From Patescibacteria group bacterium (lineage in GTDB: Bacteria; Patescibacteriota; JAUYIX01; JBHPHK01), in assembly GCA_042569365.1 (NCBI GenBank), contig JBHPHK010000001.1:21082-85081 (forward strand): a stretch of 64,000 nucleotides of DNA. The letters are read 5' to 3'. A program made the position numbers and the translations under genes. Each line of letters opens with the position of its first letter. Positions within the stretch are counted from its first letter, which is position 1. Below, piece after piece: positions 1-64,000 of this stretch. The notes beneath the pieces were generated by a model, which saw only the letters and a list, made by a program, of their open reading frames with translations, did no database searches and was not told the origin of the DNA.

Positions 1-1430
1 GCCAGCGTCCGCGTGTTGACAAGGGTCAGGTCGTCCAACAGGGCGACGTGATTGCTGACGGTGCTTCCGTAGACAAGGGAGAGCTTGCGCTCGGCCAAAA
101 CCTTCTTGTGGCTTTCATGTCCTGGGGCGGTAGCAACTACGAAGATGCTGTTATTCTCTCAGAGAGAATTGTGCAGCAGGATCGTTTCAGTTCTGTTCAT
201 ATCGAAACATTTTCAATCGAAGTCCGTGACACTAAGCTTGGTCCAGAAGTAATCACACGTGACATTCCAAATGTCGGTGAAGAGAAACTAAAAGATCTCG
301 ACGAGGAAGGTATTATCCGCGTTGGAGCACAAGTTTCTGCTGGCGACATTCTAGTCGGTAAAATCACCCCTAAGGGTGAGACTGATCTGACAGCAGAAGA
401 ACGCTTGCTTCGCGCTATTTTCGGTGAAAAAGCGCGCGACGTGAAAGACACATCTCTGCACTTGCCGCATGGTGAGCAGGGTAAAGTTATCGAGATTAAA
501 GTATTTAGCCGTGATGAGGGCGATCGCCTTCAGACTGGCGTTATAAAGAAGATTCAAATCAGCATCGCGAAGCTGCGCAAAATCAATGTCGGTGACAAAA
601 TGGCCGGACGCCATGGTAACAAAGGTGTTATCTCTAAGATCCTGCCAGTGGCCGAGATGCCATTCTTGCCGGACGGAACGCCAGTCGACGTCATCTTGAA
701 CCCGCTTGGTGTGGTTTCTCGTATGAACATTGGCCAGATCCTGGAGACCCACTTGGGTTATGCTGCTAGCCAGCTTGGATATAAAGTAGCCAGCCCTGTT
801 CTAGAAGGTGTTCCCGAAGAGCGTATTAAAGCGGAGCTCAAAAAAGCAGGCTTGCCAGAAGATGGCAAGGTTCAGTTACGTGATGGACGATCAGGCGAGG
901 AATTTGCTGAACGCACAACGGTCGGCATCATGTATATGCTCAAGCTGCACCACTTGGTTGAAGACAAGATTCACCAACGTTCGATCGGACCTTACTCTCT
1001 AGTTACTCAGCAGCCGCTCGGTGGTAAAGCACAGTTCGGTGGTCAGCGTTTCGGAGAAATGGAAGTGTGGGCTCTTGAAGCCTACGGCGCTGCGCATACC
1101 TTGCAGGAAATCCTAACTATCAAATCGGACGATGTCATGGGACGAAGCAAGACTTACGAATCGATCGTGAAAGGTGAGCCGATCCGCAAGCCAAACATTC
1201 CTGCCTCTTTCAATGTTTTGATGAAAGAATTGATGAGCCTCGGCCTGTCGGTCGAACTGCTCGATCAAGAACATCAGGCGCGTAAGTTCCGTGAGCTTTC
1301 AGAAGTTGCGGAAGATGAGGACAAACAAGCTCGCGATAGAAAGAAAGAAGAAATGGAGCTAACCACAGATGATGGACCAGAAGTCGGAACTGGACCAGAA
1401 GAAACTGCAAAAAACGATTCCGAAGAATAA
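1..1430 (+). CDS. rpoB: DNA-directed RNA polymerase subunit beta, C-terminal part (5-prime end lies outside the window)
   Basis: The frame is open from base 3. Hallmark blocks are present: [54 protein letters not shown] and [25 protein letters not shown]. The protein ends in an acidic tail. Confidence 0.95.
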
Positions 1431-1452
1431 TACCTAACGGTACTTTATAAAG

Positions 1453-2979
1453 ATGAAGTTATCCTCCAAGACAACTAAACAGCAAAACCGCTCCCAAGGA
1501 GTGGACGCAGTGTCTGCTAATGAAGTTGTCGAAGAGTATTCCATCGAGAAAAGAAGCAAAAAGCCGCTCTGGTTTGGAATCTTGACGGGAGCTTTTATAG
1601 CAGCAATCGCCCTGGTTCTCTTGTGGCAGGACGCGCTCCCTGGAGTAGCTCTTCGCAGACCGAATATTGATCGCGAAACTATTCCGCAGGTTCCACCATC
1701 AGCAACAGCACAGTTAACTCAGGACCCAGAAGAAACTCCTGAAATAATTGCAGTCGAAGTCGAAACAGTCGCGCTTGCAAATGAAAAAAAGATCACAGCA
1801 ACTGATCAGGCCGAAAAACTGATCCGTTCCGCCAATGACAGCTATGGAAACCCAGGAACAAGCTGGGCGCCGAATGGCAGCACACTTCTTTTTTCAAGAG
1901 CTAGCGACCGCACCGACTACGCTTCTCAACAAACTGGCATTGCTCCTGAAAATCTTTGGTCATACACGCCTAAAACAAAAGATGGCAAGCAAATCAGCAC
2001 TAGCGGAGCTCTCGGTTGGGGTGGAAGTTGGGGGAGTGTTCGTTTCAATGCGACTGGCTCGGAAGTTCTCTATTATGAACTGTTCAGTACATCAGAACAG
2101 ACAGTAAATGGGCCGCGCATACTTAGCTCAAGTAAAGATGGTTTCTACAGCGTTGCTCTAAACGCATCAAACAATAAAACGAAACTAAACGTTCCGAGTG
2201 AAAGTCGCATTCTCACCAAACTAGAAGACAAAGCATTTCCATCAGCATCAGGCGAGCGTGTACTTTTCGTAACACAGGCTGGTGAGTATCTCTGGCAGGA
2301 CGGCGATAAGCAGTATCCTCTCGGAGTCGGCATCGATGAAGTAAATGGCGAGCGACAGTTCCGTTTCTCTATGCCATCCTGGTCTCCTGATGGTTCACAA
2401 ATAGCCTTCACTCGCAAAATGGATGCTACAGACGAAGCAGGCAATAACGTTTCAGTCTATGTCCTGGATATGAATGAGACGGCCAGCTTAGATCAAATGG
2501 CGCCGATAGGAGTTGCGCATGTTCCTGAAAATCATCTCGTATTTGAAGATATCGATATTGACTGGGCGCCGGACGGACAAAGTTTCTGGATCGGATCTGG
2601 CCATACCCTCTTCCAGATTGAAAACGGTTCAGCCAAACAAATTAAAACGGGGGAGGATGTGCGGCCATTTGCCTGGTCACCCGAAGGCAAGCAAGTATTA
2701 GCACTTGCCCAGCGCGATACGACTGAAGAACACTTTCAGATCATTAGCCTGGAGAAGGACACAACACAAGAATTAGATCGAGAAGTGCAACAGGCAGCCT
2801 GGATTTCAGAAAACTTAATCATTACTCGCACCGTCGAAGGCCTCAGCATCTATAACATAGAAAAACAACAAACTTCATCACTACTTTCAAAAAATATTTC
2901 TGATTTTTCTTTAGCGCCAAATCATAAAGACCTCGCTTGGGTCGCTGAAGGAGAACTCTGGATCGCACAGATTCAATAA
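1453..2979 (+). CDS. Membrane-anchored PD40/TolB-like beta-propeller repeat protein, function unknown
   Basis: One N-terminal hydrophobic helix (LWFGILTGAFIAAIALVLLW) is followed by repeated W-[SA]-P-[DEN]-G blades (SWAPNGSTLLF, PSWSPDGSQIAF, IDWAPDGQSFW, FAWSPEGKQVLA). The gene starts 22 nt after the rpoB stop and ends 33 nt before the rpoC start. Confidence 0.6.
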   Translation: MKLSSKTTKQQNRSQGVDAVSANEVVEEYSIEKRSKKPLWFGILTGAFIAAIALVLLWQDALPGVALRRPNIDRETIPQVPPSATAQLTQDPEETPEIIAVEVETVALANEKKITATDQAEKLIRSANDSYGNPGTSWAPNGSTLLFSRASDRTDYASQQTGIAPENLWSYTPKTKDGKQISTSGALGWGGSWGSVRFNATGSEVLYYELFSTSEQTVNGPRILSSSKDGFYSVALNASNNKTKLNVPSESRILTKLEDKAFPSASGERVLFVTQAGEYLWQDGDKQYPLGVGIDEVNGERQFRFSMPSWSPDGSQIAFTRKMDATDEAGNNVSVYVLDMNETASLDQMAPIGVAHVPENHLVFEDIDIDWAPDGQSFWIGSGHTLFQIENGSAKQIKTGEDVRPFAWSPEGKQVLALAQRDTTEEHFQIISLEKDTTQELDREVQQAAWISENLIITRTVEGLSIYNIEKQQTSSLLSKNISDFSLAPNHKDLAWVAEGELWIAQIQ

Positions 2980-3012
2980 ATCTTATCTCTCACAACGATT
3001 AATTAATTCATC

Positions 3013-6000
3013 ATGTCTACACCAGAAAAATCAACAGATTTTTTCAGCAGCAAAATTGCCGATTTTGACGCTATTCGTATTAAGGTTGCTTCTCCCGATG
3101 AGATCGAAGAATGGTCTTATGGAGAGGTTACCAAACCGGAAACTATCAACTATCGTACACAGCGCCCTGAAAAAGAAGGTCTTTTCAGTGAAGCAATCTT
3201 CGGTCCGACCAAGGACTGGGAGTGTTACTGCGGTAAATACAAGCGTATCCGTTATAAAGGTATTGTTTGTGAAAAATGTGGCGTAGAAGTCACCCGTTCC
3301 ATCGTCCGACGTGAGCGTATGGGGCATATCACTCTCGAAGTGCCTGTCAGCCATATCTGGTTTTTGCGCGGCGTTCCTTCTAAGATCGGTTTGATCCTGG
3401 ATCTGACCGTCCAGGAGCTGGAGAAAGTTATTTACTTTGCCAGCTATATCATTACGGACGTAAAAGAAGATGCGCGCGAGGAAGCCTTGAAACAGGTGAC
3501 CCGCGAAGCTAAGGCTAAGAAAGAGGAGATCTCCAAACGTTATCAGGAGATCAACAAGCGCTTGAAAGAGGAGCAAGCTAAAGCTTTTGAAGTTATTAAA
3601 GATAAGCCAGCGGGTGAACAGAAAAAATTAGCACAACGTTTTGAAGAAGAGCTCCAAAAGAAGAACAAAGAAAAGAAACAAGAGCTCGACAACTTGCAAG
3701 AGGCGGTCTCTACTGCCAAACAGGAGCTTGGAGACTTGAGTCCACTACGCGTTATCTCTGAAATAGAATACCGCGAACTTTCCGTCAAATACGGACATGT
3801 ATTCCAGGCCGGTATCGGCGCAGAAGCTGTGCGAGAACTGGTCAGCAAGATTGATCTCAAAGAAAATATCAAAACAATAAAAAGCGAGCTTAAGGGCGCC
3901 GTCGCATCTAAGCGTAAGAAGATGAAGCGCCGCCTAAAGTTAATCCAAAGCATGGACAAGGCGAATATTCGTCCAGAATGGATGTTTATCACGAAATTGC
4001 CTATCTTGCCGCCGGACCTTCGACCGATGGTCCAGCTTGATGGTGGCCGTTTTGCGGCCTCTGACCTGAACGACTTGTATCGTCGCGTCATCAACCGCAA
4101 CAACCGTCTTAAACGTTTACATAAACTTAATGCGCCAGAAGTTATCACGCGAAACGAAAAGCGTATGCTCCAAGAAGCTGTCGATGCTTTGATCGACAAC
4201 AATGCTCGCCGTGGCAAGGCTGTTGCTTCTACAACTGGCCAGCGACGCACCCTTAAATCTTTGGCTGATATGCTTAAAGGTAAACAGGGTCGTTTCCGCC
4301 AGAACTTGCTCGGTAAACGCGTCGACTATTCCGGTCGTTCCGTGATTGTGGTTGGTCCGCAGCTCAAACTACACGAGGCTGGTATTCCAAAGACGATGGC
4401 TCTCGAGCTTTTCAAACCATTCATCATCCAGCGTTTGATCAAGCATGAGTTTGCCTACAATGTCCGTTCAGCCGGTAAATTGATCGAAGCGAAAGCACCA
4501 GAGGTTTGGGACATGTTGGAAGAGGCGATTCAAGGTCAGTATGTTCTCTTGAACCGCGCTCCTACCCTTCACCGTCTTGGTATTCAGGCTTTCGAGCCAG
4601 TCTTGATCGAAGGAAAAGCGATCCAGATTCATCCGATGGTTTGTGATGCGTATAATGCTGACTTCGATGGTGACCAGATGGCGGTACACATTCCTTTGAC
4701 GGATAAGGCTCGTGAGGAAGCGCGAGAAATCATGCTTTCCAGCAAGAACTTGCTTAAACCTGCGACTGGTCAGCCAATCGTTACGGCTACAAAAGACATG
4801 GTCTTGGGTTGTTACTGGATGTCTGACATTAAGCCAGTACCAAAAGATAAGCGCCGCATTTTCTCTACAGAACAAGAGGTGATTCTTGCCTACGAAATGA
4901 ACAATCTAAATATTAAAGATGAAATCGAAGTTGTGCTTGATAATAAAGAGCGAATTACGACTTGTGCCGGACGCATCATCTTCAACAAGATTTTGCCGGA
5001 AGAATTTATGTTCATTAACGAGCTCTTGGATAAGAAAGTCTTGCGACGCATCGTTGCAGAGGTTTTGGATCTCTATGGCCGCGAGGTGACTGCTGAAGTA
5101 GCAGACCGCATTAAAGGTCTCGGCTTTGAATATTTGACTCGTTCTGGTCTTACCTGGGGTATGGATGACGTGAAAACTCCAAAGATCAAGGCGAAGCTTG
5201 TGGCGGATGCCGAAGATGAAGTTGAGCACATCCATGATCAATACCGCCAAGGTCTTTTGACAGATGACGAACGTTTTATGAAAGTTATTGAGATTTGGAG
5301 TAAGGTCAAGGATAATATCACCGAAGCTGTCGAAAAGGAACTGGACCGCGACGGGGGAGCATACAGTATGATCCAATCCGGAGCGCGTGGTAGCTGGGGC
5401 CAGTTGACTCAGATGATGGGTATGAAAGGTTTGGTGAGCAATCCGTCTGGTCGTACGATTGAGTTGCCGGTGAAAGATAACTTCAAGGAAGGCTTCAATG
5501 TGTTGGAGTACTTCATTTCTACGCACGGTACCCGAAAAGGTATGTCCGATACGGCGCTGCGTACTGCAAATGCCGGTTATCTGACACGTCGCCTTGTGGA
5601 CGTTGCACAGGATGTTGTTGTCCAGGAGGAAGATTGTCGTGATAACGTTGGTTTCACATTTACCAAGAAAGACAGTGAAGAAATTGGACGAGAATTTACG
5701 GATCGCGTTATTGGACGCGTGACTATCGGCAAGATTGTTGATCCGAAGACTGGTGAAGTCGTATTAAAACACAATGAGCTTATTACGAAAGAGTCAGCCG
5801 AAAAACTATCCAAGCTGGACTTGTCTGAAATTACAATCCGTTCCATCATGACTTGTCGCACGAAGCGAGGTGTCTGTAAGCGTTGTTATGGATATGACCT
5901 CGGTAATAATAAAGAGGTTGAGATAGGACAGGCGGTCGGTATTGTGGCTGCCCAGGCGATTGGTGAGCCGGGTACACAGTTGACTATGCGTACTTTCCAC

Positions 6001-6981
6001 ACTGGTGGTGTTGCTGGAGGCGACATTACGATGGGTCTGCCGCGCGTTGAAGAGTTGTTTGAGGCAAGACAGATCAAAAAGCCAGCCTTGATTGCTGAGA
6101 TTAAAGGTAAAGTCAGCATCGAAATTACAAACAAGAACAAAATCCTAACGATTACTTCAGTTGATCTACCGGAAGATACTTACACCTTAACTGAAAAATC
6201 TAAAGTGGAAGTTTCAAATCGCGCCAATGTTGAGGCAGGAGAACTGCTCTATACCGAAGGCCGCAAGAAAATCAAGTCCAAAGTAGACGGCACTGTGCGC
6301 GTTGCCAAAACCAAGCTTACGGTTGTGCATGCACATGCGCCGGAAAAAGAATACGTTGTATCCAACGATCTTTCGCTCTGGGTAAATGATGGAGATGAAA
6401 TTGAGATTGGCCAGCAGTTGACTGATGGTCATATTGATCTCTATGAACTGCATCGTGCAGCCGGACGAGAGGCAATCCAGCGCTACATCATGAGCGAAGT
6501 GCAAACAATCTACTCTACGCAGGGTCAGGATGTGGACGATAAACACGTCGAGATTATTATTCGTCAAATGATGTCCCGCGTCACGATCAAAACGCCAGGT
6601 GACTCTGACTTCATCGAAGGCGAAGTTATTAACTGGGCAGTCTTCTCTGAAGAGAATGATCGCCTCAAAGCAGAGGGTAAAGAATCGGCAACCGCTGATG
6701 ATATCCTTCTGGGTATTACGAAAGCATCCCTCTCGACTGACAGTTTCTTGTCAGCCGCTTCCTTCCAGCAAACTGCACGCGTCTTGATCGATGCTGCGGT
6801 CACTGGCCGTATTGATAATTTAAGCGGACTTAAAGAAAATGTGATTATCGGTCGTTTGATTCCAGCTGGTACTGGTTATCAACTTTATAAAGACCGTCAC
6901 AAACACCTTGAGGAAACGCCTAAAGCAGAAGCAGCGCCAGAGATAAAGACGACAGAAAAAACTGAAGAGGTAAAAGAATAA
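3013..6981 (+). CDS. rpoC: DNA-directed RNA polymerase subunit beta-prime
   Basis: A zinc motif (CYCGKYKRIRYKGIVCEKCG) and the catalytic NADFDGDQMAVH motif are present. The 1322-aa product is collinear with beta-prime, with a lysine/glutamate-rich coiled-coil insertion near residues 150-320. Confidence 0.97.
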   Translation: MSTPEKSTDFFSSKIADFDAIRIKVASPDEIEEWSYGEVTKPETINYRTQRPEKEGLFSEAIFGPTKDWECYCGKYKRIRYKGIVCEKCGVEVTRSIVRRERMGHITLEVPVSHIWFLRGVPSKIGLILDLTVQELEKVIYFASYIITDVKEDAREEALKQVTREAKAKKEEISKRYQEINKRLKEEQAKAFEVIKDKPAGEQKKLAQRFEEELQKKNKEKKQELDNLQEAVSTAKQELGDLSPLRVISEIEYRELSVKYGHVFQAGIGAEAVRELVSKIDLKENIKTIKSELKGAVASKRKKMKRRLKLIQSMDKANIRPEWMFITKLPILPPDLRPMVQLDGGRFAASDLNDLYRRVINRNNRLKRLHKLNAPEVITRNEKRMLQEAVDALIDNNARRGKAVASTTGQRRTLKSLADMLKGKQGRFRQNLLGKRVDYSGRSVIVVGPQLKLHEAGIPKTMALELFKPFIIQRLIKHEFAYNVRSAGKLIEAKAPEVWDMLEEAIQGQYVLLNRAPTLHRLGIQAFEPVLIEGKAIQIHPMVCDAYNADFDGDQMAVHIPLTDKAREEAREIMLSSKNLLKPATGQPIVTATKDMVLGCYWMSDIKPVPKDKRRIFSTEQEVILAYEMNNLNIKDEIEVVLDNKERITTCAGRIIFNKILPEEFMFINELLDKKVLRRIVAEVLDLYGREVTAEVADRIKGLGFEYLTRSGLTWGMDDVKTPKIKAKLVADAEDEVEHIHDQYRQGLLTDDERFMKVIEIWSKVKDNITEAVEKELDRDGGAYSMIQSGARGSWGQLTQMMGMKGLVSNPSGRTIELPVKDNFKEGFNVLEYFISTHGTRKGMSDTALRTANAGYLTRRLVDVAQDVVVQEEDCRDNVGFTFTKKDSEEIGREFTDRVIGRVTIGKIVDPKTGEVVLKHNELITKESAEKLSKLDLSEITIRSIMTCRTKRGVCKRCYGYDLGNNKEVEIGQAVGIVAAQAIGEPGTQLTMRTFHTGGVAGGDITMGLPRVEELFEARQIKKPALIAEIKGKVSIEITNKNKILTITSVDLPEDTYTLTEKSKVEVSNRANVEAGELLYTEGRKKIKSKVDGTVRVAKTKLTVVHAHAPEKEYVVSNDLSLWVNDGDEIEIGQQLTDGHIDLYELHRAAGREAIQRYIMSEVQTIYSTQGQDVDDKHVEIIIRQMMSRVTIKTPGDSDFIEGEVINWAVFSEENDRLKAEGKESATADDILLGITKASLSTDSFLSAASFQQTARVLIDAAVTGRIDNLSGLKENVIIGRLIPAGTGYQLYKDRHKHLEETPKAEAAPEIKTTEKTEEVKE

Positions 6982-7012
6982 TTTACGGACAAAGTCAGTT
7001 CTAGGCACAAAA

Positions 7013-7043
7013 ATGCTCATCTCCCCGCAGGTGGGCATTTTTA
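7013..7043 (+). terminator. Rho-independent terminator after rpoC
   Basis: ATGCTCAT (7013-7020) pairs with GTGGGCAT (7031-7038), including two G-U pairs. A T-run follows. Confidence 0.55.
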
Positions 7044-7044
7044 C

Positions 7045-7073
7045 TTGACAATATCTTATGAACCTGCTAGAGT
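7045..7073 (+). promoter_or_regulatory. Sigma70-type promoter
   Basis: TTGACA (7045-7050), 17-nt spacer, TAGAGT (7068-7073). It lies upstream of the AGGAGG RBS and the 7129 ORF. Confidence 0.5.
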
Positions 7074-7128
7074 ACCTTTTCGCACTTCACACATATTAAT
7101 CTAAATACGAAAAAAGGAGGGCTATGCC

Positions 7129-7356
7129 TTGTTTAGCGCACAACAAAAAGAGGCTGTTATGGCAAAAATCGAAAGCCTGGCGCGAGTTCTGGACGCAGCT
7201 CACATCAAGTATGAGATCGTAAAAAAGGAGAGGTACGCTCTCCTGACGATCGACGGGCGTCAGACTAAATTTCCCTGGGATCTCTTCTCATACGGAAGGC
7301 ACAGTGATGCCAGTATAGCAGTCGAAGAACTCCTCGAAAAATATAACCGCACTTGA
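7129..7356 (+). CDS. Small hypothetical protein (75 aa from the TTG start; alternative ATG at 7159)
   Basis: An AGGAGG RBS lies 8 nt upstream of TTG 7129. The gene has its own promoter and a strong terminator. I recognise no family. Confidence 0.45.
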   Translation: MFSAQQKEAVMAKIESLARVLDAAHIKYEIVKKERYALLTIDGRQTKFPWDLFSYGRHSDASIAVEELLEKYNRT

Positions 7357-7395
7357 TCATCATCAGATGAACCATCAAGTGCGGTTCTTTTTTTA
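7346..7395. terminator. Bidirectional terminator between convergent genes
   Basis: A perfect 12-bp inverted repeat, ACCGCACTTGAT (7346-7357) and ATCAAGTGCGGT (7374-7385), is followed by a T-run. Confidence 0.65.
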
Positions 7396-7403
7396 TTTAT
7401 GAT

Positions 7404-8549
7404 TTAGGCGGCTTCATCTAAACGATCTTGCGCTTCCTCAATAAAAGGTGAATAAAACTCTGCCTTATCCGGATGTCTTGTGGACTGCTGTTGCAGATAG
7501 TTGATAATACTTTCGAAGTAATATTTCATTCTAAACTGGGGAGGATCGCCCATTTCTTTCGCAACCACATGTGCCGGCTTGACTTTACCCAGCTTTTCCA
7601 TTCTCTGGTATGCATCCCAGGCAAACTCTCGTGAGCCGCCTCTTTCCATAGGAGTTTCATAATTCTTGCGAGCATCTTGGATCAAGACTAGAGGCATTTC
7701 TCCTCTGTCTAAGTACTCAGGGACGGTAACGCTCTTGGTCTTTACCAGGTTTCTATATTTTTTCTCAGGAATACAATCTGAATCGTTATAATCAGCGCAT
7801 GTTTTGAGCTGGATTGCGACCCATTTGCCAGAGTCCAACTGGATCATGGCATCAGTTTTGTTAAAAAGATCTGCAGCGACAAGCTCATCAGCCTGTTTAA
7901 CAAATCGTTTTGCTTCACTTAGTAAGGTTACAAAGAAATTTTCAATAACTTCTTGGCGCTCCCATTCACCGCGCTCTCTTTCGGAGGAGTATTGGAACTT
8001 ATTTTGTAGTCTTTGCGCTTCTTTATGGCGATGGATCACCAATTTTTTCCATGCCTCCTTAATTTGTTCTTCGTCGAAGTCTTTTGCATCCAGACTAACT
8101 CCCAGCTTCCTCTCCCAAAAACGAAGCGGATCTTTGGCTTTATCTCTCCGATCGTCGCCTATATTTTCTGCGCTAAAACCAAGGTAGGCAATATACTCCT
8201 TCTTGCTTAGCTCCTTGATCTCGCCGGATCGATCTGCTATGAAACGTACGCCGTCTTCATCTTCTCCAATAATGGCCGGAAAAAATACATTGTCACGGCC
8301 AATTTCTTTTATGTCGACTTTTGTTTCACTATAAAATTCCTGAGCTTCTTCAAGGTCTTCAAAGAACTCCGCATATTTCTCTCTGACCTGCTCGTTTGGT
8401 TTGGTATTGGTAAACAAATACACTTCACGCAGCTTCATCAGTTCGCCATCCAACTCATAATCGTTTTCATAAAAAGTCTCTGGATTCAGTACCTCTTTTT
8501 CCAGTTCTTGGGTTGGTTTTAATATTTCGGCTGCTTTTTCTGGGTCCAT
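7404..8549 (-). CDS. Hypothetical protein, 381 aa, acidic N-terminal half
   Basis: This is a long uninterrupted ORF with normal codon composition. No family motif is recognised. A possible D...QxK patch (IQLDSGKWVAIQLKT) is only weakly reminiscent of a PD-(D/E)xK nuclease. Confidence 0.6.
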   Translation of the reverse strand: MDPEKAAEILKPTQELEKEVLNPETFYENDYELDGELMKLREVYLFTNTKPNEQVREKYAEFFEDLEEAQEFYSETKVDIKEIGRDNVFFPAIIGEDEDGVRFIADRSGEIKELSKKEYIAYLGFSAENIGDDRRDKAKDPLRFWERKLGVSLDAKDFDEEQIKEAWKKLVIHRHKEAQRLQNKFQYSSERERGEWERQEVIENFFVTLLSEAKRFVKQADELVAADLFNKTDAMIQLDSGKWVAIQLKTCADYNDSDCIPEKKYRNLVKTKSVTVPEYLDRGEMPLVLIQDARKNYETPMERGGSREFAWDAYQRMEKLGKVKPAHVVAKEMGDPPQFRMKYYFESIINYLQQQSTRHPDKAEFYSPFIEEAQDRLDEAA

Positions 8550-8650
8550 CTAGATATAGGTTAACTGTCCTATATTATACCAAATACCCTTTTCAAAACG
8601 CCTTTTTTGTGGTACACTAGGCCAAGAATTAGTGATTTAGAGATTTTTTA

Positions 8651-10963
8651 ATGGCCAAAAAAAGAAATACAAAACAGTATTCAATAGCTTCTAAGACACC
8701 TGAGGAGCGAATAGAGGAGTCTTCTAAAAAACAGACACTCAAGGAATCTGAATCAGGTTTAACTACAGAAACCAAGCGAGGTTTAGCTGCGGTTATTTTA
8801 TTTTTACTGGCACTACTGACTTTATTAACATTTTTCGGATGGGTCGGAGCTGTCGGCGAATGGATCGATTACAGCCTAAAATTGATATTTGGATGGGGCC
8901 GCATCTTGGTTCCACTCGGATTTGTCTTGGCTGGTGTTGTATCTTTGCGCCCAATGAAATTATCTGGAGGCAAGTCCGGATATTTTGGCGTGGGATTGTT
9001 GGTGTTGGCGATCTTAGGACTCATGCACTCATTCTTTCCTTATGCGGAAGGTTTTATTGAGGCACAGGCTGGATCGGGCGGAGGCTGGATCGGATTTTTG
9101 ATCAGCTATCCTCTATTGCGGGCATTTAGTGCACTAGGCGCCTGGATAATTTTCATCGCAATCTTTATAATCGGTATTTTAATATTTGCCAACCGTCCCT
9201 TGCGCGAGCTTCTCCGTCTCGGGCGCAAAGAAGAGGACAAAAAAGAAGAAGCCGTCAAAGAAGTTGATGGTTCTGATGAGGATCCAGAAGAAAAGGAGAA
9301 AAAACCCTTCTCACTGCGTACTAAAAAGCTTCCTGATTTGCTTAATAAGAAAAAAGAAACGATCGAGATTAAGGACGGAGGCGAAATTGAGCCGGTCGCA
9401 GATATTGCGCCTGCACTTTCCACACAACACAAAGATTATGAGGCTCCGAGCATCGATCTCTTAGAGTCAAAAACTGACAAGCCGACTAGCGGTGATGTTC
9501 AGGCGAATGCTCGAATCATCAAGGAAACGTTAGCGAACTTCGGTATTGAGGTAGAGATGGCGGATGCGCATATCGGACCGACAGTTACGCAATATACCCT
9601 GCGTCCGATTGAAGGCACCAAACTTTCCAAGATTACAGCGCTGCAAAATGACATTGCGCTTGCTTTAGCGGCTCATCCGATTCGTATCGAGGCTCCAATT
9701 CCCGGCAAATCCCTGGTTGGTATCGAAGTGCCAAACGAATCCGTAGCGATGGTTCGCTTTCGTGATATCGTCGGTAGTAAGGATTTCCAGGGAAGTACTT
9801 CGCCGTTGCCAATTGCGATTGGTCGCGATGTAGCCGGCAAGCCTTATACTTCTGAATTAGATAAAATGCCTCACATGCTGATCGCTGGTGCGACCGGTTC
9901 TGGTAAGTCCGTAGCAATCAACGCGATGCTCCTGAGTTTGGTCTATCGCAATGGACCGACTGATCTAAAGATGATCTTGGTCGATCCAAAACGCGTTGAA
10001 CTTTCTGCATATAACAATATTCCACACTTGCTGACGCCGGTCATCACCGAGCCGCAAAAAACTGTGAACGCTTTGAAGTGGGCAACACAAGAAATGGACA
10101 AGCGCTACAAGATTATGAGCGAAGCAGGAGCGCGCAATATCGCTGCCTACAACCGCGTCACTAAGGACAAGCAACTTCCATACATTATCATCGTTATTGA
10201 CGAGCTGGCAGACGTAATGAGCGTAGCTGCTAAAGACGTGGAAGCTTTGATCGTTCGCCTAGCCCAACTTGCACGTGCAACCGGCATACACTTAATACTC
10301 GCAACTCAGCGCCCTTCCGTAGACGTCATAACTGGCTTAATAAAGGCAAATATTACGACCCGTATGGCCTTTAGTGTAGCGTCTGGTACGGATTCGCGCA
10401 CTATCTTAGACTTCTCAGGAGCAGAAAAACTACTAGGCCGTGGCGATATGCTGTTTGTCAGCGGCGAGCTTAGTAAGCCAAAACGACTCCAGGGTGCTTT
10501 CGTTACTGACGACGAAGTCGTCAAAGTCACAAATCACCTGAAAGAAATTGGCGAGCCGCATTATAATCCAGACGTTGTTTCTCCGCGCCGTGATGGCATG
10601 GGAGCAGCTAGGGGCACTCGGGCGGCTGGTGGTCCTGAAAGCGAAGATCCTTTATACAATGATGCTAAGCAAATATTTGTAGAATCTGGCAAGGGCAGCG
10701 CCTCACTTCTGCAGCGCCGCTTGAAAATAGGCTATGCACGCGCCGCTCGCTTACTTGACATGCTCGAAGAAGCTGGTGTAATTGGCCCATCCGATGGCGC
10801 CAAGCCGCGCGAAGTCTTGATCGGCGCAGAGCCTTTCCCGGGAGGAGAGTTTGTTGCTAAGGATAGTGATAGTGATATGATAGAACCGACAGACGATATG
10901 CCTTTACCTGGTGGATTTGAGGAAAAATCATCTGACGGGTCACATAAGGATTCAGATCAGTAA
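8651..10963 (+). CDS. ftsK: DNA translocase FtsK/SpoIIIE
   Basis: It has N-terminal TM helices and an acidic/lysine linker. It also has Walker A (GATGSGKS), Walker B (IIVIDELADVM) and a C-terminal gamma winged-helix (SASLLQRRLKIGYARAARLLDMLEEAGVIG). Confidence 0.93.
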   Translation: MAKKRNTKQYSIASKTPEERIEESSKKQTLKESESGLTTETKRGLAAVILFLLALLTLLTFFGWVGAVGEWIDYSLKLIFGWGRILVPLGFVLAGVVSLRPMKLSGGKSGYFGVGLLVLAILGLMHSFFPYAEGFIEAQAGSGGGWIGFLISYPLLRAFSALGAWIIFIAIFIIGILIFANRPLRELLRLGRKEEDKKEEAVKEVDGSDEDPEEKEKKPFSLRTKKLPDLLNKKKETIEIKDGGEIEPVADIAPALSTQHKDYEAPSIDLLESKTDKPTSGDVQANARIIKETLANFGIEVEMADAHIGPTVTQYTLRPIEGTKLSKITALQNDIALALAAHPIRIEAPIPGKSLVGIEVPNESVAMVRFRDIVGSKDFQGSTSPLPIAIGRDVAGKPYTSELDKMPHMLIAGATGSGKSVAINAMLLSLVYRNGPTDLKMILVDPKRVELSAYNNIPHLLTPVITEPQKTVNALKWATQEMDKRYKIMSEAGARNIAAYNRVTKDKQLPYIIIVIDELADVMSVAAKDVEALIVRLAQLARATGIHLILATQRPSVDVITGLIKANITTRMAFSVASGTDSRTILDFSGAEKLLGRGDMLFVSGELSKPKRLQGAFVTDDEVVKVTNHLKEIGEPHYNPDVVSPRRDGMGAARGTRAAGGPESEDPLYNDAKQIFVESGKGSASLLQRRLKIGYARAARLLDMLEEAGVIGPSDGAKPREVLIGAEPFPGGEFVAKDSDSDMIEPTDDMPLPGGFEEKSSDGSHKDSDQ

Positions 10964-10968
10964 TAAAT

Positions 10969-13900
10969 ATGAATCTACAAAAATTTAAAATTCCCATCAT
11001 CGCAATTGGCGCAATAGCAGTCCTTGTTGTGGTGCATTTTGGTTATCCCGCTGTTCGGAATAGAACTGCCTCATTTATTCAAAGCATTTCTGTTCCCCTT
11101 AAGACAGCAGAAGAAACTCTTACAGCAAGTAGTGAATTTACTTACGGTTGGACCTATGCTAATGGTGGTGCAAGTACTGACGATGGCTATGATGTAGCTC
11201 TTGATTCTTTCGGTAATGCATATTTCACAGGATACTTTCAAGGTGCAGTCGATTTTGAACCTGGCCCCGGGATTGAAAACATATCAGCCTTAAATAGTGA
11301 CCCCTTCATCGTCAAGCTTGATTCAGATGGTGTCTACGACTCTGTTCAGGTTCTGAAAGGATCTGGTCATGATTTAGGTCAGAGTCTTGCTGTTGATTCT
11401 AGTGACAATCTCTTTGTGGCAGGATGGTTCACGAAAACAAATGACTTTGATCCAACAGCAGGTGTTGATAATCATAGTTCGGTGAGCAATACGAGAGATA
11501 TCTTCCTTACAAAATTAAACGCTGACGGCACCTACGGCTGGACCCGCACAATGGGCGACGTAGGCGACGAGCGATTAGAGCACGTAGATATTGATCCATC
11601 TGGCGCTGCCTATCTTACGGGGACCTTCTCCGCAACAATGGACTTCGATCCCACTGCCGGAGTCGACTCTCACGCCGTAGTCGGAAGTCAGGACAGTTTT
11701 CTCACAAAAATCAACGGGGACGGGTCCTACGGTTACACCTACACATGGGGAACAGACTTAATATACAGCGAAGCGCTCGCAACAGACTCACTTGGCAACG
11801 TTTACATCGGCGGATGCTGGCGTGGCACTATCGACTTTGATCCCGGTGTTGGAGTAGAAAGCCATAGCGCTGTCAATCCTCCTTGGGGTGTAGATATGTT
11901 TCTAGTGAAAATCAATGCCGACGAATCGTTTGGTTATATGTATCAGATTGGCGTTGACGGGTCTGAGTGCATTAGAGATCTCGCAGTAGATGGCTCTGAT
12001 AATGTTTACTATACAGGTAATGTCAATGGGTCGAACTACGACTTCGATCCCACCGCCGGAACGGACACTTATAGCACCGGAGGAAACGGCGATGGATTCG
12101 TAACGAAAATCAACGCTGACGGCACCTACGGCTGGACTTATATTCCTGAATCAACTGGTAGATTTACTGGAGAGGCTGTTGCGGTCGACGATGCTGGCAA
12201 CGCGAGTTTCACAGGACCTTTCAATGATGCGGTTGATTTTGACCCAGGCCCAGACGATGACACTTATACTCCAATAGGCTCTGCCGATATATTCGTGGTT
12301 AGCCTTAATGCCGATGGATCCTATATATCTACATACACTGCCGGAAACACAAATGCAGACATCGGACAGGGCTTAGTAATGGACAATGACGGTGGTATTT
12401 ATGTCACTGGGAGATTTCAAAAGACCGTGGACTTCGATCCAACGGACGGTATAGACGAACGAACTCCTCCTAGCGCTTACGAGAATTTCTTCTTAACAAA
12501 ATTTAAAGCTTCTGCTCCGCCACCACCTCCTCCGCCTCCACCACCTCCTCCGCCACCACCTGATCCGGACCCAGATCCAGATCCGGAACCTGAACCAGAT
12601 CCGGAACCTGAACCAGAGCCGGACCCTGAAGAGGAACCAGAATCCATAGGAGGAACGATCAGTACGGCGCTCGTTACTGCGCCACTCGTAACTGTCGGAA
12701 ACACAGTTATTTATCAAATTACCGTCACGGCACCTGAAGACGCACCTCTTGAGTCGCCAATTTCACTCCTGCTTGATTACAGCACGGAATATTTATCACT
12801 TACAGATGTTGATGCTGATGTAAATCCACTCAATCTTATAAATGATGGCTCTGTGAATTGGAGTGATGTCTCTGACGGCGCTGGTATCGATGCTAATGAC
12901 TCACTTACGTTTGAGGTAGAGTTCATAGCGCTGAAGGGCGGGGAGGCGCCGGATACAGACTTTGCAGCATTTCTTTCGACACTTGCAGAAAGCGGTGAAT
13001 CTGAAACTTATTCAGTCCAAAACAAAGAGCTCACTATTCTTCCGCATGTGTTGGGAGCACTGCCTATAGAACCTGAAAAAGCTAGCCAGCTTATTGCAGA
13101 CGAATCAGAAGTTGTTGGCCTGATTTCTCCTCCGGAACAACAAGTATTAAGCAATGTTGTTGCTCCAGTTATTGCTGCTCTCGCACTGGTTAATCTTATT
13201 GCCGCTATTGGTTCTCTCTCTTCACTTTGGTACTATCTTTTCTGGGCTTTCACTGAGCCGTTCCAACTCTTCTTCCATCGTCGCAATCGATCCTGGAGCA
13301 TCGTCTATGATGCGCTTTCAAGGCGTCCAATTCCTTTGGCGATGGTTCGAATACGTGATATTGAAACCGAGCGAGTCGTTAAAACTAAGGTTACTGACAA
13401 AGAAGGCCGCTTTATCCTGCAAGTGCCCCCGGGCAATTACCGGATCACTGTGAAAAAAGCTGGTTACGCTTTCCCATCCGCGCTAGTGACTGGAAAATCT
13501 GATGGTAAATTCTCTAACGTGTACCATGGCGGTACGCTGACAGTGCAGGGAGAACAAGAATACATGGTCATTAATATCCCACTTGATCCGCCAAGGCGCA
13601 TTGCCAATCCGATCGTCGCATTCCGTCGTAACAGCCGTGAGTTTATCAAAAAAGTGTTTGCTTACTCTGGAATTATAGTTGCCGTTATCCTTATGATTTC
13701 CGCTCCTTCTCTTCTAAATGCGCTACTTCTTGGTTTACATATTATCTTGTTCTTCATCTTCCGTTATCTCACCGGTCTTAATAAATCTCCAACCTGGGGG
13801 CGTGCCTACGACTTTGTTACTGGGCAGCCGCTTCGTAATGCAGTTGTCCGGATCTATGACAAGAAATACCAACGCTTACTTGATTCGCAAGTAACTGGCC

Positions 13901-14088
13901 GCGGCGGTAATTTTGGCTTCTTAGTAGGAGAGAAGGAATACTTCATGGATGCCGTGAAGTCGGGTTACGATTTCCCAGTGCGTGATGCTAAAAAGAAGAA
14001 CGATTACCTTGGAGATGATTTCGTACCTCGCAAAGGTTTTATCAACCTGAATATACCTCTAAAATCTGCAAAGAAGCAGGATATTTAG
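10969..14088 (+). CDS. Giant surface protein: SBBP-type beta-propeller repeats, Pro/Asp/Glu linker, TM segments and two CarboxypepD_reg-like domains
   Basis: An N-terminal anchor is followed by about 8 repeats of the type D..G..Y.TG.F.G..DFDP..G......G..D.F..K.N.DG.Y. A poly-Pro tract follows. Hydrophobic segments alternate with two beta-sandwich-like modules (DKEGRFILQVPPGNYRITVKKAGYAF; GRGGNFGFLVGEKEYFMDAVKSGYDF). Confidence 0.8.
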   Translation: MNLQKFKIPIIAIGAIAVLVVVHFGYPAVRNRTASFIQSISVPLKTAEETLTASSEFTYGWTYANGGASTDDGYDVALDSFGNAYFTGYFQGAVDFEPGPGIENISALNSDPFIVKLDSDGVYDSVQVLKGSGHDLGQSLAVDSSDNLFVAGWFTKTNDFDPTAGVDNHSSVSNTRDIFLTKLNADGTYGWTRTMGDVGDERLEHVDIDPSGAAYLTGTFSATMDFDPTAGVDSHAVVGSQDSFLTKINGDGSYGYTYTWGTDLIYSEALATDSLGNVYIGGCWRGTIDFDPGVGVESHSAVNPPWGVDMFLVKINADESFGYMYQIGVDGSECIRDLAVDGSDNVYYTGNVNGSNYDFDPTAGTDTYSTGGNGDGFVTKINADGTYGWTYIPESTGRFTGEAVAVDDAGNASFTGPFNDAVDFDPGPDDDTYTPIGSADIFVVSLNADGSYISTYTAGNTNADIGQGLVMDNDGGIYVTGRFQKTVDFDPTDGIDERTPPSAYENFFLTKFKASAPPPPPPPPPPPPPPPDPDPDPDPEPEPDPEPEPEPDPEEEPESIGGTISTALVTAPLVTVGNTVIYQITVTAPEDAPLESPISLLLDYSTEYLSLTDVDADVNPLNLINDGSVNWSDVSDGAGIDANDSLTFEVEFIALKGGEAPDTDFAAFLSTLAESGESETYSVQNKELTILPHVLGALPIEPEKASQLIADESEVVGLISPPEQQVLSNVVAPVIAALALVNLIAAIGSLSSLWYYLFWAFTEPFQLFFHRRNRSWSIVYDALSRRPIPLAMVRIRDIETERVVKTKVTDKEGRFILQVPPGNYRITVKKAGYAFPSALVTGKSDGKFSNVYHGGTLTVQGEQEYMVINIPLDPPRRIANPIVAFRRNSREFIKKVFAYSGIIVAVILMISAPSLLNALLLGLHIILFFIFRYLTGLNKSPTWGRAYDFVTGQPLRNAVVRIYDKKYQRLLDSQVTGRGGNFGFLVGEKEYFMDAVKSGYDFPVRDAKKKNDYLGDDFVPRKGFINLNIPLKSAKKQDI
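12514..12640 (+). repeat. Low-complexity coding tract (Pro15 followed by PD/PE dipeptide repeats)
   Basis: It encodes APPPPPPPPPPPPPPPDPDPDPDPEPEPDPEPEPEPDPEEEPE. The DNA contains an 18-bp tandem duplication, gatccggaacctgaacca, present twice. Confidence 0.9.
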
Positions 14089-14120
14089 CGGCCGATCGTT
14101 TAGCTTAAGTTAAATAAAAA

Positions 14121-14149
14121 AGACCCGTCTCCAAAAGAGCGGGTTTTTT
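14121..14149 (+). terminator. Rho-independent terminator
   Basis: agACCCGtCTCcaaaaGAGcGGGTttttt. Confidence 0.7.
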
Positions 14150-14195
14150 AAATCAGAGCCGTCATCTTTCTGATATATTTACCTGTTAGTAATTC

Positions 14196-14224
14196 TTGAC
14201 AAATCAGATGCAATGTGCTAAATT
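14196..14224 (+). promoter_or_regulatory. Sigma70-type promoter
   Basis: TTGACA (14196-14201), 17-nt spacer, TAAATT (14219-14224). Confidence 0.5.
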
Positions 14225-14283
14225 TGTCTGTTCTAATCTAATTAAAGATAGGATAGTTAATAAAGATGGTATTATAAAAGTGC

Positions 14284-16785
14284 ATGGGAAAGTCTTATTT
14301 TAATCTTTTTGCAGAAATTTTTATCGGCGCGGCTATATTCGTCGCGTTGCTTATTGTGTTTCCTGTTGCCCGTCAGCAGCTAATTTCGTTTGTTTCTTTT
14401 CGTTCCGTCTCTGCCGCGCCTAACCAACAAGCTGTGTCGGCGGTGTACGATCCGTACGCCTACACGTACACTGCGGGTGGTCCGGCGAGCGACGTTTCCA
14501 ATGCCGTTACCACAGACAGTAGCGGCAATGTGTACTACGGCGGATTCTTCCGGGATACCGTGGACTTCGATCCGACCAATGGCGTAGACAACCACACGTC
14601 TAGGGGCGGCTCCGATGTCTTCCTCACAAAGGTTAACGCAGACAGTTCCTACGCTTATACTCTCACTCTGGGTGGCACTGCAGACGACCGCGTAGATAGT
14701 ATCGCGGTTGACGCGGCGGGTAACATTTACCTCGCGGGCGCTTTCCAGGGCACTGCCGACCTTGACCCAACGGACGGCACGGACAGTCGCGTCTCCAACG
14801 GTGGCTACGATGCCTACCTAGTCAAGCTGAACGCGGACGGATCTTTCGCCTACGCGTATACATTCGGCGGCTCTGATCCGAACGACTACGCCAACGCCGT
14901 TACCACGAGCGACACCGATAAAGTCTACTTGGCAGGGTACTTCGGCGATAAGGTCGACTTCGACCCAACTGCCGGCGACGACAGCCGTACTTCCGGAGGT
15001 GGCGCGGACGCCTTCCTCGTCACGCTGAACGCGGATGGGTCCTACGACACCACCATTACCATCAGCGGAGCATCGAACGTCGGGGCGTACGACGTCGCCG
15101 TGGACGCGACTGGGGTGATGTACCTCGCTGGCATCTTCTACGGAACAGCAGACTTCGACCCGACCGCCGGCACCGACGAACGCACATCCAACGGCAGTGC
15201 CGACATCTTTCTCATCAAACTCAATGCGGACGGATCCTACGCCTACGCCTACACCGTGGGGAGCGCGGCGCAAGATTCCTCCACCGCCAGCGTGGCGGTG
15301 GATAGCACTGGAGCTGCCTACTTGGCAAGCTACTTCTGGGGCACCGTCGACTTCGACCCAACTGCCGACGACGACAGCTACACCGCCGGGTCATCTGGCC
15401 GGGACGGCTTCCTTACCAAGCTCAATGCGGACGGATCCTATAGCTCCACCGCCGTCTTCGCCGCCCACGCGGTGCAGTGCGAATTCGGGACTTGGGTCTA
15501 CCTAAAGGACGTGGCGGTGGCGCCGGATGACAGCATCTACCTCACGGGGAACTTTAGCTGCGGCACCGTCGACTTCGACCCAACGGACGGCCTCGATCTG
15601 CGCGTCTCCTCGGCATTCTTCCGCCTCTTCGTGACGAAACTCAAGGCAGACGGCTCCTACGGGTACACGTACAATTTCGAGGGCAATAATAATGACAACT
15701 ATGTCTACGAAGTGGCAGTGGACGTCGTTGGGAACGTCTACCTCGCCGGCGCCTTCGCTGGTACCACCGACTTCGATCCGCTCAGCACAACGGACAACCA
15801 CACTTCCAACGGGAGCTTCGACCTCTTCCTTACAAAGTTGGGTGAGCCTGCACCGCCACCATCCGAAACCGTCCAGATTTGTCACTCTGAAGGCGACGCG
15901 ACTGGCCCGTGGTCTTTCCTGGAAGTAAATGTCGGAAGCGAGCACGATGAACACACCTTCGATATTATCCCCATCACAGATTTAAATGACGATGGTCAGG
16001 TTAATATCGATGATTGCGGTTATGTGGCACCGTCTGTTCCACCATCTATTTACTTAAATCAGATGGTTCTCAAAGGATCTGGTTTAACACTTTATTATAT
16101 TGAGGGAGGCGAGAAGCGCGCCTTCTCTTCAAGCCGCGTTTTCAAAACTTGGTCAACATTCGCCAATGTAAGCGTGGTATCCGATGCTACGCTAACAGCC
16201 ATACCTAGTAGTACTATCATGAATTTCCGAGACGGAACTTTAATCAAGGGATCTGCCCCGGCAGTCTATGTTGTAGAAGACGGTGTTAAGCGTCCATTTA
16301 AGTCTAGCAGTGTCTTCCGGGCGCTCGGCTATACCTTTGAACGAGTTTTAACAGTTTCAGATCAAGAACTGGCTCTTCACTCTTCTGGCCCAGCTATCAC
16401 AAATTCCGCTACAATTCCTGATCAAACCTTAATTAAAGGAACAGGCACCACTGTCTATTATACTGACAATGGGAAAAAACATCCTTTCTCTTCAGGGAAT
16501 ATTTTTCGTACGTGGGGTACTACGCGTGATATCAATATCGTTTCTGACGCTTTTCTTGAGAGTATTCCCCGATACCCCGTCATGGGATTCCGCAGCGGAT
16601 CACTTGTTCGGGCGAAAGGCACACCGACTGTTTACTACATCGAAGATGGTCTGCGGCGCGCTTTCAGAAATCAGTGCACGTTTGACACGCTCGGATTTAA
16701 GACTAGTAATATTCTGATTGTCAGCAGTATTGATATTTTACGTAATTCTTCAGCTGCAGCGCTCGATATCTGTTCAGCTCTCTAG
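14284..16785 (+). CDS. Giant surface protein: TM anchor, about 9 SBBP-type beta-propeller repeats and 4 C-terminal tandem repeats of about 60 aa
   Basis: The repeat signature matches the upstream gene (GG..D.....A.D..GN.Y..G.F.GT.DFDPT.G.D......G..D.FL.KLNADGSY.Y.YT). The C-terminus has four copies of a module of the type LIKG.....VYY.EDG.KR.F.S..VF...G.......VSD. Confidence 0.8.
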   Translation: MGKSYFNLFAEIFIGAAIFVALLIVFPVARQQLISFVSFRSVSAAPNQQAVSAVYDPYAYTYTAGGPASDVSNAVTTDSSGNVYYGGFFRDTVDFDPTNGVDNHTSRGGSDVFLTKVNADSSYAYTLTLGGTADDRVDSIAVDAAGNIYLAGAFQGTADLDPTDGTDSRVSNGGYDAYLVKLNADGSFAYAYTFGGSDPNDYANAVTTSDTDKVYLAGYFGDKVDFDPTAGDDSRTSGGGADAFLVTLNADGSYDTTITISGASNVGAYDVAVDATGVMYLAGIFYGTADFDPTAGTDERTSNGSADIFLIKLNADGSYAYAYTVGSAAQDSSTASVAVDSTGAAYLASYFWGTVDFDPTADDDSYTAGSSGRDGFLTKLNADGSYSSTAVFAAHAVQCEFGTWVYLKDVAVAPDDSIYLTGNFSCGTVDFDPTDGLDLRVSSAFFRLFVTKLKADGSYGYTYNFEGNNNDNYVYEVAVDVVGNVYLAGAFAGTTDFDPLSTTDNHTSNGSFDLFLTKLGEPAPPPSETVQICHSEGDATGPWSFLEVNVGSEHDEHTFDIIPITDLNDDGQVNIDDCGYVAPSVPPSIYLNQMVLKGSGLTLYYIEGGEKRAFSSSRVFKTWSTFANVSVVSDATLTAIPSSTIMNFRDGTLIKGSAPAVYVVEDGVKRPFKSSSVFRALGYTFERVLTVSDQELALHSSGPAITNSATIPDQTLIKGTGTTVYYTDNGKKHPFSSGNIFRTWGTTRDINIVSDAFLESIPRYPVMGFRSGSLVRAKGTPTVYYIEDGLRRAFRNQCTFDTLGFKTSNILIVSSIDILRNSSAAALDICSAL

Positions 16786-16792
16786 TTTTTTA

Positions 16793-16830
16793 TAAAAAAG
16801 AACCCGCTTGTTAGTAGCGGGTTTTTGTTT
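16793..16830. terminator. Bidirectional terminator between convergent genes
   Basis: aaaaaagaACCCGCTtgttagtAGCGGGTttttg. An A-run lies upstream and a T-run downstream. Confidence 0.7.
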
Positions 16831-16844
16831 GTTGAAACAAAAAG

Positions 16845-18521
16845 CTAGGTCAAATTTGGCAAAAGAGATATGCCTGTCATCGCAGCCGGTTTTTTTAGAC
16901 CCATAATGTCCAGAATGGTCGGCGCAACATCTGCCAGAACTCCGACAGACTCATACAGAAATAAATCAAGTTCTTCCTGAGTGCGCGGTTCCGGGTATTG
17001 CCGATCATTACTGATGATTATAAATGGCACCGGATTGTTGGTGTGTTCCGTTTCGATCTCGTTGGTGCGCGGATCGCGCATCTGCTCGGCGTTGCCGTGG
17101 TCCGCCGTGATAGCTAAGACACCGTCTTGTTCTAAGACTGCGGTCACGACGCGCATCATCTGTTCATCGAGAAATTCCAAGGCCTGAATAGTAGCCTTAA
17201 TGTTCCCGGTGTGGGCGACCATGTCCGGATTGGCATAGTTCATCACAATAAGATCGTACTTGCCGCTCTTGATTTCCTTCACAGCGCGATCAGTCACTTT
17301 CTTGGCGCTCATCTCGGGCTTTTCATCGTAGCTCGAACATGGCGGAGAGGGGATCAACACAAAATCCTCATTCTTCCCAGCTTTCTCACGTCCGCCGTTC
17401 AAGAAATATGTCACGTGGGCGTACTTTTCCGTCTCCGCAATATGAAATTGCTTCAATCCCGCATCTATGATCACATCCGATAGCGTATCTTCGATATCTC
17501 CTTCCGGGAAAATAACCTCGACCGGCAGATCCGCTTCATACTCCGTCATCGTAACAAATAAAAGCTTTTTCAAACGATCGCCGCGTTTAAAATTATTAAA
17601 ACCTGGCAAAACAAAAGCTTTAGTCAACTGGCGAGCACGGTCAGGGCGAAAGTTAAAAAACAATACAGCATCATTATCCTTAACGACCGGCAGTTCCCCG
17701 CCTTTTTGCTCAACGATCATCGGCTCCATATCCTGGTCAAAAGTCTCAGTACGATAAGAATCTTTGATAGCCTTATCAGGTTTCTTGATCAGCAGACCCT
17801 TGCCATGCACCATCAGGTTGTACGCGCGTTCGATGTGTTCCCAGTTATTGTTGCGGTCCATTGCATATTTACGACCGATAATTGTCGCGATATGCCCGAC
17901 TCGGTTGCGCTTCATAAACTTCTCAACTTCCGAAATAAAACGTGCACCACTGTCTCGCGGCACATCGCGTCCGTCCAAAATAGCGTGTACATAGACTTTA
18001 CGGATCCGTTTTTCCTTAGCCCAGGTCAAAATAGCGTAAAGATGCTCCAAAGAAGAGTGGACATCGCCATTACTGGCACAGCCGACCACATGCAAGGTCG
18101 ATTTATTCTTTTTTACATGCTCTGCTGTTTTTTTCAAGACAGGCGAGTCAAAAAAAGTCTCATTTTCGATCGCCATCGATATGCGGGGGAGGCTCTGGTA
18201 GATCACGCGCCCGGTACCGATGCCGCCGTGCCCAACTTCAGAGTTTCCGTGCTCTCCCCAACGCAAACCAACCGAAATGCCCGCTGCCGCCAGCGAGGTA
18301 GCGGGATAATTTGCGATCAGCGCATCGTAATTCGGCATTTTAGCGTCCCAAATAGCGTTGCCCTCGCTCAAAGGGCGGTTGCCGAACCCGTCAAATATCA
18401 TTAATACTACTGGTTTTGGTCTTTGTGTCGTCGCAGGCACTAAAATTTTAGTTATTTCTTTAATTCTAACACGCTTTCTATAACATTTTTTGCAGTTTTC
18501 TTGGCACAGAAAGTTATGCAC
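16845..18521 (-). CDS. gpmI: 2,3-bisphosphoglycerate-independent phosphoglycerate mutase
   Basis: Motifs LMIFDGFGNR, GNSEVGHGGIGTGR and TADHGNAE are present. The first 27-40 codons (MHNFLCQENCKKCYRK...) look like an over-extension. A GTG at 18440 is a plausible true start. Confidence 0.9.
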   Translation of the reverse strand: MHNFLCQENCKKCYRKRVRIKEITKILVPATTQRPKPVVLMIFDGFGNRPLSEGNAIWDAKMPNYDALIANYPATSLAAAGISVGLRWGEHGNSEVGHGGIGTGRVIYQSLPRISMAIENETFFDSPVLKKTAEHVKKNKSTLHVVGCASNGDVHSSLEHLYAILTWAKEKRIRKVYVHAILDGRDVPRDSGARFISEVEKFMKRNRVGHIATIIGRKYAMDRNNNWEHIERAYNLMVHGKGLLIKKPDKAIKDSYRTETFDQDMEPMIVEQKGGELPVVKDNDAVLFFNFRPDRARQLTKAFVLPGFNNFKRGDRLKKLLFVTMTEYEADLPVEVIFPEGDIEDTLSDVIIDAGLKQFHIAETEKYAHVTYFLNGGREKAGKNEDFVLIPSPPCSSYDEKPEMSAKKVTDRAVKEIKSGKYDLIVMNYANPDMVAHTGNIKATIQALEFLDEQMMRVVTAVLEQDGVLAITADHGNAEQMRDPRTNEIETEHTNNPVPFIIISNDRQYPEPRTQEELDLFLYESVGVLADVAPTILDIMGLKKPAAMTGISLLPNLT

Positions 18522-18542
18522 CTCTCATTATACCTGTGGATG

Positions 18543-18571
18543 TTGCATTTTGCTAGTTATCGTGTTATAGT
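18543..18571 (+). promoter_or_regulatory. Sigma70-type promoter with no ORF directly downstream
   Basis: TTGCAT (18543-18548), 17-nt spacer, TATAGT (18566-18571). Confidence 0.4.
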
Positions 18572-18577
18572 TTGGCT

Positions 18578-18881
18578 GAATTTCAGTAAGAAATTTTTGA
18601 GACTATTATTTTATTGCGCATGCGTGTAAAAATGCATTGAGGTGCGCAAAAATTTGCTTTCTAAACAGTAAAACGTTTAGATGTCCGGCTTTGAAATAGA
18701 ATAAAAAACAAAAAATTCTAGATCAAAACAAAAACACCAAACAAAAAACAAAAAGAAACCAAAGCCACAGGGACAATAGAAAGGCAAAGAATTAAGAGAT
18801 ACTTCAGTGAATTTTTTTGGTGTTTTAAGTTGGATTTTTTCGATTTTCAAGAGTCTTTCTCATGTGGGGAAGGCTGTTTTT
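18578..18881 (+). ncRNA. Candidate non-coding transcript or long rodZ leader of about 300 nt, class unknown
   Basis: It is bounded by the promoter above and by a terminator-like hairpin, AGTCTTTC (18852-18859) paired with GGAAGGCT (18868-18875), plus a T-run. There is no ORF longer than 8 codons. The centre holds an A/C-rich tract (18703-18790). Confidence 0.2.
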
Positions 18882-18937
18882 GCATTTCAAAATCATGAAA
18901 ATCACGGGCTTAATCCTTACATTAACCACAAAAAGCA

Positions 18938-19957
18938 ATGGTAGCCCGTTTTGAAACCAGAGCAGTGGCGGAAAGCCAGACAGTCGGCGAAATGCTTGCG
19001 GCACGCCGAAACCAGTTTGGTTATAGCGTGGAGAAGGCGTCTGAAAAGAGCCAAGTCGCGGAGGAGCATATCCTCGCTCTGGAAAAACAGGACTTCGAGA
19101 GCCTGCCCGCTGACGTTTATGTCCAAAGTTTCGTCAAACGCTATGCCGAAGCTTTAGACTTGGACGGCAAACAAGTGTGCCAGGCCTATCGTAAAGAGCG
19201 CAAGATCCAGGAAAAACTACAGAACAAAAAAGAAAAAGGCGGCGAAAAGAAAACCATCCCAACCATGGAAAACACGCGCATGGTCATCACGCCGAAACTC
19301 CTCAGACGTCTAGTCGTCGGAGGAATTATTTTAATAGCTTTGGGATATGTCATCTTCCAATTAGCGCGCCTCGGACAACCTCCGTCCATGGATATTCTCC
19401 AGCCGACAGAGGACATCACAGTCCAGGATAATGTCGTGCACATCGTCGGAGAGACCGAGGTCAACGCTTCAGTCACGATCAATGGACAGCCGGTGTCAGT
19501 TGACGACCAGGGAATGTTCCAGCAGATGGTCAACCTTGAGCCCGGCATCAACGACATCGTGATCGTCTCGACCAACCGTCTGGGGCGGGAGAACGAGATT
19601 ATCAGGCGCATCAGAGCAGTGATCGACGGCAGCAGCAGTTATCAGCCTCAGCCGGTAACCATCCAGCAGGCGCTGGTAGCGCATCCGCTATCTGTCACAG
19701 TTCTTGTAGAAGATACCTCTACTTGGCTTTCCGTCTTTGTAGACGGCCTGCCTACTTTCCAAGGCACCATCGCCCCCGACACGCGCCAGTCTTTTGCCGG
19801 TTTCCAGCGTATTACCGTTACGACTGGCCAATCCGCCAAAACGCGTGTTATATTTAATGGTGAAGATATCGGCTATCTTGGCCAAGAGGGCGATACACTG
19901 CGTCGGCTTGAGTTTACACAAGATTCTCATCCACGCGACTTACTAACTTTTCGTTAA
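18938..19957 (+). CDS. rodZ: RodZ-like cytoskeleton/shape protein (HTH, TM helix, RodZ_C-like domain)
   Basis: An XRE-type HTH (TVGEMLAARRNQFGYSVEKASEKSQVAEEHILALE) and a single TM helix (LVVGGIILIALGYVIF) are present. The C-terminal beta domain (WLSVFVDG...ITVTTGQSAKTRVIFNGEDIG) resembles DUF4115. Confidence 0.7.
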   Translation: MVARFETRAVAESQTVGEMLAARRNQFGYSVEKASEKSQVAEEHILALEKQDFESLPADVYVQSFVKRYAEALDLDGKQVCQAYRKERKIQEKLQNKKEKGGEKKTIPTMENTRMVITPKLLRRLVVGGIILIALGYVIFQLARLGQPPSMDILQPTEDITVQDNVVHIVGETEVNASVTINGQPVSVDDQGMFQQMVNLEPGINDIVIVSTNRLGRENEIIRRIRAVIDGSSSYQPQPVTIQQALVAHPLSVTVLVEDTSTWLSVFVDGLPTFQGTIAPDTRQSFAGFQRITVTTGQSAKTRVIFNGEDIGYLGQEGDTLRRLEFTQDSHPRDLLTFR

Positions 19958-19969
19958 TTAATTAAAAAT

Positions 19970-21049
19970 ATGGCAAATAATACAAATGTAACTGAACGAG
20001 TCTTTGGCTGGATCGCCGTGGCCTTGATCATTGCAGCAACTGTGGTCACAGTCACTTGGGCTTCCAACAATGGCGAGTTCCAATTCGGGACGCAGGTTGC
20101 AGAAGATGTGACTGTTGATGACACTGACACAACAGTGGATGACACGGATACAGTAGCGACAAAGACTTATTGTGACTCAGAGTTCAAGTTTGGGTTTGAG
20201 TATCCATCAGAATGGACAGTGACTGAAGGCAAGTTTGTAGAGGGAGGCAACCCATCTTACGCTTCTCAAAAACAAAACTGGACCATGTCTGTTGCGTCTA
20301 GTAATGAAGACTATTCCTTTTTAGTTCGTGTCAATCCTTTCGAAATTGGTGGTACTACTCTAGGTTTTACCCAAACCGGAGAGCGAAAGGTTGATGTTGC
20401 AGGAATTGAATTTACTTTTCAAGAATACGTAGCAGATTCAGATAACACAGGGTTTACAGGTACTAGTAGATTTATGGGCACTAATAACGCACATAAAAAT
20501 ACATATTGGATAACGTTCAATTACCCAACAAACAAGGCAGTGGAAGCCGAGCAAATATTCGAAGATATTGTCAAGAGTTGGACCTTTAATTGTTCACCAA
20601 CTCCTGTTGCTGCACTAGACTGTGGATCTGATATTCTCCTTGAGAATGAAAACGCAGAATTTGCAATCTGCATACCGAAAGAGTGGGAAGGCCATTATAG
20701 AAGCGAAGCATTTAGTAATGGAATACGGGGAGAGAAAGGAACAATGTTTTGGTATGTTGCTTCTTTAGATTATGATTCAGAAAATCTTGAGGAGTACAAT
20801 CTGTTTTGTCTGAATTCAATCAATAAGAGCAAACTTGATGAATGGAAAGCATTGGGAGATGATCCTAATATCTATGGTGGACCATTCAGTATGGGAAGAA
20901 GCGAAATCAAAACAGTCGGTGATACTGTATATTATCTAGGATGTAGCGCTTACGATATGCCGTATGAATCAGGATCGGTGGACTATGGTTGGCTTTCGAG
21001 AATGGGTGGAGACCTCAAGGGCATTATTGACACACTGACCGTCATTTAG
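19970..21049 (+). CDS. Membrane-anchored extracytoplasmic protein, paralog family member A
   Basis: The N-terminus (GWIAVALIIAATVVTVTWASNNGEFQFG) is shared with the 22179 gene. An acidic/Thr linker follows. The domain KTYCDSEFKFGFEYPSEW...SWTFNCSP is shared with the C-terminal part of the 23409 gene. Confidence 0.7.
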   Translation: MANNTNVTERVFGWIAVALIIAATVVTVTWASNNGEFQFGTQVAEDVTVDDTDTTVDDTDTVATKTYCDSEFKFGFEYPSEWTVTEGKFVEGGNPSYASQKQNWTMSVASSNEDYSFLVRVNPFEIGGTTLGFTQTGERKVDVAGIEFTFQEYVADSDNTGFTGTSRFMGTNNAHKNTYWITFNYPTNKAVEAEQIFEDIVKSWTFNCSPTPVAALDCGSDILLENENAEFAICIPKEWEGHYRSEAFSNGIRGEKGTMFWYVASLDYDSENLEEYNLFCLNSINKSKLDEWKALGDDPNIYGGPFSMGRSEIKTVGDTVYYLGCSAYDMPYESGSVDYGWLSRMGGDLKGIIDTLTVI

Positions 21050-21060
21050 ATTAGAAAATA

Positions 21061-21096
21061 AAAAACCCCGCCTCTCCAAAAAGCGGGGTTTTTTGT
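21061..21096 (+). terminator. Rho-independent terminator (family copy 1)
   Basis: aaaaaCCCCGCctctccaaaaaGCGGGGtttttt. Its 32-nt core is identical to the copy at 25219. Confidence 0.8.
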
Positions 21097-21106
21097 TTCC
21101 CCCTTT

Positions 21107-21246
21107 GTCATTCCAGAAAATTGCGTATGCAATTTATCTGGAATCCAGGATTGGTCGCAATCAAGTTCATTAAATAGATAGTCTAACATGTAGATGTCTA
21201 TCCTGGATCCCAGATATTCTTACTATAGTTCGAATTCTGGGATGAC
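21107..21246. mobile_element. MITE-like empty element bounded by hairpin terminal inverted repeats
   Basis: The left arm is GTCATTCCAGAAAATTGCGTATGCAATTTATCTGGAATCCAGGA (21107-21150). The right arm is TCCTGGATCCCAGA...GAATTCTGGGATGAC (21201-21246). Each arm is itself a hairpin. The arms belong to the same family as those flanking the GIY-YIG gene at 26.7 kb. Confidence 0.5.
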
Positions 21247-21390
21247 AATTAGTGAAACAGTGGGGTTTTTTGTTATCCACATTGCTTGTTTTTCGGGGGG
21301 GGGCATAAAAGGTTATACTAAAGCCAGATACAAAAGGACGGATACCACCGTCTAATCTACACAAAATAATAAATTAACCCACAATATTTT

Positions 21391-22062
21391 ATGAATGAAG
21401 AAATTAAATCTGGCCCTAAGATTGGCCTGATTGTTGGTGGAATCATAGTAGGACTTGCTATCATTGCTCTAGTTGTTTGGGCTATATGGAATTTCCAGTT
21501 TGCGGATAAAGATACAGCCACCACAGAGTCAACAACCGTAGAAGAAACTACGACTGATGATGCAGTTGCAGAAGATACAACAACGGAAGACCCAACTGCA
21601 GATTGGAAGACTTATCAAAATGACCAACAAGGTTACGAGTTACGCCATCCATCCAACATTTCTGTTATCAGTGCACCGTCGGGCAGTGCTCCTGAAATTG
21701 CAGAAAAGTACACTTTCTTTGGTACGGGAAATACTACGTATTTCTCAGTTTTCCGGGAAGCTCAGAGTGATCCTCTCGCAGACCACGCCTATTTTGTTGA
21801 TATGAACAACATTGTTCGTCGAAGTGTCAATACGACGATCGCTAGTCAGTCAGCATATAAGGTGCAGACCTGTGAGGTTGGGCCTCCAGGTAACGTCTGT
21901 AAGGACGGTAAGACTACCACTGATGCGAATGTGCTTACCAATCCGGACGGCGCAGTCGTTTCTTACGGCGGGTACGCATACGTCCTGCAACGAGATCGAG
22001 GATCTGAGTTATCGTCCGAGGTTTTCAATCAGATTCTCTCCACACTTGTGTTTACGAACTAA
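21391..22062 (+). CDS. Membrane-anchored extracytoplasmic protein, paralog family member B
   Basis: It has a TM anchor (IGLIVGGIIVGLAIIALVVWAIW) and a Thr/Glu/Asp linker. The motif ADWKTYQNDQQGYELRHPSN recurs in neighbouring genes. Confidence 0.7.
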   Translation: MNEEIKSGPKIGLIVGGIIVGLAIIALVVWAIWNFQFADKDTATTESTTVEETTTDDAVAEDTTTEDPTADWKTYQNDQQGYELRHPSNISVISAPSGSAPEIAEKYTFFGTGNTTYFSVFREAQSDPLADHAYFVDMNNIVRRSVNTTIASQSAYKVQTCEVGPPGNVCKDGKTTTDANVLTNPDGAVVSYGGYAYVLQRDRGSELSSEVFNQILSTLVFTN

Positions 22063-22072
22063 GCTTTTAACC

Positions 22073-22107
22073 AAAAACCTCGCCTCTGGAAAAAGCGGGG
22101 TTTTTTG
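22073..22107 (+). terminator. Rho-independent terminator (family copy 2)
   Basis: aaaaCCTCGCctctggaaaaaGCGGGGtttttt. Confidence 0.75.
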
Positions 22108-22178
22108 TTTCCGGCAAATTTAGTTATACTTAAAGCATCCTTAAGTACAAAAGGTTTATTAGTTTAAATACAAAAAAT

Positions 22179-23279
22179 ATGGCACAAAAATTAAGCACAA
22201 ACATGATCCTGGGTTGGATCGCCTCACTATTGATCTTGGCGGCAACTGTCTTTACAGTCATCTGGGCCTTCAACCAGGGCGAGTTCCAATTCGGGGCAAC
22301 TATTGGCAACGGCGATGAGGTTTCGACTACAGACTGGGTCGAATACCGCAACGAAGACTTTGGCTTCGAGCTCATGATCCCGGCAGAAGTAATCGTGCAA
22401 GAGCGCACCGATAATTTTATCTTCAAGGGCGGGGAGAGTGAGTTCCAGATTTACATTGACCAGTCTAATTACGATCTACTTGCAGCCAAAGATGAGGACT
22501 TCACGGTCGAAGATTATCTCTATCTCGATCTTGCAGCGGATGATACGACTAAGCTTGCCGGCGAGAAGGCAACGGTCTATGAATCCGCCGAAGGTTATTG
22601 CGATATGGGATCCTGCGGTTTGCCTTACCTAGCTTACGCTGCGATCAATAACGATGCCTTCTTTACGATCGTTTTCCTAGGCGACATTGAGGTTTCTGCC
22701 TTTGAAGCAGCGGTCTTTGATACGATTGACTTCTTTGACGTCACAAAAGAGGTCGCAGAAGAGCCAGAAGAAGAGGAAGAACCGGCAGTGCCAGCAGCGC
22801 CTGCTTCTCCGACTGCAGACTGGGAGACGTATACTAACACGACCTACGGCCTAACCTTCAAATATCCGAAAGGAGCGTCCGTAGATGAAGGTACGATCAA
22901 TAATCCTTCCGCAACTGGCACAGTTTATGCTTATGGCACAGACTTCGGTTATCCGGTAGCGCAAGAGGACACGCTGCCTTACTTAATCTGGAGCGTTGCC
23001 AATAACGAAGGCGGCCTGACTCTCAATGGCTACTTCGATACATATCGCGCAGCCCTGCACACCGGCGACGCCATCAACAAAAACTACAAGATCGGCGCGG
23101 CGAATATCCCGGCGATCAATGTTGTCTTTGAGAAGAGTCCACAGAGTTTTGGTTTTAGGACAGTCTATTTCTTGGATGACGAAAATCGTTTTCATAAGAT
23201 CGGCTGGCAATTGCGCAGCGAAAACACAGGATCTTATGATACGTTTGACCTGCTGCTAGATACTGTAAAGATTCTCTAG
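22179..23279 (+). CDS. Membrane-anchored extracytoplasmic protein, paralog family member C (two domains)
   Basis: The N-terminus (GWIASLLILAATVFTVIWAFNQGEFQFG) is shared with the 19970 gene. Two W-x-x-Y-x-N motif domains are present (TDWVEYRNEDFGFELMIPAEV; ADWETYTNTTYGLTFKYPKGA). Confidence 0.7.
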   Translation: MAQKLSTNMILGWIASLLILAATVFTVIWAFNQGEFQFGATIGNGDEVSTTDWVEYRNEDFGFELMIPAEVIVQERTDNFIFKGGESEFQIYIDQSNYDLLAAKDEDFTVEDYLYLDLAADDTTKLAGEKATVYESAEGYCDMGSCGLPYLAYAAINNDAFFTIVFLGDIEVSAFEAAVFDTIDFFDVTKEVAEEPEEEEEPAVPAAPASPTADWETYTNTTYGLTFKYPKGASVDEGTINNPSATGTVYAYGTDFGYPVAQEDTLPYLIWSVANNEGGLTLNGYFDTYRAALHTGDAINKNYKIGAANIPAINVVFEKSPQSFGFRTVYFLDDENRFHKIGWQLRSENTGSYDTFDLLLDTVKIL

Positions 23280-23310
23280 TGAATGGTTTAGCTTAAGTTA
23301 TTGATATCTG

Positions 23311-23346
23311 AAAGCCCCGCCTCTTTAAAAAAGCGGGGTTTTCGTT
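23311..23346 (+). terminator. Rho-independent terminator (family copy 3)
   Basis: aaagCCCCGCctctttaaaaaaGCGGGGttttcgtt. Confidence 0.75.
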
Positions 23347-23408
23347 GTGTAAGCAAAAATACTCCAATGCATTATACTGTATTGTAGGGCAAAAATAACT
23401 GAAAATGT

Positions 23409-25202
23409 ATGAATATTGAAGAAGAACGACAATTAATCGAAGAGGCGCAAAATGGCAAGAAATATGCCTTGGGCAAGCTCTTTAAAGAATATTATCCCCG
23501 CGTTTTCGGTTATTTGCGTAAGCGCATAACAACGGACGAGTTAGCGGAAGACCTTTCAGCGCGCACTTTTGAGAAGGTCGTTGAGAATTTGCCTAGATTC
23601 AAAGCCCGTAAAAATACTTCATTTAAATCCTGGGTTTTCCAGATCGCGACCAATGAAATGCGCCAGTATTATCGTAAAGCTTCGACTAAGCGGGAGTTTG
23701 CGAGTGAAAAGCCAGAAAAACACAAAGCAGGGAGGATTGTACCGGACTACACTCAAAAATTAACAGGCGAGCAGTCTGCCAAAGTCCTCCAGCACGCGAT
23801 CCAAAATCTGCCACAAGCTGATCAGGAGATCTTGGTTTTACGTTTCTTTGAAGGTTTTGATACCAAGGAGATTGCAGAGATTTTAAATATTCGCTCAGGT
23901 GCCGTCAGTACGCGCCTGCACCGTGCGCTCAAAAGAGTGCGCAAGGAAATCACAGGCACGGAAGAGCTTTCGCCCGATGATGCCCAAAAAATGGACGAAT
24001 ATATCGAAGCGTATGTGCGTACTAAAGACAAAAAAGAGCGCAAGAAACTCCTAGCACTTATCCCTTTGCCCTTACGCGATGTAGCAGATATAATTGAAAC
24101 ACTAACAAAAGCAGGAGAGACTATCTCAGGAGCTACGCAAACCGTCCCCACCGCTCTTTTAAACTCTCTCACTAATCAATTAACCCTTAATCCATTAAAT
24201 ACAATTAATATGTTTACTAATTTAACTATTGCCTCGAAGACTGCGGCTATAGTTGCATCGCTTGCTATCGTAGCTACGACTGCAACGACTGTGACCAGCG
24301 GTGTTCAGAGAGGTGAATTTACTCCTGCGCCAACAGAGCAGGTGACAGAAGAAGTAACAGACGTGACTGACGGCGGATCCGAAGTTACAGAACCAGGTAC
24401 AACAACAGTTGCTACTAAGTCCTACTGTGATGACAAATTTAAGTTCGGATTTGACTATCCTGCTGAGTGGAATAATCCTAATGTCCGTGATGACTCAGAT
24501 GCTACAAATTATCGTCAAGTTAAATTTACGAAAGATGGAAACGAATCATTAGTTATAGATGTAAACCATCCCGGAAGAGGTGGTATAGGAGGCACATTTC
24601 TTGGCACAGAAGACATCACAATAGCAGGTATCTCAGCAGAATTTTCTAGATACAATGTAGATGGTGGGCGTGTTAATCTTCTCTTCCTTGAAAATGCTCA
24701 CAGGAATCAATATATCATTACACACTCTTATGATTCTCAACTGATGTCTGTTGAGGATGGTCAAGCGGAGTTTACTGCTCTTATAGAGAGTTGGACCTTC
24801 AACTGTTCGCCTGTCGCTGATGCAACCGCAAATTGGAAGACTTATCCTGATAAGGATCTCGGAGTAACTCTTCGTTATCCAGGAAACTGGACCATTGAAG
24901 ATGCTCAAACAAGTACTCCGACAGTACAATTTCTTGATGACGCACGACCTTCATTCCAGCAGGGTGTTCTCAATGTACGGATAGATACACGTTTTGCAGA
25001 TATTGCAGCGGCGCGTGACTTCTATGATTACGAGGATAGTGAAATGACAATAGATGGTATTGTTGCATATGCATTTAGTGAAGATGCAGCAATTCGCACA
25101 ATTTATGTCTTCAAAGACGGAAAAACGTATGAAATTGCGACTAACTATTATGACGAAGAGGATATTAAACTGGCGATAGAGAGCATTGAGTTTCTAGACT
25201 AA
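23409..25202 (+). CDS. ECF-type sigma-70 factor fused through a TM helix to two extracytoplasmic domains of the local paralog family
   Basis: Region 2 (FKSWVFQIATNEMRQYYRK) and region 4 HTH (QEILVLRFFEGFDTKEIAEILNIRSGAVSTRLHRALKRVRKE) are present. A linker and one TM helix (AAIVASLAIVATTATTV) follow. The C-terminal part has KSYCDDKFKFGFDYPAEW...SWTFNCSP and ANWKTYPDKDLGVTLRYPGNW domains. Confidence 0.8.
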   Translation: MNIEEERQLIEEAQNGKKYALGKLFKEYYPRVFGYLRKRITTDELAEDLSARTFEKVVENLPRFKARKNTSFKSWVFQIATNEMRQYYRKASTKREFASEKPEKHKAGRIVPDYTQKLTGEQSAKVLQHAIQNLPQADQEILVLRFFEGFDTKEIAEILNIRSGAVSTRLHRALKRVRKEITGTEELSPDDAQKMDEYIEAYVRTKDKKERKKLLALIPLPLRDVADIIETLTKAGETISGATQTVPTALLNSLTNQLTLNPLNTINMFTNLTIASKTAAIVASLAIVATTATTVTSGVQRGEFTPAPTEQVTEEVTDVTDGGSEVTEPGTTTVATKSYCDDKFKFGFDYPAEWNNPNVRDDSDATNYRQVKFTKDGNESLVIDVNHPGRGGIGGTFLGTEDITIAGISAEFSRYNVDGGRVNLLFLENAHRNQYIITHSYDSQLMSVEDGQAEFTALIESWTFNCSPVADATANWKTYPDKDLGVTLRYPGNWTIEDAQTSTPTVQFLDDARPSFQQGVLNVRIDTRFADIAAARDFYDYEDSEMTIDGIVAYAFSEDAAIRTIYVFKDGKTYEIATNYYDEEDIKLAIESIEFLD

Positions 25203-25218
25203 ATTTCTCCTTTGATTT

Positions 25219-25252
25219 AAAACCCCGCCTCTCCAAAAAGCGGGGTTTTTGT
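25219..25252 (+). terminator. Rho-independent terminator (family copy 4)
   Basis: aaaaCCCCGCctctccaaaaaGCGGGGttttt. Confidence 0.8.
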
Positions 25253-25292
25253 TATCTTAAGGCAAAGATAAGGCTTTTCCACAGCTAGGGGA

Positions 25293-25321
25293 TTGACATT
25301 CGGTTTTTGTTCGGGTACAAT
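25293..25321 (+). promoter_or_regulatory. Sigma70-type promoter of recA
   Basis: TTGACA (25293-25298), 17-nt spacer, TACAAT (25316-25321). Confidence 0.55.
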
Positions 25322-25394
25322 CTAGAGGTAAATTTAATAATAGTTTAATACTATTTTTATATTAATTTTAAGTATCTTGAGTTAGACTATAATC

Positions 25395-26516
25395 ATGACT
25401 ACTAAAACTACTAAATCTACAACTAAAAAAACAACAAAAGCCAAAACAGAAGACAAGAAAACTTCTGAGTTGGGTAAAGCATTAGCCGAAACAGCAGCGG
25501 ATAAGGCCAAAGTTTTTGATAAACGCTTGAAGGCTGCAAAGGAAGCGGTCGATCAGATTCAAGAGCGATTCGGAGAAGGATCGATCATGAAACTTGGAGA
25601 TGCGAAGAAAGTTGATGTTGACGCTATTCCAACCGGCTCTATCTCTCTAGATGTGGCGTTAGGTATTAAAGGTATTCCCAAAGGACGTATTGTTGAGATT
25701 TATGGACCAGAAAGTTCTGGTAAAACTACATTGGCACAGCATATTGTCGCGAATGCTCAGAAAATGGGCGGTACTGCGGCTTTCGTTGACGCAGAACATG
25801 CGCTCGATCCTGAATATGCGCGGAAAATTGGCGTAAACGTTGATGATCTTTTCATATCTCAACCAGATACTGGCGAACAGGCTCTAGAAATTGTCGAGAC
25901 CCTGGTGCGCTCCGGTGGTGTTGATATTGTTGTAGTAGACTCTGTTGCAGCTTTGGTCCCCCGCGCTGAAATAGAAGGCGACATGGGTGATAGCCATATG
26001 GGCTTACAGGCACGCTTAATGTCACAGGCTCTACGTAAACTCACCGGCGCAGTTGCGAAGTCCAACACAACAGTTATTTTTATAAATCAGATCCGCATGA
26101 AGATTGGTGTAATGTTCGGTAATCCCGAAACCACGTCTGGCGGTCGCGCCTTGAAGTTTTATTCTTCGGTGCGCATCGAAGTGCGTCGTCGTGCTTCTCT
26201 CAAGCAGGGCGAAGAAGTAGTTGGTAACCGTGTGATCGCGAAAGTCGTGAAAAATAAAGTTGCGCCTCCCTTCCAGAACGCCGAGTTCGACATTATGTAC
26301 AACGAAGGGATTTCTTATGAAGGCGATTTGATAGATCTAGGTTTAGTGCACGGGATCGTTGAAAAATCTGGGGCTTGGTACAACTTTGGACCAGAGAAGC
26401 TAGGTCAAGGTCGTGAGCAAGCAAGACGCTTCCTGAAAGATGATAAGAAGCTTGCTAAGCGTATCGAGAAAGATATTTGGCAAGCCGTGAATACTAAAGA
26501 GAAGGAAGGTAAATAG
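25395..26516 (+). CDS. recA: Recombinase RecA
   Basis: Walker A (GPESSGKTT), IVVDSVAAL and [12 protein letters not shown] are present. There is an unusual N-terminal extension of about 25-35 aa rich in Thr and Lys. Confidence 0.95.
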
Positions 26517-26617
26517 TGTCGAGACACATTTAAACGCAGTCTCTTAATTCAAGAAAAAATCCGTTCTGCCGACGGATTTTTTCTTTCATGAGTATAGAAT
26601 TTAATTCCTCCTATTTT

Positions 26618-26660
26618 GTCATCCCGGAAAGTTGCGTAAGCAACTTATCTAGAATCCAGA
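26618..26660. repeat. Solo hairpin repeat of the GTCATYCC...ATCCAG family
   Basis: GTCATCCCGGAAAGTTGCGTAAGCAACTTATCTAGAATCCAGA. It has the same architecture and ends as the arm at 21107-21150. Confidence 0.6.
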
Positions 26661-26677
26661 ACAAAACAATAAAACCT

Positions 26678-27080
26678 GTCATCCTGGAGAAGGCCGCAGG
26701 CCTGAGTCCAGGATCTGCGGTTACATCAGATCATTTACGAGATCTTTCCAATTTGGGTTGAACTTATTTATTAGGTTTATCTTCCATTCTCTTTTCCATA
26801 ATTTCATTTGTTTCTCTCTGCGAATAGCTTCATATGGTTCTGTATGAACTTCATAATAGACTAACTTATATAACTTGTATTTACTCACGAAACTAGAAGG
26901 AGATTCATATCTATGCTCAAATGAGCGTTTGTATAGATCGTGCGTAATGCCAATATACAAAACACCATTTTGTCGATTGGTCATGATATAAACAAAATAT
27001 GAATTAGATTGCATAGTCTAATTATCTCAATATGCCGCAGATCCTTGACTCGGAAGCTAAAGCTTCCTCTCAAGGATGAC
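26678..27080. mobile_element. GIY-YIG nuclease gene bracketed by hairpin arms of about 45 bp in inverted orientation (putative mobile cassette)
   Basis: The left arm is GTCATCCTGGAGAAGGCCGCAGGCCTGAGTCCAGGATCTGCGG (26678-26720). The right arm is CCGCAGATCCTTGACTCGGAAGCTAAAGCTTCCTCTCAAGGATGAC (27035-27080). The outer ends are GTCATCC and GGATGAC. The inner ends are a perfect inverted 10-mer, GGATCTGCGG and CCGCAGATCC. Confidence 0.5.
26721..27014 (-). CDS. GIY-YIG nuclease family protein (UPF0213/YhbQ-like)
   Basis: YFVYIMTNRQNGVLYIGITHDLYKRSFEHR, plus a conserved Glu and Asn further on. The product is 97 aa. Confidence 0.85.
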   Translation of the reverse strand: MQSNSYFVYIMTNRQNGVLYIGITHDLYKRSFEHRYESPSSFVSKYKLYKLVYYEVHTEPYEAIRREKQMKLWKREWKINLINKFNPNWKDLVNDLM

Positions 27081-27114
27081 GGAAGGGAACTCAATATGCC
27101 TTGCGAGGATTACA

Positions 27115-27435
27115 TTATTTAATTTGAGGATTCGTATCTTTCGCGATCTTCTCTAAAATATCGCGAGAATCATCCGGCGCGACTTTATTGCGTTGCACTT
27201 TGCTGCATTTATCGCACTTCTGGAGCAAGATCTCTTGGCCATCTTTCAAGTCAAGGCCTATGGGATGCATCAGTCCCTGACATTGGCTCATACGATCTCC
27301 CGGAACATCCTCATCGACGTGCTGCGACACTAGGCACTCCGAACAGTGGTTCCGGCAACTCGAAACGTGTAAGACATTCTCATGTCCGCAGTTTGAGCAG
27401 ACAAACTCTTCATTGATTTTAGTGGATTTGACCAT
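27115..27435 (-). CDS. RNHCP domain-containing zinc-ribbon protein
   Basis: CSNCGHENV...CRNHCSEC matches the RNHCP signature. A further CDKC pair is present. The product is 106 aa. Confidence 0.65.
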   Translation of the reverse strand: MVKSTKINEEFVCSNCGHENVLHVSSCRNHCSECLVSQHVDEDVPGDRMSQCQGLMHPIGLDLKDGQEILLQKCDKCSKVQRNKVAPDDSRDILEKIAKDTNPQIK

Positions 27436-27445
27436 AGAGATTCAG

Positions 27446-27482
27446 GCAAAAGAAAACATCCTCAAGCTAAAGGGAGGATGTT
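27446..27482 (-). terminator. Rho-independent terminator after rpsR
   Basis: On the minus strand, ACATCCTCcctttagcttGAGGATGT is followed by TTTTCTTTT. Confidence 0.65.
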
Positions 27483-27503
27483 TTCAGAAACATAAATAAA
27501 TGT

Positions 27504-27728
27504 TTATTCAGGAATATAAGGCAGAAGCGCGAGGAAACGTGCGTGCTTGATAGCGCGTGTAAGTTCACGCTGATGCTTTGCACAGGTTCCGGTCTTACGA
27601 CGTCCTAAAATCGCAGAATAAGGCGATAAATAGCGTCCTAAAGTCTTACTGTCCTTATAATCAAGCTTTACGTCCCGATCGACACAGAATCGACAGACGC
27701 GCGTTTGTTTTGCGGTAGGTGTGGGCAT
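27504..27728 (-). CDS. rpsR: 30S ribosomal protein S18
   Basis: CRFC...DYKD...LGRYLSPYSAILGRRKTGTCAKHQRELTRAIKHARFLALLPY. Confidence 0.93.
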   Translation of the reverse strand: MPTPTAKQTRVCRFCVDRDVKLDYKDSKTLGRYLSPYSAILGRRKTGTCAKHQRELTRAIKHARFLALLPYIPE

Positions 27729-27739
27729 TTCAGGTTAAT

Positions 27740-28210
27740 TTAGAATGGAATATCTTCGATATTAATCTCTTCCTCTCCGTTTGCTTCAGACTGCGTTGCA
27801 TCTTTTTTGTCCTTACCAGCATCGGCTGCTGGAGCTTCTGACTTAGGAGCATCTCCTGCAGGAGCACCGCCACCACTAGGTCCGCCAGACAACATAATCA
27901 TGTTATCAGCAACGATCTCAGTGCGGTTTCGTTTTGCGCCTGACTCTTTGTCTTCCCAAGTCTGGGTCTCGATACGTCCCTCGACATATACTTTCTTACC
28001 CTTAGTCAAATACTGCGCGCAAATGTCTGCAAGCTTGCGCCATGCGACGACATTATGAAATTCAGTTTTCTGTTGTTTTTCGCCGCTCTGGTCTGTCCAG
28101 ACCAAGTTAGTAGCGACACCAAAGGAAGCAACATTTTGTCCGTTAGGAGTTGTGCGAACTTCGGGATCCCGGGTAACATTCCCGATGATCATAGCTTTAT
28201 TGAGGTCCAT
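27740..28210 (-). CDS. ssb: Single-stranded DNA-binding protein
   Basis: An OB-fold N-terminus (MIIGNVTRDPEVRTTPNGQNVASFGVATN), a Gly/Ala-rich linker and an acidic tip (EDIPF) are present. Confidence 0.93.
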   Translation of the reverse strand: MDLNKAMIIGNVTRDPEVRTTPNGQNVASFGVATNLVWTDQSGEKQQKTEFHNVVAWRKLADICAQYLTKGKKVYVEGRIETQTWEDKESGAKRNRTEIVADNMIMLSGGPSGGGAPAGDAPKSEAPAADAGKDKKDATQSEANGEEEINIEDIPF

Positions 28211-28297
28211 TGTTATTTTAGTTATTGGAAATTAGTCCTTACAAGACCAATATACCATAGAGAGATTAAGAAAACCTAAAAATAAAATTAAACTTAT

Positions 28298-28606
28298 TTA
28301 ATCTTTTTCTTTGGTTTCGCCAACTTCTTGCTGCAACAAAAGATGGCGCAAGATCTGTTCGTTTTGACGCATGTTAGTTTCAAATTCGTTCGTTTTCTCA
28401 CCTTCCATCTCAAGGTGCATCACAACGTAAATACCCTGTGATTCCTTCTTGATGTCGTAGGCTAAGTCGCGCTTTTCCCAGATTTCGTCGTCTTTGACAG
28501 CGCCACCGAATTTTTCAACCAACTGCTTCACACTTTTCACGGCGCCGTCCTGGTCTGTTTCAGACAGGTTAGCGGAAAGAATGAAAACTAGTTCGTAGAG
28601 GTTCAT
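28298..28606 (-). CDS. rpsF: 30S ribosomal protein S6
   Basis: The sequence has an MNLYELVFILSANLSE start, and the gene sits in the canonical rpsF-ssb-rpsR order. Confidence 0.9.
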   Translation of the reverse strand: MNLYELVFILSANLSETDQDGAVKSVKQLVEKFGGAVKDDEIWEKRDLAYDIKKESQGIYVVMHLEMEGEKTNEFETNMRQNEQILRHLLLQQEVGETKEKD

Positions 28607-28675
28607 ATAAAGAAAATTAGAGCGCCAGCATGGGGTATGCCCTCTAGAGAGGGCGCCAGCACCTTTTAATTTGTA
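28607..28675 (-). promoter_or_regulatory. Structured 5-prime leader of rpsF (possible S6:S18 autoregulatory leader)
   Basis: A perfect palindrome, GCCCTCTAGAGAGGGC (28639-28654), is flanked by a direct repeat GCGCCAGCA (28622-28630 and 28653-28661). Confidence 0.3.
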
Positions 28676-28681
28676 TTTAGT

Positions 28682-28710
28682 AGTTTAATATTTTTGGGGG
28701 ATATTGTCAA
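28682..28710 (-). promoter_or_regulatory. Sigma70-type promoter of the rpsF operon
   Basis: On the minus strand: TTGACA, 17-nt spacer, TAAACT. Confidence 0.55.
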
Positions 28711-28738
28711 TATTGTGACAGAAATAACTATTTCAGCG

Positions 28739-28767
28739 TTGACAAAAGTCCCAAAAAATGCTAGTAT
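28739..28767 (+). promoter_or_regulatory. Sigma70-type promoter, divergent from rpsF
   Basis: TTGACA (28739-28744), 17-nt spacer, TAGTAT (28762-28767). Confidence 0.55.
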
Positions 28768-28934
28768 TATGCGTTCTTTTCAATGCAAATCCTATTGGCC
28801 ATTACTAAAAACTTCTCTGTATTAGGGTAGTTTCTAGCTATGGCTACATAGGAAAACCTAAATAGCCGTATAGCTACAAGTAGAATGAATTCTTCAGTTG
28901 CAAAGCTGGGGGATAGATTCGAAAGGAGGCCTTT

Positions 28935-29507
28935 ATGGCCACACAATTCTCTATCGGTTTGATGAACCGATTTGCAAGCGTACTGAACTCTCTCGGATTC
29001 ACTTCCAAGGATCTGACCAAATTGATCCAGACGAAGGAAATTTTGAGAGGCCTTAAAGCTGTTCTCAGAGGCACTGCAGAGTTTAAGTTCGACAAGCGTT
29101 TCATTGACTGTGACGCCGAACCCGCCACTCTGCAAATGGGCTGGAAAATTCGAAAACATAAAAAGCAGGGCTGGTTGGAATGGAATCCATCCAAGATCAA
29201 GCTTTTTCTTTCGAAAAAACAGCACAAAGAAAGTGCTTCAGGAAGAGAGCTTTACAAAGAGCTCAGCAGAATGCCCGTTCTTAATGCCAATGTCCTTGAC
29301 CATTTGCTCCAATATCCGGAGCTCATTCCCGAAGAATGGAATGGAAAGGAGATCTTCTTCTGGGGCACGATTTACGAGAATACGGATGGCACTCTTCTCG
29401 TTCGTTGTCTTGGTGGAGGCATGAAAGAACTGGGATGGGATTGCGGCTGTGTGGATGATGATTGGGGTAATACCCATGCTAATCCCGCCGCTGTTCTCAA
29501 ACAATAA
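28935..29507 (+). CDS. Hypothetical protein, 190 aa
   Basis: A strong RBS, AAAGGAGG, lies 6 nt before the ATG. A terminator-like hairpin follows the gene. The sequence has Trp/Gly/Cys-rich patches (FFWGTIYENTDGTLLVRCLGGGMKELGWDCGCVDDDWGN). I recognise no family. Confidence 0.65.
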   Translation: MATQFSIGLMNRFASVLNSLGFTSKDLTKLIQTKEILRGLKAVLRGTAEFKFDKRFIDCDAEPATLQMGWKIRKHKKQGWLEWNPSKIKLFLSKKQHKESASGRELYKELSRMPVLNANVLDHLLQYPELIPEEWNGKEIFFWGTIYENTDGTLLVRCLGGGMKELGWDCGCVDDDWGNTHANPAAVLKQ

Positions 29508-29567
29508 CAAAGCAAATTTAAACCCGTGTTAGTTTCTATTACGAAATGCGGGTTTTTTTAATTGTAA

Positions 29568-30668
29568 TTATTTCCCAAACCGGAAAACCATGACGTCGCC
29601 ATCAGCGACAACATAGTCTTTACCTTCCAGGCGCATTTTCCCAGCGTCACGCGCGGCGAGCTCGCCACCCGCTGCAAAATCAGTATAGCCGATCACTTCA
29701 GCCCGAATAAACTTCTCTTCAAAGTCCGAATGGATCGCGCCACCAGCCTGCGGCGCTTTCGCACCTTTCGGAATAGTCCAAGCGCGCGTCTCTTTTTCTC
29801 CTGATGTAAAAAACGTAATCAAATCCAAAAGCTTATAGCTCTCCGCCACAAGATCTGTTACGCCAGACTGAACCAGGCCATAATCTGACAAAAATTCCTT
29901 CTGGTCCTCATCTGAAAGCTCTCCGATCTCCTGCTCGATCTTCGCAGACAGGATCACATAGCGCTCAATAGGGAACGCAGACTTAGCTCTAATTTCCTCG
30001 ACCTGCGCCACGAGCGCAGCCATATCTTTGATCTGATCCTCTTTAACATTAAAAACATACAAGATCGGCTTGCGCGTGAGCAAGTGCACATCCTTGATCA
30101 GACTCTCTTCTTCTTCAGACAGCTCAACAGTGATCGCGAGCTTCTCTTCCATTAACGCCGCATTTAGTTTCTCTAAAACAACCAAGCGCGCAACCGCTTC
30201 CTTATCCTGGCCTTTCGCTTCTTTTTCAGTGTGTCCGATCAGTTTTTCTAATAAATTAATATCTGCTAAGACAAGCTCGATATTGATCGCTTCGATATCG
30301 CTAACAGGATCAACGACACCCTCCACATGCGTAATGTCATCATCTTCAAAAAGCCTGACCTTCTCAGCGATCGCATCCACCTGCCTTATGTTTTCTAAAA
30401 ACTTATTTCCCAAGCCCTCTCCTTTCGAAGCGCCCTTCACCAGCCCGGCAATATCATGAAACTCAATCACAGTCGGGATCACTTGGGCAGACTTGGAAAG
30501 TTCCGCTAGTTTATCTAAACGTGTATCCGGCACCTTAACAACACCGACATTCGGGTCGATCGTAGTGAAAGGATAATTCTTGGCCTCGACCTGCTGTTTG
30601 GTCAGAGCGGAAAAGAGAGTGGACTTGCCGACGTTCGGCAGTCCCACAATTCCGACAGAAAATGACAT
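29568..30668 (-). CDS. ychF: Ribosome-binding ATPase YchF
   Basis: A P-loop (GIVGLPNVGKSTLF), DIAGLVKGAS and a C-terminal TGS-like domain (GKDYVVADGDVMVFRF) are present. Confidence 0.93.
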   Translation of the reverse strand: MSFSVGIVGLPNVGKSTLFSALTKQQVEAKNYPFTTIDPNVGVVKVPDTRLDKLAELSKSAQVIPTVIEFHDIAGLVKGASKGEGLGNKFLENIRQVDAIAEKVRLFEDDDITHVEGVVDPVSDIEAINIELVLADINLLEKLIGHTEKEAKGQDKEAVARLVVLEKLNAALMEEKLAITVELSEEEESLIKDVHLLTRKPILYVFNVKEDQIKDMAALVAQVEEIRAKSAFPIERYVILSAKIEQEIGELSDEDQKEFLSDYGLVQSGVTDLVAESYKLLDLITFFTSGEKETRAWTIPKGAKAPQAGGAIHSDFEEKFIRAEVIGYTDFAAGGELAARDAGKMRLEGKDYVVADGDVMVFRFGK

Positions 30669-30795
30669 GTTTGACGAATGGTTATATCTCTGCCACGATA
30701 GTTGATCTTCGATGCCTTGTCAACAGAGCGGAGGTTTATTTTTATGCCAGTTTTGCTAAAATAGAGTAACGTTAATAATTTTTTATACAATATAT

Positions 30796-32184
30796 ATGAC
30801 AGATATTTCACCTGATATTTTTCGCGCATATGATATTCGCGGCGTATACCCAGACACGTTAGACGAAAAGGCTGTGCGTCAGATCGCTTTGGCGTACGCA
30901 GACTTACTTCCGGAGGCTCACACGTTTGTAGTAGGGCGGGATTATCGTGGAAGCGGACCAGCACTGCAGGAGGCAGTCGTCCAGGCGCTTCGAGAGAAAG
31001 GACGCAACGTGATCGATATCGGCACAACCGCGACCCCAGTTTTCTATTTTGCAATTGCCCATTATAAGCATCCGGCCGGAATAATGATTACCGGTTCTCA
31101 TAATCCCAAAAACGAGAACGGTTTGAAACTCAATAAAAATGATGCCTTCCCAGTCTATGGCGAGATTGGTATTTATGATATGCGTGATCAGATCGCGGCA
31201 GATAAGTATGAAGATTTTTCTGCCGAGCCTACAGGTGAGGTGATCCAATTTGATCCTTTGGAGGATTATATGGAGGATGTTGTTGGTCGGATTAATCTGA
31301 AGAAACCATTGAAGGTCGTGCTCGATATCGGAAATGGAGCGGGCGCTGATATTCCGCGCCGCGTCTTTGAAAAGTTGGGCTGCGAAGTAACTGCGATGTA
31401 TGAAGATCCAGATCCGGATTTCCCAAATCATCCGGCTGATCCTTATATTGCCGAGACCTTAGTAGATCTTCAGAAAGAGGTCAAAAAACAGGGGGCCGAT
31501 GTTGGTTTTGGATACGATGGAGATGCAGACCGTGCTGGTTTGGTTGATAAAAACGGAACGATTCTGACTGGCGAGCAAGTTTTACATTTACTTACTAAAC
31601 AAGCTCTCGAAGCAAACGACAATAAAGGCGAGATTGTGGTTGAGGTGCGCACTTCAAAGGCGCTGATCGAAGATCTTGAAAAACAGGGCGGTGACGTAAC
31701 TATTACTAGAGCTGGCCATGCCTATATTTTGAAAGAAGTCATGGAGCGCAAAGCAATTTTCGGAGGAGAGATCACTGGACACTTATATTTCCCATACACT
31801 TATTACCCTTATGACGATGCGATCTTTGCCACGGCAAAGCTCGCAGAAATTGTAGCGGAGAAAGATGCTGAATTTCCAGCTTATGTAGAGAGTTTGCCGA
31901 AGCTAGTCGCTAGTCCTGAGATATTTATTGATTCACCAGATGACGTGAAGTTTAAGGCGATCGAAAAGTTTGTCGAGCTTGTCAAAGAAAAAGGCTATGA
32001 CTTTCTTGACATCGATGGCGCACGCGTAGAGATGGAAAACGGATGGGCGCTTGTGCGTGCATCTAATACAACGCCGACGATTAAGGTACGTTTCGAAGCA
32101 GACACAGAAGAAAATTTGAAGCAGATCATGGATGAGATTGGAGCCTTGATGAAAGAAGCGGGAATCGAATTGCAGAAGGAATAA
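30796..32184 (+). CDS. Phosphomannomutase/phosphoglucomutase (alpha-D-phosphohexomutase family)
   Basis: An active-site loop (TGSHNPKNENG), a metal loop (GYDGDADR) and a sugar loop (GGEITGH) are present. Confidence 0.9.
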   Translation: MTDISPDIFRAYDIRGVYPDTLDEKAVRQIALAYADLLPEAHTFVVGRDYRGSGPALQEAVVQALREKGRNVIDIGTTATPVFYFAIAHYKHPAGIMITGSHNPKNENGLKLNKNDAFPVYGEIGIYDMRDQIAADKYEDFSAEPTGEVIQFDPLEDYMEDVVGRINLKKPLKVVLDIGNGAGADIPRRVFEKLGCEVTAMYEDPDPDFPNHPADPYIAETLVDLQKEVKKQGADVGFGYDGDADRAGLVDKNGTILTGEQVLHLLTKQALEANDNKGEIVVEVRTSKALIEDLEKQGGDVTITRAGHAYILKEVMERKAIFGGEITGHLYFPYTYYPYDDAIFATAKLAEIVAEKDAEFPAYVESLPKLVASPEIFIDSPDDVKFKAIEKFVELVKEKGYDFLDIDGARVEMENGWALVRASNTTPTIKVRFEADTEENLKQIMDEIGALMKEAGIELQKE

Positions 32185-32185
32185 T

Positions 32186-32215
32186 ATAAAAAAACCGCCT
32201 ACTGGCGGTTTTTTA
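32186..32215. terminator. Bidirectional terminator between convergent genes
   Basis: aaaaaaaCCGCCtactGGCGGtttttt. Confidence 0.8.
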
Positions 32216-32218
32216 GTT

Positions 32219-33187
32219 TTATCGAATACCGATTATTTTACGGACTTCTTCCATCTTGGCTTTTGCAATCGATTGGGCTTTTTCCGCTCCAGCTTTTAAG
32301 ATCTCGTCAAGCTTGCCAGCCTTTTCCATCGCAGCTCGACATTCTTGAATCGGCGCGAGCCATTCTGAAATATTCTTAGCGACCAGTTCTTTATACTCTT
32401 TACAGTTGGAATCTTGGTTGCGACAAAGATCAGAATGCTCTTTAGTCTCTGGTGTATCAAAAGTTGTATCATGCCAGTCAAAAATAGTCTGGGCATTAGC
32501 CGGCATATCGGCAGGCTTGACGACGGCTTTACGGATCTTTTTCAAGACAGTATCAGTATCATCACTGATCATTAGCGTAGTCTTCTCTCCGTTACTCTTG
32601 CTCATCTTGCCTTTTCCATCGAGTCCGAGGAGGCGAGAGGACTTGTTGATCGCGGCTTTGGTTTCTACAAAAGTTTCACCATAGGCATTATTAAACTTAC
32701 GCGCTGTATCACGGGCCAGCTCGATGTGTTGTACCTGGTCTTCCCCGACCGGCACTATCTCCGCATCATACATCAAAATATCAGCCGCCTGCAGGAGAGG
32801 ATAGGTCATAAGGCCAACACTAGCACGCTGTTTATGTTGTTCTGACTTCTCCTTGAACTGAGTCATGCGCTCGAGCTCTCCGAGAGGGGTTAAAGTATTA
32901 AAAATCCAAGCAAGCTCAGTGTGCTCAGGAATATACGACTGCACAAAGAATGTACATTTCTCAGGGTCTATACCCAGTGCCAAAAGGTCCAAAGCAAGAT
33001 TACGGACTCGCTCAGGCATCTCAGATGCCTCATACGGCACGGTCATTGCATGATAATCCACGATGCTTATAAAGAGATCGTGTGTCTTCTGCATTTCGAT
33101 CCATTGTTGGATAGCTCCAACGTAGTTTCCGAGATGCAAGGCTCCGCTTGGTTGTATGCCACTAAAGGCGATAGGTTTGTTTGTCAT
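32219..33187 (-). CDS. trpS: Tryptophan--tRNA ligase
   Basis: A HIGH-type motif (GALHLGNY) and KMSKS are present. The 322-aa length is typical of bacterial TrpRS. Confidence 0.93.
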   Translation of the reverse strand: MTNKPIAFSGIQPSGALHLGNYVGAIQQWIEMQKTHDLFISIVDYHAMTVPYEASEMPERVRNLALDLLALGIDPEKCTFFVQSYIPEHTELAWIFNTLTPLGELERMTQFKEKSEQHKQRASVGLMTYPLLQAADILMYDAEIVPVGEDQVQHIELARDTARKFNNAYGETFVETKAAINKSSRLLGLDGKGKMSKSNGEKTTLMISDDTDTVLKKIRKAVVKPADMPANAQTIFDWHDTTFDTPETKEHSDLCRNQDSNCKEYKELVAKNISEWLAPIQECRAAMEKAGKLDEILKAGAEKAQSIAKAKMEEVRKIIGIR

Positions 33188-33242
33188 AGAGATATTTTAG
33201 CAAGTCTTGCGCAGAATGTCATTTCCCCAAAAAGAAAATCAC

Positions 33243-33268
33243 CAAAAAAACCGCACTCAGGGTGCGGC
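33243..33268 (-). terminator. Rho-independent terminator after rnj
   Basis: On the minus strand, CCGCACcctgaGTGCGG is followed by TTTTTTT. Confidence 0.7.
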
Positions 33269-33289
33269 TTCTTATAAATATTGTCTAGA

Positions 33290-35029
33290 TTAAACCTCAA
33301 TAATCACTGGCAAGATCATCGGACGGCGTTTAGTCTTGCTATACAAGAATTGTCCAACATCGTTGCGGATCTTGGTCTTGATGTAGGTTTGATTAATCTT
33401 GGTGTCTTTGGACTGTTGATTAATCATCTCTTTCACTTTCTGGCGCGTATTCTCGATGATATCTTTGTTATCTTTCATATAGATAAAGCCGCGCGAGATA
33501 ATATCAGGATTTCCGATCAATTTACCCTTAGCGCCCAGTGTAACAATAATCACGAACATGCCGTCTTGACTCAGGTCGACACGGTCACGGAGGACAACGT
33601 TACTGACGTCGCCAACCCCAAGTCCGTCCACCATAACACGGGCAGCCGAGACGCGCTCGGGGATGATACGAGCCTTTTTGGCGTGATCAATCTCAAGAAC
33701 CTGTCCATTTTCAAGAACAAATGTTTTCTTTTCAGAAATGCCTAGTGCTTGAGCGATACGGGCATGCTCTTGAAGCATAAAGTGGTTGGCCTCAATCGGA
33801 ACAAAATATTCAGGACGCATCAAGCGGATCATGATTTTCTGTTCTTCACGTTTAGCGTGGCCGCCGGCGTGGATATCCAACATTTTATAGTGAATGATAG
33901 TAGCACCTTGTTTGACGATAGAGTCTTGCAAGTTTTGAATAGTACGTTCGTTGCCGGGGATTACGGATGAAGTGAAGATAACACGATCTCCCTCCTTCAA
34001 CTGGAAGAAATGATGTTCACGGTTAACGATGCGTTGCAGCATAGCCATTTCCTCGCCCTGAGCGCCTGTACCCAGAATCATGACCTTATGGTCAGGTAGG
34101 CGTCGCGCATCTTTAGCTTCGATCACGATACCCGGCTTGATTTTGATGTACTTGAGCCTTTGTGCAACATCGACGTTCGTCTTCATGCTTCGTCCCTCGA
34201 TCACAAGCTTACGATCATGTTTTTCGCACAGGTTTATAATTGCTTGTACACGTGAGAGTGAGCTTGAAAAAGTAGCCGCAATAATGCGATGATCTTCCGC
34301 TTCAAAGAAGATTTTATCTAGCTCATTCATGATTTCGGTTTCAGATTTCTGATAGCCTTCATGGAAAGAGTCTGTGCTATCAGAAAGAAGAGCAAGGACT
34401 CCCTTGCTGCCGATCTCAGCCAGGTGGCCCAGATCAGAAGGTTCTTCTTCGATAGGATTGTGGTCAAATTTCCAGTCACCAGTATGTACGACCGTACCAG
34501 CTGGTGTACGGACTGCAATACCCATCGCACCCATAATATTGTGGTCGACCTTGAAAAATTCAATCTCAAACTTACCAGCCTTTACGCGATCACGCGGCTT
34601 AACGGTCTTGATATTTAGTTTGGGCGTATCAGGATACTCTTTCATGCGCTCTTCGATCAAACCTTTGGTAAGTTCGTGTGTGTACATCACCGGATTTCCG
34701 ATCTCAGGCATGATGTGCTGGATTGCGCCCGTATGATCTAAGTGACCGTGTGTAATTACGACAGCTTTAATATTTTTCTCTTTGCCGCGCAAGTATTCGA
34801 TATTAGGAATGATGTAGTCAATACCTGGCATATCTTCGTCCGGCCAATAGACTCCCATGTCGATGATCAGGATATCTTCGTTTAATTCGATGAGCATCAT
34901 ATTGCGCTCACCGACACCGTCGTTTCCGCCCAGCGGAATAATCCTCAAATTGCCTGTGCTTTTTGAAGGTTTATTAGTCTTTACATTATTAGATTTCACT
35001 GCTTGCGCAGCTTTTTTTTGTGGATTCAT
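33290..35029 (-). CDS. rnj: Ribonuclease J
   Basis: The metallo-beta-lactamase motif VITHGHLDHTG, a beta-CASP region and HAGGHA are present. The product is 579 aa. Confidence 0.9.
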   Translation of the reverse strand: MNPQKKAAQAVKSNNVKTNKPSKSTGNLRIIPLGGNDGVGERNMMLIELNEDILIIDMGVYWPDEDMPGIDYIIPNIEYLRGKEKNIKAVVITHGHLDHTGAIQHIMPEIGNPVMYTHELTKGLIEERMKEYPDTPKLNIKTVKPRDRVKAGKFEIEFFKVDHNIMGAMGIAVRTPAGTVVHTGDWKFDHNPIEEEPSDLGHLAEIGSKGVLALLSDSTDSFHEGYQKSETEIMNELDKIFFEAEDHRIIAATFSSSLSRVQAIINLCEKHDRKLVIEGRSMKTNVDVAQRLKYIKIKPGIVIEAKDARRLPDHKVMILGTGAQGEEMAMLQRIVNREHHFFQLKEGDRVIFTSSVIPGNERTIQNLQDSIVKQGATIIHYKMLDIHAGGHAKREEQKIMIRLMRPEYFVPIEANHFMLQEHARIAQALGISEKKTFVLENGQVLEIDHAKKARIIPERVSAARVMVDGLGVGDVSNVVLRDRVDLSQDGMFVIIVTLGAKGKLIGNPDIISRGFIYMKDNKDIIENTRQKVKEMINQQSKDTKINQTYIKTKIRNDVGQFLYSKTKRRPMILPVIIEV

Positions 35030-35173
35030 AAAAATAAATCAATTTAATTATTTAGTTTTTATTGCACTCAAAAGGTTGTCCGAAGAGTACAATTCTAGCT
35101 CTTGTGCTAGTTAGAGTTAAACTCTCATTCTCAGGCGGTTGATTTCGGCACCAACTGCCCGAACATGAAAACT

Positions 35174-37003
35174 TTACTCTTGTGTTTCTGTGGATTCAGT
35201 CGTTGTTTCTTCTGTAGCAGGCTCCTCAGCCGGTTGTTCTTCCGTTGCTTCGTCGCCAGTTTCTTTAGGTTCTTCCTCTGCTTTATTTATACGCGTTGTG
35301 CGGCGATACCATTTAGAAACATTAAAGAAGCGGTCGCTCGGAAGCACAATCTTGTCAGCAATAATGCCTTTTACGCTCGACTCTAGTGCATAAAGATAGA
35401 GAGGGGAGAACAGGAAGATCGCAGGCTGGTCAGCGACTAAGATCTTCTCGATCTTATTGTGCAGCTCGCGGCGCTTCTTGGAATTTTCTTCCTTGCGGGC
35501 ATCTTCCAGATATTTATCCATGTCGCTATTAGAGTAGCTTGTCAAAGCCAGGCCAGGATCCTGAGTCTGGGTGGAATGCCAGAACGGATAAATGTCGGCA
35601 TCGGCGCCGATCAGCTGGCCGTAAAGCAGAGCTTCATAGTCGCGGTCGCGCAAAGTCGTTTGCAGCTCCGCCACTTCCATCTCGACAATATTCACAACCA
35701 CGCCAATATTACTCCAAGCTTCTTTGATAAGTTCTGCGATGCTGTTCGTCTCTGTGCCGCGTTGAACAGTTAAATTAACGGTGAGCGGTTTACCGTCTTT
35801 TTTGCGGATTCCATCTTCTTCTGCGTAAGCCCAGCCTTCTTGACCGAGCAGGATTCCTGCCAAGCCACTGTTATATTCTGGCTGAGCTAATCCTTCGTTA
35901 TAGCCAAGCGCGCCTGGTACAAATGGGGAATAGATTGCTGTCGCTGCCCCGAGCAGACCCTCTTGGATCAAATGGTCACGGTTGATCGCCTGTGACAGCG
36001 CGGTGCGAACCTTAGTGGTAAGATGGCTGTTATTATTCTTGTTAAAGAAGATTGCCTGGTAGCTAGGCAAGTTTAGGTCGAAAATCTGCGTCTTAGTAGG
36101 CCTCTTCAGTCTTTCCTGAAAATTAGCAGGCAAGAAATGAACTCCTTCAACATCTTTGTCATTGTAAGCAACGATCAAATCATCAAAGTTGTCATAAAAA
36201 CGGAGAGTAATCTCGTCCAAGTACGGGCGGCCTTCGAAATAGTCTCTAAAGGCAGTTAGTTTGTAAACGCGGATGTCGCCTTCCTGGTTTTTCTTTAGCT
36301 CTTCAAATTTAAACGGACCTGAGCCGATCGGTTTCTGGTTGTATTCTGCTAAAGAAGCGCTTGCTGCTGGAATTTCTCCCCAAATGTGAGCTGGTAAAAT
36401 TCCAAAAGTAAGCTGGTGAACGAAAGGAACGAAAGGATCCTTCAATGTGAATGAAACAGTCAGGTCGTCGGGCGCCTCTACAACTACGCTCTTAAAACCA
36501 AGGCGCAACGGACTATTGAAGGCCTGGTCTTGGATACTCTCGACCGTAAAAACGACGTCATGCGCGGTCAATGGTTCGCCGTCGTGCCACTTGACGTCAT
36601 CCCGTAATGTAAAAGTATATGTCTTCAGGTCCTCACTGATTTCATAATTTGTGGCTAATTGATAAGCGAGAACGCGGTTTTCGTCGTAGCTCATCAAGCT
36701 AGAGAAAACTAATTTAGATAGGTCAAGGTCGACCTCGTTGGTCTGCGCCAAAATCGGGTTTACATATTTTGGACTGCCCACCATTCCTTCTGTATATGTT
36801 CCACCTATGGCCGGAACAGAAATTGTTCGTCCTAGGTATGAGCGAGTGGCCCACCAGCCTGCGCTACCAAGCGCCACAACGATCAAGGCTACCACAATAA
36901 TTTGCTCAACGACTGACAGGTGTTTCTTGAATAGCCAAAGGCGTCGCCAGTTCAAAATTTTGAAACCAGTTTTAAATTTACCAATCAGGCGATTAAAAGA
37001 CAT
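35174..37003 (-). CDS. ABC transporter substrate-binding protein, family 5 (peptide/nickel type), membrane-anchored
   Basis: It has an N-terminal TM helix and typical blocks (YTFTLRDDVKWHDGEPLTAHDV; PIGSGPFKFEE), plus an acidic C-terminal tail. No permease or ATPase genes are adjacent. Confidence 0.85.
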   Translation of the reverse strand: MSFNRLIGKFKTGFKILNWRRLWLFKKHLSVVEQIIVVALIVVALGSAGWWATRSYLGRTISVPAIGGTYTEGMVGSPKYVNPILAQTNEVDLDLSKLVFSSLMSYDENRVLAYQLATNYEISEDLKTYTFTLRDDVKWHDGEPLTAHDVVFTVESIQDQAFNSPLRLGFKSVVVEAPDDLTVSFTLKDPFVPFVHQLTFGILPAHIWGEIPAASASLAEYNQKPIGSGPFKFEELKKNQEGDIRVYKLTAFRDYFEGRPYLDEITLRFYDNFDDLIVAYNDKDVEGVHFLPANFQERLKRPTKTQIFDLNLPSYQAIFFNKNNNSHLTTKVRTALSQAINRDHLIQEGLLGAATAIYSPFVPGALGYNEGLAQPEYNSGLAGILLGQEGWAYAEEDGIRKKDGKPLTVNLTVQRGTETNSIAELIKEAWSNIGVVVNIVEMEVAELQTTLRDRDYEALLYGQLIGADADIYPFWHSTQTQDPGLALTSYSNSDMDKYLEDARKEENSKKRRELHNKIEKILVADQPAIFLFSPLYLYALESSVKGIIADKIVLPSDRFFNVSKWYRRTTRINKAEEEPKETGDEATEEQPAEEPATEETTTESTETQE

Positions 37004-37013
37004 GAGAGATTAT

Positions 37014-37238
37014 TTAGTTACCTAGGATAAAGCTAGTGATGGACACGACTATAAAGAGAACGGCCAGAATAATCGTGATGCGGTGTAAGAGTTTTTCAAA
37101 GCCGCGGCGAGTATGTTTGACAACTTCTCCGGAACCCCCGAAGGCGCCACCTAATTCTGCGTTGGCGCTTTGCATTAATATGATAATCGCCAAGACAATG
37201 GCAATAACGATCTGAATGACAGGTAAGATTGAGATCAT
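37014..37238 (-). CDS. secG: Preprotein translocase subunit SecG
   Basis: The product is 74 aa with two TM helices and a Gly-rich loop (ELGGAFGGSGE). Confidence 0.75.
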   Translation of the reverse strand: MISILPVIQIVIAIVLAIIILMQSANAELGGAFGGSGEVVKHTRRGFEKLLHRITIILAVLFIVVSITSFILGN

Positions 37239-37247
37239 ATGATTAAA

Positions 37248-37619
37248 TTAGAAGGGGGATAAGCTGCGCGGGAATGTTGCGACACGCACAACGGTGTTGA
37301 TTAAGCTGACTAAGACAACTGTTCCGGCAGCTGACCAGAAGGTGGCGATGCCAAATCCTGGAACTAGGAAAACTGCGAGAGCCAGAACAAGTATATTTAT
37401 AAAAAAGGTGAAAAATCCGAAGGACAGGATGGTCAGGGGGAGCGAAAGGATCTTTAGGAGCGGCTTGAGCCAAGCGTTCAGGAGTCCGAGGACGACACCG
37501 GTTAGGATGAGAATGCTAGTCGAACTAGCTGTGACGCCAGGGAATATCAATACTGCCAGATACAGCGCCAAGGTTGTCCCGAGGATGTTTAGAATTAGCT
37601 TGAATATGGAAATACTCAT
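37248..37619 (-). CDS. Phage_holin_4_2 / YvlD-like four-TM membrane protein
   Basis: The product is 123 aa with four hydrophobic helices and the family-typical LLNAWLKPLLKILSLPLTILSFGFFTFFINILVL. Confidence 0.65.
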   Translation of the reverse strand: MSISIFKLILNILGTTLALYLAVLIFPGVTASSTSILILTGVVLGLLNAWLKPLLKILSLPLTILSFGFFTFFINILVLALAVFLVPGFGIATFWSAAGTVVLVSLINTVVRVATFPRSLSPF

Positions 37620-37716
37620 TTGAGCTAGTGTGGTCTAGTGGGCGCTTTAGCTCCTCATATGACGTTATCTGGTACGGGCGGAGTGAAAGCTAAAAATAAA
37701 GAAATTTGCTTGAATG

Positions 37717-37745
37717 AGCATACCATGTGGATATGAAGATGTCAA
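37717..37745 (-). promoter_or_regulatory. Sigma70-type promoter for the 37619 gene
   Basis: On the minus strand: TTGACA, 17-nt spacer, TATGCT. Confidence 0.5.
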
Positions 37746-37747
37746 TA

Positions 37748-37897
37748 TTACTTCTTCGACGTTTTCTTATCTTGGCGGATGATATTCTGCAACTTGAAAA
37801 CTTCTTTGCCGGAGACCTTCATTTTTGGTTTGCGCTTCCTGGCGCGCTTGTCTGCTTGTCTTTCGATTTCTTCTTGAAGCTTGTGATTGTTTGCCAT
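37748..37897 (-). CDS. Unlisted small basic ORF (49 aa) immediately after uvrC
   Basis: I translated this by hand: MANNHKLQEEIERQADKRARKRKPKMKVSGKEVFKLQNIIRQDKKTSKK. The ATG lies 4 nt after the uvrC stop. The ORF is below the 60-aa cutoff of the supplied track. Confidence 0.3.
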   Translation of the reverse strand: MANNHKLQEEIERQADKRARKRKPKMKVSGKEVFKLQNIIRQDKKTSKK

Positions 37898-37901
37898 AAG
37901 T

Positions 37902-39770
37902 TTATAAGTTCTCTTTTATTGTAGCAGTTAGTTTCTTGCCGACTAATTTTTCAAGATCTTGAGCGCTGGCCCGGCGTACTCCAGCGGGAGAGCTGTATTT
38001 CCGCAGAAGCTTCTGCTTGCTTTTTGGTCCGATGCCTGGAATTTTGTCTAATGCGGATTTGCGTTGCTGTTTGGAGCGTAAGCTGCGGTGATATTCAATA
38101 GCAAAACGGTGGGCTTCGTCGCGCATTCTCTGGATCAAGAATAAAGCCTTGCTTTTGCGAGGCAATATTATCGGATCGGATTTATCCGGAACAAATATTT
38201 CCTCTTCACGTTTGGCAAGTGAGATCAGAGGAAGCGACATATTCTTACTGTCTAGGACTTTCTTGATCGCATTGAGCTGTGGCTTGCCGCCATCGACAAT
38301 TATCAGATCAGGTGTCGGCCAGGCCTTATGCTCGAGGTCGTCATTGTATGTTTTATGGAGGCGACGCTCTAAAACTTCTGTAAGCATTCGAACGTCGTTA
38401 GGTGTTTCTTCGCCTTGGATCTTGAATTTACGATAATTCTGTTTGCTTGGCAGACCATCCTTAAAAACAACCATTGAGCCGACCGCATTCTTTCCTTGGA
38501 TATTGCTGATGTCGTAAATCTCTACGCGACTCGGCGCCTTCTCAAGATTGATCGTACGTGCAAGCTCCTGCAAAGCCGCAAAAGCTTCAACATCTTTTCC
38601 AGCCGCCCTATTTTGTTTGTCGAGCTGTTCCTGGGCATTGTCTTGGGCAAGCTTAACCAGGGCGCGCTTGCGACCTCTCTGCGGTGCTGACAAAATAATT
38701 TTAGATGGACGTCCGCCATATAAATCTTTACGGCGAATATTGAGATATCGTTCAAACAAGACTTGATTTTCTTTCTTTAGTCTTGTGGGGAGCAGTATCT
38801 CTTCTGGAATGTCTGAAGAGTCATGGTAGTACTGCAAGAGAAAGCCTTGGACGATGGATGCGTCTCGATTATCTTTGCGGGCTCTGAGTTCGAAATTCTC
38901 CTGGCGGATCATGCGCCCGTTACGGATTATCTGAAGAGTGGCAACGGCTTTTTTGAGGTCGCGAGCAATTCCAACCACATCATAATTCACTGGCTTCTGT
39001 TCGATTACTCTTTGTCTACTGACGATTCCTTCAATACCTCGCAACTGATCCCTGAAAGTAGCAGCCTTTTCATATTGTTTCTTCTGGGATGCGACCCGCA
39101 TTCCTTCTCGGACGAGCTTGCTTAGTTCCTCTGTTTGTCCTGATAGAAAAGCCTGTAAAGGTTTGACGACGCGCTCTTCATATTCGGCAGGCGCAATCTC
39201 TCCCACGCAAGGGCCAAGACATCTATTTAAATGGCGCATAAAACAGGACTTGCCTTTTTCTTGATAGAGCTTCTGGTTATATTTCTCGCCAGACTTCTGG
39301 AGGTTTAGTTTACATGTCCGATAAAGGAAAACTTTCTGGAGAAGCTTCGTCATTTGGCGTACGTCACGGGCGCTTGTGTAAGGTCCAAAATATTTGTCAG
39401 GCCCCGGTCCAGTGCGGCGCACTAGTTCGATAGTTGGGAACTCATCGCTCAAGGTTAATTTTATAAAGAGATAATATTTATCATCACGCAGTAAAATATT
39501 AAAACGCGGCTGATGTTCTTTGATGAGATTTGCCTCCAGCATAAGAGCCTCAGTCTCGGAACCAACGATCGTGTGTTCGATCTTGGCAATCTGCTCCACC
39601 ATCTTCTTCTTGCCAGGGGAGAGGTCTGCGTTTTTCGCAAAATAACTTCGCACGCGCGAACTGAGTTTTTTAGCCTTTCCCACATATAAAATCTCTCCGG
39701 CCTTGTTTTTGAAAACATAGACTCCGGTTTTTGCTGGGAGGGATTTTAGCTGAGTAGCGATAGATGTCAT
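37902..39770 (-). CDS. uvrC: Excinuclease ABC subunit C
   Basis: An N-terminal GIY-YIG domain (GVYVFKNKAGEILYVGKAKKLSSRVRSY), a UVR domain, an endonuclease domain and a C-terminal helix-hairpin-helix (IPGIGPKSKQKLL) are present. Confidence 0.95.
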   Translation of the reverse strand: MTSIATQLKSLPAKTGVYVFKNKAGEILYVGKAKKLSSRVRSYFAKNADLSPGKKKMVEQIAKIEHTIVGSETEALMLEANLIKEHQPRFNILLRDDKYYLFIKLTLSDEFPTIELVRRTGPGPDKYFGPYTSARDVRQMTKLLQKVFLYRTCKLNLQKSGEKYNQKLYQEKGKSCFMRHLNRCLGPCVGEIAPAEYEERVVKPLQAFLSGQTEELSKLVREGMRVASQKKQYEKAATFRDQLRGIEGIVSRQRVIEQKPVNYDVVGIARDLKKAVATLQIIRNGRMIRQENFELRARKDNRDASIVQGFLLQYYHDSSDIPEEILLPTRLKKENQVLFERYLNIRRKDLYGGRPSKIILSAPQRGRKRALVKLAQDNAQEQLDKQNRAAGKDVEAFAALQELARTINLEKAPSRVEIYDISNIQGKNAVGSMVVFKDGLPSKQNYRKFKIQGEETPNDVRMLTEVLERRLHKTYNDDLEHKAWPTPDLIIVDGGKPQLNAIKKVLDSKNMSLPLISLAKREEEIFVPDKSDPIILPRKSKALFLIQRMRDEAHRFAIEYHRSLRSKQQRKSALDKIPGIGPKSKQKLLRKYSSPAGVRRASAQDLEKLVGKKLTATIKENL

Positions 39771-39884
39771 AACTACCTAGAGTTTAACAAAAAAATCCCA
39801 CTATATATAGGAGGTGGGCCCCCTGCCGCCCACCCCTATTCTAAACAAGAGATAATTAAATCATCATTAAAAAAAGATTAACGC

Positions 39885-39913
39885 TTGACAGATTCCGCCA
39901 AAAAAGTTAAAGT
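39885..39913 (+). promoter_or_regulatory. Sigma70-type promoter
   Basis: TTGACA (39885-39890), 17-nt spacer, TAAAGT (39908-39913). Confidence 0.55.
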
Positions 39914-39919
39914 CAAAGC

Positions 39920-40066
39920 GTTCTTTTTTTCATCAAGTTATTACTTGGGGAAAATAACGTGAAGAGTAGCTCATGTGAGTTGCTCCCTGCAAACAGTTTC
40001 CTGTGTCCTCTCTTGAGAGGCGCGCAGTCAAGACACCAGGCGAAACCTTCACTGTGGTGTTTTTTG
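39920..40066 (+). promoter_or_regulatory. Structured leader ending in an intrinsic-terminator-like hairpin (candidate riboswitch, attenuator or small RNA)
   Basis: Hairpins include GTTATT/AATAAC and CCTCT-cttg-AGAGG. A long-range pair, GTGAAG (39959-39964) with CTTCAC (40047-40052), crosses the terminator stem ACACCA (40033-40038) with TGGTGT (40055-40060), which is followed by T5. The RBS ACAGGAGG lies 18 nt further on. Confidence 0.35.
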
Positions 40067-40097
40067 TTACTTAACAACCAAATACAGGAGGTCTGAT

Positions 40098-41279
40098 ATG
40101 ACTACCAGACAAGACGTGGTTGTGAGGACTTTGGAGACTGCTCGCTTCGGTGAAGTGCGTCTCAAGGTTCGCCAGCTACATGACAGGCAAGACATTTTTA
40201 TCGCAATGAAAACATTTCCGGTCAAACTGCCGGAAACGAAGAAAGGCAAAAAGTCCGATATCGTGACCAAGGGCAGCATCTTTCTGAGCTATGGAAACGG
40301 AAAACTTCCGAAAGGTTTTCAGTACCATCCCGCAGGAATCGTTGGTGCAATCCGAAAGTTGAAAACCATTCTCTGGCAGTATGATCAGGAAGAAAATCTT
40401 CTTCATTCTGTAGATCTCGCTGTCAAAGATACAGCCACCGAGCTGCGTCTCTGGAAATTCATGAGCGACCGAGAAAGAACCGAGCTGGATAAGTTCCTGG
40501 TTGACATCAGTTCTACTGTTGTGCCTCATCCTGAGCTGCACTATGACGAAGACAAGGAACGCGCAGCAGAGCGCATGCAGAATGGCGTCAAGGACAAGAT
40601 CAATCGACCAAATCCAACCGCCACAACCTCAAAGTTGCATGGAGCGGTGAACGATCTGGACCGGCGTCAGCGCAGGATCAAAAACATCCGTCCTTACATG
40701 GCACTCAGAGCAGAAGTTCTAGAAAACGAACAGGACAGAATCTTAAGAGACGTAAAGGACTTGCTCCTGTTTCTAAAGGCCAGTCTTAGTTCGTCCATGT
40801 TGAAGGGTCGACAGACAGGTGAACGGTACAAAAGAGAGATCGGCGGTTTTTCTAAAAGACTACATGACCGCATGCCTGATGTTACGATCTTAGCTAATCC
40901 TTTCTCGAAAACCCTGACAGACATCTACGATCAGGTTCCGGGATTGATCAGTTATCTGCATCAGCGGAAGTTCGCGAAGTCTCGCAGGAAAATCGAGCAC
41001 TGGATCGCGCAGATCGAACTTTTCGACTATCTTGGCCTCGCTTCGCAGCTGGTCTATCTGCTCGGCACGACAGGGTCTCCAAAATTCAACAAAGATCCAA
41101 AGCTGTATGAGATCTGCATCAAGCAGGTTAAACAGTGCTGGTCGAATCTAGGGGATTCTGATCTCGTCATCGCACATTCGCTACGTGCACGCTTCTGGGA
41201 AGCTCAAGTTTTTCTGATCTCGGGCGAGATCACTAAAGCGCGTGAGTCTCTTCAACAAGTGGAGCTCACTTTCTGTTAA
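40098..41279 (+). CDS. Hypothetical protein, 393 aa, basic, predicted helical C-terminal half
   Basis: It has a good RBS (CAGGAGG), its own promoter, leader and terminator. I recognise no family motif. Confidence 0.65.
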   Translation: MTTRQDVVVRTLETARFGEVRLKVRQLHDRQDIFIAMKTFPVKLPETKKGKKSDIVTKGSIFLSYGNGKLPKGFQYHPAGIVGAIRKLKTILWQYDQEENLLHSVDLAVKDTATELRLWKFMSDRERTELDKFLVDISSTVVPHPELHYDEDKERAAERMQNGVKDKINRPNPTATTSKLHGAVNDLDRRQRRIKNIRPYMALRAEVLENEQDRILRDVKDLLLFLKASLSSSMLKGRQTGERYKREIGGFSKRLHDRMPDVTILANPFSKTLTDIYDQVPGLISYLHQRKFAKSRRKIEHWIAQIELFDYLGLASQLVYLLGTTGSPKFNKDPKLYEICIKQVKQCWSNLGDSDLVIAHSLRARFWEAQVFLISGEITKARESLQQVELTFC

Positions 41280-41297
41280 TCTTAACAATTTCAAAAG

Positions 41298-41334
41298 AGC
41301 CGTCTCTTCATTTATTTGGAGGACGGCTTTTTTC
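41298..41334 (+). terminator. Rho-independent terminator
   Basis: AGCCGTCtcttcatttatttggagGACGGCTtttttt. Confidence 0.7.
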
Positions 41335-41420
41335 TTGACAAAAAATCAATCTTCTGATCCAGACTTTAGCTCTACACTTGACAGATCTGGCAAATTAGTA
41401 TCCATGACTTTCTGTCATAC

Positions 41421-41449
41421 TTGACAGCACTCACAAAGTCTAGTAAACT
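41421..41449 (+). promoter_or_regulatory. Sigma70-type promoter of uvrA, overlapped by a CTGT-N8-ACAG palindrome
   Basis: TTGACA (41421-41426), 17-nt spacer, TAAACT (41444-41449). The palindrome CTGTcatacttgACAG spans 41412-41427. Confidence 0.55.
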
Positions 41450-41488
41450 TTTCTACTGCGTTTATCAAAATTTTAACAAAACAAAAAA

Positions 41489-44374
41489 TTGGCAAGTACA
41501 GAAATCAATATCCGCGGTGCGCGGGTGCATAATCTCAAGAATATTGATCTAAAACTGCCCCGTGACAAGTTTGTTGTCATCACGGGTATTTCAGGATCAG
41601 GAAAATCATCCTTAGCTTTTGACACAATCTACGCGGAGGGCCAACGCAGATACGTTGAGTCTCTTTCAGCATATGCGCGCCAGTTCTTAGGTGTGATGGA
41701 TAAGCCTGATGTCGACCAGATCGACGGGCTTTCCCCCGCAATATCCATTGACCAGAAGAGCTCCAGCCGCAATCCGCGTTCGACAGTCGGTACTGTTACA
41801 GAGATCTACGACTATCTGCGCTTGCTTTTTGCGCGGACAGGTCACCCTCATTGTCCAAAATGCAGCAAAGAAGTCCAAAGCCAGAGCGCAACTCAAATCA
41901 CAGATCAGATTATGGCCCTGGATACTGGTCAAGCTTTATTGGTTATGGCACCACTGGTTCGTGATCGCAAAGGCGAACACAAAAACGAGCTAGAAGAAAT
42001 CCAGAAAGCCGGCTACGTCCGCGTGCGTCTTGATGGCGAACTAATGATGATCGAAGAGTCTCTCGAAAAATCTTTAGATAAACAGAAGAAGCATTCCATC
42101 GATATCGTAATCGATCGTCTCAAACTTGAAGGCGTTAAGGGAGACCGCGCCCGCGTAGCAGACTCTGTCGAAACAGCACTAGATCTTGGCAACGGAATCC
42201 TCACTCTCCACAACCCAGATACAAAAGAAGACATTATCAAGAGCGAGCACTTCGCTTGTTTGGATTGTGATATCAGCCTACCAGAGATCCAGCCCCGTAA
42301 TTTCTCATTCAACTCTCCGCATGGTGCCTGTCCGGCTTGTACAGGTTTAGGCACGAAGCTGGAAGTAGATCCAAATCTTGTTATTCCAAATAAAAAACTA
42401 ACCCTAGCCCAGGGCGCAATCCGTCCCTGGAGCCGTACTACATCTCGCCAGACTTGGTACCAAAAAATCTTATACGCTGTTGCAAAAGACAATAAATTCT
42501 CAGTCAATGTGCCGGTCAAAGATTTGCCGAAGAGTGCATTGGATATAGTTTTATATGGCACAGGTGAAAAAGAAGTGATCGTCAAGTCCGGTGCTCGCGT
42601 TTATCCATCTAAGTTCGAAGGAGTCGTAAATAATCTCGAACGCCGCCATCTTGAAACAGACTCGGACTACATTCGCCGTGAAATAGAAAAGTATATGACG
42701 ATCAAGCCGTGTCCAGTCTGTGAAGGCAAGCGCTTAAAGCCAGAAGCACTCTCCGTAACAGTAAACGAAAAGTCGATCTACGAGGTAGTCTCGATGAATA
42801 TCGACGATAATGTTAAGTTTTTCAAAAAATTGCAGGAAAAGGGAATGTCCAAGAGAGAACTTAAGATTGCACATCAGGTCTTAAAGGAGATCGTCGAGCG
42901 TCTTGGTTTTCTGCAGGATGTCGGCTTGAACTATCTCACGCTCGATCGTTCCGCCAATACGCTTTCTGGTGGTGAAGCACAACGCATCCGCCTGGCGACC
43001 CAGATTGGTTCGCACCTAGTAGGAGTTCTTTATATTTTGGATGAACCATCTATTGGTCTGCACCAACGCGACAACGCGCGTCTCATTAAAACTCTTCAAC
43101 GTCTTCGTGATCTTGGCAATACCGTGATCGTTGTCGAACATGACGAAGAAACCATGCGTTCCGCTGATCATCTTGTCGATATCGGACCGGGAGCTGGTGC
43201 ACTTGGAGGACATGTCGTCGCCGAGGGTACGCCGAAAGAAATTATGAAAAATAATGAGTCTTTGACGGGACGCTACTTAGCCAACAAAGACAAAATCGCA
43301 ATTCCGGCCAAGCGCCGCAATGGCAACGGCAAAAACTTGGAAATCAAAGAGGCCACTGAACACAACCTCCAAAAGATAAATGTAAACATTCCGCTCGGTA
43401 CTTTCACTGCTATCACTGGTGTTTCTGGATCAGGCAAAAGCACTGTCATGAACGACATTCTCGCGCGTGCGCTAGCACAAGAGTTCCACGGCGCCAAAAG
43501 ACCTGCCGGCAAGCACAAAGAACTGATCGGCACAGAACATCTTGATAAAGTCATTACGATTACCCAGGCTCCGATCGGCCGGACACCTCGTAGCAACCCT
43601 GCTACCTACACAGGCGTTTTTACCTACATCCGCGATCTCTTCGTAGAAACTCCAGAGGCAAAAATGCGCGGCTACAAAGCTGGTCGTTTCTCTTTCAATG
43701 TGAAAGGCGGACGCTGTGAGGCATGTCGCGGTGACGGACTTGTGAAGATCGAGATGCACTTCTTGCCGGACGTCTATGTTGAATGTGAAGAATGTAAGGG
43801 TCAACGCTACAATAAAGAAGCGCTCGAGATCCATTACAAAAACAAAACGATTGCCGAGGTTTTGAATATGTCAGTCAACGAGGCATCCGACTTTTTCAAG
43901 AATATTCCAGCCCTCAAGGCAAAACTTCAAACCTTGCAGGACGTCGGTTTGGGTTATATCAAGCTAGGTCAGTCTGCAACGACGCTCTCCGGAGGTGAAG
44001 CACAGCGCGTTAAGCTCGCGACCGAGCTTTCCCGCCGTTCTACCGGCAAAACTCTCTACATCCTAGACGAGCCTACCACTGGTCTGCACTTTGACGACGT
44101 AAAACGCCTCCTTGGAGTCCTTAATAAGCTAGTCGACAAAGGCAATACCGTTTTAATCATCGAGCACAACCTTGATGTCATCAAATCTGTTGACCATGTG
44201 ATTGATCTTGGTCCAGAAGGCGGAGATAAGGGCGGCTTCATCGTCGCGCAAGGAACGCCGGAGCAAGTGGCGAAAGAGAAGAAAAGCTATACCGGCAATT
44301 TCCTGTCTAAAGTCGTTTTCGCGAAAGCCACGGCAGCAAAACCTAAAAAGAAACCGACCGCCAAGAAAAAATAG
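41489..44374 (+). CDS. uvrA: Excinuclease ABC subunit A (TTG start)
   Basis: Two ABC modules (GISGSGKSS and GVSGSGKST; LSGGEAQR twice) and zinc modules ([20 protein letters not shown]...CEECKGQR) are present. Confidence 0.96.
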
Positions 44375-44397
44375 TCAGATCCTGGTATTATAAAAAC

Positions 44398-45375
44398 ATG
44401 GACACTGATCAAATGGAAGTATTGCCTCAGAGATTAAGAAGGGCGGTACTCAAAGCTTTGGCATATTTCGACCTCAACGCCTTCCCGTTGACGCTTTTAG
44501 AATTGCGCCAGGCTTTATACTTTGATCACCTCGAACACATTCCCAATAAGCCAAAATTATCGGAGCTCGAAGACCTCATCAAAAACAATAAAACACTCAA
44601 TAACCTGGTCAGACAGAAGAACGGATTCTATTATCTCAAGGGTAGTGAGCAGAATGTCCCAGAACGGCAACGACGCCACTATCTCAAGCTAGATAAATGG
44701 CGCCAGGCTCTCAAGATCACAAAATGGCTCCGTCATGTTCCATTCCTGGAGATGATCGCCATTTGCAATACTGTGGCCGGGGGAGTGGCGCACACAAAAA
44801 GTGATATCGACTTTTTCTTAATTGCCAGGCCGGGTCGCATCTGGATGGTCAGGCTCGGTGCGATTATCGTCACGTCTCTGATCGGCAAGCGCCGCAGGAA
44901 GAACAAGATCAGCAATCGCGCGTGCCTGAGTTTTATTGTGACGAGCGATGACTTAGATCTCAACAAAATCGCATTAAAACCGCAAGACCCTTATCTTGCA
45001 TACTGGATTACGCAAGTTAGTCCGCTCTGGGGTCAGGCAACATATGATAAATTCTGGCAAGCCAACAAAAAAACATTACAAAATGTGCCGTATGCCAAGC
45101 CGGTTCATCTTGGCCCTCGTTTCCGATCATATTATCAGCATCATTCCTGGCTTAGAGAGTTATTTGAAAAGATCCTCAAAGGGAAATTCGGACAATCCAT
45201 CGAGAAGACACTTTCTCGTTCACAAAAGAAACGCATCACAAAAAGCCAGCAAAAACAAAAGCCAGACAAGCGCGCAAATGTGATCGTCAGCGACAAGATG
45301 CTAAAGTTCCATGAAATAGATCGTCGTCAGCAGTACGTCGATAAACTCCAAAAAAAACTGGATAACTTAATTTAA
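44398..45375 (+). CDS. Hypothetical protein with a possible Pol-beta-like nucleotidyltransferase core
   Basis: The patch GGVAHTKSDIDFFLIARPG resembles the G-[SG]...D-x-D minimal nucleotidyltransferase motif. The remainder is unassigned and the C-terminus is basic. Confidence 0.5.
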   Translation: MDTDQMEVLPQRLRRAVLKALAYFDLNAFPLTLLELRQALYFDHLEHIPNKPKLSELEDLIKNNKTLNNLVRQKNGFYYLKGSEQNVPERQRRHYLKLDKWRQALKITKWLRHVPFLEMIAICNTVAGGVAHTKSDIDFFLIARPGRIWMVRLGAIIVTSLIGKRRRKNKISNRACLSFIVTSDDLDLNKIALKPQDPYLAYWITQVSPLWGQATYDKFWQANKKTLQNVPYAKPVHLGPRFRSYYQHHSWLRELFEKILKGKFGQSIEKTLSRSQKKRITKSQQKQKPDKRANVIVSDKMLKFHEIDRRQQYVDKLQKKLDNLI

Positions 45376-45402
45376 CGGACAGAGCAGAAAAAATAGAAAA
45401 CC

Positions 45403-45431
45403 TTGACATTGTCGGCATTAAGATCTATTAT
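45403..45431 (+). promoter_or_regulatory. Sigma70-type promoter of groES-groEL
   Basis: TTGACA (45403-45408), 17-nt spacer, TATTAT (45426-45431). Confidence 0.6.
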
Positions 45432-45436
45432 GGTCT

Positions 45437-45463
45437 CTAGCACTAAAACAGGAATGTGCTAGC
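45437..45463 (+). promoter_or_regulatory. CIRCE-like HrcA operator
   Basis: CTAGCACTA-N9-TGTGCTAGC compares with the consensus TTAGCACTC-N9-GAGTGCTAA. It sits directly after the -10 box of the groESL promoter. Confidence 0.7.
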
Positions 45464-45527
45464 GAATTAAGGCTAGAAATCGGGTTAGTCCTATTTTTAC
45501 GCCACTTTTATATTACTTACACGAAAT

Positions 45528-45827
45528 ATGACTCCTACAAATCTACAACCATTAAACGACCGCATAGTTGTTAAACCAATCAAAGAAGAGGAAACAACTA
45601 AGAGCGGCATTGTTCTCCCTGATACCGTCGAAGGCGAAAAGCCTGAAAAGGGCAAAGTGATCGCAGTTGGCCCAGGACGCCAGCTTGACAGTGGCCAGCG
45701 TGCAGAGATGCCTATTTACGCTGACGACATAGTTGTGTTTGCAAAATATAGTCCAACCGAAATTAAAATGGATGGAGAAACATACTTCATTCTGGAAGAA
45801 AAAGACATTTTAGCTAAGCTAGCTTAA
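45528..45827 (+). CDS. groES: Co-chaperonin GroES
   Basis: LQPLNDRIVVKP...TKSGIVLPDT...GKVIAVGPGR. The product is 99 aa. Confidence 0.95.
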   Translation: MTPTNLQPLNDRIVVKPIKEEETTKSGIVLPDTVEGEKPEKGKVIAVGPGRQLDSGQRAEMPIYADDIVVFAKYSPTEIKMDGETYFILEEKDILAKLA

Positions 45828-45830
45828 TAA

Positions 45831-47528
<1,698 letters not shown>

Positions 47529-47552
47529 TTTTTCAAATATAAACAAAGAAGT

Positions 47553-47582
47553 GGCGACCGCAAAAAGTCGCCTTTTCTTTTG
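47553..47582 (+). terminator. Rho-independent terminator after groEL
   Basis: GGCGACcgcaaaaaGTCGCCttttctttt. Confidence 0.75.
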
Positions 47583-47723
47583 TCTTGGTTTCTATGACAA
47601 ATTCACTCAACAAAGCCAAAAACAACAGTTTTCCAGTGTATTTTTAGTCCGCAAACCTATATAATTAAGGCAGATTCTAAATTTTTAGAATTTTTGAGAC
47701 TAACTAAAAGGAGGTGAAATTTA

Positions 47724-48407
47724 GTGAATTTTGCTGACGTTACAGTAAACGCATTTACAGACCTTTGGACACGCTTTATCGATTTCTTGCCGACTTTGAT
47801 TATCGCCATTTTGGTGATCGTCATTGGTTGGCTCGTCGCAGTCGGTCTTGGTCTTTTGATAGAACGCCTGTTGAAGCTTCTAAAAATTGACGAAGCTATC
47901 GACAAGCTCGGCTTGGACAGAGTAAGTAAGAAAGTCGGTTTCCGTTTGAAAGTTTCTGCCTTCTTGGGCGGAATCGTAAAATGGTTCTTGATTATCGTCT
48001 TTGTCTTAGCAGCCGCTGACATCTTGCAACTTTCCCAAGTTTCCGGTTTCTTGAACGAGGTATTGCTCTACATTCCAAACATTGTAGTAGCAGTTGTTAT
48101 TCTTGTTGCTGGTTATCTCTTGGGTAGTTTTGTTGCCAACCTCACAAAGGGAAGTGTCCGCTTAGCAAAACTGGGAACAGCCGGCTATGCCGCTACTATT
48201 TCCCGTTGGGCTATTTGGATTTTCGCTTTCCTAGCAGCTTTGATCCAACTTCGCGTTGCTCCAGAACTAATTCAGATCCTCTTCACAGGCTTTATTGCTA
48301 TGCTCGCCATTTCTGGCGGTCTTGCATTTGGTTTGGGAGGAAAAGACTGGGCACAACGCCTACTTGGTAAAGTCGAGGGTGAGATAGAAAAACCACACGA
48401 CGAATAA
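47724..48407 (+). CDS. Conserved-TM-helix repeat membrane protein (MscS-associated TM_helix family); GTG start
   Basis: The RBS AAAGGAGGTG lies upstream of the GTG. Two repeats show the pattern F..FLP.L..A..V...GW..A......V..LL. Confidence 0.65.
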   Translation: MNFADVTVNAFTDLWTRFIDFLPTLIIAILVIVIGWLVAVGLGLLIERLLKLLKIDEAIDKLGLDRVSKKVGFRLKVSAFLGGIVKWFLIIVFVLAAADILQLSQVSGFLNEVLLYIPNIVVAVVILVAGYLLGSFVANLTKGSVRLAKLGTAGYAATISRWAIWIFAFLAALIQLRVAPELIQILFTGFIAMLAISGGLAFGLGGKDWAQRLLGKVEGEIEKPHDE

Positions 48408-48433
48408 GACTTAGAAAATTTTCTAAAACAAAA

Positions 48434-48460
48434 AGCATGCTTATTTTGGCATGTTTTTTG
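48434..48460 (+). terminator. Rho-independent terminator
   Basis: AGCATGCttattttgGCATGTTttttg. Confidence 0.5.
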
Positions 48461-48555
48461 TATGTGGATTGCTTTGGGGAGTTTAATGATTTTTTTAAAT
48501 TTATTTAATGTGCTGTCAGGTACTATGCATTTAGATAATTTAACTAAACAAATTT

Positions 48556-49305
48556 ATGACATCATTACTTAGAGATCCAGATCCAAAATTCAAACAAAAG
48601 CAAAGAGCTTTCTACATAATCAGCTCGCTGATAATTGTTCTGGCGATTGCGATGCTCTACTTTACATGGAGTTATCTTACGCCGACTAGCGCTGACTCTG
48701 CTAACTTTTTCAGAAGCGAGCAAGCTCGGTCCGAGGAATCGACAGAAAGCTTGGCGACCTATAACGATCCGGCTGGGCGCTTCAGTTTTCAGTATGATCC
48801 AGCAAATACAGATCTGCAGCCCGCGTCGATCATAAGAGAGGTAGACCTAGAGTCTGTTTCAGAAGAAATTACCAGTCCAGACTCGTTCACTAAAAGTTTT
48901 CTAGAGCAAGAACGTACGGTATTGCAAAATAATGATCAGGCAGGTCTGCAGTCTCTCTATGGACTTGGACAAAATCCCGATCAAGAGCAAGTGTTCTTGG
49001 AAATTCAGGAGCATACGGATGGTTCAGGAATTTTCTTCAGGCGCTATATAGGCGAAGATCCAGGATATCTATTTAGCTACATATTTTATTCTGGAAACGA
49101 TCGCATCGAGATCTTTAAGCAGATCAGTCTACTGGATATGACCTATATTGCGGACAGTTTCCTTGATGTATATCGAATAGGTCCGCAAGCAGAACGACTT
49201 GATCAGTGGCATGCGCTGATCAATAGCGGAGACGGCGCCACAGAGTCACTATTAGATCTTCAACGATCCTTCGGCGCGATAATAAATACTCTGCAGCAGT
49301 CCTAG
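48556..49305 (+). CDS. Membrane-anchored hypothetical protein, 249 aa
   Basis: A single N-terminal TM helix (AFYIISSLIIVLAIAMLYF) is present. I recognise no family. Confidence 0.6.
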   Translation: MTSLLRDPDPKFKQKQRAFYIISSLIIVLAIAMLYFTWSYLTPTSADSANFFRSEQARSEESTESLATYNDPAGRFSFQYDPANTDLQPASIIREVDLESVSEEITSPDSFTKSFLEQERTVLQNNDQAGLQSLYGLGQNPDQEQVFLEIQEHTDGSGIFFRRYIGEDPGYLFSYIFYSGNDRIEIFKQISLLDMTYIADSFLDVYRIGPQAERLDQWHALINSGDGATESLLDLQRSFGAIINTLQQS

Positions 49306-49328
49306 CATCTTTCAATAGTCTTAACTAA

Positions 49329-49359
49329 ACCATCGGCAAGAAAAGTCGATGGTTTTTTG
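49329..49359 (+). terminator. Rho-independent terminator
   Basis: ACCATCGgcaagaaaagtCGATGGTtttttg. Confidence 0.75.
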
Positions 49360-49399
49360 TTCCTTGTCAATTTAAGCCCCTAAACTTAGGAGAATCGCT

Positions 49400-51325
49400 A
49401 TGCGTAACTCAATTACTTTGTGCGTTGTTCTGTTCATTGGCTGTCTTCTGATGGGATCTCCCGTCTTTGCAGCCTATCCCGAAGCTAACTCTGGATTTCA
49501 GATGCCGATGGTCAACGACCATTACGGCTATGAATTTACAGACTATGCTTACTATTACTCCTGCGGCTACTTGTATCATCCGGGCGTGGACTTGAACGGT
49601 CCAGGCTCGGGAGATTATGATCTGGGCACTCTTCTTCGAGCGATGTCGAACGGCATTGTGGTCGCCGATGGCGACAGCAACAATGATGGCGTTCCAGAAA
49701 GCTATGGCAGCTTAGTGATAGCTTGTCAGTATAAGACTGCAGTCTATTACTGGCGCTTTTTCCACTGTCGAAAGATCTATGTTCAGTCCGGTTCTGTCGT
49801 GACGAAAGGCCAAGTGATTGCCGAGATGGGAAATATCGGAGCATCGAGTAGCCATTTGCATGTCGAAGTGTGTATTGGCGACTACAGCTATGGCCCCGTG
49901 AATGGAAGCTGGCCCTGTTCGGTGCTGACCAACGAAAATTTGGTCGAGTACTACTACCGTGATCCAGTTTCTTTTGTGGCTAGCCACGGACCGTATGTTT
50001 CCGACACCTCAACGAGTACATTGGAATGGAACTATTCCAGTAGCCGAGAAGATTGGAGTGCCAGTGGTAGTTTCACTGACCGAGGCGTGATCGGCGGCGT
50101 GTGGTATCTGATCGCGAATGGACCAGACCCGTATGTTGCCAGTCCTTTCTTGCTTGAGGCTGATCGTGGGGACTATCTCGTCATTCGGGCGATGCTGCGC
50201 GGATCATACTTCGATGTTTATGTTGACACTGATAAAACCAGTGGCTTCACCAGCGCTCTTTATGAACGCTATAAAACATTGAACGGAGGTCTGTGGGCGG
50301 TCTACACGATTCCGCTTGCAGATATCGTACCTGAAGGCCATAAGCCCGAACGAATCAGAATAGATTCGCAAGGGTCGACTGGCCTGCAGAACGGATTCGA
50401 CTACATCTACTTGCGTGATGAATGTCCTCTCGAAACAAACTTCGGAAGCCTTCCGATTTCGTTGATGGCCAATAGCGCTAGTGAGGACTATGGATTGTCA
50501 TACGGCAACTGGAAGTTGCAGGTGACTGGTTCAGATCCGTACATCTATTCGTCTCAATTTTCAGGATACGCTACGGCGGATCCCGAGAAAGATGCCTTTC
50601 TGATTTTCAGAGCCAGACTGGACGCGGATTTCTATGAAATCTTTCCTCAGACGAATAAATTCGGATCGTTCTCTCCAGAGCGACGTTATCGCGGACCGGT
50701 TGTAAATCCGGATGGCTGGGCCTGGTATACGCAGCCACTGAGTCGGCTGGTTCCTGATGACGAGATCCTGACCAGGTATCGTATCGACTACTCCAACCGT
50801 TTCAATTCGATTAACTATTTTGACACGATCTACATCTCTGATAGCTCGCCTTTCTTTGTGCGCTACGGGATAGATGATTGGTCGGAATTTTGTTCATCGA
50901 ATGCGGATTTGAGCTATGTCAACACGGTGGATGGAAGCTACGTCGCTTTCCGGAGCACAGGTCCTGAGCCGGAAGTAGAGTTTAGGCAGTTCACAGCCGC
51001 GGCCGGTGAATACGGAAAAATCCGTGTCTACATAAGGTCCAGCGGCAGTGGTCACGGTACGGTGTACTTCCAGACTGCGAGCGAGCCCTTCTACACAAGC
51101 CTGAAAAGCCAGGATTATTACATCCCGGCTGACGGACAGTGGCACGAGTTTGAGCTTGATTTTCGCAATAACAAGCGATGGCAAGGAACAATCACCAAGC
51201 TCAAAGTTGCGTTGACTGACCGGACAGGTTTGGACGTCCATTTGAAGGAAATCGGCCTTCTGTATGCGCCGGAGCGCATCGCTATCGATCAAAGACCGAC
51301 TCCTGTCCTGAAAATCCAAAGATAA
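49400..51325 (+). CDS. Secreted M23/LytM-family metallopeptidase with three C-terminal tandem domains of about 135 aa
   Basis: A signal peptide (LCVVLFIGCLLMGSPVFA) and the zinc ligand motifs HPGVDL (HxxxD) and SSHLHVEV (HxH) are present. Three repeats follow, each containing a G.DPY..S...... block. Confidence 0.8.
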   Translation: MRNSITLCVVLFIGCLLMGSPVFAAYPEANSGFQMPMVNDHYGYEFTDYAYYYSCGYLYHPGVDLNGPGSGDYDLGTLLRAMSNGIVVADGDSNNDGVPESYGSLVIACQYKTAVYYWRFFHCRKIYVQSGSVVTKGQVIAEMGNIGASSSHLHVEVCIGDYSYGPVNGSWPCSVLTNENLVEYYYRDPVSFVASHGPYVSDTSTSTLEWNYSSSREDWSASGSFTDRGVIGGVWYLIANGPDPYVASPFLLEADRGDYLVIRAMLRGSYFDVYVDTDKTSGFTSALYERYKTLNGGLWAVYTIPLADIVPEGHKPERIRIDSQGSTGLQNGFDYIYLRDECPLETNFGSLPISLMANSASEDYGLSYGNWKLQVTGSDPYIYSSQFSGYATADPEKDAFLIFRARLDADFYEIFPQTNKFGSFSPERRYRGPVVNPDGWAWYTQPLSRLVPDDEILTRYRIDYSNRFNSINYFDTIYISDSSPFFVRYGIDDWSEFCSSNADLSYVNTVDGSYVAFRSTGPEPEVEFRQFTAAAGEYGKIRVYIRSSGSGHGTVYFQTASEPFYTSLKSQDYYIPADGQWHEFELDFRNNKRWQGTITKLKVALTDRTGLDVHLKEIGLLYAPERIAIDQRPTPVLKIQR

Positions 51326-51339
51326 TCCTATCTTTAAAA

Positions 51340-51369
51340 AGCCGTCTATATCTCATAGGCGGCTTTTTC
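51340..51369 (+). terminator. Rho-independent terminator
   Basis: AGCCGTCTATatctcATAGGCGGCTtttt. Confidence 0.7.
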
Positions 51370-51420
51370 TTCCAATAAACGCAAGATTACGGCATAATAA
51401 AACAGTAAACCAATGTAAAT

Positions 51421-52860
51421 ATGCCAACCCTACTTCCTCAAAGGACAAAGATAGTCTGCACGATCGGACCAGCCGTAAAAACCAAAACTAAACTCAATGA
51501 GCTTATGCAAGCCGGCATGGATATGGCCCGCTTGAATTTTTCACACGGTACGCACGCCGAGCATAAGAGGTTCTTGAAAATTTTAAGAGATCTAGCAAAA
51601 GAACGAAAACAGCCAATTGCTATTTTGCAGGATCTTCAAGGGCCTAAGATTCGCGTCGGCGACTTGCCTGAAGGAGGCGTTCAGCTCAAGAACAATGAAG
51701 AGGTTATTTTTACAGTCAACAAAAAAGACAGCTACGCTAAAACCAAAAAAATTCCTGTCGATTACGCGGCGCTCGCCAAAGATGTCAAAAAAGGCGATGC
51801 CATTTTGCTGAACGACGGACTGTTTGAGACAAAAGTTGTCAGTGTCACAGGCGATGATATTAAGGTGAAGGTCATTGAGGGTGGCAAGCTCACTTCGCAC
51901 AAGGGTGTCAATGTACCGACCGCCAACCTTACAGTCAAGGCGCTTACAGCTAAAGACAAAAAAGATCTCCTGTTTGGTCTGAAAAACGATGTCGATTATA
52001 TCGGCTTGTCTTTTGTGCGCACTCCGCAAGACGTGAAAGATTTACGCAAACTTATTGATAAACACAAACCTACAAATACAATTGCACCAAAGATTATCGC
52101 AAAAATCGAGCGTGCTGAGGCTTTGAAAAATATTGACACTATCATAGAAGAAGTAGATGGTGTGATGGTTGCGCGTGGAGACTTGGGAGTCGAAACTTCG
52201 CTGGCCGAAGTCCCTCTTCACCAAAAAATGATCATCCGGAAAGCGCGCCTAGCTCACAAGCCTGTCATCGTCGCGACTCAGATGCTTGCCTCAATGGAAG
52301 ATCATCCTCGACCGACACGTGCCGAAGTTTCTGACGTGGCCAATGCTGTGATTGATCATGCGGACGCGACTATGCTTTCAGGAGAATCAGCTACAGGCAA
52401 ATATCCGATCAAGACTGTCCAGACAATGGCAAATATCATCAAACAAACTGAAGACTCACCATTTGATAACCTAGAAACAATAGCCTCGACCAGAGTCTTA
52501 CATGAGTCAGCCTCACTGGCAGTTCTGGCAACCCAGCTAACCAAGACAGAAGATATAGCGGCGATAGTTGTTGCTACCCAGAGCGGTTTTTCGGCGAGAG
52601 CAATAGCGTCCAATAGACCAGAGCTTCCGATCATCGCCCTAACTCCCCATCAGCGCATAGCCAATCAACTTCAACTCTCATGGGGTGTTTATCCTGTCGT
52701 GATAGATTTCATTGGCTCCAAGCGACGACTACTAGACCATCTTCTTAAAGAGATTCGTACGCGCAAATTAGTAGTGCCGGGACGCAAAGTAGTCTTAGTG
52801 GGCGGACTTGACGAACCATTAGGAGATTGGCAAAAAATTATTCGCATTGAACAAATATAA
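51421..52860 (+). CDS. pyk: Pyruvate kinase
   Basis: KIVCTIGPA, ARLNFSHG, MVARGDLGVE and ATQMLASM are present. The product is 479 aa. Confidence 0.95.
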   Translation: MPTLLPQRTKIVCTIGPAVKTKTKLNELMQAGMDMARLNFSHGTHAEHKRFLKILRDLAKERKQPIAILQDLQGPKIRVGDLPEGGVQLKNNEEVIFTVNKKDSYAKTKKIPVDYAALAKDVKKGDAILLNDGLFETKVVSVTGDDIKVKVIEGGKLTSHKGVNVPTANLTVKALTAKDKKDLLFGLKNDVDYIGLSFVRTPQDVKDLRKLIDKHKPTNTIAPKIIAKIERAEALKNIDTIIEEVDGVMVARGDLGVETSLAEVPLHQKMIIRKARLAHKPVIVATQMLASMEDHPRPTRAEVSDVANAVIDHADATMLSGESATGKYPIKTVQTMANIIKQTEDSPFDNLETIASTRVLHESASLAVLATQLTKTEDIAAIVVATQSGFSARAIASNRPELPIIALTPHQRIANQLQLSWGVYPVVIDFIGSKRRLLDHLLKEIRTRKLVVPGRKVVLVGGLDEPLGDWQKIIRIEQI

Positions 52861-52863
52861 ATT

Positions 52864-53139
52864 ATGAACGCAATATCATCTATGGGAATGGCTTTAGTAA
52901 TAATCGTTAGCCTTCTCTTCATAATAAGCTTTCTTGCTCTCGCGTTTTGGATCTGGATGATCGTGGACGCAGCTTCTCGCACAAACTTTTCGTCAGACGG
53001 CGAAAAAATAGCCTGGGTCCTGATCATTATTTTCCTGAGCCTTTTTGGTGCGGCTGTTTATTTCTTTGCCGGCTATCTTCGGCTTGAAGGTAGTAAGTCA
53101 GCACCAACTAAGAAGAAGTCCGCGAAGCGCAAAAAATAA
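52864..53139 (+). CDS. PLDc_N-domain small membrane protein
   Basis: Two TM helices carry WIWMIVDAASR...KIAWVLIIIFLSLFGAAVYFF, typical of the cardiolipin-synthase N-terminal domain family. Confidence 0.65.
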   Translation: MNAISSMGMALVIIVSLLFIISFLALAFWIWMIVDAASRTNFSSDGEKIAWVLIIIFLSLFGAAVYFFAGYLRLEGSKSAPTKKKSAKRKK

Positions 53140-53140
53140 G

Positions 53141-53168
53141 TTGCGTTATCTAAGAATATCGCTATACT
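53141..53168 (+). promoter_or_regulatory. Promoter upstream of tRNA-Ser
   Basis: TTGCGT (53141-53146), 16-nt spacer, TATACT (53163-53168). It lies 12 nt before the tRNA 5-prime end. Confidence 0.45.
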
Positions 53169-53179
53169 AATAAATTCGC

Positions 53180-53269
53180 GGAGAGGTGGCCGAGCGGTCG
53201 AAGGCGCACGCTTGGAAAGCGTGTAAACCCTCACGGGTTTCGCGGGTTCGAATCCCGCTCTCTCCGCCA
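53180..53269 (+). tRNA. tRNA-Ser (anticodon GGA), CCA encoded
   Basis: I folded this by hand. The acceptor stem is GGAGAGG/TCTCTCC and the D-arm is GCCGAGCGGTCGAAGGC. The anticodon stem CACGC/GCGTG carries loop TTGGAAA. A long variable arm, the T-arm GCGGGTTCGAATCCCGC and a terminal GCCA complete the fold. Confidence 0.93.
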
Positions 53270-53294
53270 TTTATGTGCATATCAAAACTTCTTT

Positions 53295-53987
53295 ATGCAA
53301 ACGCCAGCTGAAAAATATCTAATAGATAAAGTTGTAGAGCTGTCCAAAGAAAAGGGCGGAGATTTTAGCAATCTGCAAATGCTCAATGTGGGCGCTGGCA
53401 AAAGTCTTGTCTTGGAGAAGGGCATACAGGCAGGATTAAATAGTACAGAGTTCACTTTCGATCGCATGGATGTGATTGACTGCCAGGTTGATCATCCAGG
53501 TGCGGGCGAGTGTTTTATTGCATCTGCAGAATCTATGCCGGCAATAGAGTCAGGCAAATATGAAGTTGCCTATGCTAATTATGTCTTAGAGCATGTCGAA
53601 AAACTAGATGCGGCTGCGTCAGAAATTGCCCGCGTTTTGAAGTCGGACGGATATTTCATAACATCTCTACCAAATCCAAGAGCGCCTGAATTCGTTTTAT
53701 CAAAATACACACCGACCAAGTTTCACCAAGCTATCAAAGGAGAAGGCGAGGGAAGTCATGCACACGAAACGCACTACGCCTATAAAAATATCAAAGAATT
53801 TGTCACAGTTTTCGAAAAGTACTTCACGACAGTCGAAGTGAAGCTCTGGTCGTTTACTTACGGCTACTTGCACAGATTCCCAGTCATTAAATACATCAGC
53901 AAGGCTTATGATGCCACGGTTAATTTCTTGCGTATCAAACCGTTGATGGGAAACGTTTGTCTAATTTTTAAAAAAACCTCAACTTAA
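53295..53987 (+). CDS. Class I SAM-dependent methyltransferase
   Basis: Motif I (MLNVGAGKS) and a Methyltransf_11-like core (YEVAYANYVLEHVEKLDAAASEIARVLKSDGYF) are present. Confidence 0.8.
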   Translation: MQTPAEKYLIDKVVELSKEKGGDFSNLQMLNVGAGKSLVLEKGIQAGLNSTEFTFDRMDVIDCQVDHPGAGECFIASAESMPAIESGKYEVAYANYVLEHVEKLDAAASEIARVLKSDGYFITSLPNPRAPEFVLSKYTPTKFHQAIKGEGEGSHAHETHYAYKNIKEFVTVFEKYFTTVEVKLWSFTYGYLHRFPVIKYISKAYDATVNFLRIKPLMGNVCLIFKKTST

Positions 53988-54007
53988 AGCATTAATAATT
54001 AAAAAAA

Positions 54008-54493
54008 ATGAACGACCAACCAATTAAACACACCGGCTGCTGCGATCCCTTTGATCCCAAGCCCTGGCAAGATCAAGAAATAAATTGGCAAGACAAGATC
54101 TTCGTCAAAGACAGTGTGAAGAGTGTCATGCATATGCCAGTCAATATGGGCAAGGTGATCATCAAAAATATGGAGCTAATCGAAAAGGCGGACGCAAAAG
54201 CGCCATACCAACTCATGCTCACAGACGAGAAATCAGCCTGGGGCTCAGATATTTATATCGATGTCGCAAAAGACGTGCCAGGTGCACAGATGACGACTTT
54301 ATCAGGAACATTTCTTACCAAGGTTTTTGAAGGACCGTATAAAAACGCTGGAGAGTGGGCCAAAGAAATGAAGGAATACGTTGAAGACAAAGGCAAGCAA
54401 ATAAAGAAGCTTTATTTCTCATATACTACCTGCCCGGCTTGCGCTAAAGCATACGGAAAAAACTACGTAGTCTTATTCGCACAAATAGATTAA
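54008..54493 (+). CDS. Conserved hypothetical protein with Cys pairs at both ends
   Basis: The product is 161 aa, with an N-terminal GCCDPFDPKPW and a C-terminal TTCPACAKAYGKNY. I recall a similar family, but its function is unknown to me. Confidence 0.55.
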   Translation: MNDQPIKHTGCCDPFDPKPWQDQEINWQDKIFVKDSVKSVMHMPVNMGKVIIKNMELIEKADAKAPYQLMLTDEKSAWGSDIYIDVAKDVPGAQMTTLSGTFLTKVFEGPYKNAGEWAKEMKEYVEDKGKQIKKLYFSYTTCPACAKAYGKNYVVLFAQID

Positions 54494-54497
54494 ACGG

Positions 54498-54881
54498 ATG
54501 AGTAGCGAAAAAAGTAAACCTAAAAACCACATAGTCTCAATTGATTTTGATGGCGTCCTGTCTCAGTACAAAGGCTGGCAAGGTGATGAAATTATCGATG
54601 AGCCTATTGAAGGCGCAAAGGAATTTCTCCAGAAACTAATTGACTCTGGTTATACGCCGGTTGTTTTTACCGTACGCGACGCTCTGTATGTCCAAGAGTG
54701 GCTGAAAAAGTTTGATTTCCCTGAACTAGAAGTGACCAACCAGAAAATTCCTTCATTAGTCTATATTGATGACCGCTGCATCAAATTTGAAGGCGATTAT
54801 GAAAAGCTAACGCAAGATCTCAAAAACTTTGAGATTTACTGGAAAGAAGAAGGCAGTAAATTATTCAAAAATTTAAAATAA
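54498..54881 (+). CDS. Small HAD-superfamily phosphatase-like protein
   Basis: The HAD motif I is IVSIDFDGVL (DxDG[VT]). A late acidic motif, YIDDR, is present. The product is 127 aa and capless. Confidence 0.5.
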   Translation: MSSEKSKPKNHIVSIDFDGVLSQYKGWQGDEIIDEPIEGAKEFLQKLIDSGYTPVVFTVRDALYVQEWLKKFDFPELEVTNQKIPSLVYIDDRCIKFEGDYEKLTQDLKNFEIYWKEEGSKLFKNLK

Positions 54882-54882
54882 T

Positions 54883-55353
54883 ATGACAAATATAGAAATA
54901 ATCGAGCACAAAAACCACAAATTCATGTTCATAGATGATTATCTTTGGATGTGGGACTTGCCACACGAACAAGAGTTGCAGCAGGATGTTGCTGATCAAG
55001 CTTATGGAGACGTCTTGGTGGCAGGCTATGGGTTTGGAATAGTGACTAAATTAGCCCTTGATAATCCCCAGGTTAAATCAGTAACAACAGTCGAAAAATA
55101 TCCAGAGGTGATCGATAAGATGAAAGAATTCGGCCCTATTCACGGAGAAATTATTATTTCGGATTTCTTTGATATCCCCGAAGACAAAAAATACGACTGT
55201 GTGATCGGAGACATATGGGCCGAGATCGATTCAAAATACTTTGAGGAGTATAAAAGATATAAGGCAAAATCCCAAAGACTTCTCAAAAAAGATGGCCAAA
55301 TATTGGCCTGGGGCAAGGATTATTTCGAGTATTTATTAGAAAAGAATGGATAA
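54883..55353 (+). CDS. Rossmann-fold methyltransferase-like protein
   Basis: A Gly-rich loop (VLVAGYGFGIVT), an acidic residue at the end of beta-2 (VTTVEKY) and VIGDIW are present. The product is 156 aa. Confidence 0.45.
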   Translation: MTNIEIIEHKNHKFMFIDDYLWMWDLPHEQELQQDVADQAYGDVLVAGYGFGIVTKLALDNPQVKSVTTVEKYPEVIDKMKEFGPIHGEIIISDFFDIPEDKKYDCVIGDIWAEIDSKYFEEYKRYKAKSQRLLKKDGQILAWGKDYFEYLLEKNG

Positions 55354-55996
55354 AACTTTAAGAGATAAATTAATTGTTCTAACCAGAAAAAGACTTCAAG
55401 AAAATGATCCCTCTCACGATATTGGTCATGTGCTAAGGGTGCTTGCAATAGCGGAAAAAATTGCACTTCGAGAAAAAGCTGATCTAGATATTGTAGTTCC
55501 TGCTGCTATTTTTCATGACATCATTTGTTATCCAAAAAATCATAAGAAAAGACTTGATAGTTCGAAAGAAAGCGCCGCTTATGCCAAAAAAGTACTGAGA
55601 CAATTAAAAGAGTATCGACAAAGAAAAATAAAAAAAACTTGTGAAGCAATAGAATGCTGTTCTTTTTCTAAGAACCAAAAACCCGCAACGTTAGAGGCAA
55701 AAGTATTACATGACGCTGATAGTCTAGAGGCAGTGGGAGCAATTGCTATCATGAGAACTTTTTCTTCTTCTGGAAATATGAATAGACCTTTTTACAATGA
55801 AGCAGATCCATTTTGTGAAAACAGGAGTCCAGATGATAGTAAATATGCAGTGGATCTTTTCTATACCAGGCTCTTAGTTATCAAAGATAGATTATACACG
55901 CTAACAGCGAAAAATATGGTAAAACAACGACATCAATTTTTAAAAGACTTTTTAGTAGAGCTAAAATATGAATTAGCTGAAAATCAAAATGAATAA
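55346..55996 (+). CDS. HD-domain metal-dependent phosphohydrolase
   Basis: The His...His-Asp...Asp pattern appears as HDIGHVLRV, AAIFHDI and LHDADSLEA. The start overlaps the upstream stop by 8 nt (ATGGATAA). Confidence 0.8.
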   Translation: MDKTLRDKLIVLTRKRLQENDPSHDIGHVLRVLAIAEKIALREKADLDIVVPAAIFHDIICYPKNHKKRLDSSKESAAYAKKVLRQLKEYRQRKIKKTCEAIECCSFSKNQKPATLEAKVLHDADSLEAVGAIAIMRTFSSSGNMNRPFYNEADPFCENRSPDDSKYAVDLFYTRLLVIKDRLYTLTAKNMVKQRHQFLKDFLVELKYELAENQNE

Positions 55997-56762
55997 TGAT
56001 AAAGAAAGAATTATTGAGCATGAAAACGCTAGATGGAGCAAGATTTTTCAAGATGAGCTACAAAAGAATACTAAGAAAGACTTTTCTTCATATTGGTGGG
56101 AGAATTATTATATTGACCTAACTGGATATGTCAATAAGAAGATGCTTGAAAATGGATATACAACAATTTTGGAGGCTGGCAGCGGGTCTGGCAAGACAAC
56201 AATTTTAACAGATAATAGATTTCATAAAACTTTGTTAGACATTTCTCCTACAGCTTTACGCTATGCAAAATATTTAGCTAACAAATTTGATAAAAAAGAT
56301 GTTATATTTGTAGGTGGAGATATGTTTCATATGCCATTTAATGATAATGAATTTAATTTAGTATGGAATATCGGGACAGTCGAACATTATGAGGCGAATG
56401 ATATAGAACTTGCTATTCGGGAAATGATTAGAGTATGCACTAAAGACGGAATTGTAGCAGTCGGAATACCAAATCGATTTTCAGGTCCAATACTAAAAGC
56501 CTGGTTATTAAAAAAGATAAAACTCATCCCCGGATATAAATTGGACACAGAATACTTTTACAGTGCCACTGAAATTCAAAAAATATTTGACAGAGCTATC
56601 AGTATTTCAAATAAAAAAGTTGAATATATAGAAGTAAAATATTTCGGTAATCCATTAATTATAGAAACTCCAAAAATAATACTAAAGACAATAGGAAGAT
56701 TAGTTGAACACATTTTCCCCAAAAGTAAGTTTTTAATTTTGGTAGCCTGTAAATTAAAATAA
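55989..56762 (+). CDS. Class I SAM-dependent methyltransferase
   Basis: Motif I is ILEAGSGSGKTT, followed by LLDISP and VGGDMFHMPF. The start overlaps the upstream stop by 8 nt (ATGAATAA). Confidence 0.8.
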   Translation: MNNDKERIIEHENARWSKIFQDELQKNTKKDFSSYWWENYYIDLTGYVNKKMLENGYTTILEAGSGSGKTTILTDNRFHKTLLDISPTALRYAKYLANKFDKKDVIFVGGDMFHMPFNDNEFNLVWNIGTVEHYEANDIELAIREMIRVCTKDGIVAVGIPNRFSGPILKAWLLKKIKLIPGYKLDTEYFYSATEIQKIFDRAISISNKKVEYIEVKYFGNPLIIETPKIILKTIGRLVEHIFPKSKFLILVACKLK

Positions 56763-56763
56763 T

Positions 56764-57900
56764 ATGTCAGAAATACAAAATCCAAATTTTGAAAAAGACG
56801 TACAAGACTTAGAAAAAGAGTCGAAAAAGAATATTTATGGAAATGAAAAACTTCTTCCAGAAGAAGCGCGTGAGCGAGTTGATAGTTTAATTAAGGGGTT
56901 TAAGGAATATTATATTGACAAGGGTTATGTCGAAGAGCCGTCAGTAAAAATAAGCTCTGGATACGACCCAACCGTGCGATTTATCGGATCTCATATTAGT
57001 GTATTCAAGCCTTATCTTAATGAAAGAAAGGTCCCAGACCCAGGCTTATGTATGCACCAAGATTGTCTCAGGACACATAATGTAGATCGATTATTGGACG
57101 ATGAATATCAGTCTCAGTGGGGCTCATATTTTCCGAGTATCGGCACATTAGCTTCTCCGGAGAGACTGAACGAAGCAGTTGGTGAGGTTTTTGAATTATT
57201 AGAAGAACAGATAAAAATATCATCAGAAAACATATTAGTTCGCATTAGTTCTGCGGATTCAGATTTGTTAGAGGCATGTAGACAGAACTGTTCAGAAGAT
57301 AGTTTAGAAATCGATAGCAGGGCACCTTATTATTACAGGCATGAAATAGGGATTAAAGAAATACAAGGCAGAAGTTTTAATATTGCCCTAAAAGATCCTG
57401 AAGGAGATGATTATTCTGATATAGGCAATATTATTCTTCTGGAAAGTAATAAGGAGACGCTTGGTATAGAAACAGCATTAGGGGTGACTACAATTTTAAA
57501 ACAGCTACATGGATTAGATCATGTTCAGGACTGCAATCCTGTAAGTGAGTTAAATGGCGTAGAAAACGAGATTATTAGGAGGAAGTTTGAGGATGCAATA
57601 ATAACAGGAACAGTGCTTTATGGTGAGGGTCTTCGCCCATTTGGACAACACAATCGTAACAGAATTCTTAAGAAATATATGAGAGCCTTAAGTTATTTTC
57701 GCGCCAGGTCAGGATTAGATGTTGAAAATATTAGACAAGGCATCAAGGGTTTTGAGGATAGAGAACATTTAGGTAAAACAGGTGGTGTCGCGGAGGCTAT
57801 GGTAGAATATATTAAGGCTTACGAGAGAGATCTCTTAATAAATAAAGTTTTAACAAAAGATGAAAATAAAATCAGAGAAGCACTACAACAATTAACCTAA
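56764..57900 (+). CDS. Stand-alone, divergent alanyl-tRNA-synthetase-like catalytic domain (class IIc aaRS paralog)
   Basis: The 378-aa product is collinear with the AlaRS aminoacylation domain. Matches are DPTVRFIGSHIS (cf DPTLLFTNAGM), HQDCLR (cf SQRCVR), GNIILLE (cf WNIVFMQ), IETALGVTTILKQL (cf VDTGMGLERIAAVL) and GLRPFGQHNRNRILKKYMRAL (cf [20 protein letters not shown]). No tRNA-recognition, editing or C-Ala domains are present. Confidence 0.7.
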   Translation: MSEIQNPNFEKDVQDLEKESKKNIYGNEKLLPEEARERVDSLIKGFKEYYIDKGYVEEPSVKISSGYDPTVRFIGSHISVFKPYLNERKVPDPGLCMHQDCLRTHNVDRLLDDEYQSQWGSYFPSIGTLASPERLNEAVGEVFELLEEQIKISSENILVRISSADSDLLEACRQNCSEDSLEIDSRAPYYYRHEIGIKEIQGRSFNIALKDPEGDDYSDIGNIILLESNKETLGIETALGVTTILKQLHGLDHVQDCNPVSELNGVENEIIRRKFEDAIITGTVLYGEGLRPFGQHNRNRILKKYMRALSYFRARSGLDVENIRQGIKGFEDREHLGKTGGVAEAMVEYIKAYERDLLINKVLTKDENKIREALQQLT

Positions 57901-57901
57901 A

Positions 57902-58906
57902 TTGAGTATGTTGGAAATTAAAAATCTTATTAAGCCCAAAAAAATTAAAAAAGGCGCCCATTTGAGAATTATTGCTCCTTCAAGAAGCATCAAGATACTT
58001 TCTGATGAAAGTAGGCAAGAGGCAACTAAAAAATTGGAAGATCATGGATTCAGGATATCCTTCGGAGAACATGTAGAAGAGAATGATGAATTTAATTCAT
58101 CTGCGGTAAGGTCAAGAGTTGAAGACTTGCATAATGCATTTTCTGATCCAGACGTTGATGCAATTTTAACAGTAATAGGAGGATATAATTCAAATCAATT
58201 GTTGCAATATTTAGATTACGATCTTATTGCTCAGAATCCAAAAATAGTTTGTGGATTTTCTGATGTGACAGCATTTGCCAACGCGATTACAGCAAAAACA
58301 GGAATGATTACTTACGTCGGCCCCCATTATTCTAGCTGGGCAATGAAGTATGGCTTTGATTATTCCCAGCAGTATTTCGAAAAATGTTGCATGAAGAACA
58401 ATGCTTATGATCTGTTTTCATCTAAGGAATGGAGTGATGATCCTTGGTACATTGACCAAGAAAAGAGGGACTTTATCAAAAATGAAGGATATTGGATTAT
58501 GAATGCAGGTCATGCACTTGGACGTGTTGTAGGAGGTCATGTGCGGTGCTTAAATTCTTTGCAAGGAACTGAGTTTTGGCCACTACTAGATGACTCGATC
58601 TTACTTCTTGAGGAGGATGCTGAAATTAATCCGCCGCTTTTTGATCGTCAATTACAATCATTAATCCAGCAACCAGATTTTAAGGGAGTTCAAGGAATAT
58701 TAATAGGTCGATTTCAAAAGGCAACAGGAATGACTCGAGAATTATTGAGTAAGATTATTGAGACAAAAAAGGAATTACAGGAAATACCAATTGTTGCAAA
58801 TGTCGATATTGGACATACTACACCAATTGCCACATTCCCAATCGGGGGAAGCATGGAAGTATCTGCGACAACTCAAAATGCAGAGATAAGAATAATTGAA
58901 CATTAA
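57902..58906 (+). CDS. Peptidase S66 family serine hydrolase (MccF / LD-carboxypeptidase family)
   Basis: The nucleophile elbow is VCGFSDVTAF, the acid is LLLEEDAE and the His is VDIGHTTP. The N-terminus is LRIIAPSRS. Length is 334 aa from TTG 57902 (ATG alternative at 57908). An aromatic-rich insertion (PHYSSWAMKYGFDYSQQYFEKCC) follows the nucleophile. Confidence 0.85.
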   Translation: MSMLEIKNLIKPKKIKKGAHLRIIAPSRSIKILSDESRQEATKKLEDHGFRISFGEHVEENDEFNSSAVRSRVEDLHNAFSDPDVDAILTVIGGYNSNQLLQYLDYDLIAQNPKIVCGFSDVTAFANAITAKTGMITYVGPHYSSWAMKYGFDYSQQYFEKCCMKNNAYDLFSSKEWSDDPWYIDQEKRDFIKNEGYWIMNAGHALGRVVGGHVRCLNSLQGTEFWPLLDDSILLLEEDAEINPPLFDRQLQSLIQQPDFKGVQGILIGRFQKATGMTRELLSKIIETKKELQEIPIVANVDIGHTTPIATFPIGGSMEVSATTQNAEIRIIEH

Positions 58907-58909
58907 GAC

Positions 58910-60025
58910 ATGATTCCAGCGCATTTAAGAAATAGAATTAAACATGATGATTTGTTATTCAAGAAAAGTAATGAATCATTATTTGACTTAGCAAAATATA
59001 ATCCCGCTGAATATTATAAAGAGTTGACCAGAAGTGATTATTATCGAGCGCTTGTAACATTGCGACATTATATTAAGTTATTTTCTGACTATTATTTTAG
59101 TTTTGTGGTTGGCGCAAAAAACATTGATCTATTTATGTTGACGCCCAGCATATCGTCTCCTATGGGACCTGGGTCAGATTCAAAACCTATACCTATTAAG
59201 TTTGGAAAATTTAAATATTTGGTTGATTCTTCTCAGTTTGGATTTGAGCCTTTGCTTCTGAATGACATTAATAAGGTGTATTGCTATCTTCCTTCAATGC
59301 GTGGCGAAGATCCAGACGAAAGGCATATTAATCAATTTTTTCATTGTGAAACGGAAATAGTTGGCAATGTAGAAGAAGTTATGGTAATAGCTGAAGAATA
59401 TGTGAAATACTTGTCGCATGCACTTGTTATGATGCCAAATATATCAAGGGGGATCAGTCTTAATTATAAGAAGAGCTTAAATTGTTTAAAAAACATTATG
59501 AAGACTGAAAAGTTTCCGAGAATCACTTTTAATGAAGCCGTGGAAGTTCTTGAGAAAAATGGCTATAAAAACATGATTAAGTATACCTCGACTAGTCGGG
59601 ATATTACCTCTGTAGGGGAATATAAACTGACAGAGATATTAGAAATTAATACTCCTCTCTGGATAACTAATTATGATAGAGATCGCGTTCCTTTCTACCA
59701 AAAACCAGATCCGGACAATCTAGATAAGACATTGAGCGCAGATCTGGTTTTCCCGCCACTTACAAAAGATTCTATAGGAGGAGAAGTTATTGGTTGTGGA
59801 CAGAGACAAAACAATGTCAAGGAAATGAGAGAGTCTTTACGAAGGCAAAAAATCAATTCTAAGCCATATGAGTGGTATATAGAGCTTAGAAAGCATCCAG
59901 AATATCAGACAACTTCTGGCTTCGGACTAGGTATAGAAAGATTTATTGCCTGGGGATTATGTCGCCATGATATTAAAGATGTGACACTATATCCCAGATT
60001 AAAAAATATGAGGTCATATCCCTAA
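58910..60025 (+). CDS. AsnRS/AspRS-like class IIb catalytic core without an anticodon-binding domain (AsnA-like ligase paralog)
   Basis: Motif 2 is SMRGEDPDERHINQFFHCETEI (cf FRAE...RHLAEFWMLEPE). DLVFPPL...GGEVIGCGQRQ is present. Motif 3 is SGFGLGIERFIAWGL...DVTLYPR. The product is 371 aa and has no N-terminal OB fold. Confidence 0.8.
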   Translation: MIPAHLRNRIKHDDLLFKKSNESLFDLAKYNPAEYYKELTRSDYYRALVTLRHYIKLFSDYYFSFVVGAKNIDLFMLTPSISSPMGPGSDSKPIPIKFGKFKYLVDSSQFGFEPLLLNDINKVYCYLPSMRGEDPDERHINQFFHCETEIVGNVEEVMVIAEEYVKYLSHALVMMPNISRGISLNYKKSLNCLKNIMKTEKFPRITFNEAVEVLEKNGYKNMIKYTSTSRDITSVGEYKLTEILEINTPLWITNYDRDRVPFYQKPDPDNLDKTLSADLVFPPLTKDSIGGEVIGCGQRQNNVKEMRESLRRQKINSKPYEWYIELRKHPEYQTTSGFGLGIERFIAWGLCRHDIKDVTLYPRLKNMRSYP

Positions 60026-60082
60026 AAGTTTAGGGAGATATAATAGTTTTAGTTATTGAATGTCATCATATATAATGAGTAC

Positions 60083-60955
60083 ATGTCCGTAATCGAAGTC
60101 CAAAACCTCAAGAAATACTTCGGCAAAAACAAAGCCGTCAACGACATTTCCTTTAATATCGAAAAAGGAGAGATTTTTGGTTTCTTGGGTCCCAACGGAG
60201 CGGGAAAAACAACTACAATCCGCTGCATGATGGACTTCATTAGAGCAACAGACGGACATATCAAGATTCTTGGTAAAGATGCGCATAAGGAGACAGATAA
60301 ATTGATGCGCAGTATTGGTTATCTTTCCGGGATTGTTCATCTGTACGACAAGTGGACCGGACAGACACACTTTAACTACATGCAGAAATTAAACGGCGAC
60401 AAAAACATCGCCAAAGAACTTTCTGATCGATTAGAGTTTGATCCAACGGTTCGCACTAAGAAGCTCTCATCTGGCAATAGACAGAAACTTGGAATTATCT
60501 TGTCACTGATGCATCAGCCGGAAGTCTTGATTTACGATGAGCCGACGAATGCTCTTGACCCACTTCTCCAAAATGAAGTCTATAAACTTCTTGAAGAAGC
60601 ACAAGGTCGCGGAGCAACCATCTTTATGTCCTCACACAACTTACATGAGGTCGAGCGTGTTTGTAGCCGAGTGGGCATTATCAAAAAAGGAAGAATGGTA
60701 GCAACTGAAAGCATTGAGAGTCTGCGCGAAAAGCGTCTCTACGAAGTGAGAGTGTTTTTCAAAAATAAAGTCATCCAGGATCAAGTTATTGCACCTGGCA
60801 TCGAGATCGTTAAAGAGCTAGACCAGGGCTTTGTCATGACAGTCAAAGGTGATGTGAATATTCTTCTGGATAGACTTGAGCCACTCGATATAGACGACCT
60901 TGAAATTTCCTACGGAAGCCTTGAGGATATATTCTTGGAATACTATCAGCACTAA
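60083..60955 (+). CDS. ABC transporter ATP-binding protein (ABC-2 exporter type)
   Basis: I prefer the start at ATG 60083 (MSVIEVQNLKKYFG). Walker A is GPNGAGKTT, the signature is LSSGNRQK and Walker B is LIYDEPTNALD. Confidence 0.9.
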   Translation: MSVIEVQNLKKYFGKNKAVNDISFNIEKGEIFGFLGPNGAGKTTTIRCMMDFIRATDGHIKILGKDAHKETDKLMRSIGYLSGIVHLYDKWTGQTHFNYMQKLNGDKNIAKELSDRLEFDPTVRTKKLSSGNRQKLGIILSLMHQPEVLIYDEPTNALDPLLQNEVYKLLEEAQGRGATIFMSSHNLHEVERVCSRVGIIKKGRMVATESIESLREKRLYEVRVFFKNKVIQDQVIAPGIEIVKELDQGFVMTVKGDVNILLDRLEPLDIDDLEISYGSLEDIFLEYYQH

Positions 60956-60956
60956 T

Positions 60957-61760
60957 ATGTTCACAATTTTCTGGCGCACAATTAAAGATCGCAAAACCTC
61001 CCTTATCGTATATTGTCTGGGAGCGGTATTGGTCGTTTGGATGTTTATTGCGATGTTCCCAACCATTCAGGAACAGTCCGAAAACTTCGCGAAGCTCGCT
61101 GAAAGTTATCCGGAGGGTTTCATGGCCGCTTTTGGAATCGAGCAAATGAGCTTTGATACGATTGAAAGTTTCCTCTCGCTCGAGCACTACAGCATCCTCT
61201 TCCCGATTATGATCATTTTCTTACTGCTTGGTCTAGCGGGAGCAGCGATAGCCAGAGAAGTCGAGAAGGGAACCATAGAAAATCTTCTCTCCAAACCAAT
61301 CTCACGCACAAAAGTTTTCTTCGGAAAATATCTGGCCGGCATATTCGCACTTGTACTCTTCATAATCTTTGGAGTATTCTCAACAGCTCTCCTGTGTGAG
61401 ATCTCCGGCATTGAATATGTTCTCAAAGCACATGCGCTTGTAGGCGCCCTGAGCTTTTTCTTCGGATGGGCGGTCTTGAGTATCTCTTTTATGTTCTCTA
61501 CTATCTTTTCAGAACGAAACAAGACACACATGGCTTCAGGAATGATTCTCCTTGGAATGTATCTTGCTAATGTGGCAGCATCTTTACTAGATAAGATTTC
61601 TGATCTAAAATATATATCCCTGTTCTATTACTTTGATTACAACACTGCATTGCTCGATTCACAATTAGAGCTTTTGCCAATCATTGTCCTTGGAGGGGTT
61701 GCGATCATATGTACCGCTATCGGAGTAGTCTGGTTTAATAAACGCGATATCGCAGTTTAA
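60957..61760 (+). CDS. ABC-2 family transporter permease
   Basis: I prefer the start at ATG 60957, 1 nt after the ATPase stop (MFTIFWRTIKDRK). There are six predicted TM segments. Confidence 0.75.
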   Translation: MFTIFWRTIKDRKTSLIVYCLGAVLVVWMFIAMFPTIQEQSENFAKLAESYPEGFMAAFGIEQMSFDTIESFLSLEHYSILFPIMIIFLLLGLAGAAIAREVEKGTIENLLSKPISRTKVFFGKYLAGIFALVLFIIFGVFSTALLCEISGIEYVLKAHALVGALSFFFGWAVLSISFMFSTIFSERNKTHMASGMILLGMYLANVAASLLDKISDLKYISLFYYFDYNTALLDSQLELLPIIVLGGVAIICTAIGVVWFNKRDIAV

Positions 61761-61771
61761 CTAAATAAAAA

Positions 61772-61987
61772 ATGACAGCATTAATTACCATCGGCTTTAT
61801 TTTGGCTATCATCAACCCTGTTATCGGGGGAGTCCTGGTGGGATATATAGTTTGGCTGAAAGATCCAAACATTGGATTCCAGATCATTTTGCTTGCACTT
61901 ACAATGATGCAGCTGCTGATCATAGTTGGTTTTGTCTATCTCACAAAAAAAATTAAAAAACTCGAAAAGCAAATCAAAGAACAGTAA
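61772..61987 (+). CDS. Small two-TM membrane protein
   Basis: The product is 71 aa, with two hydrophobic helices and a Lys-rich tail. It lies 11 nt after the permease. Confidence 0.45.
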   Translation: MTALITIGFILAIINPVIGGVLVGYIVWLKDPNIGFQIILLALTMMQLLIIVGFVYLTKKIKKLEKQIKEQ

Positions 61988-62013
61988 CTCTTAGCAAATA
62001 ATTTTTTAACATC

Positions 62014-62424
62014 ATGTTGAATCAAAAATACCCTGAACGTTGGTTCAGACACCTTATTAGTTTGCCCTTCATATTAATGATGATCATTCCTATAATCATC
62101 TTAGATGTCTGGACGGAAATCTATCATCGCATATGTTTTCCTTTATATGGAATTCCTTTCGTGTCCCGTAAAAAATATATCAAGATCGATCGTCATAAAC
62201 TTTCATATTTGACTTGGTATCAGAAGATTGGTTGTGCATATTGTGGCTATGCCAATGGAGGAGTAGCCTATATCAAAGAAATTGCTGGACGAACAGAAGC
62301 GTATTGGTGCGGCATTAAGCACAAGAAAGATCGCGAGAATTATTGCGAGCCAGAGCATCACGCAACGTTCGTAGAGTACAACAATATGGAAGAGCACAAA
62401 GCAAAATACAGCCCCGAGAAATAA
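62014..62424 (+). CDS. Membrane protein with a Cys/His-rich C-terminal domain, function unknown
   Basis: The product is 136 aa, with a TM region (LISLPFILMMIIPIIILDVW) followed by GCAYCGYANG...YWCGIKH...CEPEHH. Confidence 0.5.
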   Translation: MLNQKYPERWFRHLISLPFILMMIIPIIILDVWTEIYHRICFPLYGIPFVSRKKYIKIDRHKLSYLTWYQKIGCAYCGYANGGVAYIKEIAGRTEAYWCGIKHKKDRENYCEPEHHATFVEYNNMEEHKAKYSPEK

Positions 62425-62440
62425 ATGCTATTATTTAGAT

Positions 62441-63181
62441 ATGGATAAGTCCGAAATAATTGAAATTTACGACTTGCCTACTGTCGATAATGTGTGCAAC
62501 CAAATCTTACGTGAAGTGATTTCACTTCCGAAGGTAAGTATGGCGCACGTTATAATGAATCCGAAGAATGTTTCTTTGTGGCACCGGCATTCTCGCATGA
62601 GCGAAGTATATTTTATCTTGTCTGGAGAGGGAGTATTGTATTACGGAGACAGGGCGCTTAAAGTAAAGAAAGGTGCCCATCTTGTTTTGCCTCCAAAGAC
62701 ACCACATAAACTGAAGAATACGGGTAAAAAGGATTTGGTGCATCTGGTTTTTGCAGTTCCGCCATTTGATTCGGAAGACGTTGAGTTATTAAAAGAAAGT
62801 TCTCAGACAAACAAATCACAAATCAAAACATTCAAACAAGATCAAGCACCGATAATGGCACAGGACGGAGCTGAGATTTATGAATTAATTTCTAACAAAG
62901 AAAGAAAAGCGCTAGATGTGGCTCTGGCAGTTGGATTATTGCCACCGAACAGAAAGGCTGTTTCGCATCTACATAAAGTCAGTGAAGAAGTTTATTATAT
63001 AATTTCAGGTAAGGGAAAGATCAAAGTTGGCAACATAGATTATAAAGTCAGGGCAGATTCAGTGGTACATGTTCCTATTAATGCAGTTCATGCTTTGGAG
63101 AATGAAAGTGGTTCTGAAGATCTTGAAGTTTTGTGTCTTTCTTCACCCGCATATAGCGATGAGGATTTTATTTTAAAATAA
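62441..63181 (+). CDS. Bicupin protein (two cupin_2-type domains)
   Basis: Two cupin barrels are present: WHRHSRMSEVYFILSGEGVLYYG...PPKTPHKLKNTG and SHLHKVSEEVYYIISGKGKIKVG...VPINAVHALENES. Confidence 0.8.
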   Translation: MDKSEIIEIYDLPTVDNVCNQILREVISLPKVSMAHVIMNPKNVSLWHRHSRMSEVYFILSGEGVLYYGDRALKVKKGAHLVLPPKTPHKLKNTGKKDLVHLVFAVPPFDSEDVELLKESSQTNKSQIKTFKQDQAPIMAQDGAEIYELISNKERKALDVALAVGLLPPNRKAVSHLHKVSEEVYYIISGKGKIKVGNIDYKVRADSVVHVPINAVHALENESGSEDLEVLCLSSPAYSDEDFILK

Positions 63182-63214
63182 AACAATTTAGAAAATAAAT
63201 GGTAATATCTAGGT

Positions 63215-63844
63215 ATGACCAACCTAAATAAACTATTCAGCATTATAGAGCTTACGCGCTTTCAGCCCCAGTACGGTTGGGGGCCTGTAGGCATTTCAAA
63301 GGGAGAACAAAGCGATCTGGCACAGCACGGGTATATGGTCACATATATTGCGTGGATTCTTGGCTTGAAAGCAAATCAGGCCGGGGCTAAATTAAATCTA
63401 GGACGCATTATGGAGCTTGCTATGGTGCATGACCTCGGAGAATTATTTGGGGGAGATATTGCGATGCCGTATGCGAAAGCCAATCCGGATGCGCGCCAAG
63501 CCGCAAAAGCATTTGAAGCGGAGAATATTAAATTTATCAATGATCTGCATGGAGAAGACAAGAAGTACTTCAATGATTTGACTAAAGAATTAGAATCGGG
63601 CTCTTCCGACGAGGCTTTGGTTGCCAGAGTCGCAGATTATATCGAGCTTGCGCACTATAAACTACTGATTAATCATTTGGATGACAGTTCTGTTGCCATG
63701 TATATTAAAAAGATACAAGGCAAGATCGATAGTCTTAAGGACGAAGCGGCGCGTACATACTTTCAAGATTTTAATGACAAGTGGCCTAAAGAAATAAAAG
63801 AAGCGGGCTTCGAAAAAATGTTTGACAAGATAAAACGAAAATAA
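63215..63844 (+). CDS. HD-domain phosphohydrolase (YfbR-like 5-prime-nucleotidase family)
   Basis: SDLAQHGYMV...ELAMVHDLGELFGGDI...VADYIELA gives the H...HD...D pattern. Confidence 0.75.
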   Translation: MTNLNKLFSIIELTRFQPQYGWGPVGISKGEQSDLAQHGYMVTYIAWILGLKANQAGAKLNLGRIMELAMVHDLGELFGGDIAMPYAKANPDARQAAKAFEAENIKFINDLHGEDKKYFNDLTKELESGSSDEALVARVADYIELAHYKLLINHLDDSSVAMYIKKIQGKIDSLKDEAARTYFQDFNDKWPKEIKEAGFEKMFDKIKRK

Positions 63845-64000
63845 TGCACAGAAAGAAAACAATCATCAGCTTTATTATATTTGCCCTGGCCTTTGTGTTG
63901 TCCGGAATGGAATTATTTCCAGTGTTTGTACAGGCGGAGGCTGGGGAAGAGCCCATCGTGATAAATGCCAATGGAGCATGGTCTTGGTTCCAGGATCCGC
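63844..64000 (+). CDS. Start of a secreted or membrane-anchored protein (3-prime end outside the window)
   Basis: The ATG overlaps the upstream stop (TAATG). I translated it by hand as MHRKKTIISFIIFALAFVLSGMELFPVFVQAEAGEEPIVINANGAWSWFQDP, which is signal-peptide-like. Confidence 0.4.
   Translation, partial: MHRKKTIISFIIFALAFVLSGMELFPVFVQAEAGEEPIVINANGAWSWFQDP

Follow-up and report, generated by a model that had tools for sequence, protein, structure and literature searches.

A horizontally mobile five-gene cassette combines AlaRS- and AsnRS-like proteins with an MccF-type S66 peptidase

Five tightly packed plus-strand genes in the 64-kb stretch of DNA analyzed here (the window) form a horizontally spread cassette for which the literature searched yielded no description. 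In order, the genes encode an HD-domain hydrolase (HD), a methyltransferase (MT), an AlaRS-like protein (AlaL), an S66 peptidase (S66) and an AsnRS-like protein (AsnL). More than 60 loci carry it, mostly in several classes of Patescibacteria, and outside this group on a Calothrix plasmid and in metagenome-assembled genomes of alpha- and gammaproteobacteria. We propose tentatively, with a confidence that falls a little short of even, that the operon builds and hydrolytically restrains a small N-aminoacylated metabolite. If so, its product is most probably either an antimetabolite resembling an aminoacyl-adenylate or a toxic derivative of an amino acid.

Table 1. Features of the cassette and its surroundings, with positions in the window.
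Feature	Position	Strand	Basis
tRNA-Ser(GGA)	53180..53269	+	ARAGORN and Rfam
156-aa ORF, weakly methyltransferase-like	54883..55353	+	Pfam Methyltransf_11, 19 bits
HD-domain phosphohydrolase, YedJ/YpgQ type, 216 aa	55346..55996	+	Pfam HD, PDB match
Class I SAM-dependent methyltransferase (MT), 257 aa	55989..56762	+	Methyltransf_11/25/31
AlaL, truncated AlaRS-like, 378 aa	56764..57900	+	AF2 model, Foldseek, hhalign
S66 serine peptidase, MccF-like Lmo1638/BA_5613 subfamily, 332-334 aa	57902..58906	+	Pfam, PDB matches
AsnL, AsnRS-like catalytic core, 371 aa	58910..60025	+	tRNA-synt_2, AF2, Foldseek
6-bp perfect hairpin	60021..60036	+	sequence read directly
ABC transporter ATPase and permease	60056..61760	+	ABC_tran, 89 bits

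Counting from the junction between the upstream 156-aa ORF and HD, the spacings are −8, −8, +1, +1 and +3 nt, and the ORF coordinates reproduce exactly the gene order and distances of the original prediction. The S66 reading frame opens with a TTG at 57902; because its homologues are 332 aa long, the true start is probably the ATG at 57908, which would make the AlaL-S66 gap +7 rather than +1 nt. Profile searches recovered the anticipated HD, Methyltransf_11/25, Peptidase_S66 and tRNA-synt_2 families, but tRNA-synt_2c scored only 20.8 bits against a cut-off of 30.3.

A genome scan anchored on AlaL yielded 33 non-redundant loci, with S66 adjacent in 32, AsnL in 24, MT in 23 and HD in 11. A metagenome scan anchored on S66 considered loci with both flanks readable. 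Where S66 is at least 60% identical to the window copy, it is accompanied by AlaL in 15 of 16 loci, by AsnL in 14, by MT in 13 and by HD in 9. At 50-59% identity these companions are seldom present (AlaL in 4 of 16 loci, AsnL in 1), and most S66 genes are orphans. The triad of AlaL, S66 and AsnL is thus co-localized in dozens of genomes, a degree of cohesion that bears out the view of these genes as a functional unit.

With a GC content of 0.347, the cassette is the lowest-GC 4.68-kb stretch anywhere in the 64 kb (mean 0.445, sd 0.033 in windows of this size). GC3 is 0.20-0.30 in its five genes and 0.39-0.49 in the genes on both sides. The cassette is compositionally foreign to its host, and its GC lies below that of its flanks in most relatives' loci too. 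The six hand-counted 60-nt lines of the original prediction all proved exact: 0.28, 0.33, 0.30 and 0.42 inside the cassette, 0.50 in rpoC and 0.47 in the downstream ABC gene. Because this extreme composition is coupled with a wide host range and, in several loci, with tRNA genes directly upstream, we conclude that the operon is horizontally mobile and has spread between genomes. The upstream tRNA genes differ in identity among the three loci where they directly precede the cassette. In the window, tRNA-Ser(GGA) lies 2 kb upstream and is possibly a landmark of island insertion; a search for an att-like repeat found none.

Overlapping HD by 8 nt, the 156-aa ORF scores under the Methyltransf_11 cut-off, has a host-like GC3 (0.43) and has a counterpart in none of the 33 loci; it is local context outside the conserved cassette. 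The downstream ABC transporter, originally counted as the exporter of the system, was rejected as a member because its GC3 (0.47) is host-like and it adjoins the cassette in 0 of 33 other loci. The few ABC-like matches in those loci are weak, at 25-32% identity, and kilobases distant from the cassette. A perfect hairpin, CCCTAAaagtTTAGGG, does span the stop codon of AsnL at the 3′ boundary of the low-GC region, as had been noted, but it carries little weight: its stem is only 6 bp, it is not followed by a T-run and it is not among the sites listed by a terminator scan. Its significance is doubtful.

AsnL matches tRNA-synt_2 over residues 91-364 (105 bits) and has no anticodon domain. The top 19 Foldseek matches of its AF2 model (pLDDT 90.6) are all AsnRS. 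In our alignment, R131, E133, F143, E149, D278, E292, R299 and R344 are kept, and E113 agrees with AsnRS rather than AspRS. No adenylation residue of class IIb has been lost, and the protein is strongly conserved (72% mean column identity). Its NCBIfam scores are 153 bits for ‘asparagine synthetase A’ (NF005055, cut-off 389) and 151 bits for asnS, both below cut-off. AsnL is probably a tRNA-independent ligase that forms an Asn or Asp adenylate. It would make this adenylate with ATP and transfer the acyl moiety to a nucleophile other than tRNA, in the manner of AsnA, SlgZ and the archaeal AsnRS-like asparagine synthetase.

The MT gene stays beside that of AsnL even in four rearranged cassettes, and its product scores 51-57 bits with Methyltransf_11/25/31, and 55-57 bits with Methyltransf_11/25 alone, and is 41-61% identical to the window copy across loci. 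The pair resembles SlgZ and SlgM, an AsnRS-like protein and a methyltransferase that cooperate in streptolydigin biosynthesis (PMC5357945), and by this precedent MT might tailor the AsnL product. HD is an accessory member, with 54 bits for Pfam HD, 168 bits for NCBIfam PRK10119 (under the cut-off of 286) and E. coli YedJ (3gw7, E 1e-39) as its best PDB match. In three loci a HAD phosphatase takes its place upstream of MT. Either enzyme could dephosphorylate a nucleotide-type intermediate or remove its pyrophosphate.

AlaL belongs to a family with 607 representatives at 50% clustering. It reaches only 20 against a cut-off of 529 with the curated AlaRS model; its kinship to AlaRS is confirmed by structure and profile comparison. 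In Foldseek, its AF2 model (pLDDT 89.6) best matches catalytic fragments of AlaRS over ∼360-418 aligned columns, with E 1e-14 to 1e-12 and TM 0.60-0.70 (0.66-0.70 for those from bacteria). The alignment is full-length and includes the tRNA-recognition domain, whose signature helix-loop is also retained in an hhalign comparison with E. coli AlaRS 1-461. The original contention that neither aaRS-like protein can recognize tRNA therefore does not hold for AlaL. In AlaRS, D400 helps to read the G3:U70 base pair (E. coli numbering); because AlaL ends short of this residue, its tRNA binding remains putative.

The same comparison equates AlaL R103, N222, E236, A238 and T243 with AlaRS R69, N212, D235, G237 and R242. 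Thus, the motif-3 arginine (R242) is gone, as is part of motif 2, although the motif-2 phenylalanine is kept. Conservation of glutamate at the D235 position exceeds 90% in the superfamily. Only AsnL, then, has a complete adenylation site, so that the notion of two adenylating enzymes fits AsnL, with all of its motif-2 and motif-3 residues, and is doubtful for AlaL. The published description of AcmF offers a parallel: this enzyme of ascamycin biosynthesis uses Ala-tRNA to acylate sulfamoyl-adenosine without adenylation, and its partners are the hydrolase AcmE and the cluster AlaRS AcmD (PMC12945691). AlaL shares with AcmF, so described, the two-domain AlaRS-fragment architecture, the D-to-E change at D235 and the loss of the motif-3 arginine and of part of motif 2, but keeps N212, which is Gln in AcmF. 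AlaL, with its aminoacylation-type domain and helical tRNA-recognition-type region, is probably an aminoacyl-tRNA-dependent transferase. Rather than activating an amino acid, it would take an alanyl (possibly glycyl) group off charged tRNA and attach it to an acceptor amine, which by analogy with AcmF might be seated in the former adenylate pocket. The five-gene version has no recognizable genes for building such an acceptor (e.g. sulfamate or phosphoramidate).

S66 is the hub of the cassette and its best-conserved member (60-76% identity across cassette loci). It scores 120 bits with Peptidase_S66 and 95 bits with S66C, and its PDB matches run from Lmo1638/BA_5613 (4h1h/4e5s, E∼1e-110) through B. 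anthracis MccF (1e-43) to E. coli MccF (1e-35). By contrast, the P. aeruginosa LD-carboxypeptidase homologue PA5198 matches at 1e-18 over the N-terminal domain only, and the curated LdcA model gives 94 against a cut-off of 378. By sequence, S66 groups with MccF-type enzymes and not with LdcA, as initially assigned. S66 has the GFSD serine, the GHT histidine and the acidic LEED stretch; the residue aligned with this serine in PDB entry 4inj is Ala (GFAD). As an MccF-type serine amidase, S66 would cut an aminoacyl-N bond, either for producer protection or as a processing step. Immunity is an established role of MccF and MccH, and homologues of MccF often stand alone (PMC8323819). Its conservation, its place as hub and an apparent single fusion to AlaL (one in-frame ORF in one locus) are unexpected of a gene that serves immunity alone. 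Such traits would fit a biosynthetic or an entirely different role.

The prominence of S66 also bears on a rival reading, in which the cassette is not a producer but protects the cell, as a detoxification or immunity island, from exogenous antimetabolites of the aminoacyl-nucleotide or amino-acid type. S66 would then cleave the toxin, HD or HIT enzymes attack its phosphate link, MT and AlaL inactivate it by methylation and N-aminoacylation, and AsnL act as decoy or bypass. Orphan S66 genes of the present subfamily are widespread, which is also known of MccF-type resistance genes (PMC8323819). S66 remains intact in two loci where the remainder of the cassette is decaying, GNAT-AlaL fusions exist, and one locus without AlaL combines two S66 genes with two GNATs and an additional GlyRS. 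We nonetheless consider this unlikely, as a decoy has no need of the conserved, complete adenylation site of AsnL, and four or five enzymes per toxin class seem extravagant for a ∼1 Mb genome. Moreover, the same four families (an AlaL-like protein, MT, an AsnA-like protein with 35% identity to AsnL, and S66) occur in an obviously biosynthetic cluster on Exiguobacterium plasmid NZ_CP053558.

A mere adjacency of ordinary housekeeping genes (asparagine synthetase, murein LD-carboxypeptidase and half of a split AlaRS) is very improbable and already largely refuted. Asparagine synthetase A is the best NCBIfam match of AsnL and JGI labels the S66 homologues LdcA, but all three proteins fall far under the curated cut-offs given above, AlaL lacks both the motif-3 arginine and an adjacent C-terminal AlaRS half, and the foreign cassette is strictly linked across phyla.

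In the Exiguobacterium cluster, the AlaL-like protein (24% identity, tRNA-synt_2c 53.7 bits) and its companions are joined by NDP-sugar genes, two ATP-grasp ligases, a Pol-beta nucleotidyltransferase, a deoxynucleoside kinase, a 595-aa AlaRS, an APH-type kinase and an MFS pump. Elsewhere, five alphaproteobacterial-type loci have a HIT hydrolase next to AlaL and S66, and a CofC-like NTP-transferase is among the nucleotide-handling partners. This cluster, together with the GlyRS, HIT and GNAT genes of variant loci, supports our preferred reading of the product as an antimetabolite or aaRS inhibitor. The full-length aaRS, HIT, GNAT, kinase and pump genes fit an aminoacyl-nucleotide or antimetabolite theme as in the original prediction, which was also right to set the cassette apart from classical mcc clusters. 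Speaking against a product of this kind, the genomes of Patescibacteria are tiny and the group is, to our knowledge, not known for antibiotic production.

Full-length aaRS genes often adjoin the cassette, which might also suit a role in macromolecule modification, with the aaRS-like proteins aminoacylating a protein, tRNA or a peptidoglycan or teichoic precursor, MT and HD tailoring and S66 trimming. Truncated class II aaRS paralogues that act on EF-P (EpmA) and tRNA (GluQRS) are precedents, AlaL has a tRNA-recognition-like domain, and S66 enzymes include murein LD-carboxypeptidases. This role appears improbable to us: the patchy, HGT-driven distribution, plasmids included, argues against core cell biology, the S66 of the cassette is far from LdcA, and the HIT, CofC-like and deoxynucleoside kinase partners point to small molecules.

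AlaL is fused elsewhere to MT, HD, GNAT or REC domains, the MT and HD domains being not detectably orthologous to those of the cassette. The REC fusion suggests signal-controlled activity and, with the mobile low-GC character of the island and an OLD-family nuclease adjoining it in one locus, might indicate a toxin or anti-phage module that depletes ATP, amino acids or charged tRNA (e.g. by a futile adenylate cycle) or releases an intracellular translation poison upon infection. We judge this more improbable still, given that defence-gene neighbors occur in that one locus only, AlaL, S66, AsnL and HD have no specific PADLOC match, AlaL homologues number 0 in 50,697 phage records, and the cassette shows none of the sensor or effector organization usual in defence systems.

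GlyRS lies beside the cassette in eight loci, one of which carries two copies. In five of seven measured loci this neighbor is compositionally foreign, with a GC3 (0.41-0.59) above that of the cassette; in the other two its GC3 is not higher. GlyRS, HIT and GNAT neighbors are of kinds known from aaRS-inhibitor clusters; the GlyRS linkage could also reflect recombination at housekeeping genes, not self-resistance.

ORF calling recovers five co-directional genes at exactly the positions named in the original prediction, with the same overlaps and gaps (-8, -8, +1, +1 and +3 nt), and its hand-counted GC values proved exact on recount. Pfam searches, run as it had proposed, and NCBIfam searches confirm the HD, Methyltransf_11/25, Peptidase_S66 plus S66C and tRNA-synt_2 domains. 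For the AlaRS-like protein (AlaL), the anticipated tRNA-synt_2c match is present but sub-threshold, at 20.8 versus 30.3 bits. Because homologues of the S66 peptidase are 332 aa long, the real start of this gene is probably the ATG at 57908. The contig comes from a Patescibacteria (CPR) MAG, and the AlaL ORF matches NCBI protein ACFL1U_00335 at 100% identity.

Genes of the cassette, with the evidence for each call
Gene	Positions	Strand	Evidence
HD hydrolase	55346-55996	+	ORF call, Pfam HD
SAM methyltransferase (MT)	55989-56762	+	ORF call, Methyltransf_11/25
AlaL, AlaRS-like	56764-57900	+	ORF call; tRNA-synt_2c sub-threshold
S66 peptidase	57902-58906	+	ORF call; Peptidase_S66 + S66C
AsnL, AsnRS-like	58910-60025	+	ORF call; tRNA-synt_2

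With a GC content of 0.347, the cassette is the lowest 4.68-kb stretch in the window (mean 0.445, sd 0.033), and GC3 is 0.20-0.30 in its five genes versus 0.39-0.49 in the genes on either side. This compositional break therefore delimits a foreign unit of exactly five genes, without the four small genes upstream or the ABC transporter downstream. The ABC exporter, having host-like GC3 and not being conserved with the cassette, is ruled out as a member of the system. The four small genes (53295-55353) lie packed between tRNA-Ser(GGA) (53180-53269) and the cassette, and encode a methyltransferase, a PF20603 'Bact_hydrolase' protein (219 bits), a weakly HAD-like 127-aa ORF and a weakly methyltransferase-like 156-aa ORF; they are likewise host-like in composition and not conserved with the cassette. 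Elsewhere in the window, an 833-aa ORF at 14284-16785 (+) has no Pfam match at E values up to 1e-5.

The hairpin predicted at the 3' edge does exist, but it comprises 6 bp, lacks a T-run and is absent from the terminator-scan list. Terminator-like sites are somewhat more numerous than background (10 versus 5.4, sd 2.9), with none at the cassette end, and the promoter scan returned promoter-like sites at background level only. Control by a dedicated tRNA or by a riboswitch or T-box was rejected, as the Rfam search gave only tRNAs and one tmRNA, and the identities of upstream tRNAs vary between loci. Direct repeats of the 3' end of tRNA-Ser, as would mark an att site, were sought and not found.

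A scan anchored on AlaL, covering one genome per species, returned 33 loci; after further loci were added and duplicates removed, tblastn and ORF clustering were applied to 33 non-redundant loci. AlaL is adjoined by the S66 gene in 32 of these 33; AsnL, the AsnRS-like protein, is present in 24, MT in 23 and HD in 11. The AlaL/S66/AsnL triad, whose conservation the original prediction had left to be sought in related genomes, thus recurs. An independent metagenome scan anchored on S66 yielded 80 loci. Where the S66 protein shares at least 60% identity with that of the window and both flanks can be read, the neighbours include AlaL (15/16), AsnL (14/16), MT (13/16) and HD (9/16); at 50-59% identity, S66 is mostly an orphan gene (AlaL 4/16, AsnL 1/16). 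The genes do not merely happen to be neighbours.

Patescibacteria predominate among the hosts (Saccharibacteria, Parcubacteria, Moranbacteria, Zambryskibacteria, Colwellbacteria, Staskawiczbacteria and Gracilibacteria), joined by a Calothrix plasmid (AP018229) and alpha- and gamma-proteobacterial MAGs. In most loci the cassette has a lower GC content than its flanks, and tRNA genes of differing identities lie directly upstream in three loci (L009, L015, L016), while in the window a tRNA gene precedes it by 2 kb. The lower GC and the upstream tRNA genes point to horizontal movement.

The S66 protein is the best conserved member, at 60-76% identity versus 41-63% for the others, and is the hub around which cassette variants are arranged. 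Three loci have the order HD-MT-S66-AsnL, with AlaL missing (L048) or on the opposite strand (L070, L073). In L046, a HisZ/HisRS-like protein of 384 aa takes the place of AlaL, and the S66 protein beside AsnL is 31% identical to that of the window; this locus (4751-5905, minus strand; 3138-4725) also carries a CofC-like nucleotidyltransferase, a glycosyltransferase-like protein and a short AspRS. Five loci of alphaproteobacterial type lack AsnL and MT; in them AlaL and S66 are joined by genes for a P-loop and a HIT protein, and in four of the five also by a radical-SAM gene. An insert encoding 233-243 aa between AlaL and S66 (L010, L020) has no family match. Two loci (L049, L050) hold decayed cassettes in which partial MT and AlaL remnants accompany an intact S66 gene (e.g. 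L050, 5805-8469); AsnL is absent downstream in L050, whereas the flank in L049 does not reach far enough for this to be judged. The survival of S66 in these decayed cassettes suggests that it is useful alone.

The S66 peptidase possesses both the N- and C-terminal domains of its family (Pfam S66, 120 bits; S66C, 95 bits), and its catalytic residues align throughout, comprising the GFSD serine, the GHT histidine and the LEED acidic stretch. The GFSD serine aligns with an alanine (GFAD) in PDB entry 4inj. Similarity to MccF extends over the full length of the protein (E values of 1e-43 for B. anthracis and 1e-35 for E. coli), the match to P. aeruginosa PA5198 (1e-18) covers the N-terminal domain only, LD-carboxypeptidases are weakly related, and the NCBIfam LdcA equivalog scores 94 bits against a cut-off of 378. 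By search E values and NCBIfam score, therefore, the enzyme is nearer to characterised MccF than to the murein LD-carboxypeptidase LdcA, which agrees with the family placement first proposed. The protein has a conserved loop, WSDD(P)W, that lines up with a tryptophan of B. anthracis MccF; this is at most a candidate counterpart of the adenine-stacking Trp loop of E. coli MccF (W186).

In its two-domain serine peptidase architecture and its Ser/His/acidic catalytic residues, the cassette enzyme resembles MccF and its stand-alone homologues, and like the gene for MccF it is found both linked to clusters and in many orphan copies (PMC8323819). Unlike MccF proper, it belongs to an uncharacterised subfamily with Lmo1638 and BA_5613 (about 55% identity, estimated by eye from alignments), whose structures are solved but functionally unannotated and to which it is very close (E about 1e-110); literature searches found no functional data on either protein. 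The setting also differs from mcc, since the cassette has neither an MccA peptide nor an MccB/ThiF enzyme, and S66 is its obligatory hub and not an optional extra. The original statement that this is not a classical mcc cluster was borne out: no MccB/ThiF-like domain or MccA was found among the 10 ORFs scanned (53295-60955), and the cassette has no room for an extra ORF.

In one locus (L025, 5245-7323), the AlaL and S66 reading frames are continuous, with no intervening stop codon, and form a single 692-aa ORF. As the only in-frame case among 125 loci, it may be genuine or may stem from a sequencing error. Given this possible fusion and its place as the hub, S66 might have a biosynthetic role, for instance as a transacylase of aminoacyl-AMP or aminoacyl-tRNA.

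AsnL has the fold of a genuine AsnRS catalytic domain: the top 19 Foldseek matches of its AF2 model (pLDDT 90.6) are all AsnRS. The tRNA-synt_2 domain spans aa 91-364, residues 1-42 form short helices in the model, and the tRNA_anti-codon domain is absent. Aligned with E. coli AsnRS and AspRS, AsnL keeps every invariant class IIb residue, including R131, E133, F143 and E149 of motif 2, the acidic D278 and E292, the side-chain-binding R299 and R344 of motif 3. The D278 and E292 positions are presumably metal ligands, as in class II enzymes. At Glu113, AsnL has the residue of AsnRS and not the Lys or Gln of AspRS. With all of these residues kept, AsnL is predicted to be an intact adenylate-forming enzyme that acts on an Asn- or Asp-like substrate and lacks the OB anticodon domain.

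AsnL nonetheless falls below curated cut-offs, at 151 versus 343 bits for asnS and 153 versus 389 for asparagine synthetase A (NF005055). We thus rejected it both as a canonical AsnRS, which would have an N-terminal OB-fold anticodon-binding domain in addition to the catalytic motifs that are present, and as a curated asparagine synthetase A. It is nearer to true AsnRS (1x54, E 3e-31) than to the archaeal enzyme (1nnh, 3.5e-6). An AsnRS-derived core without an anticodon domain is shared with AsnA, with the archaeal AsnRS-like asparagine synthetase and with SlgZ. The last of these is paired with the methyltransferase SlgM in streptolydigin biosynthesis (PMC5357945), and AsnL likewise has a SAM methyltransferase partner; the AsnL-MT pair stays together in rearranged cassettes. 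The likeness of AsnL to SlgZ is drawn from the published description, and unlike SlgZ/SlgM the cassette has no polyketide or NRPS context. From AsnA, AsnL is set apart by its distance from the NCBIfam cut-off.

The structural match of AlaL to catalytic fragments of AlaRS, which comprise the aminoacylation and tRNA-recognition domains, extends over the full protein (AF2 model pLDDT 89.6; Foldseek E 1e-14 to 1e-12, TM 0.60-0.70, about 360-418 aligned columns). The hhalign alignment spans residues 7-315 of E. coli AlaRS, including the RVIADHIR...NEGRGYVLR segment, and the AlaL segment RRKFEDAII...GLRP...NRNRILK maps onto RVIADHIR...GVMPSNENRGYVLR, the start of the tRNA-recognition domain. Profile comparison pairs R103 of AlaL with R69 of E. 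coli AlaRS, N222 with N212, E236 with D235, A238 with G237 and T243 with R242. From general knowledge of class II enzymes, we take the residues that AlaL keeps to be adenylate contacts. The motif-2 RHH and E residues are replaced, and T243 stands in place of the motif-3 arginine, which in class II enzymes holds the gamma-phosphate of ATP. E236, a glutamate in place of the amino-group-binding aspartate, is more than 90% conserved across the AlaL superfamily, which has 607 representatives at 50% clustering. A canonical AlaRS is excluded by the loss of the motif-3 arginine, by termination at 378 aa, with no editing or C-Ala domain, and by NCBIfam scores of 18-20 versus 457-529 in addition to the sub-threshold Pfam score. 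That AlaL is half of a split AlaRS, or that the cassette holds ordinary AsnA or LdcA genes, was rejected on the curated-model scores, the missing motif-3 arginine and the foreign composition; a reading of the cassette as plain housekeeping genes is largely refuted and deserves hardly any credence.

These features recall AcmF of ascamycin biosynthesis in Streptomyces sp. 80H647, a truncated AlaRS-like protein that carries a D232E substitution and has no adenylation activity (PMC12945691). AcmF moves Ala from Ala-tRNA, supplied by the cluster-encoded AlaRS AcmD, to the sulfamate nitrogen of an adenosine analogue, and the hydrolase AcmE undoes this acylation (PMC12945691). AlaL is similarly a truncated AlaRS with aminoacylation and tRNA-recognition domains, has Glu for the Asp that binds the alanyl amino group, and is paired with a candidate hydrolase for aminoacyl removal; this likeness is drawn from the published description of AcmF (PMC12945691). 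There are differences: the cassette has no sulfamoyl-adenosine pathway genes, its hydrolase is an S66 serine peptidase whereas AcmE is an alpha/beta-hydrolase with a signal peptide, AlaL keeps Asn at the N212 position where AcmF has Gln, the partners are an AsnRS-like core and a methyltransferase, and the hosts are mainly Patescibacteria. Because AlaL matches the description of AcmF, keeping the tRNA-recognition region and lacking the motif-3 arginine, the earlier premise that it adenylates and cannot recognise tRNA is probably wrong. Elsewhere in its superfamily, AlaL is fused to GNAT, response-regulator receiver (REC), methyltransferase and HD domains (GNAT-AlaL, REC-AlaL, AlaL-methyltransferase and AlaL-HD; P0398, P0434, P0410, P0485); the methyltransferase and HD domains in these fusions are no close relatives of the MT and HD proteins of the cassette.

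The HD protein falls in the YedJ/YpgQ group, of which YpgQ is a nucleotide pyrophosphohydrolase. In three loci without HD (L003, L020, L021), a HAD phosphatase occupies its position before MT, and this substitution suggests that a phosphohydrolase step is needed.

We tentatively favor, at somewhat less than an even chance, a compact operon that makes a methylated and N-aminoacylated small molecule by a biosynthetic route every chemical step of which we infer. AsnL would form an Asn or Asp adenylate and hand it to a nucleophile other than tRNA, and MT and the phosphohydrolase would tailor the intermediate. AlaL might then move Ala or Gly from charged tRNA to an acceptor amine in its former adenylate pocket, and S66 could cleave the aminoacyl-N bond, either as self-protection or in processing. 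Genes that would build the acceptor are not recognisable in the cassette. That the enzymes instead modify a macromolecule seems distinctly improbable. The cassette is not categorically new, as all of its component enzyme types have precedents (AcmF, SlgZ/SlgM, MccF); by analogy, its kin would be antimetabolite pathways that are based on aaRS paralogues and have a dedicated amidase.

Distant versions of all four core families occur in one cluster on a plasmid of Exiguobacterium sp. Helios (NZ_CP053558.1, about 70.6-87.8 kb; L040/L042): an AlaL-like protein (24% identity), a methyltransferase, an AsnA-like 'asparagine synthetase A' (35% to AsnL) and an S66 protein (22%). These are accompanied by CDP-sugar genes, a glycosyltransferase, two ATP-grasp ligases, a Pol-beta nucleotidyltransferase, a deoxynucleoside kinase, a 595-aa AlaRS, an APH-type kinase and an MFS pump. 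This set of genes resembles a biosynthetic cluster of the nucleoside or peptide type that includes resistance genes. Here an AlaL-like protein is found beside a cluster-encoded full-length AlaRS, an arrangement that would repeat the logic of AcmD and AcmF.

A full-length GlyRS adjoins the cassette in eight loci (L010, on both sides, L023, L024, L048, L070, L073, L075 and L126); other linked synthetases are AspRS (L005, L046), ValRS (L005) and HisRS (L047). In five of the seven loci measured, GlyRS has a GC3 of 0.41-0.59 versus 0.16-0.39 for the cassette, and in L075 and L126 the values of 0.25 and 0.33 are near that of the cassette. The two copies in L010 (1872-3272 and 8870-10273) are 66% identical, one host-like and one foreign in composition. 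Clusters for aaRS inhibitors carry self-resistance aaRS copies, such as the SerRS of albomycin (PMC8323819), and the linked GlyRS genes resemble, by analogy, such self-resistance or substrate-supply copies. As in albomycin-type self-resistance, full-length synthetases (GlyRS in several loci, AlaRS in Exiguobacterium) adjoin the cassette, and GlyRS is often compositionally foreign. Unlike those clusters, the window itself has no such gene, and the linked synthetase is not one fixed type but varies among GlyRS, AspRS, ValRS, HisRS and AlaRS. Alternatively, the GlyRS linkage might reflect recombination at housekeeping genes.

HIT hydrolases and GNATs also occur in cassette variants. MccH-type HIT hydrolases are immunity enzymes (PMC8323819), and the best NCBIfam matches of the L048 GNATs, although below cut-off, are antimetabolite-resistance acetyltransferases. 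An immunity or detoxification island, with the MccF-like S66 protein at its hub, is in our judgement unlikely. We give still less weight to a broader version of the biosynthetic reading, in which the cassette would be a ribosome-independent amide-bond machine making an aaRS inhibitor. Synthetase-derived modules would supply aminoacyl-AMP (AsnL) and aminoacyl-tRNA (via AlaL, or its HisZ-like counterpart in L046), and S66 would be more than a hydrolase, namely an acyl-enzyme transacylase or obligatory last processor. The product might be the first Patescibacteria natural product, an aminoacyl-adenylate mimic directed against hosts or competitors, for which the recurrent foreign GlyRS would be the self-resistance gene.

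Literature searches yielded no description of the cassette, of the AlaRS-/AsnRS-like proteins or AlaL family in Patescibacteria/CPR, or of Lmo1638-type S66 function, and nothing on Patescibacteria natural product chemistry surfaced. Unusual amide-forming chemistry is increasingly being traced to truncated aaRS paralogues (AcmF, SbzA, SlgZ), and MccF-type peptidases are a known counter-measure to aminoacyl-adenylate mimics. The cassette unites the two in a 4.7-kb unit that is widespread in ultra-small uncultivated Patescibacteria. If it makes an aaRS inhibitor or antimetabolite, it would make a new class of compounds accessible by direct cloning, help to explain at the molecular level how episymbiotic bacteria engage with hosts or rivals, and give a function to the Listeria and Bacillus anthracis peptidases Lmo1638 and BA_5613, whose structures are solved but which lack annotation. 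The large AlaRS-like superfamily is apparently unstudied, and the cassette, being compact and widespread, is open to direct testing by heterologous expression.

PADLOC gave only generic methyltransferase and ABC-ATPase matches, with none for HD, AlaL, S66 or AsnL, and the phage genomes searched had no specific matches to the cassette; a toxin or defence module is very unlikely. Two related loci carry further genes at the cassette border. Just upstream in L001 (3761-6111) are a PheRS-alpha-like protein of 385 aa that carries an FDX-ACB domain, an ATP-grasp ligase of the MvdD type and an ORF of 53 aa; together they may form a peptide cluster of graspetide type that has an aaRS-like gene of its own. 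In L002, a variant of the L001 locus, an OLD-family TOPRIM/AAA nuclease of defence type (11393-13267, minus strand) directly follows the cassette.
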